NCBI GenBank assembly: GCA_028689435.1
Contig: JAQTWD010000001.1
Span: 96 to 64,095, forward strand
Length of the DNA stretch: 64,000 nt
Direction: 5' to 3'
Source of the DNA: Minisyncoccota bacterium
GTDB lineage: Bacteria; Patescibacteriota; Minisyncoccia; Phycocordibacterales; UBA12079
Shown: positions 1-64,000 of the stretch, one piece after another
How positions within the stretch are numbered: the first letter of the stretch is position 1
How the letters are laid out: each line of letters starts with the position of its first letter
Position numbers and translations under genes: made by a program
The notes under the pieces: model-generated
Databases searched by the model: none
The model's input: the letters and a program-made list of their open reading frames with translations, nothing else
What the model was told of the DNA's origin: nothing

Positions 1-525
1 TCTTTTTACTACATTTTCCATAACAGATTCCATTTCTTCATATTCTTGATTTTGTTCTTGTGCCATTACTCTTATTTGTTCTCCTACTGTCTCAGCATTA
101 TCAGAAACACGAATCATCTCCTGAACAGCATTAGCAATTCTACTTTTTCTTTCTTCTGCTCTCTTTGTAAATTCAAATTTATCATCACTGTCTGTTGATG
201 TTGCTGTATCATCATCCGTTGAAGTTGCTGTATTGTCGTCTGTTGATGTAGCTGAATCATCGTCAGATTCTGATTCACCGAGTCTTTCAGTTTCTCTTTC
301 TTGATTCTGATTTTTTACACCCTCTGATGAATCATCGTCTGAATCAGATGATTCCGGACATTCTGCAAACTCACAATTAGGTCCTTGTCTTCCAACAGAA
401 GATCCGTCTGGACAAATTTTTGCTTCTAATGTACACGATCTTTGTTGTTCTGCTTCAACAAATGAAATTGCTGAAACTAGTGCAAACACCAAAAACAGAA
501 CAAAATAAATACTATTCTTATTCAT
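1..525 (-). CDS. secreted acidic D/S/T-rich protein, N-terminal part (C-terminus lies beyond left window edge)
   Basis: Own translation from ATG at 525: MNKNSIYFVLFLVFALVSAISFVEAEQQRSCTLEAKICPDGSS... It has a signal-peptide-like start and the frame stays open to nt 1. Absent from the ORF track because it is truncated. Confidence 0.5.
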   Translation of the reverse strand, partial: MNKNSIYFVLFLVFALVSAISFVEAEQQRSCTLEAKICPDGSSVGRQGPNCEFAECPESSDSDDDSSEGVKNQNQERETERLGESESDDDSATSTDDNTATSTDDDTATSTDSDDKFEFTKRAEERKSRIANAVQEMIRVSDNAETVGEQIRVMAQEQNQEYEEMESVMENVVKR

Positions 526-670
526 AATTTTTATATATTTTATGTTAAATTTGACTAATAATCCTTAATCAATTGATCTCAGAAACCAATTAAAAAGGAT
601 ATCTAAATTATAGCAAAAATATCAAAAAAAACTAGTAAATTCAACACCTGTCAAAAAACCTTACATTTTA

Positions 671-1183
671 CTAGTAAACTAGAATTTTTCCTAAATGAAT
701 ATTATTAGTTGCATTCGTATATTCCCAAAGACCAACCTGAGTAAAAGTGTATTCGTAGATTCCGTCATAACCTACAGTCTGCGACTGATTTAATTGTTTG
801 TGAAATAAATCACTTTGACCCGTTGCAAAGATTCTCATTGATGTACTTGATTTGTTAATAAATCTGACAGAAGTTCCCCTCTTAATCGTCAAATCATTTG
901 GTGAAAAACCTGTTTTATAATAATAAATCAAGTAAACACCATCTGGAGTAATGGTTGGAGTTTTAGTAGTAGTCGTCTTTGTGCCAACCGTTGTTGTTTT
1001 TGAAGAAGTTGTTGTAGTTTTATTTGTAGAAGTTGTTGTTGAATTTCCTTCTATAATCTCAATATTTGGATCATTTTGATTATTAACTCCTACTCCGAAA
1101 TAATTTTGATAAAAATAATAAGCCGCGACCGCTACTGCGCCAACCAACAAAATTAAGAATATATCTTTTATTTTTTCTTCCAT
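671..1183 (-). CDS. membrane-anchored protein with Thr-rich linker and cupredoxin-like C-terminal domain
   Basis: ORF track, 170 aa. N-terminal TM helix, linker TTTSTNKTTTTSSKTTTVGTKTTTTKT, then FSPNDLTIKRGTSVRFINKS... resembling a cupredoxin beta-sandwich. No clear Cu ligands. Confidence 0.45.
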   Translation of the reverse strand: MEEKIKDIFLILLVGAVAVAAYYFYQNYFGVGVNNQNDPNIEIIEGNSTTTSTNKTTTTSSKTTTVGTKTTTTKTPTITPDGVYLIYYYKTGFSPNDLTIKRGTSVRFINKSSTSMRIFATGQSDLFHKQLNQSQTVGYDGIYEYTFTQVGLWEYTNATNNIHLGKILVY

Positions 1184-1316
1184 AAAAATTTAGTTTTAAA
1201 TTTATAATATAATTATTAAATAAAATAATTTCTTTACTATCGATTAAATTATAACATCAAAAAACAAAAGAAAAACTATGCCAAGAATTTTCTATACAAA
1301 CAAACAACACACAAAT

Positions 1317-1362
1317 AATTTTCCATATAAAAAATACGGTCGTATTTTTTATATGGAAAATT
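1317..1362 (-). terminator. perfect hairpin (stem ~17 bp, GGTC/GACC apex) directly downstream of mltG
   Basis: TTCCATATAAAAAATAC-GGTC-GTATTTTTTATATGGAA, 6 nt after the mltG stop. Member of the GACC-apex hairpin family. Confidence 0.5.
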
Positions 1363-1367
1363 ATTTT

Positions 1368-2363
1368 TTAATTTTTTAAATATTTTTCTATATTTTCTTT
1401 ATGTTCCTCGTAATTTTTTGCACAGTGAATATTTCTATTTGAATCGTGTAAATAATACAAACAGTCTGTTTTTTCAGGATATAAAACGGCGCTTATTGCA
1501 TCAATTCCTGGGTTTGCAATTGGTTGTATCGGCAAACCATTATACATATATGTGTTGTACGGAGAATTTATTTTTTTATCAGCAACACTAATCGGCGCCC
1601 ACCAACCGTTTCCCTTATCTCCTCTCGCATACTGAATGGTTGCATCAATATCCAATTTCATCTCTTGCAAAAGACGGTTCCATAAAATCCCCGCAACCAA
1701 CGGCATATCAGCTTTTCCCCCAGCTTCTCTTTCAACCAGAGAAGCAATCTTTATCAAAGTTGTCCATTTTATATTTTGACTCATTGCTTCTTTTGAAAAT
1801 GGTTCGAATTTTTCATTAAAACGAGTATATAATCTTTTTACAATATCACATGGCAATTCATCTACTGGAATCAAATAAGTATCTGGAAAAAATATACCCT
1901 CATCCAAAACAGAGATACTATTTGTCTCCTTTATAAATTCATCATATTTTTCTTTACTCCAACCAAGCTCCTTAACAAAGATTTCCCCTATTTGTTCTTT
2001 TCTATAACCTTCTTTTATAACCACCCATTTCATATAAGGATCCTCCTTTATTATTTTTGCAATTTCCCAAGCAGACATACTTTTTGAAATTTTATAAGCT
2101 CCATCTTGTACACAGTTAAAACAGCCGAGAGCAATCCCAAATCCAAATTTACTTTTTATAAAACCTTCTTCATACAAATCATTTTTTATTTTATCTGAAT
2201 TGTTTATTCCCATTTGTACAATAAATCTTTCTGGTTCACTTTCTTTTTGAGGAGCCGAAAAAAAAGTATTGTTTAAAAACAATACTACAAATCCTATCAA
2301 TAATAAAATCCCAAAAATAATAAAAAATATTGGTTTATTTTTTTGTTCCGGATGTATCAACAT
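1368..2363 (-). CDS. mltG: endolytic murein transglycosylase MltG (YceG-like)
   Basis: 331 aa. N-terminal TM helix plus YceG-type motifs (FFPDTYLIP, AGILWNRL, DATIQYA, YNTY..GLP..PIANPG). Confidence 0.85.
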   Translation of the reverse strand: MLIHPEQKNKPIFFIIFGILLLIGFVVLFLNNTFFSAPQKESEPERFIVQMGINNSDKIKNDLYEEGFIKSKFGFGIALGCFNCVQDGAYKISKSMSAWEIAKIIKEDPYMKWVVIKEGYRKEQIGEIFVKELGWSKEKYDEFIKETNSISVLDEGIFFPDTYLIPVDELPCDIVKRLYTRFNEKFEPFSKEAMSQNIKWTTLIKIASLVEREAGGKADMPLVAGILWNRLLQEMKLDIDATIQYARGDKGNGWWAPISVADKKINSPYNTYMYNGLPIQPIANPGIDAISAVLYPEKTDCLYYLHDSNRNIHCAKNYEEHKENIEKYLKN

Positions 2364-2376
2364 AAATACTAGTTAA

Positions 2377-3096
2377 TTAGTATAGTGAAAAGTGGTCAAG
2401 CATTTCAAGAAAATCTTTTCTTATTTGGGAATCTTCTTCCAAATAAGCACCATTTATATAATAAATTAACCCGTTGTTTAAAACCACCAATATCTCATTC
2501 TCATACAAACCAGAGATTTTATATCTAACAGCAGGAGATCCTGAAAAATCTAATTCTTCTATCTCGGAAACAGCAAATTCTATATTTGAAATCATTTTTT
2601 CTTTTTCTATCCATTCTTTTACTGAATAATTTTTTGAATTTTTAAAAATCAAAACAGAAATAGACGGAGGATATTCTCTGGGAATATCGCTTTCCAAAAG
2701 TTCCTCATATTCTTTTTTATTAAACAGGTTCAAAGATTCCACAACGTTTTCATCTGTCCATTGATTTTTGGAGTCAATCAAAATATATCCGTCTGGGTTT
2801 AATCTATACTCAAAACGAATTCCTAAATCATCGTTGCGATAACGAGTCCACAACTGATTATTTCTTTCAAATTGTTCGCGATCAGTTTCCAAAACATCCC
2901 AGCCATCAGGAATATCACAAAGATTTGGAAACTCTTTTATCTCACCAGTTTCAGGATTACGAGCATCCGTGAGTACCTCTACACAATTTTCTCCTCTGTC
3001 TTTATCCATAAAAAAATAAAAACTTACTATAACAAAAACAACAACAAAAAAAATTGTAGGTATTATATTATTCTTTTTAAAAAAATTGTTTAACAT
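2377..3096 (-). CDS. hypothetical membrane-anchored protein
   Basis: 239-aa ORF with an N-terminal TM helix (IIPTIFFVVVFVIVSFYFF). No recognisable family. Confidence 0.55.
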   Translation of the reverse strand: MLNNFFKKNNIIPTIFFVVVFVIVSFYFFMDKDRGENCVEVLTDARNPETGEIKEFPNLCDIPDGWDVLETDREQFERNNQLWTRYRNDDLGIRFEYRLNPDGYILIDSKNQWTDENVVESLNLFNKKEYEELLESDIPREYPPSISVLIFKNSKNYSVKEWIEKEKMISNIEFAVSEIEELDFSGSPAVRYKISGLYENEILVVLNNGLIYYINGAYLEEDSQIRKDFLEMLDHFSLY

Positions 3097-3245
3097 TGTT
3101 TATTTAAGGGTCACAATACCTCAATCGGTATTTTGATTTATCGTTGCTGGCCAATTCGAGTTAGAACGGTAGTCGGCCAAGCCCTGCAATGCGGTTTTGT
3201 TAAGTTTTATATTAGCACAACGACAGGTCTTGAGCATAATGTTTT

Positions 3246-3641
3246 TTAATCAATTAACATTGGTATTAAATCTCGCGATATTTTACGAACTTTAACTTCT
3301 TTTCTACCTTCAATAACAAGTCGACACAGTCTATGTAAGCCATCTAATATTTCTAACTTCCCCTCGAGGTTTCTCATTAAGTCAATTGGAAAATCTGTAT
3401 CTGCAGTAAATATTCTGTCTTTGTGTTTGGGATATTTTTCAATATCGATTAAAACATTTCTCGGTGAAACACAGTATTTTTTATCACCGTCGTGCCAAAA
3501 AAGAAGATCTAACTGCCATTCTATTTCGGAAACACTAATATCCTCTATTGGGATGTTTTTTAATTCCCAGATTTTGCTTTTATTCCAATTAAAGTCTAAT
3601 CCGGAATTTTTGATAAATTCTGGTCGGTAGGTATTATTCAT
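3246..3641 (-). CDS. ParB/sulfiredoxin-like nuclease-domain protein (tentative)
   Basis: 131 aa. ILDGLHRLCRL resembles the DGxHR core of ParB N-terminal-like domains. Confidence 0.45.
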   Translation of the reverse strand: MNNTYRPEFIKNSGLDFNWNKSKIWELKNIPIEDISVSEIEWQLDLLFWHDGDKKYCVSPRNVLIDIEKYPKHKDRIFTADTDFPIDLMRNLEGKLEILDGLHRLCRLVIEGRKEVKVRKISRDLIPMLID

Positions 3642-3702
3642 AAAAAATTAATAGAACTTGATTGCGAAATTACTTCTTCAATACGTTTGTTTTGTGCATT
3701 GC

Positions 3703-3771
3703 TGCGGGACTAGGACTCGAACCTAGATAGGCGGTACCAGAAACCGCAGTCCTACCATTAGACGATCCCGC
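3703..3771 (-). tRNA. tRNA-Gln (anticodon CUG)
   Basis: Reverse complement reads GCGGGATCGTCTAATGGTAGGACTGCGGTTTCTGGTACCGCCTATCTAGGTTCGAGTCCTAGTCCCGCA. Acceptor, T-arm (CTAGG-TTCGAGT-CCTAG) and anticodon arm (GCGGT-TTCTGGT-ACCGC) all pair. No CCA encoded. Confidence 0.85.
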
Positions 3772-3902
3772 AATTAACACCTTATAAGATACCACAAAAA
3801 CATATATCTTGTTAATCACCTGTAAAATTTGCTATTTAAAAAAATATTGTTATTATTGCAAACAGATACTGTAATAAAAACAAAAAAAATAATAAGAGAA
3901 AA

Positions 3903-4157
3903 ATGATGAAGGAAATAATTAAGAAAATAATCTTCCTCGCCACAACACTAATGGTTGCATTTGTTGGATATTTTGTAAAAATAACAAAAGGTTTGGAAAT
4001 GCCTTTGGAAGAAAACAAAGCTCTCATAATTATGACAATAGGAGGTGCTCTTTTGTCGGCTATCTGGCTGGTAGAAATTTTACTTTTAATTAAGGAGAGG
4101 ATTTTCCCTCCAAAGATGGAAGAAGTAAAAGAAAAAAATTCAACATTTGCCTCTTAA
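3903..4157 (+). CDS. small membrane protein
   Basis: 84-aa ORF with two hydrophobic helices, followed by a bidirectional terminator. Confidence 0.5.
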   Translation: MMKEIIKKIIFLATTLMVAFVGYFVKITKGLEMPLEENKALIIMTIGGALLSAIWLVEILLLIKERIFPPKMEEVKEKNSTFAS

Positions 4158-4165
4158 ATAAATTT

Positions 4166-4196
4166 AAAAAGGTGCCCCCATAAGCACCTTTTTTTA
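4166..4196. terminator. bidirectional intrinsic terminator
   Basis: AAAAAGGTGC-CCCCATAA-GCACCTTTTTT between convergent genes 3903..4157 (+) and ftsX (-). Confidence 0.7.
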
Positions 4197-4197
4197 T

Positions 4198-5121
4198 TTA
4201 AACTTTCAAATATTTTCTAACCGCTAGGAAACTCGAAACAACACCTAAGAAAATTCCAGAACCCAAGATTATCAATGAAATACTCCAGAAATTGCCAAGG
4301 TAGTGACTAAACATATTTAACCCAAACAACTTTTCAGAAAATGATCCCAAATAATAAGTCACTGGCAAAAAGACAATCAAAGTAAGTATCGCTGAAATCG
4401 CTCCATATATCATACCTTCAACAACAAAAGGTCCTCTAACATATTTATTACTTGCTCCTACCAATCGCATAACAGCAATTTCTTCTTTTGAAATATAAAT
4501 TGTTAGACGAATGGTATTAAAAGTTATTATTATAGACATAACAACCAACAACAGCGTAACAATAAGCCCGATTTTTTCTGTGGCATTGATGATTTTTGAA
4601 AGACGGTCAATAACTATTTTATTTTGATTATAATTAACCTTGTCTATAATATCTGTTCCCTCTGACGATAAAGCACTATCGCTCTCCAAAAACTTTGCAA
4701 TAAATTCATATTGTTGAGTTTCTTTCGCTTGAATATTCAAAGCCGGTCCCAAAGGATTGTTCCCCAATTCTTCTAGTGCTTGCAAGGTTAGCTGATCATC
4801 ACCGTGTCGCAATTTAAAATTTTCTAGTGCTTGTTCGCTAGAAATATATTCTACAGAACCGACTTCGGAAAGACCCTCTAGAGATTGTTTGATAGCTAAA
4901 ACATCTTCTTCGTTTGCTGTTGTGGAAAAATAAACATTGATATCTACTTTGCTCTTTATCTGAGTTAGCACAGATTCCAAAAGAGCATTACTAAAAATAA
5001 GGGTACCGAAAACAAACAGTGTAATAGACATCACCAAAATAGAAGAAAGAGAAACAACTCTGCTTCTCCACAAATTAACGATCGCTGATTTTGTTATTCT
5101 TTTTATGTTTACTATTATCAT
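4198..5121 (-). CDS. ftsX: cell-division permease-like protein FtsX
   Basis: 307 aa. TM1, large periplasmic loop and three C-terminal TM helices. Immediately downstream of ftsE. Confidence 0.85.
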   Translation of the reverse strand: MIIVNIKRITKSAIVNLWRSRVVSLSSILVMSITLFVFGTLIFSNALLESVLTQIKSKVDINVYFSTTANEEDVLAIKQSLEGLSEVGSVEYISSEQALENFKLRHGDDQLTLQALEELGNNPLGPALNIQAKETQQYEFIAKFLESDSALSSEGTDIIDKVNYNQNKIVIDRLSKIINATEKIGLIVTLLLVVMSIIITFNTIRLTIYISKEEIAVMRLVGASNKYVRGPFVVEGMIYGAISAILTLIVFLPVTYYLGSFSEKLFGLNMFSHYLGNFWSISLIILGSGIFLGVVSSFLAVRKYLKV

Positions 5122-5224
5122 CCGAATACTACAAATTATATCCTAATACTCCGAATCTACAAATTTATCCGAATTTTACTCGTAATAATTCGATTCGTAA
5201 TTATTCGTAGTATTCGGATTATAT
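5122..5224. repeat. CCGAAT-rich palindromic spacer between ftsE and ftsX
   Basis: CCGAATACTAC...GTAGTATTCGG inverted arms. Contains TACTCCGAATCTACAAATTTATCCGAA, a variant of the 27-mer found upstream of rplB and rplC. Confidence 0.6.
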
Positions 5225-5905
5225 TTATAAAGAAAATTTACCCGTCTTGTCATCTCTCACAACCTTTCCTTTATCCATTGTAATAACTCTTTTTCCAATG
5301 GAATCTATTATACCTTTATTGTGAGTAGTCAAAATAACGGTTGTCCCCAACTCGTTTATTTTTTTCAATATTTGAACAATCTCAAATGTATTGATTGGAT
5401 CAAGATTTCCTGTTGGCTCGTCGGCAATAATAACATCGGGCTGATTTACAATTGCGCGAGCAATCGCCAATCTTTGTTTTTCTCCGCCAGATAATTCATG
5501 AGGAAAATTCCAAGCCTTATCACCCAAATCAACCAGCTCTAAAACGTGCGGAACATCTGACGCAATATCTTCATCGCTTCTTCCCGCAGCCTCCATTGCA
5601 AAAGCAACATTCTCATAAGCTGTCTTATGAGGTAACAATCTGAAATCTTGAAAAATAGTTCCGATCTTTCTTCTAAAAGAATTTTTGTCATCTTTTCTCA
5701 ATTCGTGAATATTCTCTGAACCAAAATATATACATCCCTCAGTTGGATGTTCTTCTGCTAAAAGCATTTTCAAAAGAGTTGTTTTGCCTGCTCCTGAATG
5801 ACCGACAATAGAGACAAATTCTCTTGGTTCAATAGTTATGGTTACGGTATCAACTACCTTGTCGCCGTTTTTATATGTTTTTGAAACTTTATCGAAATAA
5901 ATCAT
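5225..5905 (-). CDS. ftsE: cell-division ATP-binding protein FtsE
   Basis: 226 aa. Walker A GHSGAGKTT, ABC signature LSGGEKQR, Walker B IIADEPTGNLD. Confidence 0.9.
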   Translation of the reverse strand: MIYFDKVSKTYKNGDKVVDTVTITIEPREFVSIVGHSGAGKTTLLKMLLAEEHPTEGCIYFGSENIHELRKDDKNSFRRKIGTIFQDFRLLPHKTAYENVAFAMEAAGRSDEDIASDVPHVLELVDLGDKAWNFPHELSGGEKQRLAIARAIVNQPDVIIADEPTGNLDPINTFEIVQILKKINELGTTVILTTHNKGIIDSIGKRVITMDKGKVVRDDKTGKFSL

Positions 5906-5931
5906 AAGAAAATTTTTTATAAAAAAATTTT

Positions 5932-6040
5932 AGTAACAAGTATTAAGTATCTAGTATTAAGTAAAAAATTTCCAAAGGAAATTTTTTCGTTTCTTACTAC
6001 TTACACCTTACTACTCATTACTCTCTTATTATACTCTACT
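5932..6040. repeat. AGTAAGTA-type long hairpin element (intergenic copy)
   Basis: ...GTATTAAGTAAAAAATTTCCAAAGGAAATTTTTTCGTTTCTTACTACTTACACCTTACTAC... The same family is inserted in the 16S and 23S genes. Confidence 0.6.
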
Positions 6041-6101
6041 CCCTATAATTTTCAATTCCCGCCTGCCAAAGCCTGGCACTAGCGGGCAGGTCCAATTTAT
6101 G

Positions 6102-6130
6102 TTGACAATGAATGGTAATTCCCATAGTAT
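6102..6130 (+). promoter_or_regulatory. sigma70-like promoter TTGACA-N17-TAGTAT
   Basis: TTGACA at 6102-6107, 17-nt spacer, TAGTAT at 6125-6130, upstream of the EamA-like ORF. Confidence 0.55.
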
Positions 6131-6184
6131 GATTTGAGAAATTTTGTCACATCTTACAAACAAAATACGAGACAGAGGAACAAA

Positions 6185-6622
6185 ATGAACCCTTTGAAAT
6201 TGGCAGTAATTGCATCTCTTGGCTACGGACTATGTATGCCGTTTGCCAAAATGGCATATAAAAACGGTATGCACGCAAATGGTTTTTGCTTGTTATATGG
6301 AATAATCTTGGTGACAATTTCGTTGCCAACAATTTATTCCGGCGGAATGACCACCCTTTTTCCGAGCAACCCAGCACTGTGGTACGGAATAATTTCTACG
6401 CTAATTTGTGCTATTGGATTTAAAGCCCAAACAGACGCTTCGGCGGCCCCAGCTTCAATTCTCGCGGTTGTTTCAATTATCGCCGCAACTTATCCGTTGG
6501 TATCATCAAGTGTGCTTTTGCCGTTTATGGGCGAGGCGGGAAAAATTGTCGTTCCCAAATTTCTGTTCGGATCAGTCCTTATCATTGCTGGGGGTTTCTT
6601 GGTAAGCACCAGCCTCAAATGA
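6185..6622 (+). CDS. EamA/SMR-like small membrane transporter (single EamA-type domain)
   Basis: The ORF track frame opens at 6134. The ATG at 6185 follows AGAGGA, and the product MNPLKLAVIASLGYG... has 4-5 TM helices. GC visibly above surroundings. Confidence 0.55.
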   Translation: MNPLKLAVIASLGYGLCMPFAKMAYKNGMHANGFCLLYGIILVTISLPTIYSGGMTTLFPSNPALWYGIISTLICAIGFKAQTDASAAPASILAVVSIIAATYPLVSSSVLLPFMGEAGKIVVPKFLFGSVLIIAGGFLVSTSLK

Positions 6623-6627
6623 TTTCA

Positions 6628-6668
6628 TCGCTCAATGCAAAAAGTCGCATTGAGCGACTTTTTGTTTT
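6628..6668 (+). terminator. intrinsic terminator
   Basis: TCGCTCAATGC-loop-GCATTGAGCGA followed by CTTTTTGTTTT. Confidence 0.75.
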
Positions 6669-6671
6669 AGG

Positions 6672-6700
6672 TTGACAAATGCCTACAAAGACTTTATTAT
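6672..6700 (+). promoter_or_regulatory. sigma70-like promoter TTGACA-N17-TATTAT
   Basis: TTGACA at 6672-6677, TATTAT at 6695-6700. Confidence 0.55.
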
Positions 6701-6745
6701 TCAAAAAGAATTTTCGTAATATTTATCTCAACTGAGGGAGGAAAA

Positions 6746-6931
6746 ATGCGAGAAATTAAAAATGGTCCAAATCAAAAATTGAAAAAGAAATCATTTCTTG
6801 TAGCCGTAGCCAGTGTATTTGGAATATACATATTTGGAGGATGTCTAATTGTAGAAATATTTTTTACCCTATTATTTATGGTAGCCTGCGTCGTCTGTTT
6901 TTGTACACCATCAATAGATTATAAAAGCTGA
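6746..6931 (+). CDS. small membrane protein
   Basis: 61 aa. GGGAGG lies 5 nt upstream of the ATG. Two hydrophobic segments. Confidence 0.45.
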   Translation: MREIKNGPNQKLKKKSFLVAVASVFGIYIFGGCLIVEIFFTLLFMVACVVCFCTPSIDYKS

Positions 6932-6943
6932 CAAGGAGAAAAA

Positions 6944-7207
6944 ATGGACAAAAAAAGTTTCATTACTTGGATGCGTGCTATAGGTGAAATACGTGACAAA
7001 AATGTCCAACGACTGGTTATCTATCACATTACGGACTTAGCAACGGTATCAGAAAACTGGGAAACGTGGTCCAGTTCTGATAAAAAGGATTATTTGGAAG
7101 AAAGAATCGAATCTCTGAAAAAATTACCTGCTGACAATCACGACAGCGGGAGAATAGATACAATCATTAGTCGCCTGAGAAGACTAGAGAAAGATTTAAT
7201 GTGCTAA
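6944..7207 (+). CDS. hypothetical protein
   Basis: 87 aa. AAGGAG lies 6 nt upstream; a terminator follows. Confidence 0.5.
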   Translation: MDKKSFITWMRAIGEIRDKNVQRLVIYHITDLATVSENWETWSSSDKKDYLEERIESLKKLPADNHDSGRIDTIISRLRRLEKDLMC

Positions 7208-7252
7208 ACGCCCGACGCAAAACAAAAATCGCGTTTGGGCGATTTTTGTTTT
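7207..7252 (+). terminator. intrinsic terminator
   Basis: CGCCCGACGC...GCGTTTGGGCG followed by ATTTTTGTTTTT. Confidence 0.65.
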
Positions 7253-7283
7253 TAAAGTATCTAGATATTGCTGAATTAATATC

Positions 7284-7475
7284 TTATTTCTTATTTAATT
7301 GTTTAAAAACTTTTTCCTGTAATTCTTTATTTATCACCTGAATCGGCTCGAGAATTATTTTTTCATTTTTAAAACTTATTTCCAAAAAATCACCCTCTTC
7401 TAAACCCAAAACTTCTCTTATTTCTTTTGGAATAGTTATGACTCCTTTGGATTGTACTTTTAATAGTTTATTCAT
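7284..7475 (-). CDS. AbrB/MazE/SpoVT-family DNA-binding protein (antitoxin-like, no partner seen)
   Basis: 63 aa. KVQSKGVITIPKEIREVLGLEEGDFLEI matches the SpoVT-AbrB looped-hinge pattern. Confidence 0.7.
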   Translation of the reverse strand: MNKLLKVQSKGVITIPKEIREVLGLEEGDFLEISFKNEKIILEPIQVINKELQEKVFKQLNKK

Positions 7476-7538
7476 AACAAAAATAATAACAAAAAATTTT
7501 TCTTTGAAACACCCTCAGGCTTGCGCAAACTTGTGCAC

Positions 7539-7636
7539 AAAAAATACGACCGTATTTTTTATATCATTTTTCTGAATTTCCGAATTTCCGAATTATCATA
7601 AAATTTATGCGACCGCATAAATTTTATGATAATTCG
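7539..7636. repeat. two GACC-apex hairpins plus CCGAAT repeats
   Basis: AAAAAATAC-GACC-GTATTTTTT (7539-7562) and CCGAATTATCATAAAATTTATGC-GACC-GCATAAATTTTATGATAATTCGG (7588-7636). Confidence 0.6.
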
Positions 7637-7676
7637 GATAATAGCGACCTCACAAGAATTAATCCAGCACGGGTAA

Positions 7677-7705
7677 TTGACACTTTAAAATAGTTGATGT
7701 ATTAT
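7677..7705 (+). promoter_or_regulatory. sigma70-like promoter TTGACA-N17-TATTAT
   Basis: TTGACA at 7677-7682, TATTAT at 7700-7705. Confidence 0.55.
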
Positions 7706-7755
7706 CATAAATAGAAAAAGTGGTAAATTTTTTAACTCAATACAAGAAGTAAATA

Positions 7756-8526
7756 ATGGAACAATGGACGCTTGAAAAAATTTGTAGAGAAATGGAACAA
7801 AATCATAACACAGGTTCCCCTCTTTACAAACTCATCGTGCAAAGTAATCACGGAAAAATAAAAACTGATGTTCTTTTGGAGAAACAGACGCGAGTGGGCA
7901 GTATTGGTGATGTTACCAGATCAATACTTCCGGACTTCTTGAACGGCAACTTTGGCCTTAGTACCATAAATCATATATTTAGGCGACACGGAGCGGTATC
8001 TCTTGGTTTAGGCTTGGGTAGTTCTTGGCTTTGTTATAATCCATCAAGGTTCCCGTCCGATCTCGTATGTAGAACCCCGCTTGGGGGCGGGTTGATTACA
8101 CCAGAGTTGTCAGAAACAACCCCGTACTGGTTCAAGATAGAAAAGACGGAACTTTTTAAAAACTCAGGGTTTGAAACATTTTATCAGGTATATGAAGACC
8201 TAAAACAATCTGATTTGTTACATAAATGTCCTTCATACGCAGACGGAGGAGATCTGCGTGAACAGATAGAGTTGGTCAGATCACGTTTTGGAAACCAGAA
8301 CAAAATATTACTTTGGCGCTCGGTGTTTCTTGAAAAATTTCAGATCAAATATACCGAAGCACATATCAGTTTGACCGTCCCATATCTTGATTGCACTGAA
8401 AATGAAATCGGGAAAAAAAGGATAAAAATTTCCAAAGGCGGAAGATGGAATGATCTGACGAAACTCGGCGATGATGCCGAGGAAAAAAACCTTGAAGAGA
8501 ATTTTATTACCGTTATTTGCAAATAA
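7756..8526 (+). CDS. hypothetical protein (GC-richer single-gene cassette)
   Basis: 256-aa ORF with its own promoter and terminator. No family recognised. Confidence 0.6.
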   Translation: MEQWTLEKICREMEQNHNTGSPLYKLIVQSNHGKIKTDVLLEKQTRVGSIGDVTRSILPDFLNGNFGLSTINHIFRRHGAVSLGLGLGSSWLCYNPSRFPSDLVCRTPLGGGLITPELSETTPYWFKIEKTELFKNSGFETFYQVYEDLKQSDLLHKCPSYADGGDLREQIELVRSRFGNQNKILLWRSVFLEKFQIKYTEAHISLTVPYLDCTENEIGKKRIKISKGGRWNDLTKLGDDAEEKNLEENFITVICK

Positions 8527-8531
8527 CAAAA

Positions 8532-8566
8532 AGGGCGAAATTTTGCTTTAGCAAAATTTCGTCCTC
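8532..8566. terminator. bidirectional hairpin terminator
   Basis: GGGCGAAATTTTGC-TTTA-GCAAAATTTCGTCC between convergent 7756..8526 (+) and prfB (-). Confidence 0.6.
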
Positions 8567-8596
8567 TTTAATTTAAAATCTAAAATTTAAAATTTT

Positions 8597-9484
8597 CTAT
8601 AGGTTTTTCTCGGCCTCTATAAATTCATCTATCTCCCCATCATCCAATACTTTATCAACATCTCTCACCTCTACCCCAGTTCTATGATCCTTTACCTGTT
8701 TATAAGGATGCAATACATATGAACGGATTTGGCTTCCCCACTCATTTTCTACCGTCGCACTTATCTGCATTCCCTTTTCTTGCTTTAACCTGTCTTCTTC
8801 TTGTTTTTTGATCAATTTTGCTTCTATCATAGCAATCGCTTTCTCTCTATTTTGCATCTGAGACCTTTCTGATTCTACATGAACAGCAATGTTTGTTGGG
8901 ATGTGCACCACTCTAACAGCCGTTTCTCTTTTATTTACATTTTGTCCCCCAGGGCCCGATGATTTTGCAAATTCTATTTTCAAATCTTCCTCTGGAATAT
9001 TTATCTCACCCGCTTTTTCCAATTTTGGTATTACCTCTACCATAGAAAAAGAAGTATGTCTTTTTTGTTGAGCGTTGAAAGGAGAAATTCTCACGAGACG
9101 ATGCACTCCTGATTCATTTTTTAATTTTCCATATGCTCCGTTACCAATAACTTCAAAAGTAATATTTCTGTAACCGCCATGATCATTTTCATTTGAATGA
9201 ATTAGAAAAGTTTCCCAGTTTTTATTTTGAGAAAATTTTAAATACATATTATATAAAATTCTAGAAAAATCTTCCGAATCATCTCCGCCTGCTCCTGACA
9301 AAATAGTTACGACTGCATTTCCTTTATCATATTTTCCCACTCCTTCTAACTCATCTTTCAATTGATTAAATTCTTTTATAACCACCTGTGCAGTTTCTTT
9401 GTCGTTCCAAAAATCAGCACGGCTCATTTGTTTTTCCAGTGCTTCTATTTTTTTTAATATTTCATTTTTTTTATCCGTACTCAT
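8597..9484 (-). CDS. prfB: peptide chain release factor 2 (short form, no programmed frameshift seen)
   Basis: 295 aa. SPF tripeptide (RISPFNAQ), GGQ motif (SGPGGQNVNK), WGSQIRSYVLHPY. Confidence 0.85.
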   Translation of the reverse strand: MSTDKKNEILKKIEALEKQMSRADFWNDKETAQVVIKEFNQLKDELEGVGKYDKGNAVVTILSGAGGDDSEDFSRILYNMYLKFSQNKNWETFLIHSNENDHGGYRNITFEVIGNGAYGKLKNESGVHRLVRISPFNAQQKRHTSFSMVEVIPKLEKAGEINIPEEDLKIEFAKSSGPGGQNVNKRETAVRVVHIPTNIAVHVESERSQMQNREKAIAMIEAKLIKKQEEDRLKQEKGMQISATVENEWGSQIRSYVLHPYKQVKDHRTGVEVRDVDKVLDDGEIDEFIEAEKNL

Positions 9485-9485
9485 T

Positions 9486-9716
9486 TTAAATCAATGTAAA
9501 AGAATAGATTGCCAACAAAAGTGCTGTAGTAAAAAATATTGCTCCAACAAAACATTTTGATCTGAAAGGACTCGCTTTCAAACCAACAGAACATGTATCA
9601 CATCTTTTTATCAAAACTTGATAGAACTGATACCACGCATAAAGAGTACCCAAACTTAAAACTAATATTAAAATTTTTAATGTGATTATTAATTCCATAC
9701 GAATATTATAAATCAA
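9486..9716 (-). CDS. small membrane protein with Cys pairs
   Basis: 76 aa, two or three TM helices, CDTCS motif. Its stop abuts the prfB start. Confidence 0.5.
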   Translation of the reverse strand: MIYNIRMELIITLKILILVLSLGTLYAWYQFYQVLIKRCDTCSVGLKASPFRSKCFVGAIFFTTALLLAIYSFTLI

Positions 9717-9863
9717 AAAATTAATTTTAAAAAATACTAAATTCTAATACCTAAATCCTAAACAAATTCAAGTTTTTTAATTTCCAAAATTTAAAACCTT
9801 TGTATTTTAAATTTTTGATAATTTGTCATGTTGCTTGCTAAAGCAAGTTGTTTAGAATTTAGA

Positions 9864-9883
9864 CCTGCCTGCCGGCAGGCAGG
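9864..9883. repeat. 20-nt perfect palindrome CCTGCCTGCCGGCAGGCAGG
   Basis: Exact palindrome, one of at least 6 copies in the window. Confidence 0.8.
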
Positions 9884-9974
9884 CAGGGTTTAGTGCTTAG
9901 AGTTTTAATTAAAAAGGACATTTTCGTATAAGACATCTCAAAGACATCAAAAAGACAAAACTGGGGATAACCTA

Positions 9975-10001
9975 TTGACTTTTATATAAAAGTGCTATAA
10001 T
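9975..10001 (+). promoter_or_regulatory. sigma70-like promoter TTGACT-N15-TATAAT
   Basis: TTGACT at 9975-9980, TATAAT at 9996-10001. The spacer is short (15 nt). Confidence 0.45.
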
Positions 10002-10055
10002 TAGAATAGGAAAAGGGTGATTTGTCAATAATCTCTGTTTTTTGTGGAGGATATT

Positions 10056-10280
10056 ATGACGACCTGGGCACGTGAAGAAGCACTTGAGGCGTTGTACGAA
10101 GTCACTTCCTTCGCTTTCATGAGCAAGGAAGACCAGGAGAGGGCGATTGTTCATCAGATTGTTGTGATGAACGGGAGTCCTGCCCAAATGGAACGACTCC
10201 GTCAACAGGAAGCTCTGCGAGCAGACCATCTCGCCAATCAGTGTGGTGAACGATTGCTTCGTAGGTATTCAATCCATTAA
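10056..10280 (+). CDS. hypothetical protein (GC-rich cassette)
   Basis: ATG at 10056 preceded by GGAGG (5-nt spacer). 74 aa: MTTWAREEALEALYEV... Region clearly GC-richer than its flanks. Confidence 0.5.
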   Translation: MTTWAREEALEALYEVTSFAFMSKEDQERAIVHQIVVMNGSPAQMERLRQQEALRADHLANQCGERLLRRYSIH

Positions 10281-10316
10281 CCCAAAGGAGGTACGATGAC
10301 GTCCGTAGATATTTAA

Positions 10317-10352
10317 GACCCCGTTCGCACAAGCGACACGGGGTCTGTTTTT
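10317..10352. terminator. intrinsic terminator shared by convergent genes
   Basis: GACCCCG-loop-CGGGGTC followed by TGTTTTTATTTTTTT. Overlaps the murC stop. Confidence 0.75.
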
Positions 10353-11646
10353 ATTTTTTTGAAAGAATTTTTTCGCCTACTTTGTAAACATCTCCCGCCC
10401 CCATTGTAATGATGACATCTTCTGGTCCAAAAATATCCGAATTAAATTCATTCATGATTTGATCGTATTCTATATAATAAGTTTCTCTATTATTTTTCTT
10501 TATCTTACTTGCAAGCATTTTGGAATTTATTTCTTTGTCTTCTTCTTCTCTGGCTGCATAAATTGGCAAAACAATTACACGGTCAACATCATTAAAACTT
10601 TTCGCAAAATCTTCTAAAAATATTTTTGTTCTACTATATAGATGTGGTTGAAAGATAACTGTGATTTTTTTACCTCTAAAAAATTCTCGCGCACCCTTCA
10701 ATGTCACTTGTACCTCTGTCGGATTGTGAGCATAGTCATCGTAAATCAAAGCACCTTTTTTTGTTTTGCCCTTTAACTCAAACCTTCTCCACGTACCTTC
10801 AAAATTGTTTAAAGATTTTATTGCATCGCTGTGATTGATACCCAAAATATTCGCAACGGCTAGACAAGCAAAAGCATTTTTTATATTGTGTTCTCCTGGT
10901 ATTTTCAACTTTAAACCAATCGCTCCTTGTGTAGTATAATCGACAACTTTTGAAACAGCCTTAACCAAAGCAGGGGCAACCCTCTTGTCATTTGGATCAC
11001 AAACTATATAGTCCTTTTCCCCCATTTTTGCCATCAGTTCTTTAAATGCTTTTTGGATATCAAAAATATTTTTAAAATAATCTAGATGATCCAAATCTAT
11101 ATTTGTAATCACAAGAATATTTGGTTTTAACTCTAAAAAAGATCTTTTATATTCGCACGCTTCTGTTACAAAATATTTGCTGTTTCCATGTATAAAGTTT
11201 GTTTTTTCTTTTTTTAAAAGACTTCCAACAATAACGGTTGGATCAAAATATGAATCTCGCAATACATCTGCCAACATTGCGGTAGTGGTTGTTTTTCCAT
11301 GTGTTCCAGATACAGCAATCGTATATTTATTTTCTGAAACACTCCCAAGAGAACGCGGATAAGATATTGCAGGGATTCCAATTTTTTTTGCCTTTAACAA
11401 TTCGGGATTATCTTTTGGAACAGCCGGAGAAAAAATAACCAAATCTGTACCAGATTCTATATTTTCTTCGTCGTGTTGAAATTTTATTACAGCTCCAAAT
11501 TTTTTTAATTCAGATGTAATCTCTGATTCTGCCAAATTTGAACCAGTAACCTTTTTTCCTTCTTTCAAAGCCATCCTTGCCATAGCAGAAACACCGATAC
11601 CCCCGATACCGATAAAGTGTATTTTTCTGGCATTTTTGAATTTCAT
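10351..11646 (-). CDS. murC: UDP-N-acetylmuramate--L-alanine ligase
   Basis: 431 aa. IHFIGIGGIGVSAMA, GTHGKTTTT P-loop, Mur ligase middle and C-terminal domains. Confidence 0.9.
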   Translation of the reverse strand: MKFKNARKIHFIGIGGIGVSAMARMALKEGKKVTGSNLAESEITSELKKFGAVIKFQHDEENIESGTDLVIFSPAVPKDNPELLKAKKIGIPAISYPRSLGSVSENKYTIAVSGTHGKTTTTAMLADVLRDSYFDPTVIVGSLLKKEKTNFIHGNSKYFVTEACEYKRSFLELKPNILVITNIDLDHLDYFKNIFDIQKAFKELMAKMGEKDYIVCDPNDKRVAPALVKAVSKVVDYTTQGAIGLKLKIPGEHNIKNAFACLAVANILGINHSDAIKSLNNFEGTWRRFELKGKTKKGALIYDDYAHNPTEVQVTLKGAREFFRGKKITVIFQPHLYSRTKIFLEDFAKSFNDVDRVIVLPIYAAREEEDKEINSKMLASKIKKNNRETYYIEYDQIMNEFNSDIFGPEDVIITMGAGDVYKVGEKILSKK

Positions 11647-11940
11647 CCAGTTAGAAGTAGCGAAGCTACTTCTAACGGGACAAGTCCCTAAAAAGTAACT
11701 GCTAATTTAATTTAATAATCTATTTTCCCGCTATCTCTAACGGGATTCATAACAAAAGTATTATAGCACAAGCTTGTGAGTAATAAGTAGTAAGGTGTAA
11801 GGTGTAAGGAGTAAGAATTAATGTGTAAATAAAAAAGCGAACTGAGTAATGAGAGTATCCAATCATCTTGTGGATACATGCCGTCATAGAGAAAACGTCT
11901 CTCTGTTAGCACTTTTATCACATCATCAATTCGCTTTTTG

Positions 11941-12188
11941 TGCGAATGCCAGGACTCGAACTCTGAAACACTCCATCGTGTTTCAGCCCGTCATTATCAG
12001 ATTAAATAGTTCCCAAGAACTGTTTAATCGCTCTAACTTTTTAAAGATAAAATAATGTATTAAGTGCGAATGCCAGGACTCGAACCTGGGACCTCGTCAT
12101 TATCAGTGACGCGCTCTAACCACCTGAGCTACACTCGCACTTAATACACTATTTTATTTTTAAAAAGAGCCACCTGAGCTACACTCGC
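11941..12188 (-). pseudogene. outer tRNA-Ile-like gene split in its D-loop by a 133-nt cassette carrying the intact tRNA-Ile
   Basis: cgctctaa (12029-12036) plus ccacctgagctacactcgc (12170-12188) together reproduce the D-arm of the intact gene. The 3' part keeps CTGATAATGACG and GAGTTCGAGTCCTGGCATTCGCA. Unrelated hairpins replace the anticodon-stem and T-stem 5' strands. Confidence 0.7.
12065..12138 (-). tRNA. tRNA-Ile (anticodon GAU)
   Basis: Reverse complement reads GCGAGTGTAGCTCAGGTGGTTAGAGCGCGTCACTGATAATGACGAGGTCCCAGGTTCGAGTCCTGGCATTCGCA, a canonical cloverleaf. Confidence 0.9.
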
Positions 12189-12460
12189 ATTTATATTTGA
12201 TTTTACCACAAACTCTATATGACGAGGTCCCCGAGTCATTATTAGGTGAGACAGTCTGGGAGACTGTCGAACCGCTCTAACCACCTGAGCTACACTCGCA
12301 CTTAATACACTATTTTATTTTTAAAAAGAGCCACCTGAGCTACACTCGCATTTATATTTGATTTTACCACGAACTCTATATGACGAGGTCCCCGAGTCAT
12401 TATTAGGTGAGACAGTCTGGGAGACTGTCGAACCGCTCTAACCACCTGAGCTACACTCGC
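12139..12460 (-). repeat. 2 x 161-nt tandem repeat built from tRNA-Ile fragments
   Basis: Unit 12139-12299 repeats at 12300-12460 with one mismatch. Each unit holds two copies of the tRNA-Ile 5' segment (ccacctgagctacactcgc) and a degenerate tRNA-like body with hairpin GACAGTCTCCCAGACTGTC. Confidence 0.8.
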
Positions 12461-12475
12461 ATATTTTATTTTTAA

Positions 12476-12550
12476 CGATACCTGCGGATTGTCATTATTA
12501 GATGAATGCGCTGGAGCATTCATCGCTCTAATCATTTAATATACACTCGC
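12476..12550 (-). pseudogene. degenerate tRNA-Ile-like copy
   Basis: Reverse complement reads GCGAGTGTATATTAAATGATTAGAGCG + hairpin ATGAATGCTCCAGCGCATTCAT + CTAATAATGAC... Confidence 0.55.
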
Positions 12551-12600
12551 ATTTATGAATATATGAATAGAAGAATACCAAAATATTCGTTCTGTTGCAA

Positions 12601-12629
12601 TAAAAAACTCCCGCCATTGCTGACGGGAG
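12601..12629 (-). terminator. intrinsic terminator of 12635..13186
   Basis: Minus strand: CTCCCG-TCAGCAATGG-CGGGAG followed by TTTTTTA. Confidence 0.75.
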
Positions 12630-12634
12630 AATAT

Positions 12635-13186
12635 TCAATTTTTGAGGAAATCCTCCAAAGGCTTTGCCTCTTCGGGGGTACTTAGATCAAGACGAATCCG
12701 GTCTAAACAAAAGAATAAAAATTCCAGAGCTTGCCCGTGTTTTTTAAGCAAGCGGTTTTTCTTTAAAAGAATCCGAAGGACATCTTCTGAAACCATTTCT
12801 GCAAACTTTAAAGTCTTGCAAGGACGAGGGTCTCCCTCTTCCAGTTTTGCAAGATAAAAATTTGCCAAATGCTTTCCATCCTCAGATTCCGACTCCGCCG
12901 TAAAAAACGGAATATCACTCAATCTCTCAAAAGAAATTCCGCATACCTCCGAGAGTATTTTAATACCCGATAAACGGGAATTTTTTTGAATATCATCCGA
13001 AGAATCAATTGACCCTCCGGGAAATTTAACAAAAAAGTTTTCCCAACGAGAACCTCCCTCTTTTTTACTCGGGTCCTCCATAACAATTAAAATATCTATT
13101 CCCTTCTTGTTATTTTTTTGTAAGATTATGCCGAAGCCGGCATAACTTGTCCTGCCGGTCTCTCTTACTTTTACTTCGGCTTGCAT
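12635..13186 (-). CDS. Nudix-like hydrolase (degenerate Nudix box; tentative)
   Basis: 183 aa. FPGGSID...ILSEVCGI loosely fits GX5EX7REUXEEXGU. Own promoter, GGGGG upstream of the ATG, and terminator. Confidence 0.45.
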   Translation of the reverse strand: MQAEVKVRETGRTSYAGFGIILQKNNKKGIDILIVMEDPSKKEGGSRWENFFVKFPGGSIDSSDDIQKNSRLSGIKILSEVCGISFERLSDIPFFTAESESEDGKHLANFYLAKLEEGDPRPCKTLKFAEMVSEDVLRILLKKNRLLKKHGQALEFLFFCLDRIRLDLSTPEEAKPLEDFLKN

Positions 13187-13233
13187 ATTTACCCCCTATT
13201 TATGTATACAAAATGAACATTATTTCAAGCCAA

Positions 13234-13262
13234 ATAATATCTTAATTAACAAAATGTGTCAA
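13234..13262 (-). promoter_or_regulatory. sigma70-like promoter TTGACA-N17-TATTAT (minus strand)
   Basis: Reverse complement of tgtcaa at 13257-13262 and of ataata at 13234-13239. Confidence 0.55.
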
Positions 13263-13469
13263 TAATAAAAAGCCACCTCTTGGCGACTTCTTTTTTTGCA
13301 TTTAAACGACAATATAATCTTTCTTTTGTTTCGTTTCATTCCCTAGTAACGGACATCTAGGGATACCGAGTATAGATTTAGGGATACAATACTATTGTCC
13401 CTATCACTTAAGAAGTGATAATCAACCGATTAAGTCTGTTTCCTCGTAAGAAAACAAACAGTTCATTTT

Positions 13470-15062
<1,593 letters not shown>

Positions 15063-15336
15063 GTTTCCTAGTATACAGAATAAATCTGTTTAGAAAAAAT
15101 TGAAATGAAACGAAACAAGAGAAAAACTACATGTACTCCTCGCTTTGCTCGTCATAAATTATAAATTTAAAATTATAAATTATAAATTAATTTCGAACGA
15201 AATGAAAAATAAGTTTCTTTGTTCCGTTATTTTGGACTTGTCATTCTAAATGCATGATTTTGAATTTTTCTATAAATTCAAATTCTTATTCAATTATCAA
15301 AGTACATGCCTCGAAATCCGAAGCAGAATATCAATC

Positions 15337-15364
15337 ATTATATACATATAAATAAAAAAGGCAA
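15337..15364 (-). promoter_or_regulatory. candidate 16S promoter TTGCCT-N16-TATAAT
   Basis: Reverse complement of aggcaa at 15359-15364 and of attata at 15337-15342, in an AT-rich context. Confidence 0.35.
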
Positions 15365-15452
15365 GCCTTTTTTATCAATTTCTAATTCTCAATTTCCAAT
15401 TTCTAAAAACGACCTAAAAACAACGGCTTTTAGTCAAAAATTTGCCAATTTT

Positions 15453-15484
15453 AAAAGCAAAAAGGGGCGTCGCGCAAACGCCCC
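15453..15484 (-). terminator. intrinsic terminator
   Basis: Minus strand: GGGGCG-TTTGCGCGA-CGCCCC followed by TTTTTGCTTTT. Confidence 0.65.
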
Positions 15485-15660
15485 AAAGACACAAGTGCCG
15501 AAGGTGTAGCTCCACAGTGGGCGACCGTTCAAAAGGGACGGCTTAATCCTTCTCAAGTTCCTGCAGTTGATCTAAATTGTGAACCCCTTGAGATCCAATT
15601 TAGACAGGTCGTTGGCTGTCAGGAATTTTATCTTTCGACCTCCTATACAAAAACAGGGAA
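15485..15660 (-). ncRNA. candidate structured small RNA (unclassified)
   Basis: GC-rich island ending in the terminator at 15453-15484. It has interleaved complementary segments (15552-15561/15581-15592 and 15571-15579/15596-15604). No long ORF. Confidence 0.3.
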
Positions 15661-15724
15661 TTAAAAACACCTGTATCTATTTCAAATAATATTACAAAAA
15701 CTTATAAAATGAAACCCTAATGAA

Positions 15725-15760
15725 ATCTTAAAGTTTTCACGGTCGTGAAAACTTTAAGAT
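15725..15760. repeat. GACC-apex hairpin
   Basis: ATCTTAAAGTTTTCAC-GGTC-GTGAAAACTTTAAGAT. Confidence 0.7.
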
Positions 15761-15800
15761 GTTTATTTTTTATTTAGCTTTGAATTACAAAATGTGGATT

Positions 15801-15916
15801 CCTGCCTGCCGGCAGGCAGGGCTTCACTTCGTTCGTAAAGACGGTAGTGGGACGAACATCCGAAGATTGTTCGTCTTCGCGAGTGAAACGAAGCGACCTG
15901 CCTGCCGGCAGGCAGG
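15801..15916. repeat. two CCTGCCTGCCGGCAGGCAGG palindromes bracketing a CTCGCGAAGACG-type inverted repeat
   Basis: Exact 20-mers at 15801-15820 and 15897-15916. Between them, TTCGTTCGTAAAGACG...CGTCTTCGCGAGTGAAACGAAGCG. Confidence 0.75.
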
Positions 15917-15975
15917 TCCACGTCGTTCGTTCGCTTCGTTCCCGCCTTCGCTGAAACTATGGCAAGGCACGACGC

Positions 15976-16018
15976 AAAAACGAACAAGGAGGGAAATTTG
16001 CGAAGCAAATTTCCCTCC
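15976..16018 (-). terminator. intrinsic terminator downstream of secF
   Basis: Minus strand: GGAGGGAAATTTGC-TTCG-CAAATTTCCCTCC followed by TTGTTCGTTTTTG. Confidence 0.65.
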
Positions 16019-16070
16019 TAAATTCTAGTTTCTAAATTCTTCTTAATACTTACACCTTACTCCTTACACC

Positions 16071-16982
16071 TTATGCCTTACTACTAAACTTCTGCCAAGT
16101 AACCAACAAAGGAGATGCCAAAAAGATTGATGAATAAGTTCCAGCAATCACTCCGATTGAAAGTACTAAAGTAAAATGTTTTGTCGTCTCTCCCCCAAAG
16201 AAAAACAAAAATAGCAAGGCAATCAAAACAGTTAATGAAGTGTTGATTGATCTACCAAATGTTTGGCTCAAACTTTTTCCAACAATTTCCTCAAACGATT
16301 CTCCTTTGCTACTATTTTTCAAGTTCTCTCTTACTCTATCAAAAACAACAATCGTATCATTAACAGAAAATCCAAGAATTGCCAAAAGCGCGGTTACAAA
16401 CAAAATATCTATTTGATAATCAATAAACATACTGCCAAGCAACACGAAAACTCCGGTAGGAATAAGGATATCGTGAATCAATGCGAAAATAGCCACGGCT
16501 CCGTATTTCCAAGAAGAAACTCTTTCTTTTCCTAATTCTGAAACTTTTCTAAATGAAAAAGCGATAAAAAGAATAATTGCGATAACAACAAAAATCAAAG
16601 CCAAAACCGCTTTACTCTTTAATTCTTGACCAATAACAGGACCAATTGAATTAAATCTTTTTTCTTCAATTTGAATTGTGTTATCAAGAGATAGTGCATT
16701 CATAACAGAAACTCTTTCAGTTTCTGTAAGATTTTTTGTTCTCAAAATAACTCCATTTTCTCCAATATCTTGAATTGTATAATTCCCCAAATTCAAAGCA
16801 TTCAATTTTTCTTTTACAACATTTAAATCAGCTTTTTCTACTGGATAACCTATTTCGGTAATTGCTCCTCCTGTAAAATCTATCCCTAGATTAAAGCCGT
16901 AAAAAACAGAAGCAAAAATAGATGCTCCGACCAAGATTCCTGATATTGTGTAAAATATTTTTCTGTATTTAATTACAAACAT
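16071..16982 (-). CDS. secF: protein translocase subunit SecF
   Basis: 303 aa, SecD/SecF family, six TM helices, GIDFTGG and DTIVVFDRVRE motifs. Confidence 0.9.
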   Translation of the reverse strand: MFVIKYRKIFYTISGILVGASIFASVFYGFNLGIDFTGGAITEIGYPVEKADLNVVKEKLNALNLGNYTIQDIGENGVILRTKNLTETERVSVMNALSLDNTIQIEEKRFNSIGPVIGQELKSKAVLALIFVVIAIILFIAFSFRKVSELGKERVSSWKYGAVAIFALIHDILIPTGVFVLLGSMFIDYQIDILFVTALLAILGFSVNDTIVVFDRVRENLKNSSKGESFEEIVGKSLSQTFGRSINTSLTVLIALLFLFFFGGETTKHFTLVLSIGVIAGTYSSIFLASPLLVTWQKFSSKA

Positions 16983-17187
16983 GTTTCAAATTAAAAGTTT
17001 AAATCTCAAAGTGCAAAATGACAAATCAAAATTTAAAATTTATATAGATTAAAATAATAAAATAATGCTCACATCTTATATTAAATAAATTCTTAGGACA
17101 AGGTCTGTGAACGTTTTTTCTCTGTATTAATTCCGCGTTTATCCGCGTCAGTTCCGAGTAATTCTGCGATAAAATAAATCTCAAGAT

Positions 17188-18534
17188 TTATTTTATACCA
17201 CATCCAAACAAAAATTGAGCGACCTTTCCTCCTTCTCTCGGAGCAACTGCTAACAAGAATGTCCTGCTAACTGTTAAAGCGGTAAACATACTTATCATAA
17301 CTCCGATTCCAAATGTCAAAGCAAAACCTTGTACCGAAGATGTTCCTAACCAAAACAAAATTATTGCAGTAATGATACTTGAAATGTTTGAGTCACGAAT
17401 TGAAAGCCATGCTCTCGCAAAACCTTCTTTAATTGCAGACTCAATATCTCTACCATTTCTCAACTCTTCTTTAATTCTTTCAAAAACCAAAACGTTGGCA
17501 TCTACCGCCATACCAATAGACATAATAAATCCAGCGATACCAGCAGATGTTAGTGTCACAGGAATCACTTTAAACAAAGCGAGCATTATGACAACATAAA
17601 ATGTAAGTGACAAAACTGAAAGAAGACCCGGAAGTCTATACCAGAAAAACATAAATACAACAATCGCAATCAATCCATAAATACCAGCATTGATACCCTT
17701 GTTCATAACATTTTCTCCCAAAGATGCACCAATATTTTGTGTTGAAACAAGTTCAATCGGAACAGGTAATGCGCCATAGTTTAGATTTTTAACCAATTCT
17801 TTTGCTTCTTCCAATGTAAAGCCACCAGAAATCTCGGCCTTTCCGTCTCTAATTTCAGAACGAACAACAGGAGTAGTAATTGGTTGTCCATCCAAATAAA
17901 TAGCGACTACTTTATTCAAATTTTCTTTTGTGATTTGAGCAAACAAATCTTTTCCTTCTGCATTAAATGACAAAAGAACAATCGGCTCTCCTGTATTTGG
18001 ATCAAAAATCAACTGAGATTTTTCCAAATAACGACCAGTCAAATTTGTACTTTGATAAGGGTCTTCTAAAGCCAAAGGATCTATACCAGATGTGTCTTCT
18101 CCATTTTGTGTTTTTTCATACAACTCTCTCTGAGCAGAAATAATTTCGGCAGTGTTTGGTTTTTCTATTTTGAATTCCAACAATGGAGTTTGCCCAATCA
18201 AAGTAACCGCTTGATTAATATCGGTAACGCCTGGCAATTCAACAATCAAACGATGAACATCGCCTGCTTTTTCCACCTGAACCAACGGTTCGGAAACACC
18301 AAACAAGTTTGTTCTTCTTTCAATAACATCTCGCAAGGTAGCCATTGAATCGTTAATACTGCCTGAATCAATATTTGAAATATCAGCCTGGTAAGTAAGT
18401 TGTGTTCCTCCAGCCAAATCAAGTCCTAATTTAAAAGGAAACTTTGAGGTAGGGTCAACCTGCGAATCATAATTAAAATAGCCAATTGAGGCTCCGAGTA
18501 ATATTAAAACAATTGCGATTATTCTCATTTTCAT
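17188..18534 (-). CDS. secD: protein translocase subunit SecD
   Basis: The ORF track frame opens at 18606. The likely start is MKMRIIAIV at 18534. Motifs LGLDLAGG and VDANVLVFERIKEE. Confidence 0.9.
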   Translation of the reverse strand: MKMRIIAIVLILLGASIGYFNYDSQVDPTSKFPFKLGLDLAGGTQLTYQADISNIDSGSINDSMATLRDVIERRTNLFGVSEPLVQVEKAGDVHRLIVELPGVTDINQAVTLIGQTPLLEFKIEKPNTAEIISAQRELYEKTQNGEDTSGIDPLALEDPYQSTNLTGRYLEKSQLIFDPNTGEPIVLLSFNAEGKDLFAQITKENLNKVVAIYLDGQPITTPVVRSEIRDGKAEISGGFTLEEAKELVKNLNYGALPVPIELVSTQNIGASLGENVMNKGINAGIYGLIAIVVFMFFWYRLPGLLSVLSLTFYVVIMLALFKVIPVTLTSAGIAGFIMSIGMAVDANVLVFERIKEELRNGRDIESAIKEGFARAWLSIRDSNISSIITAIILFWLGTSSVQGFALTFGIGVMISMFTALTVSRTFLLAVAPREGGKVAQFLFGCGIK

Positions 18535-18607
18535 AGTCTTGTGCGAAACTAACGCGGAATTTAAATTTAATGCGTTAATATTATACCAAAACGAGATTTG
18601 ATGCAAT

Positions 18608-19168
18608 TTATCTGGGTTTTTTGAGGAAAAATCGTCTGATTATGTAAAAACCGACAAAAGAAAGAGCAAAACCACCTAAAATATCCAAAGGCCAGTGAAC
18701 GCCAACAATCACCCTTGCAACACCGATTAAAACAGCACCAATCAACAAAACAGTCGCAAACCATTTTTTTGTATATAGGTAACTCATCAACGCTAGAGTA
18801 GTGAAAAATGTCGTATGTCCGGAAGGAAACGAATCTCCGTTTCCGTGTTCAAACAAAACATTAATATTATCTAATGCTATAAAAGGTCTAGGACTGTAAT
18901 AAAAAAAGTTTATTATTTGAGAAACAAACCAAATCAATACAGCTGAAAAAGAAATAATAAAAAATTCTTTTATTATTTTTTTATCAAAATTTGATTTATA
19001 AAATCTGTAAAAATAAAATACTACAAAAATCCCCACCAAAATGTATGGAAGATATTGAGCAAAAAACAACACCAAGAAATCGATGGTTTCATTTTTACCC
19101 GCAAGATTATTTAAAAAATAAAAAATTTCATAGTTTAAATTCATACAGAAATTTATTATGGCGAACAA
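18608..19168 (-). CDS. PAP2-family phosphatase (undecaprenyl-diphosphatase-like)
   Basis: 186 aa. SFPSGHT ... GVARVIVGVHWPLDILGG PAP2 signature; multiple TM helices. Confidence 0.75.
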   Translation of the reverse strand: MFAIINFCMNLNYEIFYFLNNLAGKNETIDFLVLFFAQYLPYILVGIFVVFYFYRFYKSNFDKKIIKEFFIISFSAVLIWFVSQIINFFYYSPRPFIALDNINVLFEHGNGDSFPSGHTTFFTTLALMSYLYTKKWFATVLLIGAVLIGVARVIVGVHWPLDILGGFALSFVGFYIIRRFFLKKPR

Positions 19169-19184
19169 AGACGAGTGAGGCGGT

Positions 19185-19565
19185 TTAATTAATAGGTTCT
19201 ATCTTGATTTTATTTATTAAAATACTTAACAAATCTTTTACTTTTTCCTGTGCTTCATTTTCGTCTTGACTCGCTACAAATTCTTGCCATTGTTTTAAAA
19301 TATCTTTATCATTCAAATTTCTTACCGCATTTTCAAGCATCAATCTTGTCTCAAAATCAACCTCCGTCTCAGTTTTTAAAACTTTTTCAATAAAAAGTTT
19401 TGTAAAATTTAAAATATCTTCGTTTAACTTTTGATTTTCTAAAACAACTTTTTCTTGATTAAATTCTTTTTGAGACAAAATATATTTTCCTCCAAAAAAT
19501 ACGTTCCCTGCTAACAAAACGATAACGAAAATTATTTGAATATAATTTTTTGATGAAGATATCAT
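19185..19565 (-). CDS. hypothetical membrane-anchored coiled-coil protein
   Basis: 126 aa with an N-terminal TM helix. Confidence 0.5.
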   Translation of the reverse strand: MISSSKNYIQIIFVIVLLAGNVFFGGKYILSQKEFNQEKVVLENQKLNEDILNFTKLFIEKVLKTETEVDFETRLMLENAVRNLNDKDILKQWQEFVASQDENEAQEKVKDLLSILINKIKIEPIN

Positions 19566-19570
19566 AAATT

Positions 19571-21586
19571 TTATTTTATTTTTTGATTAAGTAAATTTTC
19601 CCTAATTTTATCACGATAAAAATTATAGGACAACAAAACGACAACAAACAATAATAAGGCAATTTTCCAATCAAAAATCTTTAACCAGTAATATTTTGAT
19701 TTAAGCTCAATATTCATATGAACACCTCTACCGCTCTCAACCTGAAAATATTCACTTTCATAAACAGAATATCCTTTTGCTTCAGCTTTCAAGTAATACA
19801 TTCCCTCTGGAACCAAAAATGAATATTTGCCTGTAACATCCGTGGTCTGAGGATTTTCTTGTTGATATTCTTTTGCTGGCCATAACACATATTCGTTTGT
19901 GTTTGAATCAAGACGATATATAGAAACAACAACATCAGGAATACGGATTTCCTTTTTGCCAAATTTCTCATAAACATAACCTTCCGGATCAACGACAGCA
20001 ATCAATCTTATTTCTTTTCTGCCCAATTCTTCATCATAAAAATCAAGTACAGTGATAATTTCATATTCACCCTCAACTACGGGCATTTGAATCTCTGCGG
20101 TGTAAATTCCATCCGAATCTGGATCAGTATATTCAAATTCAAGTAATACAAGTTTATTTTCAATTTCTACAATTTCTTTTTGTTCACGAGCAAACACTGG
20201 GTCAGAAAAAACAACAGAGGCCATCAATTCTTGAATTGGAAATGATAATTTTGAAATAATCCCATTCTCGTTGTCAGATTTTGAAATATGATTTTGTGGT
20301 TTTAAAACGACATAACCACGAACACTTTTCACAGGATTTTCTGGTTTAACTGTTAACTGCAAAGGTTTTCCAGAAATCGTCGTTATTTTTTGTTCAATTC
20401 TATTTTTATCATTAAGTGATAAAACTATATCAAAATCAATCATATGTCCAGATGTTTTTGCAAAAACTATTTCCGTAGGAATCTTTTTTTTCTCTTCTAA
20501 GGTCAATTCGCCAATGGGTAAACCTTTCGTCTTGGCAAGAGAAGGTAAAATTAATTTTGCCTCTCTCAATTTTTCAATGTCAGTAAGTTTACGAACACCT
20601 ACTTCTTCAAGAGTTTTTTCAAACTCGGGGAATTTTTGTGCCAAAACTCTAATCTCTTTTGGTAAAGGCGCTAAAACAAATTTTTCAAGAGCAAATGAAG
20701 ACATTAAATCCCATTGTCCTCTCATAGACAAAGGAGTATCTTTTGAAACTAATTTATCAACTGTTTCTTCTGTTTTATCAGTATTAAAAATATTCCAAAT
20801 CGTACCTATAATAGGTGTTTTTTTGATACCTTCAGTAATTTTTTTTGCAACATCACGAGTCACATCTTGAATATCCTTAAAAACATCTTCTAAAATTTCA
20901 GGAACATTCGGAACAATTTCTTCAACAAAATTATTTGGATTTGGAATCAATCCAGAAATAATGCCTCCTCCAAAAACAGGATCTGTCTCGTCATTATCTT
21001 CCAAAGAACCACAACCCTGATCGTTTGGATAATCCACAAGTCCGTCATTGTCATCGTCAAGAGAATTGTTACACTGAGATCTTGCACTTATTGGTCTCCA
21101 ATCTGTTTTTATTTTGTAATCAACAGAACTACAAGAGTCTGTGGTAATACAATTAAAAACAATCCATCCCGTGCTTTCACTATATGCATAACCTGAAAAA
21201 TTACCAGATGTATCAATAGTTACTCCTCCATAATCAGGATTAAAATTTATCCAACCGGTATTTTCACTCCACGCATAACCTGACAAATTTCCATATCCAT
21301 CATTTTCAACAGCATAATCAACAGATGAACAGGAATTATCATTTGAACAATTTAAAGAAACCCAACCAATATTTTCACCCCAAAAATAACCTGTTAAACC
21401 AGAATCACTTACAACTATGTTTCCTTCGCTCGTTCCAAAATTTAACCATCCAACATTTTCTGACCATGCATATTTATAAATAGGATCAACAACACCACTC
21501 GTTGAAGAAGCCAAAGCATCACCACCAAAAGAAATCAGAAAAAACGAAACGAACACTAATAAAGTAATTTTAATATTCTTTTTCAT
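19571..21586 (-). CDS. large secreted repeat protein with C-terminal carboxypeptidase-regulatory-like domain and TM anchor
   Basis: The track frame opens at 21649; the likely start is MKKNIKITLL at 21586. Four GY(A/F)WSEN(V/I/T)GW(L/V/I)NF-type repeats, VTGKYSFLVPEGMYYLKAEAKGY, and a C-terminal TM helix. Confidence 0.7.
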   Translation of the reverse strand: MKKNIKITLLVFVSFFLISFGGDALASSTSGVVDPIYKYAWSENVGWLNFGTSEGNIVVSDSGLTGYFWGENIGWVSLNCSNDNSCSSVDYAVENDGYGNLSGYAWSENTGWINFNPDYGGVTIDTSGNFSGYAYSESTGWIVFNCITTDSCSSVDYKIKTDWRPISARSQCNNSLDDDNDGLVDYPNDQGCGSLEDNDETDPVFGGGIISGLIPNPNNFVEEIVPNVPEILEDVFKDIQDVTRDVAKKITEGIKKTPIIGTIWNIFNTDKTEETVDKLVSKDTPLSMRGQWDLMSSFALEKFVLAPLPKEIRVLAQKFPEFEKTLEEVGVRKLTDIEKLREAKLILPSLAKTKGLPIGELTLEEKKKIPTEIVFAKTSGHMIDFDIVLSLNDKNRIEQKITTISGKPLQLTVKPENPVKSVRGYVVLKPQNHISKSDNENGIISKLSFPIQELMASVVFSDPVFAREQKEIVEIENKLVLLEFEYTDPDSDGIYTAEIQMPVVEGEYEIITVLDFYDEELGRKEIRLIAVVDPEGYVYEKFGKKEIRIPDVVVSIYRLDSNTNEYVLWPAKEYQQENPQTTDVTGKYSFLVPEGMYYLKAEAKGYSVYESEYFQVESGRGVHMNIELKSKYYWLKIFDWKIALLLFVVVLLSYNFYRDKIRENLLNQKIK

Positions 21587-21661
21587 AATCATAACAATTA
21601 TTGATATTGTAACATAAATAATAAATCTAAAACAAACAATTATCACCAAAAAAATATACCT

Positions 21662-22891
21662 GTGGATAATTCAAATATTACAAATAAACACAAAAAAGAG
21701 TGCCGAAAACAAGATTTATTCTCATTTAGAAATCTTTTAAAAGCATATTATCAATGCAGAAAAAGAAAAAGAAAGACGGTCAACGCATCAAAATTTGAAC
21801 TTGATTTTGAGAATGAATTATTAAGACTTGAAAAAGAACTAACGAACAAAACATACAAAATAGGTAATTCTATCTGTTTTGTTGTAACATATCCAACACC
21901 ACGAGAAATATTTGCGGCAGATTTTAAAGACAGAATTGTGCACCATCTTTTTATAAACCATATAGAAAAAATCTGGAATAAAAAATTTATTCATCATTCT
22001 TATGCTTGCAGAAAAAACAAAGGAGCACATGAAGCTATCAAAGATTTAAGAAAAACTCTCAGAAAAATAAGCTGTGATTTTTCCTGCCCTGTATATTATT
22101 TACAAGTTGATATTTCTGCATTTTTTATGTCTTTAAAAAAAGATATTCTTTTTGATTTAATTTGCAAACACTTAAAAAATCCTCAATTATTATGGCTAGC
22201 AAAACAAATTATTTTTCACGATCCAACCAAAGATTTTTATTGCAAAAGTGATAAAAAACTTTTTGAATTAATTCCAGACCATAAATCGCTTTTTAAAGTA
22301 CCTTGTAGACAAGGACTTCCTATTGGAAATCTTACATCTCAATTTTTTGCAAATATATATATGAATGAGCTAGACCAATTTGCCAAACACAATCTAAAAA
22401 TAAAATATTATTTTCGTTATGTTGATGATATTTTAATAATTGATGAAGATCCAAAACAACTAGAAAATTGGAAGAATCAAATAAATATTTTTCTCAAAAC
22501 AAAATTAGAAATTCACTTGCATCCAAAAAAATCAAAATTAAGATCTATTTATAAAGGAATAAATTTTGTCGGATTTATTATAAAACCAAATTATTTGATT
22601 ATTAGAAAAAGAACAATATCAAATTTAAAAAGAAAATTGTGGCAATTTAATCAATTTTTTGTAAAAAAAGATTATATTATTTCAAAAAATCAACTTGAAA
22701 AAATTTTGGCCGTTATCAATTCTTATTATGGACATTTTAAACATGCAAATACTTACAATCTTAAGAAATCTATTTATCAAAAACATTTTAAAAAATTAGA
22801 AAAATATATTGTACCCGCAAATGAAAATTTTGATTATTTTGAATTAAAATCTTCTCACACTACAAAAAATAGTTTTAGCAAAAATAAATAA
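21662..22891 (+). CDS. diversity-generating retroelement reverse transcriptase
   Basis: 409 aa. PREIFAADFKDRIVHHL, QGLPIGNLTSQFFANIY (DGR-type IGNxxSQ rather than group-II QGxxxSP), catalytic YVDD. TR and VR lie within 3.5 kb. Confidence 0.85.
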   Translation: MDNSNITNKHKKECRKQDLFSFRNLLKAYYQCRKRKRKTVNASKFELDFENELLRLEKELTNKTYKIGNSICFVVTYPTPREIFAADFKDRIVHHLFINHIEKIWNKKFIHHSYACRKNKGAHEAIKDLRKTLRKISCDFSCPVYYLQVDISAFFMSLKKDILFDLICKHLKNPQLLWLAKQIIFHDPTKDFYCKSDKKLFELIPDHKSLFKVPCRQGLPIGNLTSQFFANIYMNELDQFAKHNLKIKYYFRYVDDILIIDEDPKQLENWKNQINIFLKTKLEIHLHPKKSKLRSIYKGINFVGFIIKPNYLIIRKRTISNLKRKLWQFNQFFVKKDYIISKNQLEKILAVINSYYGHFKHANTYNLKKSIYQKHFKKLEKYIVPANENFDYFELKSSHTTKNSFSKNK

Positions 22892-22931
22892 AATATTTAT
22901 CAAGTTTATATTTATATAATTTTTAAAAAAA

Positions 22932-22967
22932 TGTTTAAAAATGTAGCGGTCGCGATTTTTTTAAACA
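22932..22967. repeat. hairpin TGTTTAAAAATGTAGC-GGTC-GCGATTTTTTTAAACA
   Basis: First of three near-identical hairpins partitioning the DGR locus (also 23614 and 24171). Confidence 0.7.
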
Positions 22968-23003
22968 AATCGGGAAATACCAGATTACAAAACATACTTA
23001 TTT

Positions 23004-23564
23004 TTAATCAATATCAAAAATCTCTTTTAACCACTTATCATTTTCTAGTTTATCAACAGTCATATAAAGCACATCTTTTCCAAGAAACAAATTAGATTTC
23101 ATTAATATTACTAGTTCTTCACAATCATAAGGAAATATCCAAACACTGTTTTGTAATTTAACAAAACCCAACCTGTCCAATGCAGATCTTAATATATGCC
23201 TTGTTCCTTTTCTACTTTCTTTTATATCAAACATCACCACTCGCCATTTTTTATCCCACCTTTTTGGTTTTTTTATTTCTAAATCTCCTATTTCATATTT
23301 AGCCAACTGTTCTTTCCCTTTTTCTGTTATGCGTAGAAATTTTTTTCCGTTTTTTTCCTCCCAAATCAAATTTCCTTTTTGAATAAGATTTTTTATTGAT
23401 TTATTTAGATAATTTTTTCTATTTCTGGTATCTTTTGAAAACTGTTTAAAAACTTGCAAAATATTTGGTGCCAAAACAGCAATACTGATTAGCCCAACTG
23501 TCGCAACTGTTGTCAAAACTATTTTTTGAATATTTAAATTATTTTTTACTTTTTGATTATTCAT
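23004..23564 (-). CDS. PaaX-like / Cas2-fold domain protein with N-terminal TM helix and winged-helix segment
   Basis: 186 aa. KRWDKKWRVVMFDIKESRKGTRHILRSALDRLGFVKLQNSVWIFP resembles the PaaX C-terminal (Cas2-like) domain. Paralog at 55360..55911. Confidence 0.55.
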   Translation of the reverse strand: MNNQKVKNNLNIQKIVLTTVATVGLISIAVLAPNILQVFKQFSKDTRNRKNYLNKSIKNLIQKGNLIWEEKNGKKFLRITEKGKEQLAKYEIGDLEIKKPKRWDKKWRVVMFDIKESRKGTRHILRSALDRLGFVKLQNSVWIFPYDCEELVILMKSNLFLGKDVLYMTVDKLENDKWLKEIFDID

Positions 23565-23613
23565 GATTATTATTGCGGTTACTATTATTACTATAATAAG
23601 TATACTAAAAAGG

Positions 23614-23649
23614 TGTTTAAAAATGTAGCGGTCGTTATTTTTTTAAACA
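23614..23649. repeat. hairpin TGTTTAAAAATGTAGC-GGTC-GTTATTTTTTTAAACA
   Basis: Second DGR-locus hairpin, upstream of the PaaX-like gene start. Confidence 0.7.
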
Positions 23650-23839
23650 ATATATTTTATATTTTATTATTATTTATTATATATACTTTATTTTAAACAC
23701 CTTATCTTTTATTTGTTTCCGAAAACATTCTATTTTAGATTTGATTTTAGACATTTTTTATAAATTTAAAATATTTTAATTTTCTTGAAAGAGCCGAGTT
23801 TTTATAAAATTTAGAGCATTTTTATTAAAATTATAATAA

Positions 23840-23976
23840 CCTAGCGAACACAACGAGAATCGTTCGCGTTAGTCTTAGCATTGTTGTTCGTGTTCCCGTT
23901 GTTCAAGTTCGTGTTCCAAGCATTCTGAGTAGCGTTAGATTGAGTAGTAGCAGACCAATAGTTGTTGGCGGCGTGG
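23840..23976 (-). repeat. DGR template repeat (TR)
   Basis: 137 nt aligning to 24875-25011. All 13 differences are plus-strand T in TR, which is A on the functional minus strand. The TR reading frame is rich in AAC/AAT codons. Confidence 0.9.
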
Positions 23977-24170
23977 ATTATTTCACTATTTGAAACATAA
24001 CCAAATTAATCTTTATCTAAACAAAGTATAATTTGAAAAAACTTTATACTTATTTAATTTATAAAATAAGTAAGTGAAATCGTGATTAAAATTTTAGCTC
24101 TCTTTTGATGTTCTCAAACAATCAAAACTCTGGCTCTTTCAAAAAAATTATTTTTTAGAATATATTATTA

Positions 24171-24206
24171 TGTTTAAAGATGCAGCAGTCGCAATTTTTT
24201 TAAACA
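24171..24206. repeat. hairpin TGTTTAAAGATGCAGCA-GTC-GCAATTTTTTAAACA
   Basis: Third DGR-locus hairpin, between TR and avd. Confidence 0.65.
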
Positions 24207-24461
24207 TCTTTAATTTAATTAAGCATTATTTAAAATTAAAAGTGTGACTATATTTATGTGGATTGCTTCGTGGTACTGCTTCAAATTTTTTCTCAAAAAA
24301 TTTGAAGTGCTCGCAAAGACGGGGGGATTCGTCGTCTTCGCGAGGAGTGGAACGAAGTGGAGCGACGAAGCGATCCACGTCGTTTGTGTTTTGGGTTCTG
24401 TGATTTGTTTGGTCATCTTTGGAATTTGTGTTTTGTGTTTTGTGTTTCTTCTTGAATTACT

Positions 24462-24824
24462 TCACTGCATTCGCAATGATGACGAAGTAGACCACTCTTT
24501 CCATTTGTTTAGTTGTCTACCTATTTCATCTATTTTTCTAGTCAAAAATTCAAAACCTTTTTGACCCAAAATTTTTAAATCAAAACAAATTCTAATATAG
24601 ATTTTTAATTTTTCTAAAATATTTTGTGCATTTTCAAGGTACATTGTTTTATTTTTAGCAGAATTAGCTGTAACAATCAAATCTAACAAATCAATACTCG
24701 TATTTTTTATTTTCTCTCCTATTGAGTGTCTATGCATTCTTGGAAAATTATTCGCTCTTTTGTGAATTTCCAAAGTCAAATCATACGTAGATTGAAAAAT
24801 CGGTAAATGCTGATAACGAGCCAT
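24462..24824 (-). CDS. avd: DGR accessory variability determinant (Avd; four-helix-bundle, 23S-IVS-protein family)
   Basis: 120 aa. NFPRMHRHSIGEKIKNTSIDLLDLIV parallels the Bordetella phage bAvd IPRKHGVAREMF... region. Located between VR and TR as in canonical DGRs. Confidence 0.75.
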   Translation of the reverse strand: MARYQHLPIFQSTYDLTLEIHKRANNFPRMHRHSIGEKIKNTSIDLLDLIVTANSAKNKTMYLENAQNILEKLKIYIRICFDLKILGQKGFEFLTRKIDEIGRQLNKWKEWSTSSSLRMQ

Positions 24825-24874
24825 ATTTAAAATAGATAAATAATTTAAATAATAAAATTACAAAATAATAATCA

Positions 24875-25011
24875 CCTAGCGAACACAACGAGAATCGTTC
24901 GCGTTAGTCTTAGCACTGGCGTTCGTGTACCCGTTGTACAAGGGCGTGTACCAAGCATTCTGAGTAGCGCTAGATAGAGTAGCAGCAGACCAATAGGTGT
25001 AGGCGGCGTGG
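24875..25011 (-). repeat. DGR variable repeat (VR)
   Basis: 3' end of the target gene. The first 41 nt (including the stop codon) are identical to TR; 13 substitutions follow, only at TR-adenine positions. Confidence 0.9.
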
Positions 25012-26204
25012 GGAAGATTCCCCCAAGAACCATCAATATAAGCCTGCATCAATTCTTTTTGATAAGGGGCACGCCAATTACCGTCCCCTAACAATTTACA
25101 ACCTGTAATGTTTGGGGTACTTGTTGCTGTAACACACTGACAGGCATCGTCACCTGTTGCAGAACAAGCCCCAGGGTTTGCCCAAGTCCCCGGCTCCCAA
25201 CAATTGTTTACCCAAAACCAAGTATGATTTGCTCCTCCATCCAACCAATCAGACCAAATCAAACCTGTGCTATTATCTTGATAACAAATATTTCCTGAAC
25301 AAGCGGTGGAATCGCCTGTTTTACAATAATTGTTCGCAGAGGTACATTGTGTCCAAGATGCAGAAAAAGTATCTGTTGGCATAGTGGTATTGTTGTTGTA
25401 ATCGTCCACACCACCCTTGACCTGAGTATAAAAAGCATAATCAAGAACACTCGTTCCAGCAGTTCCATTTTTTTGATTAACCACAGAAAACATACTCCTA
25501 TTCTCCAAATATTCTAGTCTTTCCAAAATATTTCCATCAGCATTCGCGGTTATTGTAGTTGAGCTATACCCTGTTTGAGAAATTGCGTCTAAATGACCGG
25601 CTCTTTCATCTGTCCATGTCGTCGTTGATAGTGCCGTATCTGATGAAGGAACTTTGTCCCACAGTCTTTTAAACCAACCAAAAATAGTATCTGTGCTTGT
25701 CGCAACAGAAGAACTACCAATATTATAGGCAATACTGCCTTCAACCGGAGTTGTTGATGATGTTGAGCTGGAAACAAGAAATCTTAAATCTGAATTAATA
25801 AAATCTAGATATCCAGCTCTCGTATCTGTCCATGTTGTTGTTGAAAGAGCAGTATCAGAAGATGCTCTTGATGAAATAGTAGTATTTAGATTATCTACAA
25901 TCAATTTACCAACACTATCAACGGTGGTTAATTCGGAAACACTTTTATTCCAAATACCAGAAACCAAACCTGCTATTGAATCACTAATTGCCTCCAAACT
26001 ATCTGTTGTTCTGTCAAAAGTATTATTAACATCTTTGGCTGTCATTTCCAAAATTGTCCACATGGTAGAAGCTGGGCTGGAAGAGGGGGTCAGAGACCCT
26101 GCTCTTACAACAGTCGAAACGGCAAAAGAAGATACCAAAACAATAGCCAAGACTTTTGAAAGATTTTGTATGCCCATTTTTATAAATCTATTCTTATTTT
26201 TCAT
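24876..26204 (-). CDS. DGR target protein: secreted/anchored, C-terminal DUF1566 / C-type-lectin (FGE-like) fold
   Basis: 442 aa. N-terminal signal/TM, internal duplication SSDTALSTTTWTD(T/E)RAG(Y/H)LD, C-terminus NWRAPYQKEL...NDSRCVR carrying the VR. Confidence 0.8.
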   Translation of the reverse strand: MKNKNRFIKMGIQNLSKVLAIVLVSSFAVSTVVRAGSLTPSSSPASTMWTILEMTAKDVNNTFDRTTDSLEAISDSIAGLVSGIWNKSVSELTTVDSVGKLIVDNLNTTISSRASSDTALSTTTWTDTRAGYLDFINSDLRFLVSSSTSSTTPVEGSIAYNIGSSSVATSTDTIFGWFKRLWDKVPSSDTALSTTTWTDERAGHLDAISQTGYSSTTITANADGNILERLEYLENRSMFSVVNQKNGTAGTSVLDYAFYTQVKGGVDDYNNNTTMPTDTFSASWTQCTSANNYCKTGDSTACSGNICYQDNSTGLIWSDWLDGGANHTWFWVNNCWEPGTWANPGACSATGDDACQCVTATSTPNITGCKLLGDGNWRAPYQKELMQAYIDGSWGNLPHAAYTYWSAATLSSATQNAWYTPLYNGYTNASAKTNANDSRCVR

Positions 26205-26289
26205 ATAACTTTATTTATTAAATAACTAGTAATTGGAAATTTTTTAATTATAGTTATTATTATATTACACATAAACAAAATTATCCAAG

Positions 26290-26574
26290 TCAATAAAGGA
26301 TTTGTGTGGATAATACAAAATGCTGTATTTTATAAAAAATACTTTGAATTTTTAATCCAAAGTCTCGCAAAGACGATAAGGATTCATCAAAAACAAGGGA
26401 AACCTTTTCCCCCATCTTATTAATTTCTAAATTATTACTAGATAGTTTTTCATTTAAAATACTAAAACCACTACCTAGTCCAAAAAAGAAAACTATAAAA
26501 AATATTATAAAAATCTTTGAATTCTTCATAAAATAAGACTTTGCACCACAAATACAATTATTTACAAAAGTCAC
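26290..26574 (-). CDS. small membrane-anchored hypothetical protein (start may be MKNSKIF at 26529)
   Basis: 94-aa ORF upstream of the DGR target on the same strand, with a TM helix. Confidence 0.4.
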   Translation of the reverse strand: MTFVNNCICGAKSYFMKNSKIFIIFFIVFFFGLGSGFSILNEKLSSNNLEINKMGEKVSLVFDESLSSLRDFGLKIQSIFYKIQHFVLSTQILY

Positions 26575-26721
26575 GCAGACAAAATTATTACCATTTTGTT
26601 TTATAACTATATATTATCACAATATTTTAACTTTTATTAAAGATTTAGGTGTGAGTAACTTTCGGCTGTTCTTTAAGAATTGTAAGACGTCGGACGTCTT
26701 ACAATACTTCACAGTAAGACA

Positions 26722-26750
26722 TTGACAAAATGTATATTTTAGTGTATCTT
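26722..26750 (+). promoter_or_regulatory. sigma70-like promoter TTGACA-N17-TATCTT
   Basis: TTGACA at 26722-26727, TATCTT at 26745-26750. Confidence 0.5.
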
Positions 26751-26805
26751 TTATATCAAGAATTTGTTCTTCTTTTTTTTAAAACATATTTTAAACGGAG
26801 GAATT

Positions 26806-26991
26806 ATGGCCGAGCAGAATTGTTTTCCGGAAGAAAGGGTTTGGATCAAGCCAACCCCTATCTGTGCAAACGAAACATGCTCGGAAGTAATCCTCCCGGG
26901 CATGAAAAAAGTCGTAGACGATGAGAGAGACGTCGTCTACTGTTCGGAGAGATGTCGTCGTCTCTCCGAAACACGCCCTGGGCGTGTATAA
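26806..26991 (+). CDS. small Cys-rich (zinc-ribbon-like) protein
   Basis: ATG at 26806 preceded by GGAGG (4 nt). 61 aa: MAEQNCF...ICANETC...YCSERC. GC-rich. Confidence 0.5.
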   Translation: MAEQNCFPEERVWIKPTPICANETCSEVILPGMKKVVDDERDVVYCSERCRRLSETRPGRV

Positions 26992-26998
26992 AATATCC

Positions 26999-27044
26999 AG
27001 CCCGACATCGCTTTTTGCAAAAAGCGATGTCGGGCTATTTTCTT
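26999..27044 (+). terminator. intrinsic terminator
   Basis: AGCCCGACATCGCTTTTT-GC-AAAAAGCGATGTCGGGCT followed by ATTTTCTTT. Confidence 0.8.
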
Positions 27045-27072
27045 TCTCTCTCACACTGCTATAATAAAGATC

Positions 27073-28227
27073 ATGACAAACGAAGACAAAAAGAAAATCC
27101 TATTTGTAGTCACAAAATCTAATTGGGGTGGAGCCCAAAAGTATGTCTATGATCTAGCTATTAACATTCCCTCAGAATATAAACCAATCGTCATTCATGG
27201 AGGAAATGGCTTGATGTGTGAAAAATTGGACGAAGCAAAAATCAAAAGAATTGAAATTAAGGCACTTAAAAGAGATGTCTTTTTTTGGGACGATATAAAA
27301 GTGCTAAAAAATTTAATTGATATTTTAAAACTAGAAAACCCTTCAATTATCCACCTAAATAGCTCAAAAATAGGAGGTTTGGGTGCATTGGCAGGCAGAA
27401 TCGCAGGAATTCAAAAAATAATTTTTACCGCTCACGGGTTTGCTTTTAATGAAGATCGCCCTCTTTGGCAAAGAATTATAATCAAAATACTAACCTATAT
27501 TACATTACTACTCTCCCACCAAATAATCGTCATTTCAAAAAAAGAATTTGATCAAGTAAAAGACTGGCCATTATTAAAAAATAAAATATCCTTGATTTAT
27601 AACGGTTCCCCAAAAATAGATTTTATTGAAAAAACAAAAGCTAGAAAATTTTTTACAGATAAATTAAAAATAGAAAACAAAAACTACAACGATCTGATTT
27701 GGATTGGAACAATTTCAGAACTAACTAAAAATAAAGGTCTTGGGTATGCCATAAAAGGCATCCGTGATTTAAAGAGAAGCCTTCATTCACAATGGAATGG
27801 AATATTTATTATTGTTGGAAGTGGAGAAGAAAGAGGTTACTTAGAAAATCTAATTGAAGAATACAATCTGGAAAAAGATGTTTATTTGGCTGGATTTATT
27901 GACGCAAAAGAATACTTAAAAGCATTTGATATATTTTTGCTTTCTTCTGTAAAAGAAGGTTTGCCTTATGTTTTATTGGAATCAGGCCTTGCTGGTAACA
28001 CAATAATCTCTACCGATGTAGGTGGAACAAGTGAAATAATAGACAACCTTGATAATGGATTTTTAATCAGACCTAAAAACCCAAAAGAGATTATGAACGC
28101 AATAAGAGTATATATGGAAAACGAAGAAAAAATGTCCACTTTCGGAAAGAAAATACAGAAAAAGATAGAGAATGATTTTTCAATAGAAAAAATGGTGTCT
28201 GAAACAACTAAACTTTATAAACTTTGA
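27073..28227 (+). CDS. glycosyltransferase family 4 (GT-B, group 1)
   Basis: 384 aa. GGAQKYVYDLA, and an E(x7)E-type C-terminal region SVKEGLPYVLLESGLAG. TATAAT at 27060-27065 ends 7 nt before the ATG, so the mRNA may be leaderless. Confidence 0.8.
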   Translation: MTNEDKKKILFVVTKSNWGGAQKYVYDLAINIPSEYKPIVIHGGNGLMCEKLDEAKIKRIEIKALKRDVFFWDDIKVLKNLIDILKLENPSIIHLNSSKIGGLGALAGRIAGIQKIIFTAHGFAFNEDRPLWQRIIIKILTYITLLLSHQIIVISKKEFDQVKDWPLLKNKISLIYNGSPKIDFIEKTKARKFFTDKLKIENKNYNDLIWIGTISELTKNKGLGYAIKGIRDLKRSLHSQWNGIFIIVGSGEERGYLENLIEEYNLEKDVYLAGFIDAKEYLKAFDIFLLSSVKEGLPYVLLESGLAGNTIISTDVGGTSEIIDNLDNGFLIRPKNPKEIMNAIRVYMENEEKMSTFGKKIQKKIENDFSIEKMVSETTKLYKL

Positions 28228-28321
28228 ATTAAATAAATAGAAGCTTATAGCCGATAGCTTATAGCTGATAGCACGAACGGTGTTGATTGCTTCGTCGCAA
28301 GCTCCTCACAAAGACAAACAA

Positions 28322-28352
28322 GGCGGGAAATTTGCTTCGCAAATTTTCCGCC
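28322..28352. terminator. hairpin GGCGGGAAATTTGC-TTCG-CAAATTTTCCGCC between convergent genes
   Basis: Same hairpin type as at 15988-16018 and 63958-64000. Confidence 0.5.
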
Positions 28353-28402
28353 TAAATTCTAAATTCTTCTTAACCCTTACACCTTGTGCCTTGCCCCTTA
28401 CA

Positions 28403-29524
28403 TCAAGAGCCGAGAAATTCATTACCCATATCTTCTTTATGAAATCTTTTTGATTTTTCTCGCATACCCATCAACATCCCAAGACCCATAAATTCTGTCA
28501 GCAAGTGAGACCCTCCATAACTCATAAAAGGAATAGTAACCCCTGTTACTGGCAAAAGACCAATATTCATTCCAATATGAATAATAAAATGACTTATAAA
28601 CAAGACGGCCAAACCAAGACCAAACAATGTTTCAAAATTTGTTGCTCCATACAGAGAGATTAAAAGTATCCTCCAAATAACAATTGAAAAAAGAGAAAAC
28701 AGCAAAATCACGCCCAAAAAACCCCACTCTTCCGCAAAAGAGGCAAAAATAAAGTCTGTTTCGTATTCTGGCAAAAACTGCAATCTTGATTGTGTTCCAA
28801 AACCAACTCCCTTTCCTAACATCTGTCCCGAACCCACCGCTATTGTAGATTGATAGGCGTTATAACCTGCCCCTTGTATATCAGCCAATGGATCCAAAAA
28901 TGTTTTTATTCTGTCTTTTTGATAATCTTGAAAAACAAAAAACCACAAACCACCAAAAGACAATGCCCCAACCAAAAAAACTAGCAACAAATGTTTTTTT
29001 GAAATTCCCGATACCATAACCATTCCAAACCAAACAAAAAAAATTATAATGGCAGAACCAAAATCGGGTTGCAATAAAACCAAAAGAAAAAATACAAAGG
29101 CATACGTTCCTGAAACAAAAATGTGTTTGAAATTGGCAATTTCTATATGTCTTTTGGAAAAATATTTTGCCAACAAAAGTATAGTAACAAGTTTGACAGG
29201 ATCAGCTGGTTGAAAAGCAAAAAACCCAAGATTAAACCAGCTCTGAGCTCCTTTGAAAACGCTTCCTGTAATAAACAAAGCCAAAAGAACAGCAACGGAA
29301 ATAAAAAACAAAACTATCAACATACGAGACCTTCTTAAAAAACTCCAATCGATCAAACTAAATGCAAAAAAAACTGCAAAAGAAATTATTACAGAGATTA
29401 ATTGTTTTTCAAAAAAATAATTTTCGCTAACAAAAGAATTCATCGTGAGAAGCCCTGCCCCCACAATAAGAGAAACTGCAAAAAACAGTATCCAATCAAC
29501 ACTTGAAACTATACGAGAAAACAT
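28403..29524 (-). CDS. FtsW/RodA/SpoVE-family peptidoglycan glycosyltransferase
   Basis: 373 aa, about 10 TM helices, QPDFGSA and PVTGVTIPFMSYGGS motifs. Confidence 0.85.
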   Translation of the reverse strand: MFSRIVSSVDWILFFAVSLIVGAGLLTMNSFVSENYFFEKQLISVIISFAVFFAFSLIDWSFLRRSRMLIVLFFISVAVLLALFITGSVFKGAQSWFNLGFFAFQPADPVKLVTILLLAKYFSKRHIEIANFKHIFVSGTYAFVFFLLVLLQPDFGSAIIIFFVWFGMVMVSGISKKHLLLVFLVGALSFGGLWFFVFQDYQKDRIKTFLDPLADIQGAGYNAYQSTIAVGSGQMLGKGVGFGTQSRLQFLPEYETDFIFASFAEEWGFLGVILLFSLFSIVIWRILLISLYGATNFETLFGLGLAVLFISHFIIHIGMNIGLLPVTGVTIPFMSYGGSHLLTEFMGLGMLMGMREKSKRFHKEDMGNEFLGS

Positions 29525-29527
29525 ATT

Positions 29528-30286
29528 TTATTTTTCAACTAAAATAATAACTTCTATCTGACTAGTTTGGTCTTTCAAAAGTCCTGGCCAAGTAAACACG
29601 ACATTTTCTATCGCATTTTTAGACATTTTTTCAATGATTGTTTGAGAAACAGCCACAGCGTTGCCTTCTTTATCGGTCAAAATTCCTGTGATTTTTATAT
29701 TCTCAATCGTCCTAACTGTTTCATTTTTTATATTTGCTTCCAGCCTTGTATTTCCATCTTTTTCAGTTAATTCTTTATTCTGAACAACAACAGCTGGCTG
29801 TTCATAATCTGTTTTTACCCACTCTGGATTTTTCAAAAATTCAAACAAAGGCGAACGGCCAGGCTCTCTTTCCTGAGTTATAATTGTTCTTTCAAAAATT
29901 GCTGTAACTGCTCTCGGAGGAATATAGGCCTTTCCCAATCTTTCTGCAATCAAAATATTATCTTTGTCATAAATTTTGAAAGAGTAGGGAACATCATGTG
30001 CTTCTGTTTTAAAATTTGGGTTTTCCACCAAAGCGACAACATTATAAATTCCGTCTTTAACCTTGAAAAATCTACTCCAAAGTATTATTGGATCAAGCGC
30101 TTGAAATTCACAAATTTTTGGACACACACCACCGCAGTCTATGTCTTGTTCGTCTTGATTTTGAATTCCATCTGTACAAGTTGGGGCTGTGTAAATAAAA
30201 ATGTAATAAAACAAAGACACTATCAACAAAAACAGTGATAAGAAAAATGAAAAATATATTGTTCTTCTTTTTGATGCCCAAGACAT
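29528..30286 (-). CDS. hypothetical membrane-anchored protein
   Basis: 252 aa. N-terminal TM helix and a Cys-rich segment CTDGIQNQDEQDIDCGGVCPKIC. Confidence 0.55.
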   Translation of the reverse strand: MSWASKRRTIYFSFFLSLFLLIVSLFYYIFIYTAPTCTDGIQNQDEQDIDCGGVCPKICEFQALDPIILWSRFFKVKDGIYNVVALVENPNFKTEAHDVPYSFKIYDKDNILIAERLGKAYIPPRAVTAIFERTIITQEREPGRSPLFEFLKNPEWVKTDYEQPAVVVQNKELTEKDGNTRLEANIKNETVRTIENIKITGILTDKEGNAVAVSQTIIEKMSKNAIENVVFTWPGLLKDQTSQIEVIILVEK

Positions 30287-30563
30287 AATGAAAATTCAAA
30301 AGTTAAAAATCAAAAGTCAAAATTAAGACTTAAAATTAAAATTATAAAGATGGTTAAATGATAACAAAAAAACATCACTTTTGTAAGTGACAGTAGAAAC
30401 TAAGCTTATAGCTGATAGCGACGACGACAGAATCGTCATCTTTGCGAACGAAGTGAAGCAATCCAGAAGAATTTTGCCTGCAATGTCGTTGTTTTTCTTT
30501 AAGAAAATAAGCAGAGATTAACCCAGCACTCAAGTTTTTACCAAAAACTTGAGTGCTGGGCGT

Positions 30564-30880
30564 ACTGCCGTGTGCGGAACTTGCAAATTTAAGTTTTTAT
30601 AGAAATAAAAAAATTGAATACCTAATGTTGGCGCTTACCTACTTTCCCCATAAAAGAGTATCATCGGTTCTAGAAGGCTTAACTGCCGTGTGCGGAATGA
30701 GAACGGGTGTACCCCTTCCGACGAAGCACCAACATTAGATATTCAATTTTCAATTTTTTTTATTTCTATAAAAACACAATTATTTGCAAGGGTGTCGTAT
30801 TGTTTTCATCTTACAAAATATTTAGTTTATACAAACTAACTATTTTGTAAGATGAAAGCCCTTCCGACGAAGCACCAACA
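30564..30880 (-). pseudogene. outer, truncated 5S-like copy interrupted by the palindromic cassette that carries the intact 5S gene
   Basis: actgccgtgtgcggaa (30564-30579), gggtgt (30790-30795) and cccttccgacgaagcaccaaca (30859-30880) duplicate consecutive segments of the intact 5S 5' half. They are separated by hairpins and by the cassette. Confidence 0.65.
30626..30734 (-). rRNA. rrf: 5S rRNA
   Basis: Reverse complement reads TGTTGGTGCTTCGTCGGAAGGGGTACACCCGTTCTCATTCCGCACACGGCAGTTAAGCC...GGGAAAGTAGGTAAGCGCCAACA. Helix I pairs. Confidence 0.85.
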
Positions 30881-31101
30881 CAAAGTGTTTTAATTTTTGT
30901 TCTGTATGTAATATTTTAAAGTATGAGGAATTTTCACTTCTATTAAAGAAGTGAAAATTCCTCAAATGGTCGGGGAATTCGATCTAACTCAGTTTGCTCT
31001 ATCTATGTTTCTCTTTTGGAAAAACATAGCCGGATTCATCCTTTGGGGATGTACCGGTAACAAAAAGAATTCTTTCGCAATCAAAAACCCCGTTTCAAAT
31101 T

Positions 31102-31182
31102 TGGAGCAAGGGGCTGGATTTGAACCAGCGACAACACAACCTACTCAGGCTATGAGCTCTGTCCTGACTGAGCTACCCTTGC
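31102..31182 (-). tRNA. tRNA-like element in the 23S-5S spacer with a non-canonical anticodon arm (identity undetermined)
   Basis: Reverse complement reads GCAAGGG-TA-GCTCAGTCAGGACAGAGC-T-CATAGCCTGAGTAGGTTGTG-TTGTC-GCTGGTTCAAATCCAGC-CCCTTGC-T-CCA. Acceptor, D-arm, T-arm and an encoded CCA are perfect, but the anticodon arm is a 7-8 bp stem with a 4-6 nt loop. Confidence 0.55.
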
Positions 31183-31474
31183 CCAATATATATGAATAAC
31201 AAGAAATTGTTTTTAAAATAAGAATCGTGTCCTTTGAAATTCCTAATAAGAAATATCTCGATGCATTAGTACTCCTCGGCTGAACACATTACTGTGCTTA
31301 CACCTAGAGCCTATCACCTGATCATCTCTCAGGGATCTTAAACGATTCCTAATCTTGAAGTTGGCTTCCCTCTTAGATGCTTTCAGAGGTTATCCATTCC
31401 CAACATAGCTACCCAGCGGTGCTCCTGGCGGAACAGCTGGTACACCAGAGGTTAGTTCACTCCGGTCCTCTCGT

Positions 31475-32333
31475 CGTGTTTAAAAAATTTCATTCTTTTC
31501 GAAATTCGAAACTATGAATTCAAAATTTTTTATCTTCCCCTATTTCTAGGAGCACAGACTATATCTTCACCCTTTCCTCATGAACAGGACTGGGGTGGTG
31601 GCGTGTTACATACAGAGACTGTCATTTTCACCGAAATGATTCAGCACATCCATACGTCTGTCATAAAAATGGTTTTATTTTTATAGACAAGTCGTTACGG
31701 GGTCAAACCCAAAATTCTATACAAATCTTTTTTATTTAAAGTACTTCGACTGGCATAATTTTCTTTTTTGATTATTAATACCAAATCAACTATTCTGCGT
31801 ATTTGTTGTTTAGATAAATTGTTTATATTAACAGAGCTTAAAATTTCACAAGCTTCTATAAGAGCTTTAGTCTGTTTAGACTTGAACTTTATAAAAGGTT
31901 GTAATAATAAAAGAATTTCTTTTATTGTTTTAAATCCATTAATACGCAATTCGGACATTCCATCGTTTCTACGAGAAATGTATCCCACTCCAAACACTTT
32001 ACGCATCCACAAAAGTGGTTTTTCATGACGAGTATCTTGATACAGACAAATTGTTGCCATAAATCTTACGCCCTTTTTTGTATCAGAACGTTTTTTGATT
32101 TGTAACATCAAACTGCCATCACCATCAAGAAAACCCGCGATGTACGCTAAATTATTTGTATTGATTTTGAATCGACTTCCCACGGTATTGCCTTAAAGAG
32201 GATTATGGTCCTCAAGCATATTATACCACACAAGAACCGAGAGTGTGTATAATACTCAAACCACAACCATATGAAGGTTTCACCGTTATAGCCACTTTGT
32301 CATCACACATCTCTGTGTGAAGTAGCAAAATTT
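31475..32333 (-). mobile_element. group-I intron in the sarcin-ricin loop (between E. coli positions ~2656 and 2657) with a LAGLIDADG ORF
   Basis: Exon junction CCTAGT|...|ACGAGAGGACCGG. The 5' exon ends in U and the intron ends in G. J8/7-like GAAGATATAGTCTG is present. Confidence 0.75.
31695..32183 (-). CDS. LAGLIDADG homing endonuclease (single-motif type)
   Basis: 162 aa. LAYIAGFLDGDGSLML. GTG start inside the conserved 17-mer CAATACCGTGGGAAGTC. Confidence 0.8.
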   Translation of the reverse strand: MGSRFKINTNNLAYIAGFLDGDGSLMLQIKKRSDTKKGVRFMATICLYQDTRHEKPLLWMRKVFGVGYISRRNDGMSELRINGFKTIKEILLLLQPFIKFKSKQTKALIEACEILSSVNINNLSKQQIRRIVDLVLIIKKENYASRSTLNKKDLYRILGLTP

Positions 32334-32384
32334 ACTAGGAGCAAATCTTCTCAAGAATCAACGCCTGCAGCAGATAGGAGACCA

Positions 32385-32419
<35 letters not shown>

Positions 32420-32489
32420 ACTTTTTAATTGGCGAACAGCCAAACCCTTGGGACCTTCTCCAGCCCCAGGATAAGTTGAGCCGACATCG

Positions 32490-33341
32490 CAATGTCGTCT
32501 TTGAACCGCGAGATTCAAAGTTTTAATCCATTGTTACCAATGGTTTGGACTATATATTCACCTTTTTTTTAAAAAAGTTAAGGTGTTGGCGTTTTAGCAC
32601 TTCGTATTTGAAGCACTCTGTCCGTCAACCGACGGACAAGTCTCTACGGGGTCATAACTCAATTTGTATTTCATTGAAGGAATAATGTGTGGTTCAATAA
32701 TAGAATTCAATTTTTCAATACTTTCTTTCAAAAATCTAATCCTATAATATTTTTTATCTTTATTTAAACGAGCCTTTAAGCCCATTTTTCTCAAAGAATG
32801 CAATAATATTTTTTGTTCCTTCATAGAAAATTGTTGTGTGTTTAAATACACATCATTTTTTCTAGATTTACTTCCATCATCCATAAACCAAACCGCTAAA
32901 ATAATTGAATCTAATTCCAAATTATTTGGTATGGTTTTACTTTTATTTTTGTAAAAGTTTTTCATTAAATCAGTTATTTCTGGATGTTGTTTTGTAAAAA
33001 ATCTATAAGCTTTTCTGTCATTTTCTCCACTACTTCCTTTTGGAGGAGAAACACAAATATTTTTTAATATAGAATATTTCCAATCAACATATTCTTTGGC
33101 TTTGATAGAATGATTTATTTCTAAAAATGCATCTTTCCTGTTAGGTGCAATCCTAACATATCCATCACCAAGAATAGATCCCATTATTACTGATTTTTGT
33201 TGTTGAGTTAGACTTCCCACGGTATTGTCCATAATCATTACATTATAGCTGATTATATTATGGAGTCCACCGTTATAAGCCAATATTTTTTGTAGGATAT
33301 TTCTATCCTAGGCACCCCGATGTAAGTTGTAACTTAAGTTA
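32490..33341 (-). mobile_element. group-I intron at 23S position ~2500 (peptidyl-transferase centre) with a LAGLIDADG ORF
   Basis: Exon junction GGCACCT|...|CGATGTCGGCTC. The 5' exon ends in U and the intron ends in G. J8/7-like GAATATATAGTCC is present. Confidence 0.8.
32594..33283 (-). CDS. LAGLIDADG homing endonuclease (double-motif type)
   Basis: 229 aa in the track. Motifs IMGSILGDGY and AVWFMDDGS. The true start may be the GTG at 33220, inside the same 17-mer seen in the other intron. Confidence 0.8.
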   Translation of the reverse strand: MAYNGGLHNIISYNVMIMDNTVGSLTQQQKSVIMGSILGDGYVRIAPNRKDAFLEINHSIKAKEYVDWKYSILKNICVSPPKGSSGENDRKAYRFFTKQHPEITDLMKNFYKNKSKTIPNNLELDSIILAVWFMDDGSKSRKNDVYLNTQQFSMKEQKILLHSLRKMGLKARLNKDKKYYRIRFLKESIEKLNSIIEPHIIPSMKYKLSYDPVETCPSVDGQSASNTKC

Positions 33342-33911
33342 AGGTGCCGAACATCGCCGTCGATATGAACTCTTAGGCGATACCAGCCTGTTATCCCCAG
33401 GGTAGCTTTTATCCGTTAATCTTCACCCGCGTCTAATGCGAGGTGTCGGTTCACTATGCTCTGCTTTCGCACTTGTTCGGCATGCACGCCTCACAATCAA
33501 GCCAGCTTGTGCCATTACACTATCAGCACGGTTTCCATTCGCGCTTAGCTGACCTTAATAGGCTCCTCCGTTACTTTTTAGGAGGATAGCGCCCCACTAA
33601 AACTACCTGCCAGATACTGTCTCCCGCCGTTTTTTCCGTCGAGATTAGAATGTACATTTTTAAAGAGTGGTATTTCACTGATGACTCCAGACAATCCAAA
33701 AACTGCCCTTCAAAGTCTCCCACCTATGCTACGCATCAAAAACATACACCCAATACCAAGCTATAGTAAAGCTCCTGGGGTCTTTTCGTCTAGCTGCAGG
33801 TAACCGGCATCTTCACCGGTATTGTATTTTCACCGAGCTGTTCCCCGAGACAGTATCCCACTCATTACGCCATTCGTGCACGTCTACAATTACTAGACAA
33901 GGAATTTCGCT

Positions 33912-34290
33912 TGATTTTGTTACTATCCAATTTAAAACTGGATGAATGAATCATTTCTGTTCATTTCTACATATCGCTATGCAGTCCGGACTATAATTTC
34001 TAAGTTTAAAACTTAGTCTAGCGTTTAGTCTCTGAGGATTCTTGCGTATTTTGCAAGTCTTTCCTGCTGATTTTCCGCACTGATCAGATTTTTACTTTTT
34101 AGAAAAGTACTGTCAGATTCTCGGATTTTCCAGCATATGGCTAGATGTTTTATGACGTTTTATAAAATAAATTTTATAAAACAGGCAACATTTATTCCTT
34201 AAATTACTTTGTACACCAATTTTTTATCTTGTTTATCTTAGTATCCACAACAGTCCTAGTCTTTGTACCTCCTTATAAAAAAGAGGCACA
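33912..34290 (-). mobile_element. ORF-less group-I-like intron at 23S position ~1931
   Basis: Exon junction CCTAAGGT|...|AGCGAAATTCC. J8/7-P7-like GAAATTATAGTCCGGAC is present. The last intron base reads A, not the expected G. Confidence 0.6.
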
Positions 34291-34325
<35 letters not shown>

Positions 34326-34344
34326 CAGGGCTTATATCAGACAG

Positions 34345-34485
34345 CACGCTCCTCGCTTCGCTCGGAGCAAGTAGTAAGTAAAAGGCAAAAGTAATAAGTA
34401 AAAAATTTGCTTCGCAAATTTTTTCGTTTCTTACTACTTACACCTTACTCCTTAGCACTTGCGTTCCAAACGCAGTGAGGAACGT
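34345..34485. repeat. AGTAAGTA-type palindromic insertion in 23S
   Basis: ACGCTCCTCGCTTCGCTCGGAGCAAGTAGTAAGTAA...AAAAAATTTGCTTCGCAAATTTTTT...CTTAGCACTTGCGTTCCAAACGCAGTGAGGAACGT, absent from the recalled E. coli sequence at this helix. Confidence 0.7.
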
Positions 34486-34600
34486 ACCACCAATATTTAA
34501 CCTTCTGGCATTGGTCAGGCGTCACCCCCTATACATCCTCTTGCGAGTTCGCAGGGAGCTGTGTTTTTGATAAACAGTTGGCAGGATTACTTTCGCTGCG

Positions 34601-34815
34601 GCCGTCGCATCTCGCTACGCTCGATACTCAAATTTTTAATTTTTAATTTTTAATTTTCAAACAATTTTTAATGAAATAATTTTTAAACACGACGACAAAA
34701 TTTGCTTTGCAAATTTTGTGTTTAAAAATTTAAGACATTTTAAAATTTGATATTGTTTAGAAATTAAAAATTAAAAATTAAAAATTCGGCATCAAATGTA
34801 ATGAGATGCGACGGC
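34601..34815. repeat. 215-nt AT-rich palindromic insertion in 23S
   Basis: Arms GCCGTCGCATCTC / GAGATGCGACGGC enclose (AAATTTTTAATTTTT)n arms and a central AAAATTTGCTTTGCAAATTTT hairpin. Confidence 0.7.
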
Positions 34816-35352
34816 AAGCCTTATTCCGAAGTTACGGCTGCTATTTTGCCGAGTTCCTTGGGGAATTATCACTCGTTCGCCTTGGTCTTCTCGACCTGAC
34901 TACCTGTGTCGGTTTACGGTACGGGTTCTTTATACTTAACCTTAGAAGCTTTTCTTGGAAGGCTCTTCGTAAGAATTTTCCAACCCGAGGGAAGAAATTT
35001 AATCTATTTACGAAATTCGACATTAAAGTCAGTTTCCCGGATTTTCCTAAGAAACAATTCTTAAAATAAAATACACAAATCCAATAATGTGCTCTTACTT
35101 GTGTCCTCCGTCACTCCATCGAAATACAAAGAAGTTACGGAATATTAACCGTATGTCCATCAGATCCGGTTTTCACCATCTCCTTAGGCCCGACTAACCC
35201 TTCGCTGATCACCATTGCGAAGGAAACCTTAGTCTTTCGGCGTGCAGGGATCTCACCTGCATTGCGGTTACTTGTGCCAACATTCTCGCTTCTGTACGCT
35301 CCACCATGGCTTACGCCTTTGGCTTCATTGCAGAACAGAATGCTCTCCTACC

Positions 35353-35483
35353 GCTTGTGCAAAGCACAAGCGAGTCATAAGTGATAAGTACTAAGTAATA
35401 AGTAAAAAATTTGCTTCGCAAATTTTTTCGTTTCTTACTACTTAAACCTTACTACTTTTAACTCGCTTGTGCTTTGCACAAGC
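35353..35483. repeat. AGTAAGTA-type palindromic insertion in 23S
   Basis: GCTTGTGCAAAGCACAAGC + ...AGTAATAAGTAAAAAATTTGCTTCGCAAATTTTTTCGTTTCTTACTACTT... + GCTTGTGCTTTGCACAAGC. Confidence 0.7.
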
Positions 35484-36100
35484 CCTAACCTTCGGTACCA
35501 TACTTAGCCCCGATTATTTGCGGCGCAATATCTCTTGATGAGTGAGCTGTTACGCTATCTTTAAAGGATGGCTGCTTCTAAGCCAACCTCCTCATTGTCT
35601 GAGAAATTTCACCTCCTTAAGTGCACTTAGTATGAATTTTGGGACCTTAGATGTAGGTCTGGGCTGTTTCCCTTTTGACCAATGGAGCTTAGCCCCCACA
35701 GTCTAACTGCCTAGAAATTGACTACTGGTATTCGGAGTTTGATAGGATTGACGAAGTTTCCCCCTATTCAATCCTTCCAGTGCTCTACCCCCAGTAGGTA
35801 ATCTAGACGCTAACCCTAAAGCTATTTCGGAGAGAACCAGCTATTACCAAGTTCGATTAGCTTTTCACTACTTGCCACAAGTCATCCGATAGAGTTGAAC
35901 GACTAACCGGTTCGGGCCTCCTTCCGTCTTTCGACGAAATTCACCCTGCTCATGGCAAGCTCACTTGGCTTCGGGTCCTAAACATACAACACAATTTTTT
36001 CGCGCTATTCACACTCGCTTTCGCTGTGCCTCCTTGCTAACGCAATTAGGCTGCTGCATATTTAGACTCGTTGGCTCATTCTTCAATAGGCACGCGGTCA

Positions 36101-36248
36101 CCGTCGCATCTTGCTATGCAAGATGCGACGAAATTAAAAATTTTAAATTATAAATTTGACCAAACAAAAAATAAATTTTTTGTTTTAATTTATAATTTAA
36201 AATTTATCATTTATAATTCCGTCGTTCTTACGCAGTAAGATACGACGG
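36101..36248. repeat. multi-hairpin palindromic insertion in 23S
   Basis: CCGTCGCATCTTGC-TATG-CAAGATGCGACG + an AT-rich palindrome + CGTCGTTCTTACGCAGTAAGATACGACGG. Confidence 0.65.
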
Positions 36249-36299
36249 CTCCCACTCCTTGTAGGCATATGGTTTCAGGTCTATTTCACTCCCCTCTCC

Positions 36300-36342
<43 letters not shown>

Positions 36343-36555
36343 ATCTCTAAAAGTATTTAGCCTTACCGGTTAGTTCCGGCAGATTCCCCCAAGCCATTCG
36401 TGTCTTGAGGTACTCAGGAACAACAATAAAAAAGATAAATTGTTTTCGTTTACGGGACTATTACCCTCTAGGGTCCTGCTTCCCAGCAGATTCAACTAAC
36501 AAAATATTTTTTGACTTTTTTCATTACAAGAATGACACTGTTGTCCTACAACCCC

Positions 36556-36702
36556 AGTCGCTCCTCGCTATGCTCGGAGCAAGTAGTAAGTAATAAGGTA
36601 TAAATAATAAGTAAAAAATTTGCTTCGCAAATTTTTTCGTTTCTTACTACTTATACCTTACTCCTTAGCACTTGCGTTCCGAACGCAGTGAGGAACGACT
36701 GG
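36556..36702. repeat. AGTAAGTA-type palindromic insertion in 23S (near-duplicate of 34345..34485)
   Basis: CAGTCGCTCCTCGCTATGCTCGGAGCAAGTAGTAAGTAATAAGG...CTTAGCACTTGCGTTCCGAACGCAGTGAGGAACGACTGG. Confidence 0.7.
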
Positions 36703-37335
36703 TTTGGGCTCTTTCGCTTTCGCTCGCCACTACTTACGAAATATTATCTAAATAAATAGACATTGTTTTCTTTTCCTCTGGGTACTGAGATGTTTCACTT
36801 CCCCAGGTGCACTCCGAGTATCCTTTATAGATACAAGGTAATCTGTGTTCAACAGATTGGGTTCCCCCATTCGGAAATCTCCGGATCACAGGTTGCTAGT
36901 CACCTACCCGAAGCTTATCGCAGACATGCCACGTCCTTCATCGCCTTTTAGAGTCAAGGCATCCACCATACGCCCTTATGAATTTCCTATTAGGAAATTC
37001 AAACAACGCAATTCTTATTTTAATACAATTTTTTTACCTACAGATCTAAAAATTTAATTTTTAATTAAACTTAAAGACCCATTGATTGACTTGTCTCTGG
37101 TATAAGACAAATCACTTGTTATTCATTTTTCAACGAACATTTCATTCAGCCATTTAATCTTACAGTCTCGGCGAAGTTTTGGATAAATCCAAAACTTCGC
37201 TGAAACAATAAATTTAAAAAAAATAAAACCGCTCTTTTTGTTTTAAGCGGTATCTACCCAAGATAGCATCTAAAAGACGCCTACATCACCCGCTTATTTA
37301 AATTAGTTTTAGCTACTCTATTTAGCACGGTTACT

Positions 37336-37363
37336 AGTATATACAAACTAAAATTTTTGTCAA
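37336..37363 (-). promoter_or_regulatory. candidate 23S operon promoter TTGACA-N16-TATACT
   Basis: Reverse complement of tgtcaa at 37358-37363 and of agtata at 37336-37341, about 340 nt upstream of the 23S 5' end. Confidence 0.5.
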
Positions 37364-37392
37364 CAAAAAAAGCCCTGCTCAAGAGCAGGGCT
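37364..37392 (-). terminator. intrinsic terminator of 37417..38436
   Basis: Minus strand: AGCCCTGC-TCTTG-AGCAGGGCT followed by TTTTTTTGTTG. Confidence 0.8.
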
Positions 37393-37416
37393 TTACTATA
37401 TTTCGGAAAACGGAAA

Positions 37417-38436
37417 TTATCCGTAAGAACTAACGCTTTTTGCCTCTTCGGACGCCAGCATGCAACACAACTGAGTGTAAAGAGTTCCTCCAACCATTCT
37501 CAAGTGATATTGTTTTTGAGATACATTGGCAGAAATATTAAAATCCCCCCAATTTTTAATTCCACTGTGAGCCATCAACAAAAGACGAAGGTCTCCTCCG
37601 TCAGAAAAATTACATTTCGTAGAACCAACAAAGGCGATATTACCTTTTCGCCACTGTTTTGTTTTTCTATAATCAGGTTTTTCAGGATCATTTTTTTCTT
37701 TGTGAATAATCAGGGCGTGAATTTCTACCCCATCCTTAAAACCAACGATGGTCCCGTCTTTTGTAACTCCATCATTCCAAGTGACAGAAATGTATTGTTC
37801 AGTCAAATCAGAGAAAAAAGATTGCAAAGGTTTCCATTGAATACATGGACAAGAAACAGAGAGTTTTCTAAAAATTTCACAAAAATCTACTTCAACAGAG
37901 TTTTCACTTCTGTGTTCCATGGGCACCGGAATAGAGCACTCTATCCTGTGAAAAAATTTATAGACACACGGGTCTTTTTCTTTACACATATTCAAGATTG
38001 TCTGCACTCCTGTGTTATGAATATTTCCACTATCTGATAAAACCCGAAAGCCCAAACAATTTCCAAATCTTTTTATATAAAAGAAAGAACCGTTCATTGG
38101 CACAGAAATCTCTGCTGTTTTTTCGCCAGAACAAATTTTATCCAAAAGATTGTCGATATTAAAACAACTAGCAAAATCAAAAATTCCGGACAGCACACGA
38201 TTCCTATTCTTTTTTTCAAAATCCGGATTTTCGTTTATCCAATTCAACATATATTCTTTGACAATGCTTTTAATCGCTCTTACTGTATCGGCTTTTTCAT
38301 CTTGATTTTTGAGATTTTCGAAAAAAATTGCTCCCGTCCTAAAAGGAAAATCCATTTCACAGGTTTTTAATCCAACATTGTTGAATAATGAAAACAAACC
38401 CGACATTTCCAACAAATCCAATGCTTCTTTTTCCAT
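37417..38436 (-). CDS. hypothetical protein (GC-richer cassette, Cys-rich)
   Basis: 339-aa ORF. GGAGG lies 7 nt upstream of the ATG. Own promoter, a ~150-nt structured leader and a terminator. The overlapping plus-strand ORF 37357..38037 is judged spurious. Confidence 0.6.
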   Translation of the reverse strand: MEKEALDLLEMSGLFSLFNNVGLKTCEMDFPFRTGAIFFENLKNQDEKADTVRAIKSIVKEYMLNWINENPDFEKKNRNRVLSGIFDFASCFNIDNLLDKICSGEKTAEISVPMNGSFFYIKRFGNCLGFRVLSDSGNIHNTGVQTILNMCKEKDPCVYKFFHRIECSIPVPMEHRSENSVEVDFCEIFRKLSVSCPCIQWKPLQSFFSDLTEQYISVTWNDGVTKDGTIVGFKDGVEIHALIIHKEKNDPEKPDYRKTKQWRKGNIAFVGSTKCNFSDGGDLRLLLMAHSGIKNWGDFNISANVSQKQYHLRMVGGTLYTQLCCMLASEEAKSVSSYG

Positions 38437-38594
38437 GATGTAACCTCCGATTCAAAGGACTTTAAATAACGGCCTGCGACAGCCGTCCTGCCAGTCGCCC
38501 GACAGGATAAAGCAAGACGACCTCGCTTTACCGTTTAAAATACATATTCCAATATATTCTAAATGGTAAAGCCAGATGCCTCACACCTTTGTTC

Positions 38595-38623
38595 ATTTAT
38601 CCAAAAAACGGACAAAAAGTCAA
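38595..38623 (-). promoter_or_regulatory. sigma70-like promoter TTGACT-N17-ATAAAT
   Basis: Reverse complement of agtcaa at 38618-38623 and of atttat at 38595-38600. Confidence 0.45.
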
Positions 38624-38643
38624 ACAAAAGATAAACATACCAA

Positions 38644-38663
38644 CCTGCCTGCCGGCAGGCAGG
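38644..38663. repeat. CCTGCCTGCCGGCAGGCAGG palindrome
   Basis: Exact 20-mer. Confidence 0.8.
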
Positions 38664-38734
38664 TATACGAATGATACGAATAATACAAATGCAATACAAA
38701 TATGCCCAACCAATTTACCTTAAATTAAGAAACA

Positions 38735-38777
38735 AAAAATACCAAAATTTATGCGACCGCATAAATTTTGGTATTTT
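38735..38777. repeat. GACC-apex hairpin (possible terminator of 38785..38988)
   Basis: AAAAATACCAAAATTTATGC-GACC-GCATAAATTTTGGTATTTTT. Shares the inner stem with the copy at 7601-7623. Confidence 0.65.
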
Positions 38778-38784
38778 TGTTTTT

Positions 38785-38988
38785 TTATAAAAGTCCCTGA
38801 AAGGAGCTTATATAATTTTTCATAAACATCGGCACAACAAACATCATAAGAATCAATGGCAAAACAAAGGTAACTAAAGTAATCCAAAAAATCAAAAGAA
38901 AGTACTTTCTCATTTTTTCTACCGATTGATAAACCGCGTCTATTTTTTTCTCCAACTCTTCTATTTTGTTTTTTAGTTCTTGATCCAT
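38785..38988 (-). CDS. small membrane protein
   Basis: 67 aa: an N-terminal amphipathic helix, then a long TM segment. Confidence 0.5.
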   Translation of the reverse strand: MDQELKNKIEELEKKIDAVYQSVEKMRKYFLLIFWITLVTFVLPLILMMFVVPMFMKNYISSFQGLL

Positions 38989-39190
38989 GTCTTTAGGGTT
39001 TAGCGGTTAGGGATTAGGGTATAAAAAAACAATTTCTAATTATTAATTTCGAATTTCGATTCAAAATCTAATTTCAAAATATTTAATGTCGAAACACTAA
39101 AAATTTCTTTTAGAAATTTTTATTCACTACACGCTAAACGCTATACGCTTTATTATTTTTTTTAAAAAACTATTCACCACTTTCCGCTCA

Positions 39191-39793
39191 CTACTCACTA
39201 CTCACTACTAAATTGTATCTCTTTTCCAAAACATCACCATTTATATTTTTTAAAAAAGCTTCAACGTATTTTGCTTTTTCGCTTGGTACATAATCCACCA
39301 TAAATGCATGTTCCCACATATCCATCACTGCAATTATCGGCAATCCACCTAACTGACCTAATTCATGGTCTCCTACCCAAACGATGTGTGGAATCTTTAC
39401 TTCTGTATCATAAGCCAACACAACCCATCCGATACCCCGACTCTTCCCAACCTCTGCAAAATGCTCAATTGATTTTTCTAAACTACCATACTTTTCTGCT
39501 AAAACTTTTGCCAAATTACTTTCTCTATCCAAATCTTTTGCACCACCCTCAAACTGTTCAAAATAATATTCATGCATTCTCATTCCATTAAATTCAAAAT
39601 TAAATCTCCTTCTCAATTCAGAAATCAAATAAGAGTTAACTTCTTTGTCCTGCGACAATTCCGCAATCTTTTCTCTAATTAAATTTGTGTGTTTAACATA
39701 ACCAGAATAAAGCTTTAAATGTTCTTCTATTTGTTTTTCAGAAAGCCCTTCCAGTTTTGGAATATTAAATTTTCTCTCCTCGTATTTTTGCAT
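39191..39793 (-). CDS. superoxide dismutase (Fe/Mn family)
   Basis: 200 aa. LKLYSGYVKHTN, and a C-terminal DMWEHAFMVDY matching the D-x-W-E-H-A-Y metal site. Confidence 0.85.
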   Translation of the reverse strand: MQKYEERKFNIPKLEGLSEKQIEEHLKLYSGYVKHTNLIREKIAELSQDKEVNSYLISELRRRFNFEFNGMRMHEYYFEQFEGGAKDLDRESNLAKVLAEKYGSLEKSIEHFAEVGKSRGIGWVVLAYDTEVKIPHIVWVGDHELGQLGGLPIIAVMDMWEHAFMVDYVPSEKAKYVEAFLKNINGDVLEKRYNLVVSSE

Positions 39794-39920
39794 AAAATAA
39801 ATATATTAATTTATAGTCTAATTTTAACACTTTTATTGCTTATATAAAAACGATTTCCAAGAAAAATCATATTATGTAATAATATAATCAGATAATATTA
39901 AAAACTAATTTTAAAAAAAT

Positions 39921-40343
39921 ATGACTAAAAAATTAATTATTTTTATAGTTGTGGTTCTAATAATCTGGCTTTCTGCTGTGTATTACAACAGCAAGAATAA
40001 ATCAGAAGAAATCATCATCAACGGAAATTCCGAACAATCAGAAAAGATTGGTACAACAACAAAAGAAAAATTACCGATAGGCGAAATTCCAGAATCTGTT
40101 GAAAACGCACTTTTTCAAAAAGCGGAAACATATTGCAACAAAGAAAATACAGCTAGTGTCTATGTATCAACAGGCACAATCAAAGTTGTTGGAAGTCTTC
40201 TTGGTGCAGGAGCAACTTACATAAACGCCAACAACGACACATCATTTTCTTGTCCTGTTGTAGCGCCAGAATATATAACACAAGAGTGTAAAGATATAAT
40301 GAATATTTCTGAACAGTCTTGGAAAAAAGTTTGCGAAAATTAA
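39921..40343 (+). CDS. hypothetical secreted/anchored protein
   Basis: 140 aa, N-terminal TM/signal, four Cys. Confidence 0.55.
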   Translation: MTKKLIIFIVVVLIIWLSAVYYNSKNKSEEIIINGNSEQSEKIGTTTKEKLPIGEIPESVENALFQKAETYCNKENTASVYVSTGTIKVVGSLLGAGATYINANNDTSFSCPVVAPEYITQECKDIMNISEQSWKKVCEN

Positions 40344-40356
40344 AATATTAAAAAAC

Positions 40357-40388
40357 AAAACCTCGGATTATCCGAGGTTTTGTTTTTT
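40357..40388 (+). terminator. intrinsic terminator
   Basis: AAAACCTCGGA-TTA-TCCGAGGTTTT followed by GTTTTTT. Confidence 0.8.
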
Positions 40389-40454
40389 GATAAATAAAAA
40401 ATTATTTATAAAAAATTATATCAATAAAAAATTTACGTTTAAAAAATATGTTTA

Positions 40455-40505
40455 AAAAATTTACGTAAAATTAGTCCGACCGTTCCAATTTTACGTAAAT
40501 TTTTT
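40455..40505. repeat. GACC-apex hairpin
   Basis: AAAATTTACGTAAAATTAGTCC-GACC-GTTCCAATTTTACGTAAATTTT. Confidence 0.6.
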
Positions 40506-40557
40506 TAAGACAAGTTTTTTATTTTTTATTCATTCTTTATGTTTTTTTGCATTTTAT

Positions 40558-41469
40558 TTATATCTTCTTTACAAATGTTTTAAATGGAATAAACATAAAA
40601 GACCAAGGAATAATGGACAAAACTATTGGCAAAATTATATTTGGATCAGAAAAAAATTTGTTTGCCAATTCAATCGCCAATGTAAAATTCATATAGGTAA
40701 CACAAACTGAAATAGTTATCCTGTCTCTCCTATCCCGCCAAGGGGTCAAGAAATATCCAATGATGTGCAGAAAGAAAAAGAAAACAAAGAGTGTCACAAC
40801 AACAAACAAATTAAAATTTTCAATTAAAATATTTGATTGTTTTGCAACAATGATCATTATCAAAATACCTAAAAGGATTGTGGAAAAAGATTTAAATATA
40901 GGAGAAACTTTATCAATTGTCCTTTGCCAAAATCTTTTAAAAAACTGTGCGACAAAAAATGGAATATAAATAACAATTGCTAATAACTTAAACATACCGA
41001 AAACATCAACCTTTACAGATGTTCCTACCAAAAATTCTACAATAAAAGGAACTGTTAAGGGTGCAAGAAGCGAAGTAATAACTGCCAAAACCAAAGCGAG
41101 ACTTTGTCTCCCCCCAGAAATCTCCGTCAATAATGGGGTAACCATCCCAGCAGGCATTGCTGACAAAAGCAAAAAAGCGACAGCAAATGATGGAAAAAAT
41201 AAATTAGCAATATAATAGACAACAACGGGAAGAATTAGAAGAATAAAAAAAGTTATAATAAACAAGGCCCACTTATCTTCTAATTGCCTCAAAACTTTTT
41301 TCAAATCAATCTTTAAAGCACTCAAGAAAAATATCCCTGCCAAAATTGATGTGGTATAAGAAGATGCCCATAATACATTTTGCGAATAAAAAATACCCAC
41401 AAAAAAAGCGAGCCCTATTACGATATAGTGGCTCTCGGTTATGTTTTTAATTAAATTAAATATTTTCAC
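40558..41469 (-). CDS. bile acid:sodium symporter (BASS/SBF-like) family transporter
   Basis: 303 aa, about 9 TM helices, LLSAMPAGMVTPLLTEISGG. Confidence 0.6.
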   Translation of the reverse strand: MKIFNLIKNITESHYIVIGLAFFVGIFYSQNVLWASSYTTSILAGIFFLSALKIDLKKVLRQLEDKWALFIITFFILLILPVVVYYIANLFFPSFAVAFLLLSAMPAGMVTPLLTEISGGRQSLALVLAVITSLLAPLTVPFIVEFLVGTSVKVDVFGMFKLLAIVIYIPFFVAQFFKRFWQRTIDKVSPIFKSFSTILLGILIMIIVAKQSNILIENFNLFVVVTLFVFFFFLHIIGYFLTPWRDRRDRITISVCVTYMNFTLAIELANKFFSDPNIILPIVLSIIPWSFMFIPFKTFVKKI

Positions 41470-41487
41470 GATAATAATTATATCATT

Positions 41488-42381
41488 TTATTTCTGACAA
41501 ACAGGACAATAAAAAATACTTCTCTGTCCCAATTTTTCTCTGATAATTGTCGTCCCGCAAAGTTTACATGGATCTCCTTCACGGTTATAAACCATCAAAA
41601 CCTTCTGAAAACCACCTTTCTTCCCTTCTATGTCGCGATAATCAGAATCAGATGTCCCGCGCATTTTAAGCGCCTTTTTTAATATTTTTTTGGTTGAATC
41701 AAAAATTTTTTTCTTTTCAATTTCGCTTAATGTATAAATTTTTCTTTGTGGTAAAACGCCTGCACCGAACAATATTTCACTGCGATAAATGTTTCCTATT
41801 CCAACAATCAATTCTTGATCCAAAAGAACAACTCCAATTATTCCATTTTTCCTTTTATCTAAAATTTCTTTAAAAACGTTAGCAGTGAATCTATTATCTA
41901 ACGCATCAATTCCCAACCTCTTTATTTCTTTTACATTTTCAACTTCATTTGTCTTTACCACACTCAGCCATCCAAATTTTCGTAAATCTGAAAAATCTAA
42001 AATATTTCCACTTTCAAAAACAAACTTATGTCTAATATATTGATTCACTCTTTCCTCAAAATAATCGTGTTGTTTTGAATTTTGAATTTTTAATTTGGAA
42101 TTTGTTTGTAATTTGTTATTTGTAATTTGATGCTTATACAAGAGATGACCTGTCATTTTCAAATGAATCACTACCGAATAATCACTGTTTAAATCTAAAA
42201 TAATATGCTTACCTATCCTCCTCACCCCAACTATTTTTGCACCTACAATTTCTTTTTTAAATTTTGCAAAACTAGGTCTAACATTCTTTTTCCAAACACT
42301 TTCAAAATCAGCGATTTTCTCGCCAACAATTTTTCTATTTAAATCATTTACGATTGTTTGTACTTCGGGTAGTTCGGGCAT
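41488..42381 (-). CDS. mutM: formamidopyrimidine-DNA glycosylase
   Basis: 297 aa. N-terminal MPELPEV, H2TH region, C-terminal zinc finger CKLCGTTI...CPVCQ. Confidence 0.85.
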   Translation of the reverse strand: MPELPEVQTIVNDLNRKIVGEKIADFESVWKKNVRPSFAKFKKEIVGAKIVGVRRIGKHIILDLNSDYSVVIHLKMTGHLLYKHQITNNKLQTNSKLKIQNSKQHDYFEERVNQYIRHKFVFESGNILDFSDLRKFGWLSVVKTNEVENVKEIKRLGIDALDNRFTANVFKEILDKRKNGIIGVVLLDQELIVGIGNIYRSEILFGAGVLPQRKIYTLSEIEKKKIFDSTKKILKKALKMRGTSDSDYRDIEGKKGGFQKVLMVYNREGDPCKLCGTTIIREKLGQRSIFYCPVCQK

Positions 42382-42434
42382 GACAAAAATTTAAAAGTTA
42401 AAAATCAAAATTTAAAAATACAATTCAAAATTTA

Positions 42435-42555
42435 AAAGTTTAAAAATTGAGTGAAGTTCGAGGAAGCGAGGAAAAAATGTTTGAGTCGTATTTTAAATAC
42501 GGTGAAAATATTTTTTCTGAAGCTGACGAAGAAATTCACCAATTTTTAAACTTTT
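42435..42555. repeat. ~120-nt palindrome centred on CGTATTTTAAATACG, abutting a gene 3' end
   Basis: AAATTGAGTGAAGTTCGAGGAAGCGAGG...CGTATTTTAAATACGG...CTGACGAAGAAATTCACCAATTT. Family also at 45884, 49389, 56113 and 63055. Confidence 0.7.
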
Positions 42556-42559
42556 AACT

Positions 42560-43540
42560 TTAATTTTTAGTTAGAACAGTCCATATATCTAATATACGAG
42601 CGAGGGATTCTACTTGTCCCAAAGATGCATAAGTAGGAACACCTAATAGACAATTTTTCTTAGACAAAATCGCTGCTCCTCCAGAATTGCCCTGTTCTAC
42701 TTTTGCGGAAGTCACAAAATAATCTCCATCAAAACCAGAAACGATTCCCTCTGTGGCTGTAATGGTTGTTTTTGACCCAATATCTGGATATCCCAAAACA
42801 ATTACACTGTCCCCGAGAGATGGTTTCTGTTCGCAAATGTTTGGAAAAACTTCTGTAATTTTTGTTAGATTTTCATCAGGATCTATGATTTCCAATATCC
42901 CCCAATCATAATTATTTGCGGATACTTCTGCCCTGTCAGGCGATACGAAAAATTCTTTCGTGCTTCCCGTCACTTTTACGACACAACCTGTCATATTATA
43001 CAAATAGGGTGCAGTCAAAACATGTTTGTTAGTAACAATCTTTATTGAAGAATCCGAAAAGGCCAAAGCCGTCCCCGAACCACTTGTGCTGTAACTTAGA
43101 TAAGAATTTGCTAAAGAAAAATCGCAATCAATAAGCACTATCAATTTTTCCCAATTTTTTATAACAGAAGAAAGATCGCTTGATAAACTGGTCAAAGACA
43201 ACCTATTTTCAAGACTGGATATTTTTTTCTGAGAGGCAAGAGATTGTTTGTCCATTTGGTCTTCTATTGATTTTCTTATCTCTTCTTCTTGACTTAATTT
43301 TTGATTCAATTCTTCAACCTTTCCTGTACTTTCAAAACGCAAAAGATTTATTTCTTTTCTTATGTTTTCTAATTCAGTTTGTTGGTCAGATAATTGTTTT
43401 TGCAAATCCTGATTTTCTAAAGCGATGTCTTTATACCCTGTATAATTGTAAAAATATGACGCACCAACGACAACGCAAACAACGGCTATTGCAATAATAG
43501 ATGTGTGCAAAGATATTTCAATATGTTCTTCCTGACTCAT
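42560..43540 (-). CDS. membrane-anchored trypsin-like serine protease (S1C-like, no PDZ)
   Basis: 326 aa. TM helix, coiled coil, C-terminal protease domain with GNSGGA. Confidence 0.65.
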   Translation of the reverse strand: MSQEEHIEISLHTSIIAIAVVCVVVGASYFYNYTGYKDIALENQDLQKQLSDQQTELENIRKEINLLRFESTGKVEELNQKLSQEEEIRKSIEDQMDKQSLASQKKISSLENRLSLTSLSSDLSSVIKNWEKLIVLIDCDFSLANSYLSYSTSGSGTALAFSDSSIKIVTNKHVLTAPYLYNMTGCVVKVTGSTKEFFVSPDRAEVSANNYDWGILEIIDPDENLTKITEVFPNICEQKPSLGDSVIVLGYPDIGSKTTITATEGIVSGFDGDYFVTSAKVEQGNSGGAAILSKKNCLLGVPTYASLGQVESLARILDIWTVLTKN

Positions 43541-43561
43541 TACAAATATAATAACATACCA

Positions 43562-43590
43562 AAATAAAAAAGAACGGCCGAAACCGCTCT
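43562..43590 (-). terminator. intrinsic terminator of 43611..44054
   Basis: Minus strand: GAGCGG-TTTCGG-CCGTTC followed by TTTTTTATTTT. Confidence 0.6.
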
Positions 43591-43610
43591 TTTAATTAAC
43601 CCCTTACGAG

Positions 43611-44054
43611 TTAAATTTTCCCAATGACTTTTATCGTGGTTTCCATATTGATCAAAATCCGTCGCACACAATCATCGTTATAAGACAACACGAGTATCGT
43701 GCCAGGATTTTTTTCGATTTCAAACCAATCGGGACAACCCGTCCAATAAACATACATTTCATTAGGGTTAATATCTCCCGTAACAATTCCACCCGAAACG
43801 GAAACTATTTTTCCTCTGAGAAATTTGTTCGCTAAACTTTGCTGAGCTTCAAAGTACCCCCTATTAAAACCCTCCATGAAAAATTTTCTGAGTGTTTCTC
43901 TAAGTTCTGTCTCTTCTAAAAAATCAATATAATTCAAAAACATCCCAAAATTATTATTATAAATGTCTCCAAGTAAAACATGTCCGTTATAAACACCATC
44001 TTGGCCGAAAATAAGACCTTCATTCTCAATTACAAACAAATCTTTTGCTTCCAT
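43611..44054 (-). CDS. hypothetical protein (GC-richer cassette)
   Basis: The track frame opens at 44126. The ATG at 44054 is preceded by GGAGGTG (3 nt). Product MEAKDLFVIENEG..., 147 aa. Confidence 0.55.
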   Translation of the reverse strand: MEAKDLFVIENEGLIFGQDGVYNGHVLLGDIYNNNFGMFLNYIDFLEETELRETLRKFFMEGFNRGYFEAQQSLANKFLRGKIVSVSGGIVTGDINPNEMYVYWTGCPDWFEIEKNPGTILVLSYNDDCVRRILINMETTIKVIGKI

Positions 44055-44128
44055 TACACCTCCGTATGATAAAGATTGATAAAAAATATCTAAACTCATT
44101 AAAACAATTGTCTTGTAAAAAAGCAAGT

Positions 44129-44159
44129 AAAAACAAAAAGAACGAGCGGGTGCTCGTTC
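44129..44159 (-). terminator. intrinsic terminator after the three-ORF mini-operon
   Basis: Minus strand: GAACGAGC-ACCC-GCTCGTTC followed by TTTTTGTTTTT. Confidence 0.8.
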
Positions 44160-44165
44160 TTCTTA

Positions 44166-44336
44166 TTAATAAATGACGATGTGAGACCTTGTGGAGGTTT
44201 CTCTCCATTCTCTCATTTTTTTAATAAATTCTGCTACCTCAACAGGCTTTCTTCGCCAGTTGGGAATTTTGTCCAAATCAATTTTAAAGTCACTATCACT
44301 GTGACATTTCTTTTTTATCGATTGTTTTTTTGACAT
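44166..44336 (-). CDS. small basic hypothetical protein (56 aa)
   Basis: Own translation: MSKKQSIKKKCHSDSDFKIDLDKIPNWRRKPVEVAEFIKKMREWRETSTRSHIVIY. Below the ORF-track size cut-off. Confidence 0.35.
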   Translation of the reverse strand: MSKKQSIKKKCHSDSDFKIDLDKIPNWRRKPVEVAEFIKKMREWRETSTRSHIVIY

Positions 44337-44343
44337 ACCGTAC

Positions 44344-44508
44344 CTACAACCGAAGATCAGAATTTAAAATAGATACCGCTGAAAATCTTTCCGCGAAAGA
44401 AATAAATTCAACGAAAGAAAATTCTTTATCTGAGAGACTCAAATCGACACGAGCCAAATGATTTTTCCATTCTTCAACAAAAGATTTACTTTCTTCGTCT
44501 TTCATTAT
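44344..44508 (-). CDS. small acidic hypothetical protein (54 aa)
   Basis: Own translation: MKDEESKSFVEEWKNHLARVDLSLSDKEFSFVEFISFAERFSAVSILNSDLRL. The start lies 4 nt after the upstream stop. Confidence 0.35.
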   Translation of the reverse strand: MMKDEESKSFVEEWKNHLARVDLSLSDKEFSFVEFISFAERFSAVSILNSDLRL

Positions 44509-44512
44509 TTTA

Positions 44513-44683
44513 CCCTTCTACTTTTGTAATTTTTGCGTCGGCAAATTCCCATGTTTGTCTGTCATAATACTGGCAAAAACCAGCGCAACGAGTCTGCCAC
44601 AATTCTATGGAGCGACCGCAACGACAATGATTGAATCTAATGTGAACAGGTTTAATTTTATTCCATCTTATTCCTCTTGGCAC
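44513..44683 (-). CDS. small Cys-rich (zinc-ribbon-like) protein (56 aa, GTG start)
   Basis: GGGAGGA lies 4-5 nt upstream of the GTG. Own translation: VPRGIRWNKIKPVHIRFNHCRCGRSIELWQTRCAGFCQYYDRQTWEFADAKITKVEG. Confidence 0.4.
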
Positions 44684-44765
44684 AGTATCCTCCCTGTATG
44701 TGGTTTAAAAAATTATACAAATCTAATTCAATATTAAAACTAATTTTTCAAAAAAACAATCATAC

Positions 44766-44794
44766 TTGATTTAAATAAAGAGATTGGTTAATAT
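44766..44794 (+). promoter_or_regulatory. sigma70-like promoter TTGATT-N17-TAATAT
   Basis: TTGATT at 44766-44771, TAATAT at 44789-44794. Confidence 0.5.
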
Positions 44795-44843
44795 CAGTCC
44801 AGAGTTTTAAACAAGCATAGTAAACACAAGGAGGATTATCAAT

Positions 44844-45089
44844 ATGTTTCAAATTTTTTGGTTTTTTGTTTTTGTGTTGGCAAATTCCATTGTTTATTTA
44901 AATTTTTTTTCAGGTGAAGAGACAAGGATTAGAGAGTTGAGTGTATACCATCGCAGAAGATATCCTGTAGAGCTAGCAATAGCATTTCAGTGTTTTATGA
45001 TTTCATTTTTTATTGTTTTTGCTATGTTGTTGTTTTTCATCGCATATATTTTGGTAAATTTAAAAGTACATCCGAATTTTTTTATGTAA
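44844..45089 (+). CDS. small membrane protein
   Basis: 81 aa, two TM helices, AGGAGG 9 nt upstream. Confidence 0.5.
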   Translation: MFQIFWFFVFVLANSIVYLNFFSGEETRIRELSVYHRRRYPVELAIAFQCFMISFFIVFAMLLFFIAYILVNLKVHPNFFM

Positions 45090-45091
45090 AC

Positions 45092-45120
45092 AAAACTCCC
45101 GCCTAGGCGGGAGTTTTTTA
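45092..45120 (+). terminator. intrinsic terminator
   Basis: CTCCCGCC-TAG-GCGGGAG followed by TTTTTTA. Confidence 0.85.
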
Positions 45121-45161
45121 TCATTCATACATTCAATTGAATGCATGAATGATAGAAAATA

Positions 45162-45707
45162 TCAAATCTTTATTTTTGCAAAAATTAGAGAAGGAAACAA
45201 AAATTTTCTTTTTTGACCACAACAAATCTGTTTATATTCGAAAAGATCTACTTTCATTCCAGTGTTTTCCATATCTTTGACAATAGAATATCCTTCTTTT
45301 AAACAATCTGAGAGACCATCAGCATCTTGTATTTTATTCAACAAATTACCAAATTTTTCATAGTCAAATACATCTATTTTTCTTCGCGTAACAAATCCAC
45401 GCTCTCTTAAAATATCAAGAATAATTATGAGTCTCATATTAAAGAAAAATAAAAAATATACCGAAGAATTTTTATTAAAACTAAGGTTCCACTGATGTCT
45501 AAGCTCTTTAAAACTTATTGGAATGCTGATAAACCACACATCCCTAGCAATTTTCTTAGATTTTAAAATATCATTTATTTCACCCAGACTGTTCCACTCA
45601 AAAGGAATATTTTTAGAAATTCTAGTTACAATTGTGGCAGCTATCATCTGGGACAAAAAAGATACTAATAAAAACAGCACAACAAAATATACTATATTTT
45701 GAAACAT
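45162..45707 (-). CDS. hypothetical membrane-anchored protein
   Basis: 181-aa ORF with an N-terminal TM helix. Confidence 0.5.
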   Translation of the reverse strand: MFQNIVYFVVLFLLVSFLSQMIAATIVTRISKNIPFEWNSLGEINDILKSKKIARDVWFISIPISFKELRHQWNLSFNKNSSVYFLFFFNMRLIIILDILRERGFVTRRKIDVFDYEKFGNLLNKIQDADGLSDCLKEGYSIVKDMENTGMKVDLFEYKQICCGQKRKFLFPSLIFAKIKI

Positions 45708-45883
45708 TTATTTTCTCCTTTTAATATTGAACAAAATCTGAATAATTTATAACACATATAATTCAAACAAACAATCACCGTTTTTCTGGATTGCTTCGCC
45801 AAGGCTCGCAAAGACGACGATATAAGGAAGTTTTTTTCGTATGCGACAAAGAATTTCGTCAAATTTAGATTTATTTAAAATAA

Positions 45884-45997
45884 TTTCAAATTTAGATGCA
45901 GAGCGAGGAGATAAAGAAAAAACGCTTAAGACGTATTTAAAATACGGCGAAAGCGTTTTTTCTGAAATCGACGAAGCTCTGCGCTAAATTTGAAATT
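45884..45997. repeat. ~115-nt palindrome centred on CGTATTTAAAATACG, abutting the rplB stop
   Basis: ATTTCAAATTTAGATGCAGAGCGAGGAG...CGTATTTAAAATACGG...CGACGAAGCTCTGCGCTAAATTTGAAAT. Confidence 0.7.
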
Positions 45998-46838
45998 ATT
46001 TTCTTTTTCCAACTTTTCGACGTCGAACCACAAACTGATTTGAATATTTTTTAGGAGTTCTTGTCTTTTGACCAATTCCTGATGGTTTACCCCATTTAGT
46101 TTTTGCTCTTCTCATACCACGGCCAGATCTTCCTTCACCTCCTCCGTATGGGTGGTCAACAGGGTTCATAGCACTACCTCTGACAGTTGGTCTGATTCCT
46201 TTCCATCTTGATCTTCCTGCTTTTCCGTAATTTACCAACTTGTGTTCATCATTTGAAACCGATCCGATTGAGCCCCAAGCTGTATCCAAAACTTTTCTTA
46301 CTTCTGTTGAAGGCATCTTTAGATGAACGTATCCAGAATCGTGAGCAATAATTTCTACAAAGTTTCCTGCTGATCTTGCAATCTTTGCCCCACTTTGTGG
46401 TTTTATTTCTACGTTGTAAATAAAAGTACCAACTGGAATATTTTTTAGAATAGTTCTGTTTCCTACCTTTAATTCTGCGTTTTCTGAAACAATCATCTCG
46501 TCCCCTACTTTCATAGATTTTGGAGCAAGAACATATCTTCTTTCTCCGTCCCTGTAACATACAAGAGCGATAAATCCTGATCTGTATGGGTCGTATTCAA
46601 TAGTTTCAATTTTTGCAGGAATGTTTAATTTTTCATATTTAAAATCAATATCTCTGTATTTTCTCTTGTGTCCTCCACCTTTGTGTCTAGTAGTAATTCT
46701 GCCGTCGGCATTTCTTCCTACTCCTCTTTTTCCTCCTTTCGTCAAAGACTTGTGAGGTTTTGATGAAGTCAAAAAATCTCGGTAATTGATACCGATTGTA
46801 TGTCTTTGTGATGCTGTTGTTGGTTTGTTTATCTTCAT
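45996..46838 (-). CDS. rplB: 50S ribosomal protein L2
   Basis: 280 aa. RHKGGGHKRKYR and GSAMNPVDHPYGGGEG. Confidence 0.95.
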   Translation of the reverse strand: MKINKPTTASQRHTIGINYRDFLTSSKPHKSLTKGGKRGVGRNADGRITTRHKGGGHKRKYRDIDFKYEKLNIPAKIETIEYDPYRSGFIALVCYRDGERRYVLAPKSMKVGDEMIVSENAELKVGNRTILKNIPVGTFIYNVEIKPQSGAKIARSAGNFVEIIAHDSGYVHLKMPSTEVRKVLDTAWGSIGSVSNDEHKLVNYGKAGRSRWKGIRPTVRGSAMNPVDHPYGGGEGRSGRGMRRAKTKWGKPSGIGQKTRTPKKYSNQFVVRRRKVGKRK

Positions 46839-46847
46839 ATCTTTATA

Positions 46848-46874
46848 TAATCCGAATCTACGAATTTATCCGAA
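46848..46874 (-). promoter_or_regulatory. conserved 27-mer TTCGGATAAATTCGTAGATTCGGATTA, 9 nt upstream of the rplB ATG
   Basis: Identical 27-mer at 48678-48704 upstream of rplC; variant at 5148-5174 upstream of ftsX. Confidence 0.45.
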
Positions 46875-47048
46875 TACCCCGAATTACGAATTATCCAAAT
46901 AAAAAACGAAACGGTTCAATATTTATCGGCTATTGAGAACCTTAATTTGTAATTTAAGCTTATAGCCCATAGCTGGTAGCTAATAGCAAAAACTCCAAAA
47001 AAAGTTAAGTGCTATCGGCTATAAGCTATCAGCTACAAGCTTCGTTCT

Positions 47049-47354
47049 CTATATAGTTTCAATCTTGTCTTCTTTTTTCAAATACACGATTGCTTTTTTC
47101 CCTCCTGATTTTATCCCTTTTCTTCCTCTTGAAAAAATCTTTTTTGATTGGATTTTACAAATATTGATTTTCAAAGCATCAACTTTGTAAATACTTTTAA
47201 CAGCTTCTTTTATTTGAGTTTTTGAAGCTTTTGGAGCAACCTCAAAAATGTAAACATTTTCTCCTGTCTTGTCTGAGGCTTTTTCTGTGATTCTTGGTCT
47301 CAAAATAACTGCTTCTAGACCTCCAATATTATTTTTTATTTCTCCTGTCTTCAT
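47049..47354 (-). CDS. rplW: 50S ribosomal protein L23
   Basis: 101 aa. ILRPRITEKA..YIFEV and its position in the S10 cluster. Confidence 0.9.
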   Translation of the reverse strand: MKTGEIKNNIGGLEAVILRPRITEKASDKTGENVYIFEVAPKASKTQIKEAVKSIYKVDALKINICKIQSKKIFSRGRKGIKSGGKKAIVYLKKEDKIETI

Positions 47355-47356
47355 AA

Positions 47357-48025
47357 TTATTTACTTGAAATTTTACTTGTCAAAAATTCCACTGATTTTT
47401 CAGGACTTGAAATCACTAAATACTTGTATTTTAACAAATTCATAATATTTAAGTTTCTCACTTCTCCTACTTCTATATTTCCAAAGTTAGCAAAACTCTT
47501 TTGTGCGTTTTCTTGTTTTTCTCCCAAAGCGATGTATGCTGAGTTTTTTCTCTTTGAAACCATTTTATCAAAACCATCTACCTTTCCAAGATTTGCAAAA
47601 ATGTCTTTTGCATCTTTTGTCTTTGGTTCTTTCATTTCAAAATTATCCACGAAAAGAATTTCTCCATCTTTCATCTTCTGAGACAACACTGTAAACAATG
47701 CTTTGACACTCATCTTTTTGTTTATTTTTCTGTTGTAATTTATATCGTTTGTTGGTCCAAAAGAAACACCTCCACCGATCCAGATTGGAGAACGAGTTGA
47801 CCCGTGTCTTGCTCTACCTGTTCCTTTTTGTCTCCATGGTTTTTTACCACCTCCACTAACTTCTCCTCTACCTTTTGTATTAGCAATAGGATTTCTAGCA
47901 TTAGACATCATAGAAACCATAACTTGGTGAACAAGATCGTTATTCCAAGACAAACCAAAAACAGTTTCTGGTAAATTTACCTTTCCTGATTCTTTTCCTT
48001 GTTTGTTATAAATTTTAGCTTCCAT
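47357..48025 (-). CDS. rplD: 50S ribosomal protein L4
   Basis: 222 aa. GGGKKPWRQKGTGRARHGS. Confidence 0.92.
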   Translation of the reverse strand: MEAKIYNKQGKESGKVNLPETVFGLSWNNDLVHQVMVSMMSNARNPIANTKGRGEVSGGGKKPWRQKGTGRARHGSTRSPIWIGGGVSFGPTNDINYNRKINKKMSVKALFTVLSQKMKDGEILFVDNFEMKEPKTKDAKDIFANLGKVDGFDKMVSKRKNSAYIALGEKQENAQKSFANFGNIEVGEVRNLNIMNLLKYKYLVISSPEKSVEFLTSKISSK

Positions 48026-48065
48026 ATTTTTATAGTTTTTAGTTCTTAGTTCTTAGTTTTTAGAA

Positions 48066-48671
48066 TTATTTTGCGACTATCTCTACCAATGTTCCCTTTC
48101 TTCCCGGAACGGCACCTCTTACCAACAATATGTTATTTTTCTTATCAACTTGTACTACTTTCAAATTCTTTACTGTTATTCTGTCAGATCCCATTCTTCC
48201 CGCCATTCTCAAACCTTTAAATACTCTTTGGATTCCTCCGGCTCCGATTGAACCAGGTTTTCTTTCGCTGTGCTTTTGTCCGTGTGTTCTTGGACCGCCC
48301 GCAAAACCATGTCTTTTCACAACACCTTGAAAACCTTTACCTTTGCTTACCGAAGAAATAGTTATTGAATCACCTTCTGCAAAAGAAGAAACATCAATTT
48401 TGTCTCCCAGTTTTAAATCTCCAAATTTTTCAAACTCTTTTATATATTTAAAATTACCCAAATCTTTTAGATGGCCTTTTAATGGCTTGTTTATATTTTT
48501 TGAATGCTTTTCACCGTATCCTATTTGTACAGCTTCATATCCATCTTTATCCAAATCTTTTATCTGAGTTACAACAATTGGACCTGCGTTGATAACTGTT
48601 ACAGGATAAACAACACCGTCTTTATCAAAGGTCTGTGTCATTTTTTCTTTTGTTCCAAGTATAAATTTCAT
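48066..48671 (-). CDS. rplC: 50S ribosomal protein L3
   Basis: 201 aa. GKGFQGVVKRHGF and HGQKHSERKPGSIG. Confidence 0.95.
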   Translation of the reverse strand: MKFILGTKEKMTQTFDKDGVVYPVTVINAGPIVVTQIKDLDKDGYEAVQIGYGEKHSKNINKPLKGHLKDLGNFKYIKEFEKFGDLKLGDKIDVSSFAEGDSITISSVSKGKGFQGVVKRHGFAGGPRTHGQKHSERKPGSIGAGGIQRVFKGLRMAGRMGSDRITVKNLKVVQVDKKNNILLVRGAVPGRKGTLVEIVAK

Positions 48672-48677
48672 AAAATA

Positions 48678-48704
48678 TAATCCGAATCTACGAATTTATC
48701 CGAA
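48678..48704 (-). promoter_or_regulatory. conserved 27-mer TTCGGATAAATTCGTAGATTCGGATTA, 6 nt upstream of the rplC ATG
   Basis: Exact duplicate of 46848-46874. Confidence 0.45.
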
Positions 48705-48724
48705 CCTGCCTGCCGGTAGGCAGG
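48705..48724. repeat. CCTGCCTGCCGGTAGGCAGG palindrome (1 mismatch)
   Basis: Member of the 20-nt palindrome family, inside the rpsJ-rplC spacer. Confidence 0.75.
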
Positions 48725-48889
48725 TACCCAGAATATTACGAGACATCCGAATATTAGTTAAAACACCTTTTTATGCTTGTAATATTCTACACAAAAACTC
48801 GCTAAAAGCAAGTTTTTACAGTCTAAATTGCAAATTTAAAGCTCACTAAGAAACTCTTTGCAATAAAAGTATCCTAGCGAGCTTTAAAT

Positions 48890-49240
48890 TTAGACAATCT
48901 TTACATCAATACTTACTCCTGATGGCAAACTCAAGTTTGTAAGAGATTCAATAATCTTTGCAGAAGGATTGATAATATCAATCAATCTTCTGTGAACTCT
49001 CATCTCAAATTGTTCTCTTGCGTCCTTGTGAACGAAAGTAGATCTATTCACTGTGTACTTCTTAATTTCTGTAGGAAGTGGAATAGGTCCATTGATTTTT
49101 GCGTCATGTCTCAAAGCAGTATCTATTATCTGTTTGATTGATGTATCAAGAATTTTGTACTCGTATGCAAAGACTCTAATCCTAAGCTTTTGGGTTTCTT
49201 CTGTCTTTTTTATTTTTTTTGTACTTTCTTTTGTTGACAT
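48890..49240 (-). CDS. rpsJ: 30S ribosomal protein S10
   Basis: 116 aa. KLRIRVFAYEYKILD...GPIPLPT. Confidence 0.95.
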   Translation of the reverse strand: MSTKESTKKIKKTEETQKLRIRVFAYEYKILDTSIKQIIDTALRHDAKINGPIPLPTEIKKYTVNRSTFVHKDAREQFEMRVHRRLIDIINPSAKIIESLTNLSLPSGVSIDVKIV

Positions 49241-49388
49241 AATAATATTAGTTTGTAGTGAGTAGTGAGTAGTGTGTAGTTAGTAGTAAAACTAAAAACT
49301 TTAACTTCTATATATCAATCTCACTATTGTGTCGCTTTTTGCAAAGCGACACTAAGTGAGATTGATATTGTCCAAAACATGGTAAAGA

Positions 49389-49505
49389 GTTTTCAAAATT
49401 GAATGCAGAGCGAGGAGCAAGAGTAAAATTTTGTGAGGCGTATTTTAAATACGACGAACAAAATTTTACGAATTGCGACAAAGCTATGCTTCAATTTTGG
49501 AAATT
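49389..49505. repeat. ~115-nt palindrome centred on CGTATTTTAAATACG, abutting the tuf stop
   Basis: AAATTGAATGCAGAGCGAGGAGCAAG...CGTATTTTAAATACGACG...GCGACAAAGCTATGCTTCAATTTT. Confidence 0.7.
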
Positions 49506-49506
49506 C

Positions 49507-50700
49507 TTAAGCTACGATTTTTGTAACAACTCCCGCTCCAACCGTTCTACCTCCCTCACGGATAGCAAACTTTTGCTGATCTTCAAGAGCAATTGGAGAA
49601 TGTAGTTTAACTTTGAATGTTGCTGTATCTCCTGGCATAACCATTTCTACACCGTCAGCCAAAGTAACTTCTCCTGTAACGTCAGTTGTTCTGATGTAGA
49701 ACTGAGGTTTGTAACCTGAGAAGAATGGTGTGTGTCTTCCTCCTTCTTCTTTCTTTAGAATCAAAACTTCTGCTTCAAATTCTGTATGAGGAGTAACAGA
49801 TCCTGTCTTAGCAAGAACTTGTCCTCTGTGGATATCTTCTTTCTTAACACCTCTCAACAAGATACCTGCGTTATCTCCTGCTTGTCCTTCTGACAAAGAT
49901 TTGTTGAACATTTCGATACCTGTAACTGTTGTTTTAACAGTGTCTTTGATACCAACAATTTCAACTTCTTCTCCAACCTTTACGATACCTCTTTCAATTT
50001 TACCAGTAACTACTGTTCCTCTACCTTCAATTGAGAAGATGTCTTCGATAGGCATCAAAAATGGTTTTGCTGTATCTCTTTCAGGAACTGGAATATAAGT
50101 GTCTAGTTGATTTGCAAGTTCAATGATTGGTTTTGCCCATTCATCTTCTGCCGATGTTGCTTCAAGAGCTTTTACGGCTGAACCTTTGATGAAAGGAGTA
50201 TTTTCTCCGTCAAATCCGTATTGATTCAACATTTCTTTTACCTCTTCTTGTACAAGTTCTACCATTTCTTGATCATCAACAAGATCAATCTTGTTTAGGA
50301 AAACGATAATTTTTGGAACACCTACTTGGTAAGCCAAAAGGATGTGTTCTCTTGTTTGAGGCATTGCCCCGTCGTTAGCTGCAACCACAAGAATAGCACC
50401 GTCCATCTGAGCAGCACCTGTAATCATGTTTTTGATGTAGTCGGCGTGTCCAGGAGCGTCAATGTGAGCGTAGTGACGAGCTGCTGTTTCGTACTCGTTG
50501 TGAGAAAGAGAAATGGTAATACCTCTTTCTTTTTCTTCAGGAGCCTTGTCAATTTCGTCAATTCCTCTCATTTTAACTTTGTTACCAGCCAAATTAAGAA
50601 CATGCAAAATAGCTGCTGTAAGAGTTGTCTTTCCGTGGTCAACGTGACCAATTGTTCCCACATTTACGTGTGGTTTGTCTCTATTAAATGCTTCTGCCAT
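49507..50700 (-). CDS. tuf: elongation factor Tu
   Basis: 397 aa. [26 protein letters not shown]. Confidence 0.97.
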
Positions 50701-50712
50701 ATTTATTTAATT

Positions 50713-50742
50713 AGCTTATAGCTTATAGCTTATAGCTTATAG
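50713..50742. repeat. tandem octamer (AGCTTATA)x3.75
   Basis: agcttatagcttatagcttatagcttatag, directly upstream of tuf. Related AGCTTATAGCTGATAGC blocks occur at 28245, 30404, 46962-47040 and 51370. Confidence 0.8.
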
Positions 50743-50989
50743 AAATATTTATTCTATCGGCTATTGGCTTTCAGCTGTCAGCTTTATAAATTAATTAATA
50801 ATAACTTTAACACCTAGGTTTATGCTACTTCCAGAAAAAATGATCTTATTTCTCTGGAAGTAGCACCAATAAACCACTTGGTGATTAAATACGAAAAGAA
50901 CGCCATTAGCGTTACCGTACTATAATAGCAAAATAGTAATAATAGTCAAATCGTGTTTTGTGAAAATTGGGCAGGCAAAATAGTCTTTT

Positions 50990-51436
50990 TTACTTTTTAA
51001 TAAATTTTCTAAAACCAAAGGCAATTATCAAAAAACCGATGGTTGATAATAGATGATGAAAGAAAACAATCAAATATGCTTCATGATGATCGGGCAAACT
51101 TAGAGACCAAATTTCTACAAAATATGAAATACCCATCAAAACCACTCCCCAACCAATCATTTTCAAAGATTTTCCCACCTCCCCTCCATATCCAGAAACA
51201 ATAGAAAAGATCCAAACAACTGAAAAAAATACAGTTATAAGAAAAATTATATCAAAAGATGTAACCAAATTTATATCCATAATGAACAATAATACCATTA
51301 AAAAAATAAAAACAATCCACAGCAAGACGAAGCTGATAGCCAATACCTGCCTGCCGTGTCGTTGCTTTTCTTTCAGAAAAGAGGCAGGGCTGATAGCTGA
51401 TAGCACGGACGACGTTGATTGCTTCGTTCCTCGCAA
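50990..51436 (-). CDS. hypothetical multi-pass membrane protein (start uncertain)
   Basis: 148-aa ORF. Repeat sequence encodes the N-terminal ~45 aa, so a downstream Met is more likely. Inserted between fusA and tuf. Confidence 0.45.
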   Translation of the reverse strand: MRGTKQSTSSVLSAISPASFLKEKQRHGRQVLAISFVLLWIVFIFLMVLLFIMDINLVTSFDIIFLITVFFSVVWIFSIVSGYGGEVGKSLKMIGWGVVLMGISYFVEIWSLSLPDHHEAYLIVFFHHLLSTIGFLIIAFGFRKFIKK

Positions 51437-51655
51437 AGACGAAGTTTCGCAAAGCGAAACTTCGTCCTATCTGTCTTTGCGAGAGAAGCGAAGCAATCCA
51501 CAGGGATATTTGTTAAAAATAAATTACAAATTACAAAAATGTCCAAACAAAACCCAAAAACAAAGATTTTGTGTCGTGCGTAAAATTTATCATTTATAAT
51601 TTAAAATTTAAAACAAAAAACCACGGAAGCTTAACTTCCGTGATTTTTTGTTTTT

Positions 51656-53803
51656 TTATTTTCTCGCGTCAATAATTTCTTTTGCAACATTTTGAGGAAC
51701 GATAGCATAGTTACTAAATTCCATTGTTGATGATGCTCTACCTTCTGTCATAGATCTCAAAGCTGTCGTGTATCCAAACATTTCTGACAAAGGAACTTTT
51801 GCATTGACTACTTTCATTCCTTCTCCTCTGTCATCCATACTTTCAATTTGACCTCTCTTTGAACTTAGGTTTCCGGTGATGTCTCCCATGAATTGTTCTG
51901 GAGTAACCACTTCCACTTTCATTATTGGTTCCAACAAAACAGGAGTTGCTTTTCTGGCTGCCTCTTGAAAAGCCTGTGAAGCAGCGATTTTGAAAGCAAT
52001 TTCTGACGAATCCACATCGTGATAAGTACCGTCATACAAATCTGTAGAAACATCTACCATCTTGAATCCAGCGACTACTCCTCTGCTCATACCCTCTTTG
52101 ATACCTTTTTCAACAGCGGGGATAAATTCTTGAGGAATAACACCTCCTTTAATACTGTTTACAAATTCAAAACCTTCATCTCTTTTAACATTTTTTGGAA
52201 GACCTTTTACTTCTTCTTCTGTCAAAATGTCCATTGGTTTGATTTTGATCTTTACGTGTCCGTATTGACCTTTACCTCCTGATTGTTTTACATATTTTAC
52301 TTCTGCTTCGGATGGTTTTGTGACAGTTTCTCTGTATGCTACTTGTGGTTTTCCGATGTTTGCTTCTACTCCGAATTCTCTCTTCATTCTGTCCACCAAA
52401 ATTTCTAGGTGAAGTTCTCCCATTCCAGAAATAATTGTTTCCATTGTTTCTTCATCCGAGCTAACAACGAAAGTAGGATCTTCGTCTGACAATTTTTTCA
52501 AAGCGATACCCATCTTTTCTTGATCTGCTTTTGTTTTTGGTTCAATTCTTACAGAAACCACAGGTTTCATAAATTCAATTTTTTCCAAAATAATTGGTTT
52601 GTTTTCATCACACAAAGTATCTGATGTTTTTGTTTCTTTCAATCCAACAGCGGCTGCAATTTCACCAGCGTAAACTTTCTTTACTTCTTCTCTTTCATTA
52701 GCATGCATTCTCAAAATTCTTCCCAATCTTTCTTTCTTTTCTGTTGTAGAGTTGTAGATATAAGAACCAGATTCTACTGTTCCAGAATAAACACGAAAAA
52801 ATGTAAGTTGTCCCACGAATGGATCTGTTTGCAATTTAAAAGCCAGCGCTGAAAAAGGTTCTTCGTCTGACGCTTTTCTTTCAATTTCTTCATCTGTTTT
52901 TGGATCAATTCCCTTAACTGGTGGAATATCCAAAGGAGACGGAAGATAGTCTACGACAGCGTCCAAAACTTCTTGTACACCTTTGTTCTTCAAAGCAGAA
53001 CCTGTGAAAACAGGAATTACATTCAAAGCGATAACTCCTTTTCTAAGAGTGGTTTTCAAAGTGTCTAGTGGAATTTCTTTTCCTTCCAAATATTCATTCA
53101 TTAATACTTCGTCATTTTCAACGATTCTTTCAATCAATTCTCCTCTGTATTTTTCTGCGTCGGCTTTCATATTTTCAGGGATCTCGTCTTCTCTCACATC
53201 GGTACCCATTTCTCCTTCAAAGTAATAGGCTTTCATTGTCAAAAGATCTACCACTCCTTGGTGGTTAGATTCTTCACCGATTGGCAACTGCATTCTGATA
53301 GCTTTTTTTGTAAGTCTCTTCAAAATACTTTGGTATGATCTTTCAAAAGATGCTCCTGTTCTGTCCAATTTGTTGATAAAACAAACTCTTGGAACTTTGT
53401 ATTTGTCAGCTTGTCTCCAAACTGTTTCTGATTGAGATTCTACTCCAGCCACACCATCAAAAACAACCACTCCTCCGTCAAGAACTTTCAAAGATCTTTC
53501 TACTTCGGCAGTAAAGTCTACGTGACCTGGTGTATCAATAATATTAAATCTATGTTTTAAAGTAGGATCATTTTTTGCATAAGTAGGAGTCCAAAAACAT
53601 GTAGTAGCAGCAGAAGTAATTGTAATACCTCTTTCTCTTTCTTGTTCCATCCAGTCCATCACAGCGGCACCTTCGTGTACTTCACCAATTTTGTGTGATA
53701 CTCCTGTATAAAAAAGGACTCTTTCTGACACAGTTGTTTTACCCGCATCAATGTGGGCAATAATTCCAATATTTCTAACTTTTTCCAATGGATAATCACG
53801 CAT
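51656..53803 (-). CDS. fusA: elongation factor G
   Basis: 715 aa. [22 protein letters not shown], domain IV and V motifs. Confidence 0.97.
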
Positions 53804-54122
53804 AAATTATAAATTTTAAATGATAAATTTTAAATTAAACATCTCCGTCTTTGCGAGTGGTTTTTTTAGTGGAATTTTTAAAAACAAAGTTTTTAAAAAT
53901 TCCACTAAAAAAATCACGAAGCAATCCAGAAAGATAAAATAAAGTCACTAATGACTTTTTAACAAAAATAATAATATACCAAAAACCCGACAAAAGCAAC
54001 GAAATTTTGCTAGGCAAAATTTCTAGGTGTAAGGGTTAAGGAGTAAGGTGTAAGTAAATTGATACAATTAACCTAAACAAAAATTACTAACAAAAAATTA
54101 AAAGTTACAAAATATAAAAAAC

Positions 54123-54164
54123 ATAATCTTAAACTTCTGACGACCGTCAGAAGTTTAAGATTAT
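54123..54164. repeat. GACC-apex hairpin ATAATCTTAAACTTCTGAC-GACC-GTCAGAAGTTTAAGATTAT
   Basis: Perfect 19-bp stem. Related copies at 55254, 55927 and 15725. Confidence 0.75.
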
Positions 54165-54404
54165 TTATTTTTTAAAGTTAATATCAAATTCTAACTACTA
54201 AAATAATGTTTAAAATATTGCACCCGCAAAAATTTGAACATTTTTTATATTCTCAATTCAAATACTCTTTACTCAATCCATACGACCGTATAAATTGAGT
54301 AAAAGAATATTTTTGTTATATACATGTGTAATATATACGTAATGTGTATAAAGTTGACGACCGTCAAAGTCATACACATTTTAAAAAATGAATTATTAAA
54401 TTTT

Positions 54405-54453
54405 GAAAACAAAAAACCCTTGGTTATTCCAACTTTCGTCGGAACGACCAAGG
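54405..54453 (-). terminator. intrinsic terminator of 54488..55111
   Basis: Minus strand: CCCTTGGT...ACCAAGGG followed by TTTTTTGTTTTC. Confidence 0.8.
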
Positions 54454-54487
54454 GTCAAAGGGACAAAGAGTCCAAGGGTCATGAGGG

Positions 54488-55111
54488 CTATTTATCCAAG
54501 TTACTGTTACGAGAAAAAGCGCGGCAGTCAGCGCTCCACCGAGAGCCATCCAACAGATACGCAATCACACGCCACTCCCGATCGTCGGCGTTCCAGTACA
54601 CAATCACGGCAAAGACCTCATCGTTTTTTCCGCGAACATAGAAAATGTTTGCTTTGCCGTTATTAACGAGAACGCCGACTTCACCGTTCGGTTGCCGATC
54701 GATCATACCGGCAAGGACGGAGCAAAATTCACTCGCATCCTCGTAGATGTACCCCTCACCAAGCCTCTTTTGGGTCTCGGCGTCGTTCATCGGCGTTGGC
54801 AGATCAAAGTGATTTGCCCCGTCCATCGACACTTTCGCAATCTTTTTTGCAACGGACAAAATCCTGTCGCGAAAGTTGTCGGAGACCCAGAGACCTTGGC
54901 GGGTCACGAAGAATTTGCGAGGATCAAAAAAACCTATTTTTTCTGCGATGCTTTGAAGTTCTTCCGCGACGAACTCCACATCCGACTCCGTGCCGGTTTC
55001 CCGAATTCTTTTCTTGATTTCGTCCACTCGGCGGGTGAAAAGCCCGAGATCCTCGTTGGACATTCTATAACCTTTTTTCACACCGTCGCCAACAACTTTC
55101 GTCGTTTCCAT
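54488..55111 (-). CDS. hypothetical protein (GC-rich cassette inside the str operon)
   Basis: The track frame opens at 55195. The ATG at 55111 follows AGAGGA and lies downstream of a consensus promoter. Product METTKVVGDGVKKGY..., 207 aa. Confidence 0.6.
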   Translation of the reverse strand: METTKVVGDGVKKGYRMSNEDLGLFTRRVDEIKKRIRETGTESDVEFVAEELQSIAEKIGFFDPRKFFVTRQGLWVSDNFRDRILSVAKKIAKVSMDGANHFDLPTPMNDAETQKRLGEGYIYEDASEFCSVLAGMIDRQPNGEVGVLVNNGKANIFYVRGKNDEVFAVIVYWNADDREWRVIAYLLDGSRWSADCRAFSRNSNLDK

Positions 55112-55186
55112 GACAGTTTCCTCTTTTTTTGTTTTCGGTTTTAGACAGTTTTTAAGCCGTCGTGTTAAGGTACAAATTACACAATC

Positions 55187-55215
55187 AATATACACATCGC
55201 GTCAAACAAAGTCAA
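55187..55215 (-). promoter_or_regulatory. sigma70-like promoter TTGACT-N17-TATATT
   Basis: Reverse complement of agtcaa at 55210-55215 and of aatata at 55187-55192. Confidence 0.55.
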
Positions 55216-55253
55216 TATATTAAAAAACTCTAGTAAAAAATTAAAGAATGTAT

Positions 55254-55290
55254 CATCTTAAACTTTTGACGACCGTCAGAATTCTAAGAT
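55254..55290. repeat. GACC-apex hairpin ATCTTAAACTTTTGAC-GACC-GTCAGAATTCTAAGAT
   Basis: Lies between the two island genes, downstream of the PaaX-like paralog. Confidence 0.7.
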
Positions 55291-55359
55291 TATTTTAAAA
55301 AACGTTATTTATTATCTATAATCTCTACCCTCTTATTTCTTGTCTATCATCTATTTAAA

Positions 55360-55911
55360 TTATTTTAAACCAAAAAACTCCTTCAACCGACTTTCGTTTT
55401 CTATCCTATTTACTTCCATATATAAAACATCACTATCAACAAAAAAATTTGTTTTAAGCAAAAATATCAATTCTTCACATTCATAAGGAAACACCCAAAC
55501 ACTGTTTTGTAATTTAACAAAACCAATTCTTTCTAAATTTGACCTTAATAAATTTCTTAAATTTCTTTTCTTTTCTTCTACATCAAAAATAACCACTCTC
55601 CATTTTTTATCCCATCGTTTTGGCTTTTTTATCTCCAAATCACCCAACTCATATTTTGCGAACATCTCCTTTCCTTTTTTTGTAATTTTTATAAATTCAG
55701 AATTGCCTTTTCTAACTTTTTCTAACAAACCTTTTTCTAATAATTTTTTTATGGTTTCACTTAAATAGTATCTTTCATTTACCCATTTCTTTTTATTTGG
55801 TGAAAATTGTTTTACTACCTGCAATGCGTTTGGAGCAACAACGGCAATACCAATCAAACCAACCGCAACAACAGTCTTTAAAATAATTTTTTGATAATTT
55901 ATATTACTCAT
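55360..55911 (-). CDS. PaaX-like / Cas2-fold domain protein with N-terminal TM helix (paralog of 23004..23564)
   Basis: The track frame opens at 55932, but that extension overlaps the upstream hairpin. The likely start is MSNINYQKI at 55911. KRWDKKWRVVIFDVEEKKRNLRNLLRSNLERIGFVKLQNSVWVFP. Confidence 0.55.
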   Translation of the reverse strand: MSNINYQKIILKTVVAVGLIGIAVVAPNALQVVKQFSPNKKKWVNERYYLSETIKKLLEKGLLEKVRKGNSEFIKITKKGKEMFAKYELGDLEIKKPKRWDKKWRVVIFDVEEKKRNLRNLLRSNLERIGFVKLQNSVWVFPYECEELIFLLKTNFFVDSDVLYMEVNRIENESRLKEFFGLK

Positions 55912-55926
55912 ACTATATATATTAAC

Positions 55927-55972
55927 ATACAATCTTAGAATTATGACGACCGTCAGAATTCTAAGATTGTAT
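55927..55972. repeat. GACC-apex hairpin ATACAATCTTAGAATTATGAC-GACC-GTCAGAATTCTAAGATTGTAT
   Basis: 16 nt upstream of the PaaX-like start. Confidence 0.7.
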
Positions 55973-56112
55973 TTTTATCTGTAAATATTTTCAAAATTGA
56001 ATAAAGTTCGATGAGACAAAAAGGTGTGTCAATTTTGAAATTATTTTAAATTTTTCTAAAATTGAGTGCAGAACGAGGAGATAAAGAAAACTCAAGACGA
56101 AACAAAAAATTA

Positions 56113-56227
56113 ATCCAAATTTGAATGATATTCGAGGAGACAAAAGAAAAAGCCCCGAGGCGTATTTTAAATACGACGAGGGGCTTTTTCTTGTAGGCGA
56201 CGAAGAAGATCGTCAAATTTGGATTAA
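56113..56227. repeat. ~115-nt palindrome centred on CGTATTTTAAATACG, abutting the rpsG stop
   Basis: TAATCCAAATTTGAATGATATTCGAGGAG...GCCCCGAGGCGTATTTTAAATACGACGAGGGGC...GACGAAGAAGATCGTCAAATTTGGATTA. Confidence 0.7.
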
Positions 56228-56229
56228 TT

Positions 56230-56697
56230 TTACCATGCAAAGTGGGCAAAAGCTTTGTTAGCGTCGGCCATCTTATGAACATTTTCTTTCTTCTTGATGA
56301 CTTCACCCTCATTTTTACTTGCGTCCAACAATTCTTTTGCAAGTCTTTCGCTCATTGGAGATCCTTTCTTTGATCTTGATGCCTCAATCAACCATCTCAT
56401 TGCAAGAGCCATTCTTCTGTTAGCTGGAACTTCTATTGGAACCTGATAGTTAGCACCTCCGATTCTTCTTGATTTAACCTCCATCAAAGGTCCTGAATTT
56501 TTGATTGCTCCGTTGAAAACTTCCATTGGATCACCTTTTGTTTTTTCTTTTATATTTTCCAAGGCATCATAAACAACCTTTCTGGCAGTACTCTTTTTAC
56601 CGTCGTGCATAATATAATTTATAAATCTCTCTAAAACGAGTGAGTTATAAACTCTATCTGGTTGAATATTTCTTTTGTCTTTAATTGGTCGGCGCAT
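56230..56697 (-). CDS. rpsG: 30S ribosomal protein S7
   Basis: 155 aa. DGKKSTARKVVYDAL and YQVPIEV. Confidence 0.95.
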   Translation of the reverse strand: MRRPIKDKRNIQPDRVYNSLVLERFINYIMHDGKKSTARKVVYDALENIKEKTKGDPMEVFNGAIKNSGPLMEVKSRRIGGANYQVPIEVPANRRMALAMRWLIEASRSKKGSPMSERLAKELLDASKNEGEVIKKKENVHKMADANKAFAHFAW

Positions 56698-56753
56698 AAA
56701 ATTTTTTCAAAATTTTCTGAATTATAAATTATAAATGTTAAATTATAAATGAA

Positions 56754-57164
56754 TTAAGCTTTTGGTTTTTTTGTTCCATAACGACTTCTTCCCTTTCTTC
56801 TCTTGTCTACTCCAGATGTGTCAATCTTTCCTCTAACAATTGTATATCTAATACCAACGTCTTTTACTCTACCTCCTCTAAGCAAAACAACTGAGTGTTC
56901 TTGCAAATTGTGTCCCATACCTGGAATGTAAGCAGTTACTTCCAATCCATTTGTTAGACGTACTCTGGCAATCTTTCTAATAGCAGAGTTTGGCTTTTTA
57001 GGAGTCTTTGTTGTAACTTTTGTACAAACACCTCTTTTAAAAGGAGCTGGGTAATAGTTTGGCTTGTTCTTTTCATTATTAAAACCACGACGAAGAGCGA
57101 TAGCTTTTGGCTTCTTTACAACTTTTTTTCTGTTTTTCTTAACAAGCTGATTAACTGTTGACAT
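56754..57164 (-). CDS. rpsL: 30S ribosomal protein S12
   Basis: 136 aa. [20 protein letters not shown] and GHNLQEHS. Confidence 0.95.
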
Positions 57165-57277
57165 ATTTCAAATTAAAAATTTAAATCTCAAAATTGAAAA
57201 TTACAATTCAAAATGTAAAATTCATTTCAAGTGCCTATAAATCTACTATATTATTAAATAAAATGCAAATTTATACT

Positions 57278-57883
57278 TTAAAAGTTTAAACCGGTTAGTA
57301 AATGAAAAATTGTTCCGACTATTGGAGTAACAAATTTCCATAAAAAGAATATAAATACAAGCAAAATCCAAAACCAATGAGTTTCTAGAAAATATTTAAT
57401 TCCCCTCAACTGATATGGCAAAATTCCAAAGAGAACTTTTGAACCGTCTAGTGGAGGAATGGGTATCATATTGAAAACACCCAAAATTATATTTATAAAG
57501 ACAATCAGCCCTGCCGCTGGAATGAGACTGCCTGTAAAAACATCAAATCTGATCAAAAGACCAAATACTGTTGCAACAAAAAAATTGGACAATGGGCCAG
57601 CAAAAGCCACCAACGGTTCGGCGTAACGAGCATTTCTCAGGTTGTATGGATTATAAGGAACCGGTTTTGCCCAACCAAAAATAAATCCTGTTGTCATAAA
57701 AGCAATAACAGGAACAACAATAGACCCCATCATATCCAAATGTTTCAAAGGGTTTAGTGTGAGCCTTCTGGCAAGCTTTGCTGTAGAATCACCAAAAGCA
57801 TAGGCCATATAACCATGAGAAACCTCGTGTATCACAACAGACATTATTAATATTATTATTGAAAAGATAAAGTCTAATTCCAT
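57278..57883 (-). CDS. site-2 protease family (M50) zinc metalloprotease
   Basis: 201 aa. HEVSHG (HExxH) in TM1; multi-pass; PIPPLDGSK. Confidence 0.75.
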   Translation of the reverse strand: MELDFIFSIIILIMSVVIHEVSHGYMAYAFGDSTAKLARRLTLNPLKHLDMMGSIVVPVIAFMTTGFIFGWAKPVPYNPYNLRNARYAEPLVAFAGPLSNFFVATVFGLLIRFDVFTGSLIPAAGLIVFINIILGVFNMIPIPPLDGSKVLFGILPYQLRGIKYFLETHWFWILLVFIFFLWKFVTPIVGTIFHLLTGLNF

Positions 57884-58093
57884 AAAAAATTTTAATTTAT
57901 TAAAATTTAAAATTCCAAATCACAAGCACCAAATTACAAACAATCACTGAACTTTAATAACAAAAACTCAAAACAATATCTTATATTTGTTATTTGTTAT
58001 TTAGAATTTGTTTGTAATTTGGAATTTGTTTTTTGTTATTTTTTAATCTTTGCTTGCTAAATATTAGAACTAATGATAACATAACCAACAATT

Positions 58094-58339
58094 ATGGCAA
58101 AAGAATGTCCAATCACAAAAAAAAGTTCCAAGGTTGCTGGCGGATACAGCAACCGTGTTCGTGCTACAAAATTTAACCCAACAGGAAACAAGAGGAAAAA
58201 AGCAAACTTGCAAAAGAAAAAAGTTTTCATTCCAGAACTAGGAAAAAGCATGAAGCTAACACTTTCCACAAAAGGTATCAAAACAATCAACAAAAACGGA
58301 GCATACGACACGCTAAAGAAAGCAGGGCTAATTAAATAA
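58094..58339 (+). CDS. rpmB: 50S ribosomal protein L28
   Basis: 81 aa. MAKECPITKKSSKVAGGYSNRVRATKF... Confidence 0.9.
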   Translation: MAKECPITKKSSKVAGGYSNRVRATKFNPTGNKRKKANLQKKKVFIPELGKSMKLTLSTKGIKTINKNGAYDTLKKAGLIK

Positions 58340-58351
58340 AACAAAACAAAA

Positions 58352-58386
58352 AAAACTTAGACATACAATGTCTAAGTTTTTTTGTT
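58352..58386 (+). terminator. intrinsic terminator
   Basis: AAAACTTAGACA-TACAA-TGTCTAAGTTTT followed by TTTG. Confidence 0.85.
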
Positions 58387-58400
58387 TTTTATTTTATTCC

Positions 58401-58430
58401 TTGCTATTTTTTTAAATATATTTATATAAT
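58401..58430 (+). promoter_or_regulatory. sigma70-like promoter TTGCTA-N18-TATAAT
   Basis: TTGCTA at 58401-58406, TATAAT at 58425-58430. Confidence 0.5.
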
Positions 58431-58469
58431 TAAAAAGGAAGTTCATATAAACTCAACGGAGGAAGCGGA

Positions 58470-58646
58470 ATGAAAGAAGGACAGTGTGTTACAACATCAA
58501 GAGTCGCAGTAGGAAAAAAGCGGGACAAAAATTATTTCAATTCATGCGCAGAAAACGAACCTCGACTCGATTTATGTAAAGGCTGTATTTTATTGGACGA
58601 ATGTCCGATAAGAAAGGCAGCCCTTGAAATTAAATCCCACAATTAA
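58470..58646 (+). CDS. small 4-Cys protein (C-x10-C-x2-C-x5-C)
   Basis: GGAGG lies 7 nt upstream. Own translation, 58 aa: MKEGQCVTTSRVAVGKKRDKNYFNSCAENEPRLDLCKGCILLDECPIRKAALEIKSHN. Confidence 0.45.
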   Translation: MKEGQCVTTSRVAVGKKRDKNYFNSCAENEPRLDLCKGCILLDECPIRKAALEIKSHN

Positions 58647-58651
58647 ACAAA

Positions 58652-58689
58652 GGTGTGCTTGGAAATCGAGTTTTCCAAGCACGCCTTTT
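58652..58689. terminator. hairpin terminator between convergent genes
   Basis: GGTGTGCTTGGAAA-TCGAG-TTTTCCAAGCACGCC followed by TTTT. Confidence 0.8.
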
Positions 58690-58694
58690 ACTTA

Positions 58695-59561
58695 TTACTT
58701 ACTACTTATTACTTGATACTCCGTTCCCCCGTCACTCTCAAAAACAATCATTCCGCTTTCATCTGTCCTAAACAAATTTATATCCATTTTATCTAACAAA
58801 TCCAAAACTTCTTTGTGCGGATGACCATAGCGATTATCCTTCCCTACCGATGCAATTGCATATTCCGGACTAACAAAACCTAAAAACAATTCAGAGCTAG
58901 ATGTCTTTGATCCATGATGCCCCAATTTCAAAACATCTGTGTCCAACTCGTTTCCAAAAGCTCCTACCAAATATTTTTCTATTACTTGAGGAGAGTCTCC
59001 TGTGAAAAGAAAAGAGTTTTCTCTGTAAACCAATTTCAAAATAACAGAGGCAGTATTTGTTTCAAAATCGCTTGTATCCCCCACAGGGAACAAAACAGAA
59101 AGATAAGCACCGTTGCCTAAATCTATCACTTGCCCTTGTCGGGCCAAAATACTTTTAATTCCTTTTGTCTTTACTTGTTCTTTATATTCTAAATAAATTT
59201 CACTATCAGTTTCTACCCCAGGCTCCATTACAAGATCAACATTGTAATCTTTTAAAACAGGTAGCAGTCCTCCAAGATGGTCAGTGTCAGGATGAGTCAT
59301 AACAACCAAATCAATTGAACGATCATAAAACGGCATTACCTGTCCCAAATTTCTCATCACGGCTCTATTGCTTCCGCCATCAATCAAAACTTGTTTTCCA
59401 TTTGGAGATTCAATAAAAATGGCGTCTCCTTGTCCCACATCAAAAAAAACAACTTTCAAAATATTTCCCTGTTCGCCAAAGACAGCTGACCAAATAAATA
59501 AATTGGAAAACAACAAAACGCCCAAAACATATAATTTAAAGCTTCCTCTAAAATTTTGCAT
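58695..59561 (-). CDS. ComEC/Rec2-related metallo-beta-lactamase-domain protein
   Basis: 288 aa. TM helix plus FFDVGQGDAIFI, HPDTDHLGG, LKLGHHGSKTSS. Confidence 0.75.
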   Translation of the reverse strand: MQNFRGSFKLYVLGVLLFSNLFIWSAVFGEQGNILKVVFFDVGQGDAIFIESPNGKQVLIDGGSNRAVMRNLGQVMPFYDRSIDLVVMTHPDTDHLGGLLPVLKDYNVDLVMEPGVETDSEIYLEYKEQVKTKGIKSILARQGQVIDLGNGAYLSVLFPVGDTSDFETNTASVILKLVYRENSFLFTGDSPQVIEKYLVGAFGNELDTDVLKLGHHGSKTSSSELFLGFVSPEYAIASVGKDNRYGHPHKEVLDLLDKMDINLFRTDESGMIVFESDGGTEYQVISSK

Positions 59562-59580
59562 TAGAAATATTTTAACAAAT

Positions 59581-59620
59581 AAAAAACAGTCCCGTATTCA
59601 CATACGGGACTGTTTTTTAT
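59581..59620 (-). terminator. intrinsic terminator downstream of creD
   Basis: ACAGTCCCGTA-loop-TACGGGACTGT with A/T runs on both sides. Confidence 0.8.
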
Positions 59621-61026
59621 TAAAATATTTTTGTTTGAAGGTCGTTATCTCTATCATCAATAGAATACCAATCAACTTTTCGTGAAAGATACATTATTGT
59701 TGAAAGAATAAAGAACAAACCAACACTACCTATAAACAACGCGTAATCTTCTAGTTGAAGCAAGATATAAATAAACAAATACAAAAATATCAAAACACCC
59801 CCTTCTATAAACACGAGTTTCTTTTCGTTTAAAATCGTATATGAATACAACAAGATAAGTCCTACAGTAGAAACCCCTGCTATTCCATAAGCAATATTAA
59901 ATCCCAATATTTCTGAAATTGATACCAACAAAGAATAGAAAAGTACGAGAGCTAGACCCACAAGAATATACTGAATTGGGTGGACTCTTCTTCTATTAAA
60001 TATTTCAAAAGAAAGAAATACTAAAAATGTAAGAGCTATTATCAATAGTGCGTATTTAGCAGAACGATTTGATTTTTGATAATCGTCAACCGGTTTTATC
60101 AAACTCACGCCAAAAACAGAATCATAAATACCATATGTACTACCTGTCCATGATTGTGGATAATTTCTATTTAAATCCAATATGTGCCAATCGCTTTTGA
60201 AACCATTTTCATCGATTTCTCTATTGTCTGGCAAAAAAGAACCGTCAAAACTTGGAGCCGTCCAAGCCGAAGATACTTTTACATCGGTAGTTTTTCCAAC
60301 AGGAACAAAAGCGATCCTTTCACTTCCCTTCAACTTTAAATCAAAAGAAAATGTATTTTTTGAAGAAAGAGCGCTGGAAGGAACATTAACACTCAACCCA
60401 GAAGAACTTTTACCAAAACCCTCCATTGTAACCATTTTTGCCTCAATTTCTCTGTTAGGATATACACCTCCTCCAATGTCTCTAATAACATCATCTGTTT
60501 TTATTCCAGAAATAAATTGAAGTTTTTGATTATTTAAATTAAAATCGGTTCTCTCTTCTAATCCTCTGATATCTGGAATACCCACAGAGATAAAAGCATT
60601 ATTCCAATGTATATATTGCAAACCTATTCCCAAAGAAGCAAAATCTGGTTTCTCAAAATCTCCAGAAAAAGAAATATTTGAAGAATAAACAACCGCGTCA
60701 TAAATTCCGCGAGATCTTAATTCAGGAGAAATAGTTGTTTCAATATTTAAATGTTCTGGAAGAAAATGAGCATAAGCAGTTTCTTTAATTTGTTTTCCGT
60801 CAACTGTTTTGTATAAATCATAAGGAACTGTCAAAATAGGTCCTGCTATAATTTGTTCATTTCCCCATTTTGATGTTATGTCTTGAATGGCAAATTCACG
60901 ATTATTTTCTCTGTCATGTATTACAGACTTAATCATTTCAACAGGAATAAGTAATAAAAGAGCAAGAATTGCAACAAAAACAGCTCTAAGAGTTGTACTT
61001 TGTAATATTTTTTGTATTTTGTTCAT
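59620..61026 (-). CDS. creD: cell-envelope integrity inner-membrane protein CreD
   Basis: 468 aa. N-terminal LLLLIPVEMIKSVIHDRENNR pattern as in E. coli CreD; five C-terminal TM helices. Confidence 0.8.
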   Translation of the reverse strand: MNKIQKILQSTTLRAVFVAILALLLLIPVEMIKSVIHDRENNREFAIQDITSKWGNEQIIAGPILTVPYDLYKTVDGKQIKETAYAHFLPEHLNIETTISPELRSRGIYDAVVYSSNISFSGDFEKPDFASLGIGLQYIHWNNAFISVGIPDIRGLEERTDFNLNNQKLQFISGIKTDDVIRDIGGGVYPNREIEAKMVTMEGFGKSSSGLSVNVPSSALSSKNTFSFDLKLKGSERIAFVPVGKTTDVKVSSAWTAPSFDGSFLPDNREIDENGFKSDWHILDLNRNYPQSWTGSTYGIYDSVFGVSLIKPVDDYQKSNRSAKYALLIIALTFLVFLSFEIFNRRRVHPIQYILVGLALVLFYSLLVSISEILGFNIAYGIAGVSTVGLILLYSYTILNEKKLVFIEGGVLIFLYLFIYILLQLEDYALFIGSVGLFFILSTIMYLSRKVDWYSIDDRDNDLQTKIF

Positions 61027-61035
61027 AACGCTATT

Positions 61036-61623
61036 TTACCACTTATTCAAAATTTTGAAATCTTTTAACAAAATTTCTCTCATTCCCCCGTTATATAAAG
61101 CCACCGCTGGATGATATAAAGGAATTATTTTTACCTTGCCGTATGCATAAGATTTCCCGTGCGCCTTGCTAATCGGCTCAATCTGATTTTCCAAACCAAA
61201 ATGTCGCATTACATATTCAAAAGAAAATCTCCCAAGAGTTGCAATTATTTTGGGCTGGATTATTTCAATCTGTCTATCCAAAAACGGTCCATACAATTTT
61301 ATTTCTTCAGCAGACGGGTCGCGATTGTCCTCTGGCCTATCTTTCACAATATTAGTTATATAAACGTCTTCTCTTTTTAGATTTACAGAAACCAACATAA
61401 TATCCAGAAATTTTCCTGACGCACCGCAAAAAGGCTTGCCAGTTTGGGCTTCTTTTTTACCAGGAGCTTCGCCGACAAACATAATCTTTGAATTCAAACT
61501 TCCTTCTCCAACGACAGGAAAAAATTTGTTCTCAATACGATATTTATACAAAGGAGATTGTTTGAAATCAATTAATTCCCTCTCAATTTTTTTCATCAAT
61601 TCAATCTTTTTTTTCATAATCAA
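61036..61623 (-). CDS. uracil-DNA glycosylase, family 4
   Basis: 195 aa. GEAPGKKEAQTGKPFCGASGKFLD and HPAVALY. Confidence 0.85.
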   Translation of the reverse strand: MIMKKKIELMKKIERELIDFKQSPLYKYRIENKFFPVVGEGSLNSKIMFVGEAPGKKEAQTGKPFCGASGKFLDIMLVSVNLKREDVYITNIVKDRPEDNRDPSAEEIKLYGPFLDRQIEIIQPKIIATLGRFSFEYVMRHFGLENQIEPISKAHGKSYAYGKVKIIPLYHPAVALYNGGMREILLKDFKILNKW

Positions 61624-61713
61624 ATAATATCACAACTTGTGGCTTGTCATTCTAATTTATGATATAAATTTATCAGAAACGAATTTTTTAAAAAACCCTA
61701 ACAAGGAGATTCT

Positions 61714-62421
61714 ATGTCAGTATTAACCTGTATGATTCTATCCGGCGAACTTAGTAGTTCTGATATCACAAAAGCAATTGAACTGAGTGATTACAACAAA
61801 GAGACAATCATTGCCGGACTGGAAACAAACCAACTTTCAACTAGGCAAATGTTAAAAATTTTGAAAGGAGTTGAAGAACGAGTTTTTCAGGGAAAAGACG
61901 AGATTTCTCAAAAAATTGTCGCGAAAATAAGTTTCAAAGGACTTTCGTGGGAGAAAAAAATCGGAATGATACCAGAACACAAACACAACATTCCGCTTAC
62001 TCGCAGAATAGTCAGGTCAATTCTCTGGAAAAATCTTAGCCAAAAAAATTTGGAAAAAGCGGTTAAATTGTCCCACTATAATCACTTTGTTCTGATTGCC
62101 GCAATAGAAACTGGTAAACTCACGAACCAAACAAAATTTGAAGCGATCAAAAAAGTGTCAGGAAACGGAAAAGATCGCCCACGCATTACCGATGCAGTTA
62201 TTCGGATGAACCACTGGGGAGAGATGAGTGTCATCGATTGCTGTGTTGCGATAACACTGAGCGGAGGAAACAGAAAAATTGCCGAATCAGTAAAAGATCA
62301 CATAGATTTCAAAAAGATGTCTTTGGAAACGATTCTCAAGGTTATTGAACTCTCTGGCAGACATATAGTGATTATGGATGCTGTTGGGAAAGAAATGGAT
62401 AGACGAGGTTTGAGAAAATAA
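61714..62421 (+). CDS. hypothetical protein with about 3 internal helical repeats
   Basis: 235 aa. AAGGAG lies 6 nt upstream. Repeats resemble KAIELSDYNKETIIAGLETNQLS / KAVKLSHYNHFVLIAAIETGKLT. Confidence 0.55.
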   Translation: MSVLTCMILSGELSSSDITKAIELSDYNKETIIAGLETNQLSTRQMLKILKGVEERVFQGKDEISQKIVAKISFKGLSWEKKIGMIPEHKHNIPLTRRIVRSILWKNLSQKNLEKAVKLSHYNHFVLIAAIETGKLTNQTKFEAIKKVSGNGKDRPRITDAVIRMNHWGEMSVIDCCVAITLSGGNRKIAESVKDHIDFKKMSLETILKVIELSGRHIVIMDAVGKEMDRRGLRK

Positions 62422-62429
62422 TTTTGTTT

Positions 62430-62475
62430 AAGCCGGAAAAACTTTGTGCACAAAGTTTTTCCGGCTTATTTTATT
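62430..62475 (+). terminator. intrinsic terminator
   Basis: AAGCCGGAAAAACTTTGTG-CA-CAAAGTTTTTCCGGCTT followed by ATTTTATTT. Confidence 0.85.
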
Positions 62476-62522
62476 TGAATTTTTATTATTTCTATGTTAT
62501 AAATAGTACCTAAGTTTAATAG

Positions 62523-63038
62523 ATGTCACAAAAAACTCACACAAGAATAAATGAAGCTATCAGTGCCCGCGAGGTTAGGGTTATTGCCGAGAACGGTGAT
62601 AATTTGGGTGTCATTACAACGAAAGAAGCTATTCAAAGAGCTCAAGAGGTTGGGTTAGATCTGATTGAAATTTCACCAAACAGCAATCCTCCCATTGCAA
62701 AGATAATGGATTATGGTAAATTTCAATACGAACAAAACAAGAAAGCCAAGATTGCAAAAGCAAAAGCTCATGTAACAGAAACAAAAGTAATTCAGATAAA
62801 GGTGGGAACGAGCGAACACGATTTAAGCTTAAAAGCAAAAAACATATCTAAATGGCTAAAAGAAGGAAATAGAATAAAATTGGATTTATTCTTGGCAGGA
62901 AGAACAAAATATATGGATATGCAGTTTCTAAAAGGAAGACTGGAAAGAATTTTAAATCTGATAACCGAGGAATACAAGATAGCGGATGAACCCAAAAAAG
63001 GACCGAAAGGATTAACGATGACCTTGGAAAGAAAATAA
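62523..63038 (+). CDS. infC: translation initiation factor IF-3
   Basis: 171 aa. RINEAISAREVRVI..., and DYGKFQYEQNKK. Confidence 0.9.
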   Translation: MSQKTHTRINEAISAREVRVIAENGDNLGVITTKEAIQRAQEVGLDLIEISPNSNPPIAKIMDYGKFQYEQNKKAKIAKAKAHVTETKVIQIKVGTSEHDLSLKAKNISKWLKEGNRIKLDLFLAGRTKYMDMQFLKGRLERILNLITEEYKIADEPKKGPKGLTMTLERK

Positions 63039-63054
63039 ATAATCTTAAATTTAA

Positions 63055-63180
63055 CACATTTCTTTGTCGCAATTCGTAAAATTTTATTCGTCGTAATTAA
63101 AATACGCCCTGCCTACCGGCAGGCAGACTCATAAAATTTTACTCTTGGCTCCTCGAGCTGCACTAAATTTAAGATTATTT
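63055..63180. repeat. long palindrome of the gene-3'-end family with a CCTGCCTACCGGCAGGCAG core
   Basis: TTGTCGCAATTCGTAAAATTTT...CCTGCCTACCGGCAGGCAG...AAAATTTTACTCTTGGCTCCTCGAGCTGCACTAAATTT. Confidence 0.65.
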
Positions 63181-63291
63181 AATTGGACTTGAAAAAATAT
63201 AGATATTAATGTAATATAATGAGGTTTAAAATATCTGCGTTGATCTGCGTAATATTCGCATCGATTTACGCTTTATTTTTTAAATAAAGCT

Positions 63292-63471
63292 ATGAAAACA
63301 AACAAATCATACAAAAAAAGAATAAAAGTAAGTAAAAACGGAAAGCTTGTTACAAGAAAGATCGGACAAGGTCACTTCAACGCAAAAGCATCTGGAACAA
63401 CAAATCTTAAAAAAAGACGTGCGTCATCAATCACAATGACAAACAAGTCAAAAGCAAGATTTTTAAGCTAA
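63292..63471 (+). CDS. rpmI: 50S ribosomal protein L35
   Basis: Own translation, 59 aa: MKTNKSYKKRIKVSKNGKLVTRKIGQGHFNAKASGTTNLKKRRASSITMTNKSKARFLS. Lies between infC and rplT. Confidence 0.85.
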   Translation: MKTNKSYKKRIKVSKNGKLVTRKIGQGHFNAKASGTTNLKKRRASSITMTNKSKARFLS

Positions 63472-63514
63472 AAACTAATCTAAAAACTATTAACTAAAAA
63501 CTAACAACTGATAT

Positions 63515-63895
63515 ATGACAAGAGTAAAAAGAGGAACAACCTCGCTAAAAAGAAGAAAGAAGGTTTTGAAACTAGCAAAAGGATTCAGAAATGCTAGATC
63601 AACAAAAGAAAGACAAGCTCACGAAGCTTTGATGCATGCTGGAGTTCACGCGTTTGCCCACAGAAGAGACAAGAAAAACGACTTCAGAAGATTGTGGCAA
63701 ACAAAGATGAACGCAGGGCTAAGAGCAATCGGATTTACATACAGCAAATTCACAGGTGAATTAAAGAAAAAAGGAATTGCTTTGAACAGAAAAATGTTGG
63801 CAGAAATTGCAGAAAAACATCCAGAAACATTAGAAAGAATTGCAAAACAAGTTGCATCCGCAACACCTACAACAAAAACTGTTGTTACAGAATAA
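63515..63895 (+). CDS. rplT: 50S ribosomal protein L20
   Basis: 126 aa. MTRVKRGTTSLKRRKKVLKLAKGFRN. Confidence 0.95.
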   Translation: MTRVKRGTTSLKRRKKVLKLAKGFRNARSTKERQAHEALMHAGVHAFAHRRDKKNDFRRLWQTKMNAGLRAIGFTYSKFTGELKKKGIALNRKMLAEIAEKHPETLERIAKQVASATPTTKTVVTE

Positions 63896-63905
63896 TAACC
63901 AAAAA

Positions 63906-63936
63906 CAAAAAATCTCCGCAAGGAGATTTTTTTGTT
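63906..63936 (+). terminator. intrinsic terminator
   Basis: AAAAAATCTCC-GCA-AGGAGATTTTTTTG. Confidence 0.85.
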
Positions 63937-64000
63937 TGTATAATCGTCTTTTTAAATAAGTACGGCGGAAAATTTGCGAAGCAAATTTTCCGCCTACTCA

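Follow-up and report, generated by a model that had tools for sequence, protein, structure and literature searches.

The prototype of the DGRs, that of Bordetella phage BPP-1 (mtd-avd-TR-brt), combines a CLec-type target carrying the VR at its 3′ end with Avd, TR and an IGxxxSQ RT, as does the locus described here, although the BPP-1 element is phage-borne whereas ours is chromosomal in a CPR bacterium. A second arrangement was described by Schillinger et al. [quoted passage not shown] 2018 and the myDGR server likewise mention this layout. ORFs nested between DGR components occur across architectures (Wu et al. 2018). From the same host group come the DGRs of CPR/Patescibacteria (Paul et al. 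2017; Wu et al. 2018, "CPR set"; Roux et al. 2021, clade 2), which share with our locus a cellular, non-viral location, an Avd cassette, secreted DUF1566/CLec-like targets and high architectural plasticity. Within the CPR set of Wu et al. 2018, however, the TR-(avd)-RT order (B3) accounts for 90%, whereas in our locus and its closest relatives the order target-avd-RNA-TR is convergent with the RT.

The window analysed here is a stretch of 64,000 nucleotides (64 kb). The four ORFs of its cassette lie where a preliminary description of this DNA had placed them, and the complete DGR that it proposed was recovered, with TR, VR, Avd, an Lcl_C/DUF1566 target and a DGR-type RT all found intact (Table 1); comparison with sister genomes strengthens the case. 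A self-BLAST scan of the whole window detected no second VR or TR. We consider it highly probable that the cassette is a genuine chromosomal DGR of a Patescibacteria (Paceibacteria/Campbellbacteria-like) bacterium, made of three separately conserved modules, with RT and Avd acting on a folded TR RNA. Module (i) would be a minus-strand operon consisting of the gene for a secreted/surface Lcl_C/DUF1566 protein, whose last 44 codons form the VR, followed by avd. Module (ii), a putative minus-strand non-coding unit of ~375 nt (24150->23777), would run from the P1 5′ arm through a ~170-nt structured domain (P2, P3, P4), the TR and a short linker to the P1 3′ arm, and module (iii) would be the plus-strand RT gene, convergent with the other two.

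Table 1. Features of the DGR cassette, in window coordinates
Feature	Position	Strand	Remarks
DGR RT	21662..22891	+	409-aa ORF; Pfam RVT_1
Palindromic 45-nt repeat, copy 1	22924..22968	.	between RT stop and gene X stop; family D4
Gene X	23004..23564	-	PaaX-like with central Cas2-like domain (Pfam PF20803 PaaX_M, 1.6e-19); weak winged-helix match
Palindromic repeat, copy 2	23606..23650	.	between TR module and gene X start
P1 3′ arm	23777..23795	-	GGCUCUUUCAAGAAAAUUA; ~31 nt past end of TR homology; inverted repeat I19
Invariant TR 3′ end, candidate IMH*	23827..23862	-	includes T at 23838
TR	23840..23976	-	non-coding in context; inside block conserved with sister genomes
Structured RNA domain	23977..24150	-	directly 5′ of TR; covariation-supported fold
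P4a	24026-24021/24016-24011	-	
P4	24033-24029/24008-24004	-	
P3	24080-24073/23987-23980	-	
P2	24127-24119/24111-24103	-	
P1 5′ arm	24150-24132	-	
Variable junction, avd to RNA module	24157..24461	-	not conserved with sister genomes
Palindromic repeat, copy 3	24163-24207		within variable junction
Promoter-like site (putative)	24194->24167	-	9/12 match, AT-rich DNA
Dispersed 63-nt repeat	24259-24321		within variable junction
avd	24462..24824	-	NCBIfam NF033474 DivGenRetAVD, 85.4 bits (cutoff 80); Pfam PF22296 bAvd, 3.5e-21
Invariant VR 3′ end, candidate IMH	24862..24897	-	includes G at 24873
VR	24875..25011	-	encodes C-terminal 44 residues of target
Target gene	24876..26204	-	442 aa; N-terminal signal/anchor-like hydrophobic segment; C-terminal Lcl_C (DUF1566)

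TR and VR were compared without gaps on the minus strand, at an offset of 1035. Re-alignment gave 137 nt with 13 mismatches, and, as had been claimed, every one of them is a coding-strand A in TR that has become C, G or T in VR; with A making up 35% of the 96-nt variable part, 13/13 mismatches would fall on A by chance with a probability of ~1.4e-6. First codon positions account for seven of the mismatches and second positions for the other six. The identity of the gene-3′ 41 nt, TAG stop included, was likewise reproduced, as was the Asn-rich TR frame, with 12 AAC codons and the translation previously given. The 137-nt alignment itself stands, but its 3′ limit does not, with homology reaching 13 nt further, to 23827/24862, and adding two more differences (23838 T vs 24873 G; 23832 A vs 24867 T). 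No mismatch between IMH and IMH* occurs inside the shared 41 nt, in agreement with the preliminary description; a fixed difference was found 4 nt past the stop codon instead. This T (TR) versus G (VR), preceded by ~24 invariant nt, is kept in 4/4 genomes, and adenine substitution 3′ of TR position 114 was seen in none of the four genomes compared. The T/G difference is a candidate IMH/IMH* discriminator. The VR stop is followed by 50 AT-rich nt up to the avd start, and these hold neither a GC-rich hairpin nor a terminator-like site. The window differs in this from BPP-1; a GC-rich inverted repeat downstream of the IMH is a homing enhancer in Bordetella and Legionella, but it is not universal and was found in only 34% of DGRs (Wu et al. 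2018).

The RT was assigned to the DGR clade by motif and structure-match scores. Both motifs previously pointed out, LPIGNLTSQ and YVDD, are present, and IGNLTSQ (residues 221-227) corresponds to the DGR RT signature [I/V/L]GxxxSQ, which stands in place of QGxxxSP (PMC7826257). Among solved structures the best match was the Bordetella phage bRT (8ub7, E 1.9e-38), compared with E 3.9e-10 for a group II intron RT, and in the alignment with 8ub7 the protein keeps the equivalents of bRT R74, I181, Q187, D138 and D215/216 (roles from PMC7826257). Its true start may lie ~17 codons downstream of the ORF start, because sister genomes annotate 392 aa. Two other RT classes were rejected: a group II intron (no Rfam intron match at E<=1; TIGR04416 104.6 bits vs a cutoff of 300) and a retron or defence-associated RT (St85 model 50 bits vs a cutoff of 235, Drt3a 53 vs 200, no Rfam retron match). 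PADLOC returned generic RT matches only. The Avd-like gene reported between VR and TR scores above the curated NF033474 cutoff. Residues 308-442 of the target, named a DUF1566 protein in one source, match Pfam PF07603 at 37.1 bits (cutoff 34.9), and the VR, taken as the C-terminus of such a protein in the preliminary description, is predicted to form its last 44 residues, inside this above-cutoff Lcl_C match.

[quoted passage not shown] The geometry is as described, with target, avd and TR on the minus strand and a convergent plus-strand RT, but the layout has been known since the descriptions of 2012 and 2018 and is usual among the closest relatives of this RT. Of 100 related loci in which a TR could be detected, 28 have it antisense to the RT and 17 have a gene order identical to that of the window, and the RT-antisense layout occurs in 5/5 loci with an RT identity of at least 60%. 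An unrelated gene indeed separates RT from TR, although nested ORFs had already been reported by Wu et al. 2018, so this feature is not new either. The RT of the window, unlike that of BPP-1, runs towards TR on the opposite strand, which precludes a transcript common to TR and RT. RT and Avd would instead each have a message of their own and work in trans on the folded TR RNA; we infer this mode of action, as well as where the transcripts end, where priming occurs and what the individual helices do. The RT would copy TR into cDNA with misincorporation opposite adenines, the mutagenised cDNA would then replace the VR, and the invariant 3′ segment, which has T in TR and G in VR shortly after the stop, could serve to tell donor (IMH*) from recipient (IMH).

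Comparison of VR variation between samples and lineages revealed ongoing TR-to-VR transfer. Among five nearly identical target proteins, which come from different samples, no two have the same VR peptide, and in the sister loci L161/L162 and L164 all 12-13 differences between a VR and its own TR fall on A, at sites that change from genome to genome and are unlike those of the window. Where the TRs of the genomes differ at non-A bases (TR positions 9, 10, 97, 100 and 127), the VR of the same genome shows the same change, and since the VR follows its own TR at these sites, transfer took place after the lineages split. Judging from these sequences, the DGR is evidently active. The alternative is a decayed relic, with a TR and a VR that date from past activity and an inverted, cut-off RT that no longer serves them; the distance of ~940-950 nt between RT and TR, the foreign gene between them and the missing hairpin after the VR would fit such decay. 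We regard this as extremely improbable, given that all ORFs are intact, the catalytic and fidelity residues of the RT are kept, the sister genomes carry other adenine-only VR variants that each track their own TR, and the conserved RNA-TR block does not include the inserted gene.

The modular conservation of the active DGR is apparent from the same genomes. Window and sister loci (~90% nucleotide identity) have only three blocks in common, namely target plus avd, 24156->23777, and the RT, and the sequence between these blocks differs. Between avd and the RNA module, the sister loci L161-163 carry a GIY-YIG gene and L164 carries a PemK gene. None of L161-L164 has gene X, which was found between TR and RT in none of the related loci and is best regarded as lineage-specific cargo rather than a DGR component. 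PaaX-family proteins are DNA-binding repressors. It is tempting to speculate that gene X and the three palindromes form a regulatory add-on, in which the protein binds the TGTTTAAA-N20-TTTAAACA inverted repeats, which flank gene X and precede the TR module, and thereby gates TR-RNA production. The three copies, the only ones in the 64 kb and all inside the cassette, sit at boundaries of its transcription units; promoter-like hexamers overlap copies 2 and 3; and the RNA hairpins are too weak for convincing terminators. We nevertheless think such a role unlikely: gene X is missing from all other related cassettes, sister genomes without it keep a partial repeat copy upstream of the target gene, its wHTH matches fall below the Pfam cutoffs, and with only three repeat copies there is no statistical case. 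We therefore place the PaaX/Cas2-like gene and all three palindromes outside the DGR core, as cargo or elements of the junctions.

Of more interest than the opposite-strand RT is the conserved folded RNA around TR. RNAalifold predicted 31 pairs in an alignment of 29 loci, 30 of them with compensatory changes, and G-U intermediates are among these changes. Paired cells amounted to 92.6%, compared with 36-48% when the partners were slid, 28/28 pairs covaried and 0/500 shuffles matched the observed value, although alignment A7 was fitted to a model already holding P2 and P4, so that the pair counts of both helices are somewhat inflated; the covariation of P3 is independent of the fitting because P3 was left out of the search model. 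The RNA plus TR module has an MFE z-score of -5.5, and P1 is present in the MFE fold. The arms of P1 are 95% complementary (RNAduplex -19.8 kcal/mol, 0/200 shuffles as good), and P1 helices of 12-21 bp with differing sequences were found in 12 loci, again with 0/200 shuffles as good. Equivalent covarying helices occur in L001, L003, L086, L090, L094, L081, L082, L088, L101 and L140; P1 is weak in L004, L005, L007 and L008, and was not detected in a subgroup with a different TR class (L011, L012, L014, L139). The RNA model (R1) has a single match in the 64-kb window. Across related loci, be they convergent, co-directional or canonical in layout, it matches directly 5′ of TR, with weak matches ending 0-66 nt before TR in the canonical ones. 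Going by these matches, the RNA module is invariant while the orientation of the RT varies. The module has no match in Rfam 15 and no mention in the DGR surveys compared, of which the structural survey covered only 40 nt upstream of TR.

Such a structure might also be an independent element travelling with TR, for instance a cis-regulatory leader, a small RNA or a DNA-level recombination or replication signal. The essential structured RNA of Bordetella sits downstream of TR (bioRxiv 10.1101/2023.10.23.563531), and the connection of RT/Avd to a 5′ structure is drawn from sequence, both of which would favour independence. We judge this very unlikely, however: whatever the layout, the structure sits against the 5′ end of TR and on its sense strand; the pairing of P1 spans TR and so joins its two flanks in a single molecule; the limits of the conserved block are those of P1; and the G-U intermediates fit RNA rather than DNA. 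Our own reading, put forward tentatively and at slightly less than an even chance, is that a large DGR family, spread over Patescibacteria and many further phyla and with RTs at least 38% identical to that of the window, recruits RT and Avd through an RNA organised unlike that of Bordetella. Its core would be the covarying ~170-nt domain 5′ of TR (P2-P3-P4), with the conserved strings GCCAGAGU, AGNGNGC and AUAC...GAUUG, and in the convergent subgroup a 12-21-bp P1 closes around this domain plus TR, giving a self-contained RNA-TR module. If true, this would explain why the element keeps working when its RT gene is inverted, relocated or set apart by cargo.

Compared with the published inverted DGRs, described as rare and known from Shewanella, Vibrio and Photobacterium, the present locus belongs to Patescibacteria and its layout is common in its RT subclade; relative to other CPR DGRs, the PaaX-like gene is an extra of the window lineage. 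The Bordetella-type RNA (avd 3′ segment - TR - Sp) has its primer and RT/Avd-binding elements in the spacer immediately 3′ of TR. Here, the linker between TR and P1 does not align and shows no conserved template:primer duplex. P1 does pair across TR, but its 5′ strand is ~155 nt upstream rather than adjacent, and the equivalence to the Bordetella RNA is positional only. In relatives with the same layout, the 3′ end of TR is only 3-54 nt from the stop of the convergent RT and the conserved structure is 5′ of TR. Where Bordetella has a structured spacer of ~140 nt 3′ of TR, the window has a structured RNA of ~170 nt 5′ of it.

Re-alignment of the template repeat (TR) with the variable repeat (VR) gave an ungapped alignment with 13 mismatches, and at all 13 VR has C, G or T where TR has A, just as the preliminary description had read them. 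The chance of 13 out of 13 mismatches falling on A is about 1.4e-6 (96-nt variable part, 35% A). The G+C content of the window is 34%. The substitutions are confined to codon positions 1 or 2, TR contains 12 AAC codons, and the homology extends 13 nt beyond the stop codon, ending at 23827/24862, with two further differences in this extension. Whole-window self-comparison revealed no second TR/VR pair, and no second VR was detected elsewhere in the window.

The ORF positions proposed for the cassette were confirmed, as were the assignments of the gene between VR and TR to Avd and of the target to the DUF1566 proteins (see the table). The reverse transcriptase (RT), identical to a protein from a Candidatus Pacebacteria/Paceibacterota MAG (P0001), is likewise of the DGR type, with the Bordetella phage enzyme bRT as its top solved relative. 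Alignment to bRT showed that the catalytic aspartates and the IGxxxSQ motif are retained, together with the counterparts of bRT R74 and I181, residues that promote adenine mutagenesis (PMC7826257). Membership of the group II intron, retron or DRT families was ruled out by family cutoffs and context, the RT scoring far under the cutoff of each of the group II intron, retron and Drt3a models. A PADLOC search with the RT, Avd and gene X, the ORF between TR and RT, returned nothing but generic RT and weak Cas2 matches.

Features of the cassette in the window
Feature	Position	Strand	Evidence or remark
RT	21662..22891	+	RVT_1; closest solved structure Bordetella phage bRT (8ub7), E 1.9e-38, versus 3.9e-10 for group II intron RTs
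Palindromic repeat, 45 nt	22924-22968, 23606-23650, 24163-24207		Cassette unit boundaries; none elsewhere in the 64 kb
Gene X	23004..23564	-	PaaX central Cas2-like domain (1.6e-19), weak winged-helix matches
TR	23976->23840	-	
RNA domain, covariance model R1	23977-24148	-	Single match in the window
Closing helix P1	24150-24132 with 23795-23777		5' arm just 5' of conserved GCCAGAGU
avd	24462..24824	-	NCBIfam DGR-Avd model, 85.4 bits (curated cutoff 80); Pfam bAvd
Target	24876..26204	-	Pfam Lcl_C (DUF1566) at residues 308-442, over the gathering score
VR	25011->24875	-	

Two repeat-bearing genes were noted in passing. The N-terminal half of the target gene holds an internal 59-nt direct repeat (25588-25646 / 25804-25862, 76% identity) encoding a duplicated SSDTALSTTTWTD-RAG-LD segment. 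Next to the RT, a 692-aa secreted protein (19571-21649, minus strand) with a C-terminal CarboxypepD_reg-like domain carries four repeats of about 49 nt (21152-21482) that encode a (Y/F)AWSEN.GW(I/L/V)NF-like motif, one copy being more diverged; it also adjoins the RT in sister genomes (L161 8655-, L164 8373-).

Evidence for activity comes from close relatives of the locus. The 90% identity cluster of the target protein has five full-length members from different samples, which are 92-94% identical overall and end in five different C-terminal peptides, the changes concentrating at Asn and other A-containing codons of TR. DNA was compared for sister loci (L161-L164) from two members of this cluster. 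Within each genome, the coding part of VR differs from its own TR at adenines only, at 12-13 sites, and the window, L161/L162 and L164 each have a different set of mutated sites. Where the TRs of these genomes differ at non-adenine positions (9, 10, 97, 100 and 127), the VR of the same genome carries the change as well, which requires TR-to-VR transfer after the lineages diverged. With TR and VR, Avd, an Lcl_C target and a DGR-type RT all present, as first claimed, the locus is a real and complete DGR and, on this comparison, evidently an active one.

The sister genomes also refine the 3' end of the repeats. The 3'-terminal 41 nt, TAG included, do not differ between TR and VR of the window and so contain no IMH*/IMH mismatch between donor and recipient, as originally noted. 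Mutated adenines reach TR position 114 in the sisters, however, so the truly invariant segment shrinks from 41 to about 24 nt. In four of four genomes, the position four nucleotides past the stop codon is T in TR and G in VR; judged by these genomes, donor and recipient show here a fixed difference of the IMH*/IMH type, lying just beyond the stretch in which none had been seen.

The RT on the strand opposite to TR, avd and target had been regarded as unusual. This inverted layout is already in the literature (Schillinger et al., 2012, PMC3521204; Wu et al., 2018, who catalogued 48 DGR architectures), and myDGR explicitly provides for it. We scored 160 loci encoding relatives of the RT for TR/VR pairs and Avd, and TR was detectable in 100. 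The exact order of the window occurs in 17 of these 100; TR lies antisense and downstream of the RT with avd placed differently in 10 more, and antisense and upstream in one. Six have target-RT-TR-avd on one strand throughout, while the canonical avd-TR-RT accounts for most of the more distant loci. All five loci with RT identity of at least 60% (L001, L002, L081, L082, L088) are convergent, as judged by TR or the RNA model. The inverted architecture is thus known and typical of this RT clade. That TR and RT cannot share one transcript is shown by geometry alone, as previously argued; the RT presumably works in trans, which is not a new point.

At least four other gene orders are found among close relatives of the RT (L004-L008, L083-L085; L013, L017, L033, L093, L096; L015, L028, L042, L116, L120), including target-RT-RNA-TR-avd with everything on the same strand, RT-avd with antisense TR-VR after it, and RT with antisense avd-TR-VR after it. 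Some distant relatives, among them L019 (3255-4627, 7317-9197) and L079, have two tandem copies of avd-RT or avd within 5 kb, a single TR serving VRs several kb apart. Across this RT clade, cassette order is very plastic, while RNA-TR is kept as a unit.

The wide spacing of RT and TR, also remarked on at the outset, proved exceptional: TR ends 3-54 nt from the RT stop in same-layout relatives, with one outlier at 330 nt (L089), against about 940 nt in the window. The gene lying in this gap did not turn out to be part of the system. No homologue of gene X was found inside the cassette of any of the 160 related loci (the sole match, in L004, is 4 kb off), and it is absent from all sister loci. 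The window and the sister loci (about 90% nucleotide identity) have only three blocks in common, namely target plus avd, a middle block (24156->23777) and the RT; what separates the blocks in the window is gene X and 305 nt of unrelated sequence. The junction of avd with the middle block is occupied by a GIY-YIG gene in L161-L163 (5686-5976, 5658-5948 and 4974-5264, respectively) and by a PemK toxin gene in L164 (4703-5149), and direct reading revealed ORFs resembling GIY-YIG between avd and TR in both L089 and L092. The avd/RNA-TR junction is a recurrent insertion site for different small selfish genes in close and more distant relatives. Gene X is one of those gathered at the cassette junctions, a lineage-specific cargo; these junctions take up GIY-YIG, PemK and PaaX-like genes with the RNA-TR unit undisturbed.

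Direct reading of the avd-TR spacers of same-layout relatives revealed common strings and hairpins that keep their pairing as the sequence changes. A first RNAalifold structure (MAFFT alignment, 12 loci) contained 23 pairs, 20 of them compensatory, and from it we built covariance model R1, which matched 60 loci besides the window. All matches are TR-sense and sit immediately 5' of TR, whether the RT is convergent, lies upstream in the same orientation (L004-L008, L083-L085) or has its place in the canonical avd-RNA-TR-RT order, where matches are weaker (20-40 bits) and end 0-66 nt before TR. On the 29 strong matches, RNAalifold predicted 31 pairs, and compensatory changes were seen in 30 of them. 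Four helices comprising 28 pairs had 92.6% of their cells paired, compared with 36-48% when partners were slid by 1-3 columns; double changes occurred in all 28, and none of 500 shuffles reached the observed values. Because helix P3 was absent from the model behind this alignment, the support for it does not depend on model fitting.

A long-range helix, P1, closes around the RNA domain and TR. Its 3' site lies 16-35 nt beyond the TR end, and it is 12-21 bp long. In a full-length MAFFT alignment of RNA, TR and flank, unequal linker lengths put the P1 3' arms out of place, and P1 was therefore tested one locus at a time with RNAduplex against shuffles. None of 200 shuffles matched or bettered it in 12 loci (the window, L001, L003, L006, L081, L082, L086, L088, L090, L094, L101 and L140); it was near-significant in four more, its sequence varying from locus to locus, and was not detected in a subgroup with a different TR class (L011, L012, L014, L139). 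The minimum-energy structure of the 387-nt module contains P1 (z-score -5.5), and the ends of P1 are those of the block conserved with the sister genomes. On this modelling, the middle block consists of a structured RNA and TR, and the locus comparison shows a portable RNA-TR unit with boundaries set by the covarying P1.

Rfam 15 has no match at the RNA element (region at E<=1; 10 related loci at E<=0.1). The search returned only two tRNAs in L140 and a sub-threshold match of MIR4359, on both strands, to a palindrome at 26990-27045 (about 30 bits; gathering score 75). This palindrome is almost certainly either a hairpin arisen by chance or a terminator separating convergent or divergent genes. 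RNA structure is not discussed in Wu 2018 or Roux 2021, and DGRs receive no more than passing mention in a 2026 preprint on the mining of non-coding elements. The conserved RNA-TR module may be an undescribed arrangement of DGR RNA.

How the module is transcribed can be read in two ways. A sequence resembling a promoter (TTGCGA-16-CATAAT, 24194->24167) is found immediately 5' of P1, but such matches are common in the AT-rich DNA of the window (39 observed versus 27 expected). The P1 5' arm starts at the avd stop in L001 and similar relatives, making read-through from target-avd equally possible.

In sister genomes, the palindromic repeat (45-63 nt, core TGTTTAAA-N20-TTTAAACA, three copies in the window) recurs as a partial copy upstream of the target gene (L164 2235-2315; L161 3472-3507). 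As intrinsic terminators the palindromes were rejected, with hairpins of -5 to -9 kcal/mol, z of -1 to -2.2 and an empty terminator scan there; such weak RNA hairpins seem to fit a protein-binding site or a small mobile repeat better. The avd-RNA spacer of the window holds a further 63-65-nt segment (24259-24321) with a perfect 13-bp hairpin (CTTCAAATTTTTT/AAAAAATTTGAAG), 97-98% identical to a segment upstream of the sister target genes (L161 3382-3444, L162 3352-3416, L163 2668-2732). This exceeds the roughly 90% identity of the surrounding genes and suggests a dispersed or recently moved repeat. A local G+C-rich patch (24300-24380, minus strand) with alternative hairpins TTCGTCG.../...CGACGAA and CTCGCGAAGACG/CGTCTTTGCGAG lies outside the conserved module and overlaps a 65-aa ORF (24219..24416) that is probably spurious.

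As a locus, this is one more well-documented CPR DGR with evident activity, not new in kind, and natural diversification of a secreted DUF1566 lectin-like protein is not new either. Most worth following is the conserved RNA-TR module, and the wider comparison, with its portable unit and junction cargo, is more useful than the single DGR. We propose that the 5' domain is a putative docking RNA for RT-Avd and that cDNA synthesis may be bounded by P3, which abuts TR. If the domain does have this docking role, it would give those engineering DGR-based mutagenesis a second natural template with a different arrangement, and the covariance model would be a simple annotation marker that finds TRs and their strand directly.

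In the Bordetella phage DGR, cDNA synthesis depends on RNA on both sides of TR; the ~140-nt spacer 3' of TR envelops bRT, overlies Avd and supplies the primer strand, and its pairing with the 3' segment of avd, which lies upstream of TR, yields the "cPRT Stop" duplex (bioRxiv 10.1101/2023.10.23.563531). Putative duplexes of this type, with a mean of 13 bp, were reported in 207 DGRs, for which 40 nt upstream and 100 nt downstream of TR were examined (bioRxiv 10.1101/2023.10.23.563531). A template:primer duplex like Bordetella TR:Sp was not conserved when the TR 3' end and linker were aligned, the linker itself failing to align, and the relatives have no space for a 3' spacer unless it is antisense to the RT gene. 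P1 is a positional analogue of the cPRT Stop duplex, whereas the large structured domain lies 5' of TR here and the Bordetella spacer lies 3' of it.

Follow-up and report, generated by a model that had tools for sequence, protein, structure and literature searches.

Two paralogous genes in the 64-kb stretch of DNA analysed here (the window) each lie between matched palindromes, and this arrangement of gene and palindromes recurs around their homologs in other Patescibacteria, with a common architecture and symmetry of the sites and a common fold of the protein. Most likely, these genes form a large and undescribed family of self-recognising regulator/operator pairs. A sequence-only reading of the window had described the palindromes as hairpins; from comparison of the sequences, we put at about an even chance the more specific claim that these 'hairpins' are double-stranded operators of the protein encoded between them.

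Two paralogs and the palindromes around them

The genes, their flanking sites and their surroundings are listed below; the four hairpins that the sequence-only reading had placed around the two genes are all present.

23004..23564, minus strand: paralog 1, a 186-aa short PaaX-like protein with a modelled winged helix and a Cas2-like PaaX_M domain
22932..22967: beta palindrome downstream of paralog 1, separating it from a convergent RT gene
23614..23649: beta palindrome on the upstream side of paralog 1, TGTTTAAAAA-N5-CGGTCG-N5-TTTTTAAACA
24171..24206: third beta palindrome, lying between avd and the TR; its core is degenerate (CAGTCG)
23827..23976, minus strand: DGR template repeat (TR)
55360..55911, minus strand: paralog 2, a 183-aa short PaaX-like protein
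55927..55972: alpha palindrome on the upstream side of paralog 2, its centre 38 bp away from the ATG
55254..55290: alpha palindrome on the downstream side of paralog 2, left arm imperfect
54488..55195, minus strand: 235-aa gene between alpha palindromes, with no Pfam, NCBIfam or PADLOC match
54116..54171: alpha palindrome past the neighbouring gene 54488-55195
15725..15760: orphan alpha palindrome, the fourth of its type, between secF and the 16S rRNA gene

The two proteins are 59% identical (E 2e-78), and Pfam PaaX_M (PF20803) matches both of them (70.2 and 71.9 bits, cut-off 24) as the sole significant Pfam match. Winged-helix profiles match weakly, with no N-terminal PaaX winged-helix family among the Pfam matches to E=1, and Pfam Cas2 (PF09827) reaches 17.7 and 20.4 bits, below its threshold of 23.8. 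The model for full-length PaaX, TIGR02277, stays far short of its cut-off of 264.55 (35 and 42 bits), and the alignment takes in no more than model positions 36-132; the proteins stop at residues 186 and 183, and the C-terminal ligand-binding domain is absent. A sequence search of solved structures returned no significant match. The AlphaFold model (pLDDT 84) contains a full winged helix (residues 12-93) and a ferredoxin fold, and the best PDB fold match found by Foldseek is E. coli PaaX (8A39, 181 columns), followed by Rv0674, winged-helix proteins and Cas2. The paralogy and the PaaX/Cas2-like fold proposed by the sequence-only reading are borne out by these matches, and, judging from the model, the protein is most likely a truncated PaaX-type regulator whose C-terminal ligand-binding domain is missing. 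Its proposed TM helix fares less well: residues 15-33 are strongly hydrophobic (Kyte-Doolittle 2.22) and look like a membrane helix by hydropathy, but AlphaFold places them inside the winged helix as a packed helix1-strand-helix2.

Many public records call this protein family 'CRISPR-associated endonuclease Cas2', because the score of the NCBI Cas2 model TIGR01573 falls right at its cut-off (24.3 and 26.7 bits, straddling 24.5). The name is a misannotation, and it inflates the apparent CRISPR content of Patescibacteria genomes. What the protein does share with Cas2 is the beta1 aspartate, D113, which is invariant in both the 41-sequence and the 81-sequence sets and aligns with the Asp of 3EXC (in an alignment whose E-value is not significant); PaaX-like Rv0674 has no aspartate at this position.

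At paralog 1, the flanking sites are direct repeats, 91% identical over 45 nt, and both are weak hairpins, with folding energies of -9.2 kcal/mol (z -1.6) for 22932-22967 and -11.4 (z -4.3) for 23614-23649. The gene-proximal arm of the upstream site contains -35-like hexamers of a candidate paralog 1 promoter. The alpha type, ATCTTA-N24-TAAGAT, occurs four times in the window (at 15725, 54126, 55255 and 55932). The two copies around paralog 2, which lies in the ~2.4 kb interval between rpsG and fusA, have an identical 24-nt right half and fold at -9.9 (z -2.7) for 55254-55290 and -23.6 (z -9) for 55927-55972. The earlier description of matched hairpins at each locus stands for both genes. Here -10-like hexamers lie within or at the distal edge of the upstream site and also in the 15 bp preceding the ATG. 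The palindrome at 54116..54171, which has A and T runs, looks from its sequence like a bidirectional terminator.

One of the paralogs sits inside a DGR, whose VR (24862-25011) differs from the TR at 15 positions, 14 of them TR adenines, and whose TR is bracketed by the palindromes 23614-23649 and 24171-24206. The sequence-only reading had suggested a link to DGR function. Since P0006, a 75%-identical homolog, lies among housekeeping genes, and since an RT is found within 10 kb in only 2 of 80 homologous loci, this link is probably incidental; the third site beside the TR may still provide a local regulatory one.

Beyond the two loci, palindromes with the same centre are scattered through the window. 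The hexamer CGACCG/CGGTCG occurs 16 times against 5.4 expected (none of 100 shuffles reaches 16), and 13 of the 16 are the exact centre of an inverted repeat, in agreement with the earlier claim of a dispersed CGACCG-type apex on locus-private stems. There are nine orphans, among them mixed-type clusters at 7547/7610 and 54141/54283/54358. Alongside the alpha-type copies given above, the window has these orphans:

1313..1366: CGRYCG palindrome with 25-bp arms, centre 28 nt past the yceG stop
7539..7560: CGRYCG palindrome with short arms, similar to the gene-flanking sites of locus L001
7587..7638: CGRYCG palindrome with 24-bp arms
38735..38778: CGRYCG palindrome; its arms match those of the sites around the L007 paralog except at 2 of 15 positions
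40454..40505: palindrome with a 10-nt centre containing CGACCG, between convergent genes
54268..54303: palindrome that recurs in Campbellbacteria CP011215 (L005:19232), with 36 of 36 positions identical but unrelated flanks
54341..54380: CGRYCG palindrome with arms similar to the site upstream of the extra paralog of L004

Most of the orphans lie ~28-80 nt past stop codons and not at promoter distance, and A and T runs accompany a few copies (54116-54171, 1313-1366 and 38735-38778). Rfam has no family that matches the palindromes, and a relaxed tblastn search beside the orphans found no decayed paralog remnants. We also considered 54268-54303 as a widely dispersed repeat and rejected this, as a metagenome scan gave only the other genomic context already known.

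Gene and palindromes in other Patescibacteria

For comparison we use 80 loci with homologs, which together span 1.13 Mb in other Patescibacteria. Of the CGRYCG palindromes in these loci, 67 are no more than 300 bp from a homolog and 7 fall in the remaining 1.04 Mb, an enrichment of ~211-fold (p~6e-83), whereas other hairpins are enriched just 3-fold. At 36 of the 43 loci with a good reference palindrome, an arm-matched copy is present on both sides of the gene; the arms are the same within a locus and unrelated between loci. Typical distances are 48 bp from the upstream site to the ATG, which is a fixed spacing, and 42 bp from the stop to the downstream site. Of the seven 'far' sites, one or more (that in L004 included) stand immediately upstream of an extra paralog copy, and L075 has a weaker far site in such a position. 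The comparison of gene-plus-hairpin units in related genomes that the sequence-only reading had called for finds a unit conserved in dozens of genomes, and this refutes its counter-case of simple terminators without enrichment near the paralogs.

The census also bears on the notion that there is no functional link at all, and that ordinary terminators or generic repeats flank these genes by chance. The window does hold at least three further dispersed hairpin families and many orphan CGRYCG palindromes in terminator-like positions; however, enrichment at one protein family over 80 loci and many genomes, arms that match within but not between loci, the fixed upstream distance and the absence of U-tracts leave this notion with next to no probability.

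The family itself is large (at least 620 clusters at 50% identity, E<=1e-30), and the matches listed are essentially all from Patescibacteria. Genomes carry from two to seven or more paralogs, which are 45-84% identical within a genome and never identical or nearly so. Neither the recognition helix nor the arms are the same in the recent duplicates L005 and L012, which share 82% identity. The neighbours are diverse housekeeping genes, and the 292 neighbouring ORFs fall into 207 clusters with no general conserved partner gene among them. In one group of 11 loci, the same neighbours lie on each side, while in loci L002, L006 and L014 the paralog takes a different position within the same gene neighbourhood from that in the window, L010 and L054. 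Comparing rpsG surroundings for an empty site gives no information, because related loci lack fusA there. Links to phage or mobile elements amount to one weak relative in IMG/VR and weak Cas2 matches in PADLOC. A literature search on PaaX/Cas2-like proteins, PF20803, CPR palindromes and the PaaX dimerisation domain found no description of the module.

This distribution could also be read as that of a selfish or domesticated system resembling REP/RAYT, in which the winged helix binds palindromic ends and the Cas2-like domain nicks or cleaves them, so that gene-plus-palindrome units and solo palindromes are spread or maintained and the orphans are dispersed copies or excision scars. Cognate palindromes do flank each gene, every paralog has its own palindrome family, and the two ends evolve in concert; the nine orphans in 64 kb include mixed-type clusters, and one 36-nt orphan recurs identically in a second genome between unrelated flanks. 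Units turn up in varied housekeeping contexts (207 clusters from 292 ORFs), for instance between rpsG and fusA, the paralog's position varies among loci that share a neighbourhood, and the invariant D113 matches the active-site Asp of Cas2 that Rv0674 lacks. Against this, a transposase domain, HUH/Y1 or otherwise, is missing from the protein, and the window ORFs that were scanned include neither a transposase nor an integrase. Within a genome, paralogs are 45-84% identical and never near-identical, synteny is stable in the 11-locus group, orphans are rare outside the window's lineage (~5 in 1.04 Mb of other genomes), and no decayed gene remnants lie by the orphans. A core without polarity is unlike strand-specific hairpin recognition, non-complementary spacers beside the core in some groups speak against an obligatory hairpin, and no filled and empty pair with a solo cognate palindrome at a syntenic position was found. 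We consider such a system unlikely. Nearly the same holds for a new palindrome-associated element, with a Cas2-like nuclease in place of the tyrosine transposase, whose winged helix would target the private palindromes while the Cas2-like core, through D113, would cut or copy them, spreading or maintaining units and solos; this too has a small share of the probability. It would be an analogue of REP/RAYT and possibly also related to the repeat-recognising ancestor of the CRISPR adaptation proteins, and in a variant of it the hydrophobic N-terminus would anchor the protein in the membrane and make the palindromes membrane-tethered or DNA-uptake-related sites. If the Cas2-like domain acts catalytically on the repeats, the units would represent a new class of palindrome-associated element.

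A further thought is that the palindromes are recombination sites and the unit an excisable or invertible cassette, comparable to attC integron cassettes or invertible switches, with the solos as empty sites. A near-identical pair ~660 bp apart, evolving in concert, would suit this, as would the mixed relative orientations of the two cores (13 same, 8 opposite), which are expected under inversion, and the site-gene-site-X-site arrays of the window that bracket the TR and the gene 54488-55195. Yet the window ORFs that were scanned include no recombinase within or beside the units, no solo cognate palindrome was found to mark an empty site at a syntenic position, and promoter elements typically keep a constant spacing to the ATG, as the upstream site does. 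We regard this as highly improbable.

Site architecture and the operator reading

Sites measure 36-44 bp around the shared CGRYCG centre, and many are palindromic over their full length. Stem cells are paired in 93.6% of cases against 50.9% in shuffles, with 318 double changes against 97; G·U accounts for 10 of the 59 non-Watson-Crick stem cells and is thus not favoured. Pairing is strongest 10-17 bp from the centre (positions -10 to -17) and weaker beside the core. The core is unbiased in its AC/GT orientation (16:15 upstream, 13:14 downstream), and the symmetric variants CGATCG and CGGCCG are also seen. U-tracts, taken as 8 or more T within 12 nt, are found in 3 of 32 downstream and 1 of 35 upstream copies, and canonical terminators are rejected since U-tracts are not enriched. 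In a Nomurabacteria ortholog group (68-92% identical), TTACYTAA, TTAGGTAA and the core are conserved while the inner spacers are variable and non-complementary, a build that the beta sites of the window share. Because the core has no polarity, G·U is not favoured, U-tracts are largely absent, symmetry is strongest at 10-17 bp and one ortholog group keeps only the outer half-sites and the core, the site is more probably a double-stranded one for a dimer than an RNA or single-strand hairpin.

The two copies at a locus evolve in concert, spacer positions included, which requires gene conversion or a copying mechanism. They are separated by 612-889 bp (~660 bp), a range in which we find no helical phasing between the two. 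The downstream site as the next gene's operator was tried and rejected, as neither distance nor orientation is fixed. Just past the upstream site, -10-like boxes are enriched ~2-fold, often 6-7 nt before the ATG, although at this level of enrichment and in DNA of 25-35% GC the promoter calls are weak. Given these boxes, the upstream site probably lies outside the gene's own mRNA.

This last point matters for the idea that the palindromes work at the RNA level, as hairpins that terminate or stabilise transcripts at their ends and are bound or cleaved by the Cas2/VapD-like protein in post-transcriptional self-control. Some Cas2 and VapD proteins are ribonucleases, stem covariation is strong, and several window copies have T runs just past stop codons. 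However, besides the upstream site's probable position outside the message, G·U pairs are not enriched, the loop would read GACC, GGUC, GAUC or GGCC in either orientation to the gene, U-tracts accompany only 3 of 32 downstream sites, the inner stem is the least paired part (and unpaired in one ortholog group), and Rfam is without a match. We judge control at the RNA level improbable.

We infer from the sequences that the protein binds the double-stranded sites and represses through them, and that separate parts of it read separate parts of the site. A dimer would bind the 36-44 bp tripartite site, made up of two outer half-sites (10-17 bp out) and the CGRYCG core. The outer half-sites would be read by the hypervariable recognition helix, making them private to each paralog, and the Cas2-like domain would serve as the dimerisation core, as in PaaX. 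The recognition helix is the most variable region of the protein (0.71 against 0.39 in the Cas2-like domain), and arm divergence correlates best with it (partial r 0.11, with 0 of 300 permutations as high). We also tried the Cas2-like domain as the reader of the core and rejected it, as the invariant residues are unchanged in lineages whose core became CTATAG. The upstream site, centred at ~-48 from the ATG and ~-40 from the likely transcription start, overlaps the -35 region of the same gene, and binding there would make the protein repress its own expression, by analogy with PaaX, which does so at the Px promoter. The downstream site and the few orphans would act as second operators, roadblocks or insulators, and those in AT-rich stretches with T runs may double as terminators. 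After duplication, recognition helix and arms would diverge into sets without cross-reaction. The sequence-only reading had held that an ordinary repressor would speak against its proposal; the protein does model as a truncated PaaX-type repressor, but its likely operator is the 'hairpin' itself.

Several observations sit poorly with operators. Perfect palindromes of 20-28 bp per arm exceed what a dimer needs, so something else must shape the sites too, for example gene conversion, the formation of cruciforms or hairpins, or use as terminators. It is also hard to name a physiological target for a regulator whose sites mainly flank its own gene, and the window orphans mostly follow stop codons (~28-80 nt) without promoter spacing. 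The Cas2-like domain is conserved far beyond the needs of dimerisation, with D113 retained, and residues 15-33 resemble a membrane helix by hydropathy. If the palindromes are operators, they supply dozens of naturally non-cross-reacting repressor-operator pairs, with cognate pairs ready-made in each genome, and a direct handle on regulation in uncultivated bacteria of reduced genome, where hardly any regulator has a known target.

Comparison with known systems

PaaX, a GntR-type protein, represses the catabolism of phenylacetate in E. coli and Pseudomonas (PDB 8A39, 3L09). The proteins described here share with it the Cas2-like PaaX_M domain and, going by the AlphaFold model, a winged helix N-terminal to it, and their sites, above all the upstream copy, share a long palindromic build with wide half-site spacing (36-44 bp here, 39 bp in PaaX). 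The E. coli PaaX operator is TGATTC-N27-GAATCA, 39 bp long, and PaaX represses its own promoter (PMC9493321). Unlike PaaX, the proteins have ~185 aa instead of ~300 and no phenylacetyl-CoA-binding C-terminal domain, score far below the TIGR02277 cut-off, retain the Cas2 beta1 aspartate and come in two to seven or more paralogs per genome; no paa genes are present among the window ORFs scanned. Their sites stand on both sides of the gene, have an invariant CGRYCG core and are often palindromic over the full length. A tripartite site with matched copies on both gene sides has no described counterpart in the PaaX family.

With REP/RAYT systems, the comparison drawn by the sequence-only reading, the layout agrees: a gene between cognate extragenic palindromes, paralogs with different palindrome families, and intergenic solo palindromes, often at gene 3' ends and sometimes in mixed clusters. 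The HUH/Y1 transposase fold is absent here, the motif is central and without polarity (in REPs it is a 5' tetranucleotide, which is read on a single strand), most genomes have 2-4 copies per paralog, and the paralogs are old and partly syntenic, not near-identical. REP/RAYT is therefore an analogy of layout only. CRISPR Cas2 has the same ferredoxin-like fold and beta1 aspartate, and the flanking repeats are about as long as a CRISPR repeat. In contrast to Cas2, the protein is fused to a modelled winged helix and its Pfam Cas2 match is sub-threshold, the repeats enclose the gene itself ~660 bp apart, the window has no CRISPR array, and cas1 or other cas genes were not found among the window ORFs scanned. 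Finally, intrinsic terminators resemble these sites in being inverted repeats just past stop codons, with A/T runs in a few window copies; most copies here have no U-tract, and two of the four hairpins flanking the paralogs fold weakly. Unlike terminators, the sites keep their centre whatever the orientation, carry identical arms on both sides of the gene and are strongly and specifically enriched at one gene family.

A gene with two matched palindromes

The window carries two genes for short PaaX-like proteins, each flanked by two inverted repeats:

23004-23564, minus strand, paralog 1 (186 aa)
55360-55911, minus strand, paralog 2 (183 aa)

The two proteins are 59% identical, in keeping with the paralogy claimed by the sequence-only reading, and its PaaX/Cas2-like fold holds as well: both score 70-72 bits (cut-off 24) against Pfam PaaX_M, in Pfam's wording the "PaaX protein central Cas2-like domain", with additional weak winged-helix and Cas2 matches. 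All four proposed hairpins (22932-22967 and 23614-23649 at locus 1, 55254-55290 and 55927-55972 at locus 2) are present as inverted repeats, with uneven folding energies (-9.2, -11.4, -9.9 and -23.6 kcal/mol; z-scores -1.6, -4.3, -2.7 and -9.0). They also match within each locus, as had been noticed: the locus-1 repeats are direct copies, 91% identical over 45 nt, and those of locus 2 share an identical 24-nt half. Locus-1 sites are built as TGTTTAAAAA-N5-CGGTCG-N5-TTTTTAAACA, like those of the Nomurabacteria group described below, and this build accounts for their weak folding energies. Over the whole window CGACCG/CGGTCG occurs 16 times against 5.4 expected (no shuffle reached 16); 13 of these hexamers mark the exact midpoint of an inverted repeat, and the longest perfect stems of the window (20-25 bp) belong to this class.

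A first search found at least 254 relatives of the protein, the 120 listed all being either unnamed or under a Patescibacteria-type label, and a profile search gave 620 clusters at 50% identity (E<=1e-30). The comparison set comprised 80 loci taken from genome assemblies, 1.13 Mb altogether, with a homolog at the centre of each. The commonest apexes among all 4-nt-loop hairpins in these loci are CGGTCG (28), CGACCG (22) and CGATCG (10). When one criterion was applied throughout, the 47 kb of DNA no more than 300 bp from a homolog contained 67 palindromes with a CGRYCG centre and the other 1.04 Mb contained 7, a 211-fold difference in density (binomial p 6e-83); other kinds of hairpin are only 3-fold enriched. 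Of the 7 distant sites at least one, in locus L004, sits directly upstream of another copy of the paralog in that locus, and a weaker distant site in L075 is similarly placed. Upstream sites keep a narrow position: the commonest distance from centre to ATG is -46 to -48, and the median is -48. For downstream sites the median centre position is +42 relative to the stop. Same-arm copies stand on both sides of the gene in 36 of the 43 loci with a good reference palindrome, and arms of different loci are unrelated. The association is thus real and statistically overwhelming across genomes, and, since it is conserved with matched arms, the gene and its two palindromes form a unit and are no accident of the window. 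At the Campbellbacteria locus L082, tandem (AAAACTT)n and (TTGATTAA)n repeats (9820-9895 and 10700-10745) abut the upstream and downstream palindromes of the homolog, and the gene is followed by about 1.1 kb with a single short called ORF.

A symmetric site and a PaaX-like protein

Aligned without gaps, 48 palindromes have 93.6% of their stem cells paired, compared with 50.9% in shuffles, and show 318 double-sided changes, compared with 97. Five properties of the sites argue against a hairpin, whether of RNA or of one particular DNA strand, and for a symmetric double-stranded site. Wobble is not tolerated, G·U pairs making up only 10 of 59 non-Watson-Crick cells. The central dinucleotide is unbiased between AC and GT (16:15 upstream of the gene, 13:14 downstream) and symmetric forms (CGATCG, CGGCCG) also occur, so that the core is CGRYCG, or two CGR half-sites; in L073 one copy even carries the core in the opposite orientation to the other, with the asymmetric spacers of both running the same way. 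U-tracts are rare, being present at 3 of the 32 downstream copies and 1 of the 35 upstream ones. Symmetry peaks at -10 to -17 (88-99% paired) and is lower beside the core (77-91%), the opposite of what a loop-nucleated hairpin predicts. Finally, one ortholog group from Nomurabacteria, with proteins 68-92% identical, conserves no more of the site than TTACYTAA, the core and TTAGGTAA; its spacers of 6-7 bp are variable and non-complementary. An Rfam search matched the palindromes to no known RNA family.

An AlphaFold model built with a 41-sequence alignment (mean pLDDT 84) has a complete winged helix (H1 12-23, strand 25-27, H2 28-40, H3 49-62, wing 66-79) followed by a beta-alpha-beta-beta-alpha-beta domain at 107-170. 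The TM helix of the sequence-only reading is only partly borne out: residues 15-33 are hydrophobic (Kyte-Doolittle mean 2.22), yet in the model they form H1-strand-H2 of the winged helix. The closest PDB fold is E. coli PaaX (8A39, E 4e-5), then PaaX-like Rv0674; lone winged-helix proteins and Cas2 proteins each match one half. The NCBI Cas2 model gives 24.3 and 26.7 bits, right at its cut-off of 24.5, which is why many public records read "CRISPR-associated endonuclease Cas2"; the PaaX equivalog model, whose cut-off is 264, gives 35-42 bits. The window lacks a CRISPR array, and the ORFs scanned include no cas1, paa, transposase or integrase gene.

The Cas2-like half is strongly conserved (79% mean column identity). 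Its residue D113, where beta1 ends, never varies; in weak alignments it stands opposite an Asp of Cas2-like 3EXC and a Thr of Rv0674. Variation is highest in the recognition helix (mean pairwise distance 0.71 versus 0.39), whose divergence also tracks that of the palindrome arms better than any other region's does (partial correlation 0.11; 0 of 300 permutations as high), a small effect confounded by phylogeny. Qualitatively, similar arms go with similar helices across lineages, and in the recent duplicates L005 and L012 (82% identical) both helix and arms differ.

The DGR and other repeats of the window

Paralog 1 lies within a DGR, which is real (of the 15 positions that differ between TR and VR, 14 are minus-strand adenines in the TR):

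21662-22891, plus strand, reverse transcriptase (RT) gene, convergent with the other DGR parts
23827-23976, minus strand, template repeat (TR), from TR/VR comparison
24462-24824, minus strand, avd gene
24862-25011, variable repeat (VR), from TR/VR comparison
24876-26204, minus strand, DGR target gene

The layout (21662-26204) is unusual, with target, avd and TR on the minus strand and a convergent RT on the plus strand. The paralog 1 unit sits between TR and RT, also in a strain-level contig. The link to DGR function raised earlier is probably incidental: a 75%-identical homolog (P0006) is flanked by M50 peptidase and tRNA synthetase genes, an RT lies within 10 kb in only 2 of 80 loci, and one locus with an RT (L034) has no extra palindrome near it. 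A third locus-1-type site (24171-24206) brackets the TR together with 23614-23649, which leaves room for local regulatory co-option there.

Two further dispersed palindromes occur. GC-rich CCTGCCTGCCGGCAGGCAGG has six sites, none expected:

9864-9883
15801-15820
15897-15916
38644-38663
48705-48724
63108-63127

It has 12 matches in 11 of the 90 fetched loci, and three window copies (15801, 15897, 38644) have CGRYCG palindromes that flank no paralog (orphans) at a distance of about 60-165 bp. Hairpins of a third family, GGAAATTTGC-GAA/TTC-GCAAATTTCC, occur three times against 0.03 expected:

15992-16014
28326-28348
63968-63990

Shorter AAAAAATTTGC-TTC-GCAAATTTTTT copies lie in the 23S rRNA region (34400-34424, 35404-35428, 36613-36637). 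The 23S match (33291-36989) is 3699 nt long where the model has 2925 nt, implying insertions that total about 770 nt. Genes for two LAGLIDADG endonucleases (31695-32183, 32594-33283) lie directly downstream of 23S, before 5S; 16S, 23S and 5S share no common operon. The tRNA called by ARAGORN at 31102-31182 has an anticodon of four bases (gagt) and no assigned amino acid; Rfam scores it as tRNA too (43.7 bits). A 24-nt fragment, CCACCTGAGCTACACTCGCACTTA, is repeated four times at 12120-12354 (spacings 50, 111 and 50 nt), its first copy overlapping the start of a tRNA-Ile gene.

Probable operators, orphans and the REP/RAYT analogy

In E. coli, PaaX blocks RNA polymerase and so represses its own promoter through a 39-bp operator, TGATTC-N27-GAATCA (PMC9493321). 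The sites described here are similar in overall size, with conserved half-sites somewhat nearer the centre. Across 32 loci there is an approximately twofold excess of -10-like hexamers in the 20-36 bp that directly follow the upstream palindrome, relative to DNA further upstream. Many of these hexamers end only 6-7 nt short of the ATG, suggesting mRNAs with a short leader or none. With this geometry the palindrome is centred at about -40 and covers the -35 region; the window's own promoter candidates fit it only loosely. From the PaaX precedent, site size and promoter geometry we infer binding and repression: the palindromes are most likely operators to which a truncated PaaX-type protein binds as a dimer. 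Autorepression would come from the upstream palindrome, and the downstream one and the orphans could serve as extra operators, roadblocks or insulators or, in T-rich contexts, as terminators. Invariant Cas2-like residues are unchanged in lineages whose core has turned into CTATAG.

The operator model leaves several features unexplained, and together they keep alive a REP/RAYT-like or cassette-like reading. Many sites are perfect palindromes of 20-28 bp per arm. Upstream and downstream copies of one locus evolve in concert, down to spacer changes particular to a lineage, and the Cas2-like domain is conserved beyond the need of a dimerisation module. The orphans are a further such feature: the 64-kb window has nine, centred mostly 28-80 nt after stop codons, while other genomes have about 5 in 1.04 Mb. 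Mixed types cluster at 7547/7610 and 54141/54283/54358, and 54268-54303 equals a site in Campbellbacteria CP011215 over 36 nt with unrelated flanks. Some orphan arms resemble gene-flanking sites elsewhere (38754 those of L007, 7547 those of L001, 54358 those of the extra copy in L004); this likeness to particular paralog lineages suggests that further paralogs elsewhere in the genome may own several orphans. Against these readings, the protein has no transposase domain, same-genome paralogs are never identical (45-84%), an 11-locus group keeps stable synteny, no gene remnants lie beside orphans, and the family is essentially absent from viral contigs.

Three orphans of three different arm types lie with paralog 2 and an unknown 235-aa gene between rpsG and fusA (53803-56230, about 2.4 kb), in an otherwise classical rpsL-rpsG-fusA-tuf-S10 (rpsJ) cluster. 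Related Campbellbacteria loci (L081-L083) have two orphans each (3397-3450 and 4337-4380). Some 940 bp separate the two, both of which lie in the largely non-coding 1.6 kb from clpB to mnmA, and the arms of one are cognate to the paralog 6.5 kb away. In the window, a 63-aa ORF (7284-7475, minus strand), AbrB/SpoVT-like by eye, starts 74 nt from the orphan at 7539-7560.

The REP/RAYT comparison is a fair analogy for the layout but fails as membership. The literature searched holds no description of this gene-palindrome module. The family is best filed as a new variant on the PaaX-type regulator/operator theme, truncated and multi-paralog, with private palindromes that share a universal CGRYCG core and stand on both sides of their own gene.

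Follow-up and report, generated by a model that had tools for sequence, protein, structure and literature searches.

An intact 5S rRNA gene nested by complementary arms within an interrupted copy of itself in a Campbellbacteria genome

How does an intact 5S rRNA gene come to lie, flanked by long complementary arms, inside a second copy of the same gene that is broken into pieces, and which of the two copies does the work? The question is raised by a locus in a stretch of DNA of 64,000 nucleotides (64 kb; hereafter the window), whose proteins are of the Patescibacteria/Campbellbacteria type; the host is a member of Candidatus Campbellbacteria (Patescibacteria) with a tiny genome. A plastid genome was at first suspected from the AT-richness of the window and from a weak match to the Plastid-psbA family (36.7 bits, the threshold being 54.3), and was rejected on account of the window proteins. 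We compared the locus with loci fetched from other genomes, denoted here by L numbers. The features are listed in Table 1.

Table 1. Features of the 5S nest and of the tRNA-Ile nest in the window
Feature	Position	Strand	Basis or remark
Conserved hairpin of 18 bp in the tRNA–5S spacer, upstream of the nest	30924..30964	(-)	Inverted repeat I6
Outer 5S copy, positions 1–22	30859..30880	(-)	Exact 22-nt direct repeat of 30713–30734
Hairpin, 24/25 bp, in loop B of the outer copy, in place of 5S positions 23–24	30804..30857	(-)	
Outer 5S copy, positions 25–30, 'acaccc'	30790..30795	(-)	Direct reading of the sequence
5' arm of the 5S cassette, 56 nt, pairs with 30580–30625	30735..30790	(-)	Inverted repeats I1/I3/I4
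Inner intact 5S rRNA gene, 109 nt	30626..30734	(-)	Presumed functional copy
3' arm of the 5S cassette, 46 nt	30580..30625	(-)	Same basis as the 5' arm
Outer 5S copy, positions 38–53	30564..30579	(-)	Exact 16-nt direct repeat of 30682–30697
Perfect 18-bp hairpin after the truncated outer copy	30522..30560	(-)	Inverted repeat I7
Palindromic repeat cluster remnant	30400..30520	(-)	BLAST matches of 30433–30465
AT-rich hairpin followed by a T-run, likely operon terminator (predicted)	30366..30395	(-)	
Further decorated pseudo-tRNA-Ile copies	12189..12553	(-)	
Outer tRNA-Ile copy, positions 1–19, to the D-loop	12170..12188	(-)	Repeats the inner gene exactly
5' arm of the tRNA-Ile cassette	12139..12169	(-)	27 pairs with 12037–12063, dG −24.9, z −9.5
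Inner intact tRNA-Ile(GAU), second nest	12064..12138	(-)	ARAGORN and Rfam, 70.7 bits
3' arm of the tRNA-Ile cassette	12037..12063	(-)	Pairs with 12139..12169
Outer tRNA-Ile copy, position 20 to the 3' end	11940..12036	(-)	Sequence reading; exact 22-nt and 12-nt repeats

The inner gene matched the Rfam model RF00001 over 30626–30733 with 66.2 bits against a gathering score of 38, and the model was covered in full (1–120). It is the only intact 5S copy in the window, and the inner 5S genes of L015 and L010 match it with 100% identity. The outer 5S fragments gave no Rfam match of their own, and in every locus compared the inner copy alone passed Rfam. The innermost 5S of L005 carries a compensated change in helix I (C9–G to T–A). 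The best reading is that the inner 5S is the functional copy.

An earlier note, made from the sequence of the window, had described an intact 5S gene between long inverted repeats, and the arms indeed pair over 44 base pairs. It had also described outer segments that repeat positions ~1–50 of the 5S in order; the three pieces proved to be colinear with the 5S, and 44 of their 44 bases equal those of the inner gene. In the 160-nt flanks, exact matches to the 5S extended to 22 and 16 nt at most, and shuffled sequences reached a maximum of 13 nt (n = 2000). The short middle piece is present and colinear as described, but its numbering was off by one, as it corresponds to 5S positions 25–30; the relatives have a longer 'acacccgttc(t/c)' at this site. 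The cassette, i.e. the inner gene with its two arms, was found to replace exactly one segment of the outer copy, as claimed: 'gttctca' (5S positions 31–37). The insertion falls in loop C, at 35/38 of the 5S, or ~37/40 in E. coli numbering according to our alignment.

The loop B hairpin of the outer copy, formed by inverted repeat I2, is not perfect as had been stated, one of its 25 pairs being missing. Hairpins homologous to it (87%) occupy this site in L015, L020, and L022, and L003, L005, and L010 also have hairpins at the equivalent position of the outer 5S. The hairpin that follows the truncated copy is perfect over its 18 bp and occurs once in the window and the fetched loci. It does stand in place of the 3' half of the outer 5S, but the absence of that half is secondary: positions 54–109 are missing from the window, whereas L015 and L003 keep them, and since relatives retain the outer 3' half, its loss from the window is a deletion. 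Within the downstream remnant, 30433–30465 matched an insertion in L015 and dispersed copies in L003 and L015 by BLAST. In L015 the repeat cluster is inserted at position 59/60 of a complete outer 5S, and by this sequence comparison the remnant in the window can be read as the mark of the deletion of outer positions 54–109. The AT-rich hairpin beyond it is kept in L015 directly 3' of the end of the outer 5S; a GC-based terminator scan did not call it, and a terminator/promoter scan of 30250–31300 gave nothing above background. The hairpin in the tRNA–5S spacer is also found in L003.

The duplex formed by the 5S arms (44 pairs, dG −40.4 kcal/mol, z −12.4 against shuffles) is an extended stem at a helix tip, loop C, of the kind by which intervening sequences (IVS) of rRNA are recognized. 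All cassettes have 23–52 arm pairs each, with z between −7 and −13. Among six cassettes, covariation was seen at 12 of the 16 arm pairs that adjoin the 5S, and in un-nested relatives a shorter leader/trailer helix stands where the arms are. From these comparisons, a processing helix of leader and trailer describes the arms better than generic inverted repeats do; the covariation could stem partly from independent births of perfectly paired arms, and not from selection. The arms are unique, no other copy being found in the 64-kb window or in the fetched loci except in orthologous nests, and the arms of different nests have no terminal motif in common. Within the window, a repeat-family reading was rejected for the arms, hp1, and hp2; repeat families do include the downstream remnant and hpA/D8/D1.

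The same architecture had been reported for a tRNA-Ile 18 kb away, and the inner gene, the arms, and the outer pieces were all recovered there. In the 3' part of the outer tRNA-Ile copy, hairpins stand in place of the variable region and of one strand, the 5' one, of the anticodon stem. The locus also contains a 161-nt tandem duplication (12112–12433, 99% identical), and the further pseudo-tRNA-Ile copies include an older, degenerate one that is common to L027. This close relative, whose MurC is 96% identical to that of the window, has a tRNA-Ile nest in the anticodon loop, the one in the window being in the D-loop. Nests of the same design were found in tRNA-Gln of relatives.

5S nests occur in at least five related lineages that were assembled independently. 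Together with the varied sites and the nests in tRNA-Ile and tRNA-Gln, this upheld the view of structured-RNA genes as targets of a recurrent process. The outer 5S is complete in two lineages (L003 and L015), with 1–2 mismatches to the inner gene, and the deepest nesting, in one genome, reaches three levels. A search of related genomes, which the earlier note had proposed, yielded un-nested relatives as well as a cassette at a different 5S site (~56/57 in E. coli numbering) in the distant relative L019. The insertions are recurrent and recent, their sites being 5S loop C (35/38), 5S ~56/57, the tRNA-Ile D-loop, and the tRNA-Ile anticodon loop; in each nest, the outer and inner breakpoints agree within 0–6 nt. 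In L034, synteny is lost, as no 5S lies upstream of its homologue of the flanking protein. When genome contigs were scanned for the junction pattern ATTTGCRAGTTCCNCACACGG, the only matches were the L005 contig and one chance match in a coding region (L006).

Comparison of strains showed how the outer shells decay. Compared with the conspecific L015, L016 has lost outer positions 1–22 and the hairpin, together with most of the 5' arm, and L030 lacks the tRNA-Ile 3' arm and the outer 3' part that are present in L027, which has the same MurC protein. As outer pieces are deleted in these strain variants, the shells are dispensable. The 41-nt hpA is 100% identical at no fewer than four loci of four genomes, among them the window (51347–51387), the L015 outer 5S, the pseudo-tRNA-Gln of L027, and L003; by a REP/BIME-like criterion, parts of the outer shells, but not the arms, are dispersed palindromic repeats. 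The outer exon pieces are nevertheless nearly identical to their own inner genes (44/44, 97/98, and 94/96 bases), and between L003 and L015 they track the inner gene at 4 of 4 lineage-specific sites. Such near-identity requires gene conversion or a very recent origin, or else the outer copies could be under selection.

The arms of the window have close counterparts in L005, where the innermost 5' arm is equal at 45 of 47 aligned bases and the innermost 3' arm at 40 of 44, the 3' arm differences including compensatory changes (T–A to C–G and G–C to A–T). Other arm comparisons gave 51–78% identity, and shuffled arms 53% on average with a maximum of 64%. The surroundings of the two nests are 65% (spacer), 93% (3' end of 23S), and 55% (adjacent protein) identical, and the closer relatives L015 and L003 have arms that differ from those of the window. 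Because the arms are 91–96% alike in a distant genome in which the other non-coding DNA no longer aligns, the sequences suggest that cassette arms have spread horizontally. A phage or viral carrier was rejected, as IMG/VR contained no matches to the 5S or tRNA-Ile patterns and a phage collection gave no BLAST match.

Taking these results together, the locus is a self-nested structural-RNA gene, and we consider it probable, at roughly 60%, that the inner copy is functional, that the arms act as a processing helix, and that the shells are relics of repeated disruption and rescue. The whole nest would be transcribed as the tail of the 23S–tRNA–5S operon. As an extension of 5S helix I, the arm helix would let the inner 5S fold apart from the 5S fragments around it, and its double strand may be the site at which processing of the RNase III type frees the pre-5S, the outer pieces being by-products. 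The nest would originate when an arm–gene–arm unit enters an exposed loop of the resident single-copy gene, an event that is survivable only because the insert brings a working copy ('disrupt and rescue'). With each insertion into the then-intact inner gene, a Russian doll would form with the youngest copy at its center. Cassettes may move between lineages by recombination in which the conserved gene halves provide the homology, and old shells would decay by hairpin and repeat insertions and by deletion between direct repeats. No nuclease, recombinase, or transposase was found to be associated with the cassettes, and the target-site duplication is 0 nt at the tRNA-Ile D-loop, with a small loss ('ca' or 'gttctca') at the 5S junctions. 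'Insertion' is accordingly a formal description, as there is no associated enzyme, no common terminal motif, and no target-site duplication. More tentatively, the cassettes might be protein-less selfish elements, or the products of a new mutational pathway, acting as a 'cleave-and-rescue'-like drive on RNA genes: the resident copy would be destroyed and its function rescued, and cassettes would spread by recombination and pile up. We regard this as possible, with the odds clearly below even.

Several other explanations have to be weighed against the self-nested gene. In a local mutational process without any mobile cassette, replication template switching or long-target-duplication insertion at highly structured and strongly transcribed RNA genes would duplicate the leader with the 5' part and the 3' part with the trailer, the arms would be paralogues of the complementary leader and trailer of the gene, and the nests would be debris in palindrome-rich genomes. 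Half-nests of the forms arm–5S–arm–partial 3' copy–arm (L012, L037, and L024) and partial 5' copy–arm–tRNA (L030 and L026) are consistent with such a process, as are the tandem duplication at the tRNA-Ile locus of the window, the resemblance of the outer flanks of L003 to its inner arms, and the described pattern of partial rRNA-gene duplication with a short insert (PMC3457768); an exact inverted copy of tRNA-Ile 37–49 in the pseudo-copies, at 12219–12231 and 12380–12392, is direct evidence for fold-back copying. However, the half-nests of L016 and L030 are demonstrably deletion derivatives of conspecific full nests, in four independent nests the outer 5' and 3' parts abut within 0–6 nt, whereas two independent duplications would not yield matching breakpoints, and the near-identity of the window and L005 arms over a large phylogenetic distance is left unexplained, and we hold a local process to be rather unlikely. 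An actual artefact of assembly, or chance similarity, has next to no probability. It is true that short-read contigs often break here, L001 and L002 starting 36 nt before the downstream gene, and that for the window's own arrangement (B-type arms) no second independent assembly was found, the sole contig found with the window's own protein sequence ending before the nest. But identical nests are present in five and in three independent assemblies: a 507-nt nest has 0–1 mismatch across five ENA and JGI assemblies, and L015 and L020, with contigs 371 and 369 kb long, share an identical 699-nt nest. The repeats (16–35 nt direct, ~45 nt inverted) would lie below the typical read length, and shuffles never exceeded 13 nt.

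It is also conceivable that the outer copies are functional, or were so when formed, as a 5S 'in pieces' whose hairpins and arm helix are expansion segments or IVS; one precursor would then give either several 5S molecules (two or three) or a single giant expanded 5S. The complete outer copies of L003 and L015, with their 1–2 mismatches and tracking of lineage-specific substitutions, would fit this, as would the outer copy of L003 in keeping its own leader/trailer pairing and terminator, and the sites of insertion, loop B, loop C, and helix IV, are regions in which the expansion segments of functional bacterial 5S cluster (PMC7812874). What makes it improbable is that the window, L005 (outermost), L010 (16/22 identity), and L016 all have outer copies with truncations or deletions for which no compensation was seen, that a ~210-nt repeat cluster of the dispersed intergenic type sits at 59/60, in helix II, in L015, and that hairpins in the tRNA nests replace one anticodon-stem and one T-stem strand, which is incompatible with tRNA function. 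The complete, working core that a functional expanded 5S would have is not seen in the outer copy of the window, which lacks 54–109; conspecific variants of relatives carry deletions of outer parts, and an intact inner copy is always present. An RNA-mediated origin, by which a processed arm–gene–arm precursor would be ligated into a nicked, solvent-exposed loop of a second molecule of this RNA, reverse-transcribed, and recombined into the gene, appears less probable still. It would account for cassette boundaries at the base of the precursor helix, as in a discrete RNA species, and for sites in exposed loops (5S loops C and B, tRNA D-loop and anticodon loop; PMC7812874), and a reverse transcriptase is encoded 8 kb away in an active diversity-generating retroelement (DGR). 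That enzyme, however, belongs to a DGR with its own template and adenine-specific mutagenesis (14/15 TR/VR mismatches), whereas the inner/outer differences of the nests number 0–2 and are not adenine-specific, and it was rejected as the driver for want of an adenine-biased inner/outer difference. No RNA ligase or nuclease is implicated, and the several steps have no bacterial precedent.

Known classes of insertion did not fit. A transposon or MITE was rejected because the arms are unique, with no common terminal repeat, no target-site duplication, and no ORF, and integrase insertion because the cassettes (130–230 bp) have no ORF and their junctions no common att core. The motif 'GTTC' as a core of site-specific recombination is forced at the 5S junctions and fails at the tRNA-Ile junctions. 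A group I/II intron or twintron was rejected since a permissive Rfam scan of 30300–31300 gave no intron family, and by eye the junctions show no BHB motif of the kind known from archaeal-type introns and split or permuted tRNA, the internal loop being asymmetric (9 vs 8 nt) in place of 3-nt bulges and a 4-bp helix; the genome, moreover, is bacterial.

Among described systems, the 5S expansion segments share with the nests long helical insertions at loop B, helix III, and loop C, with a preference for positions 34–37 (PMC7812874), pseudogene remnants with the same insertions, and a proposed horizontal transfer by homologous recombination. Loop C positions 34–37 are described as the least obstructed ones of the 5S, and several clostridial strains have long unbranched helices there (PMC7812874), and the 5S of Halococcus morrhuae has a 108-nt insertion (PMC7530397). 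The nests differ in that a complete second 5S stands at the tip of the helix, recursively to three levels, that the outer (host) copy is dispensable and decaying, and that the design extends to tRNA genes. The IVS of bacterial 23S and 16S rRNA, which RNase III removes, and the insertions typical of CPR rRNA genes (PMC11270868) are likewise stem-forming loop insertions, presumably cut from the transcript without religation, but the host rRNA of an IVS stays functional though fragmented, and an IVS carries no copy of the host gene; in the window, the truncation of the outer copy speaks against such a function of the host. In the rearrangements described by Lim, Furuta & Kobayashi 2012 (PMC3457768), duplicated segments flank a short insert, which fits the half-nests well; unlike the nests, the long-target-duplication model predicts neither two complementary arms, nor matching breakpoints, nor recursion. 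Integrative elements that target tRNA genes restore the interrupted gene by the insert and leave the displaced fragment as a direct repeat. The nests resemble them in this, but have no integrase or cargo, consist of ~130–230 bp with a whole gene, and show fragments on both sides without a common att core. Selfish palindromic elements in genes include the Rickettsia palindromic elements and REP/BIME and MITE-like repeats. This genome is full of dispersed hairpin repeats, some of them inside RNA genes and outer shells, whereas the cassette arms are unique, belong to no repeat family, and enclose a gene. Twintrons represent nesting by repeated insertion into a previous insert, and in synthetic 'Cleave-and-Rescue' (ClvR) gene drives the element that disrupts an essential gene also brings its rescue copy. 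Both are analogies only, as the nests have no intron ribozyme and no known nuclease.

In the literature searched, we found no description of nested, Russian-doll, or self-inserted tRNA or 5S genes; a recursively self-nested structural RNA gene would be a new architecture among the ribosomal-gene oddities of CPR/Patescibacteria. A 2024 survey of 645 CPR 5S genes listed no insertion of ≥100 bp (PMC11270868), and, contrary to that report, the 5S genes of this group are not insertion-free. Covariance-model annotation reports the inner copy alone, and the shell stays hidden; in the survey of Stepanov & Fox 2021, sequences 'with internal duplication' were discarded (PMC7812874). The nests break short-read assemblies and, in metagenome-assembled genomes, may lead to errors in the annotation of rRNA and tRNA and in estimates of copy number. 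They also form a natural series, running from one level to two and three and including half-resolved states and strain polymorphisms, for the interruption and rescue of essential single-copy RNA genes, which informs on the evolution of leader/trailer helices and on the horizontal spread of short protein-less cassettes by homology alone. Other rRNA genes of the window are interrupted as well: its 23S has insertions encoding LAGLIDADG, and both 16S and 23S contain palindromic insertions of ~100 nt.

On the minus strand of the window, the intact 5S gene lies between complementary arms (together, the cassette) inside an interrupted outer copy of the same gene (the shell). The earlier note had described an intact 5S on an inverted-repeat stem within a truncated 5S copy, and this was borne out, as the outer pieces are colinear with 5S and exact (44/44 bases). 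The longest 5S matches in the flanks were 22 and 16 nt, compared with a chance maximum of 13 nt in 2000 flank shuffles. The two arms pair at 44 positions (dG -40 kcal/mol, z -12), and the minimum-free-energy fold of the cassette is a single long stem with the 5S at its top. The cassette replaces 'gttctca' (helix III tip and loop C) of the outer 5S, and the architecture of the nest is established. Since positions 30400-30520 are homologous to an insertion located at 59/60 in the outer 5S of the relative L015, outer positions 54-109 were lost secondarily in the window. The window is AT-rich (~33% GC) and densely packed with genes, nearly all of which lie on the minus strand. Its proteins place the organism in the Patescibacteria; the MurC homologue (10351-11646) shares 96% identity with the MurC of Candidatus Campbellbacteria RIFCSPLOWO2_01_FULL_34. 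The RNA genes were located with Rfam and ARAGORN.

Features of the window (nest components in minus-strand reading order)
Feature	Position	Strand	Remarks
Outer 5S positions 1-22	30880-30859	-	
c + hairpin	30857-30804	-	then acaatacg
Outer 5S positions 25-30	30795-30790	-	
5' arm	30790-30735	-	56 nt
Intact inner 5S	30734-30626	-	
3' arm	30625-30580	-	46 nt
Outer 5S positions 38-53	30579-30564	-	
acg + perfect hairpin	30560-30522	-	
5S rRNA	30626-30733		sole one found; Rfam/ARAGORN
tRNA between 23S and 5S	31102-31182	-	Rfam/ARAGORN
23S rRNA, bacterial	31245-36989	-	split by insertions encoding two LAGLIDADG homing endonucleases; last exon ends near 31245
LAGLIDADG ORFs in 23S insertions	31695-32183, 32594-33283		
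16S rRNA	13466-15061		Rfam/ARAGORN
tRNA-Ile	12064-12138		Rfam/ARAGORN
tRNA-Gln	3701-3772		plain (un-nested); Rfam/ARAGORN
Diversity-generating retroelement (DGR), complete	21662-26204		
DGR reverse transcriptase	21662-22891	+	
DGR template repeat	23827-23976		
DGR bAvd-like accessory protein	24462-24824	-	
DGR variable repeat	24862-25011		
DGR target protein	24876-26204	-	Lcl_C/C-type-lectin-like C-terminus
Paralogous PaaX_M ORFs	23004-23564, 55360-55932		
~100-nt imperfect palindromes	5945-6047, 13867-13969, 34382-34484, 35386-35488, 36595-36697		core AAGTAAAAAATTTGCTTCGCAAATTTTTTCGTTTCTTACT...; 3 in 23S, 1 in 16S, 1 intergenic
Dispersed hairpin repeats	51340-51510, 9864-9883, 15801-15820, 15897-15916, 38644-38663, 48705-48724		first: hpA + adjacent long hairpin

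Syntenic contigs of relatives were reached via homologues of the 252-aa protein encoded just downstream of the 5S (order 23S-tRNA-5S-protein-RodA), and 18 more loci came from metagenome contigs scanned for the 3' end of 5S. The outer 5S is complete in the L003 group of five assemblies (1-21, hairpin, 26-35, arm, inner 5S, arm, 38-72, 40-nt insertion, 80-109, terminator). It is also complete in the L015 group (contigs of 369-371 kb), where the inner 5S is 100% identical to that of the window and the insertion at 59/60 is an extra one of ~210 nt. The distant relative L005 (NCBI JAHIOZ010000060.1) has three levels, 5S within 5S within 5S, with both cassettes at one loop C site, and L010 is a degenerate multi-level form. 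Half-forms (arm, 5S, arm, partial 3' copy, arm) were found in L012, L037, and L024. L019, whose 5S is 86% identical to the window's, is nested too, with the cassette at about 56/57 (E. coli numbering); its nest is an independent event. The un-nested state is represented by more distant relatives (L013, L009, and L040), whose 5S is plain and has a short leader/trailer helix. L001 and L002, Logan short-read contigs from two other samples, both start precisely 36 nt upstream of the gene for the 252-aa protein. The repeat-rich 5S locus seems to be a point where assemblies break, and this may be a reason for the scarcity of nests in MAGs.

Only the innermost copy is intact in every locus. The arms pair in all cassettes (23-52 bp, z from -7 to -13), and an alignment of six cassettes showed that 12 of the 16 arm pairs adjoining 5S stay paired despite changes on both sides, so that pairing and covariation are established. 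Because the arms also prolong helix I, like the shorter leader/trailer helix of un-nested relatives, they are read as a putative processing and insulating helix, which RNase III would be expected to cleave. The outer shells are dispensable, since outer parts have been lost in the window, in L030 (a tRNA-Ile locus), and in L016, a conspecific of L015 in which a 140-nt deletion spans outer 1-22 and the hairpin and reaches through most of the 5' arm.

The window tRNA-Ile shares the 5S design, as had been noted: outer 1-19, 31-nt arm, intact tRNA, 27-nt arm, and outer 20 to the 3' end, with hairpins in place of the anticodon stem 5' strand and variable region in the outer 3' part. Upstream are more decorated pseudo-copies and a 161-nt tandem duplication. 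In a Campbellbacteria relative (assemblies L026 and L027), tRNA-Ile is nested at another site with unrelated arms (84 and 69 nt), the cassette lying in the anticodon loop after outer 1 to 38. L030, with the same MurC protein, lacks the 3' arm and outer 3' part, for which a deletion between the 32-nt direct repeats is the simplest explanation. L026 and L027 encode identical MurC, yet their genomic contexts and tRNA-Gln arrangements differ: L026 (9009-9250, -) has an outer 5' part with hairpins followed by arm, tRNA, and arm, and L027 (8258-8500, +) a decorated partial 3' copy. It is established that nests recur at different sites and in different genes and that deletion derivatives exist, which is in line with the recurrent process on structured-RNA genes proposed earlier. 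The finding is broader than noted, as it extends to three RNA genes and up to three levels, with a rapid turnover. One 16-nt motif, TTTTAAAAATAAAATA, is common to the 5' arms of the window tRNA-Ile cassette (12150-12165; also 12311-12326) and the L015 5S cassette (6187-6202), and a similar string occurs in the native 5' flank of an upstream tRNA-Ile copy (12462-12475); in AT-rich DNA the match may be fortuitous (E = 0.002-0.003), or it may mark a shared leader signal.

Aligned with the innermost arms of L005, the window arms match at 45/47 and 40/44 positions and show two compensated pair changes; other arm pairs reach 51-78% identity, and shuffled arms a mean of 53% (maximum 64%). Elsewhere the two share 65% identity in the adjacent spacer, 93% in the 23S 3' end, and 55% in the neighbouring protein. 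Arm sharing across lineages is established, and since L015 (99.4%) and L003 (97.1%), which are closer by the 23S 3' end, have arms unlike the window's, it points to spread of the arms horizontally or by recombination. 5S sequence types do not follow 23S-based distances, a mismatch that, with 176 nt of 23S compared, is only suggestive. Outer exon pieces are 44/44, 97/98, and 94/96 identical to their own inner copies. The inner genes of L003 and L015 differ at four sites (12, 19, 67, 98), and the outer copy follows its own inner gene at each, although the two shells have homologous insertions in common; this implies that the outer exons are under concerted evolution or frequently re-created. The L010 outer piece has decayed (16/22), and the L005 middle copy matches its own innermost copy at 93/106 positions but the window type at 102/106. 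The turnover of nests is fast.

We favour, with a probability of about 0.6, a self-insertion of the arm-gene-arm unit. The whole nest would be co-transcribed and the arm helix processed, 'disrupt-and-rescue' survivorship would retain insertions, each new one would enter the then-intact inner gene, and cassettes would spread through homologous recombination. The main competitor, which we regard as possible and clearly less probable, is a local template-switch or long-target-duplication origin. Within decorated pseudo-tRNA copies, 13 nt (window 12219-12231, 12380-12392) repeat tRNA-Ile positions 37-49 exactly in inverted orientation and pair with the retained 'atgac' as a hairpin, which indicates that fold-back or template-switch copying occurs at these loci. 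However, the breakpoints match in four independent nests, the outer 3' part starting within 0-6 nt of the end of the outer 5' part, and this argues for a single insertion-type event for each nest over two independent duplications.

That the outer copies are functional, or are expansion segments, is unlikely; the close match of the exons to their inner copies speaks for it, and the dispensability of the shells against it. RNA-mediated retro-insertion is more doubtful still. The DGR, located 4-9 kb from the 5S nest, has an active, adenine-mutagenic reverse transcriptase, but no adenine-biased differences were seen in the nests. Assembly artefact or chance has a negligible probability, since shuffles reach no more than 13 nt and nests are identical among independent assemblies (0-1 mismatch over 507 nt among five assemblies; 699 nt identical between L015 and L020). 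The mis-assembly envisaged in the earlier note is therefore very improbable, and the finding is real, being reproduced in different assemblies and lineages.

Self-nesting of a gene is not described in three related studies (PMC11270868, PMC7812874, PMC3457768), and targeted literature searches likewise gave no match. The nests are akin to known 5S insertions and expansion segments, IVS-like helices, and partial duplications; the recursive self-nesting itself appears undescribed. Tsurumaki et al. 2024 surveyed 645 CPR 5S genes and reported zero insertions of at least 100 bp (PMC11270868); extracting the genes with cmsearch, as was done there, would yield the inner copy. Stepanov & Fox 2021 catalogued 5S expansion segments, which concentrate in loops B and C and helix III; the least obstructed sites are loop C 34-37 and positions 52-53. 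They also remarked on pseudogene remnants and horizontal transfer, and they discarded internally duplicated sequences (PMC7812874). For the partial duplications of rRNA genes that they described, Lim et al. 2012 proposed 'insertion with long target duplication' (PMC3457768).

The outer shells hold dispersed palindromic repeats: the 41-nt element hpA, the CCTGCCTGCCGGCAGGCAGG family, and the ~100-nt palindrome of the table, copies of which resemble small insertions of IVS or MITE type in rRNA genes. Across four genomes hpA shows 100% identity; it occurs at window 51347-51387, in two copies in the L015 outer 5S, in the L027 pseudo-tRNA-Gln T-loop, and in L003. Both hpA and the CCTGCCTGCCGGCAGGCAGG family have copies within the outer shells of relatives' nested 5S and tRNA genes. 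In the DGR, 14/15 mismatches fall at template adenines (coding strand). One of the two ORFs with a PaaX_M (Cas2-like) domain, whose DNA is 73% identical over 300 nt, sits between the reverse transcriptase and the template repeat. The terminal ~176 nt of the 23S (31245-31420) lie ~2 kb away from its main body. The tRNA between 23S and 5S has orthologues in L015 (5731-5811) and L003 (9114-9187). Its anticodon loop is 8 nt, with the ARAGORN anticodon 'gagt' ('aagt' in L015), and the 74-nt L003 orthologue is called tRNA-Ser(GCU), with the long variable arm absent as read from its sequence. The gene may be in decay, or its product may decode in an unusual way.
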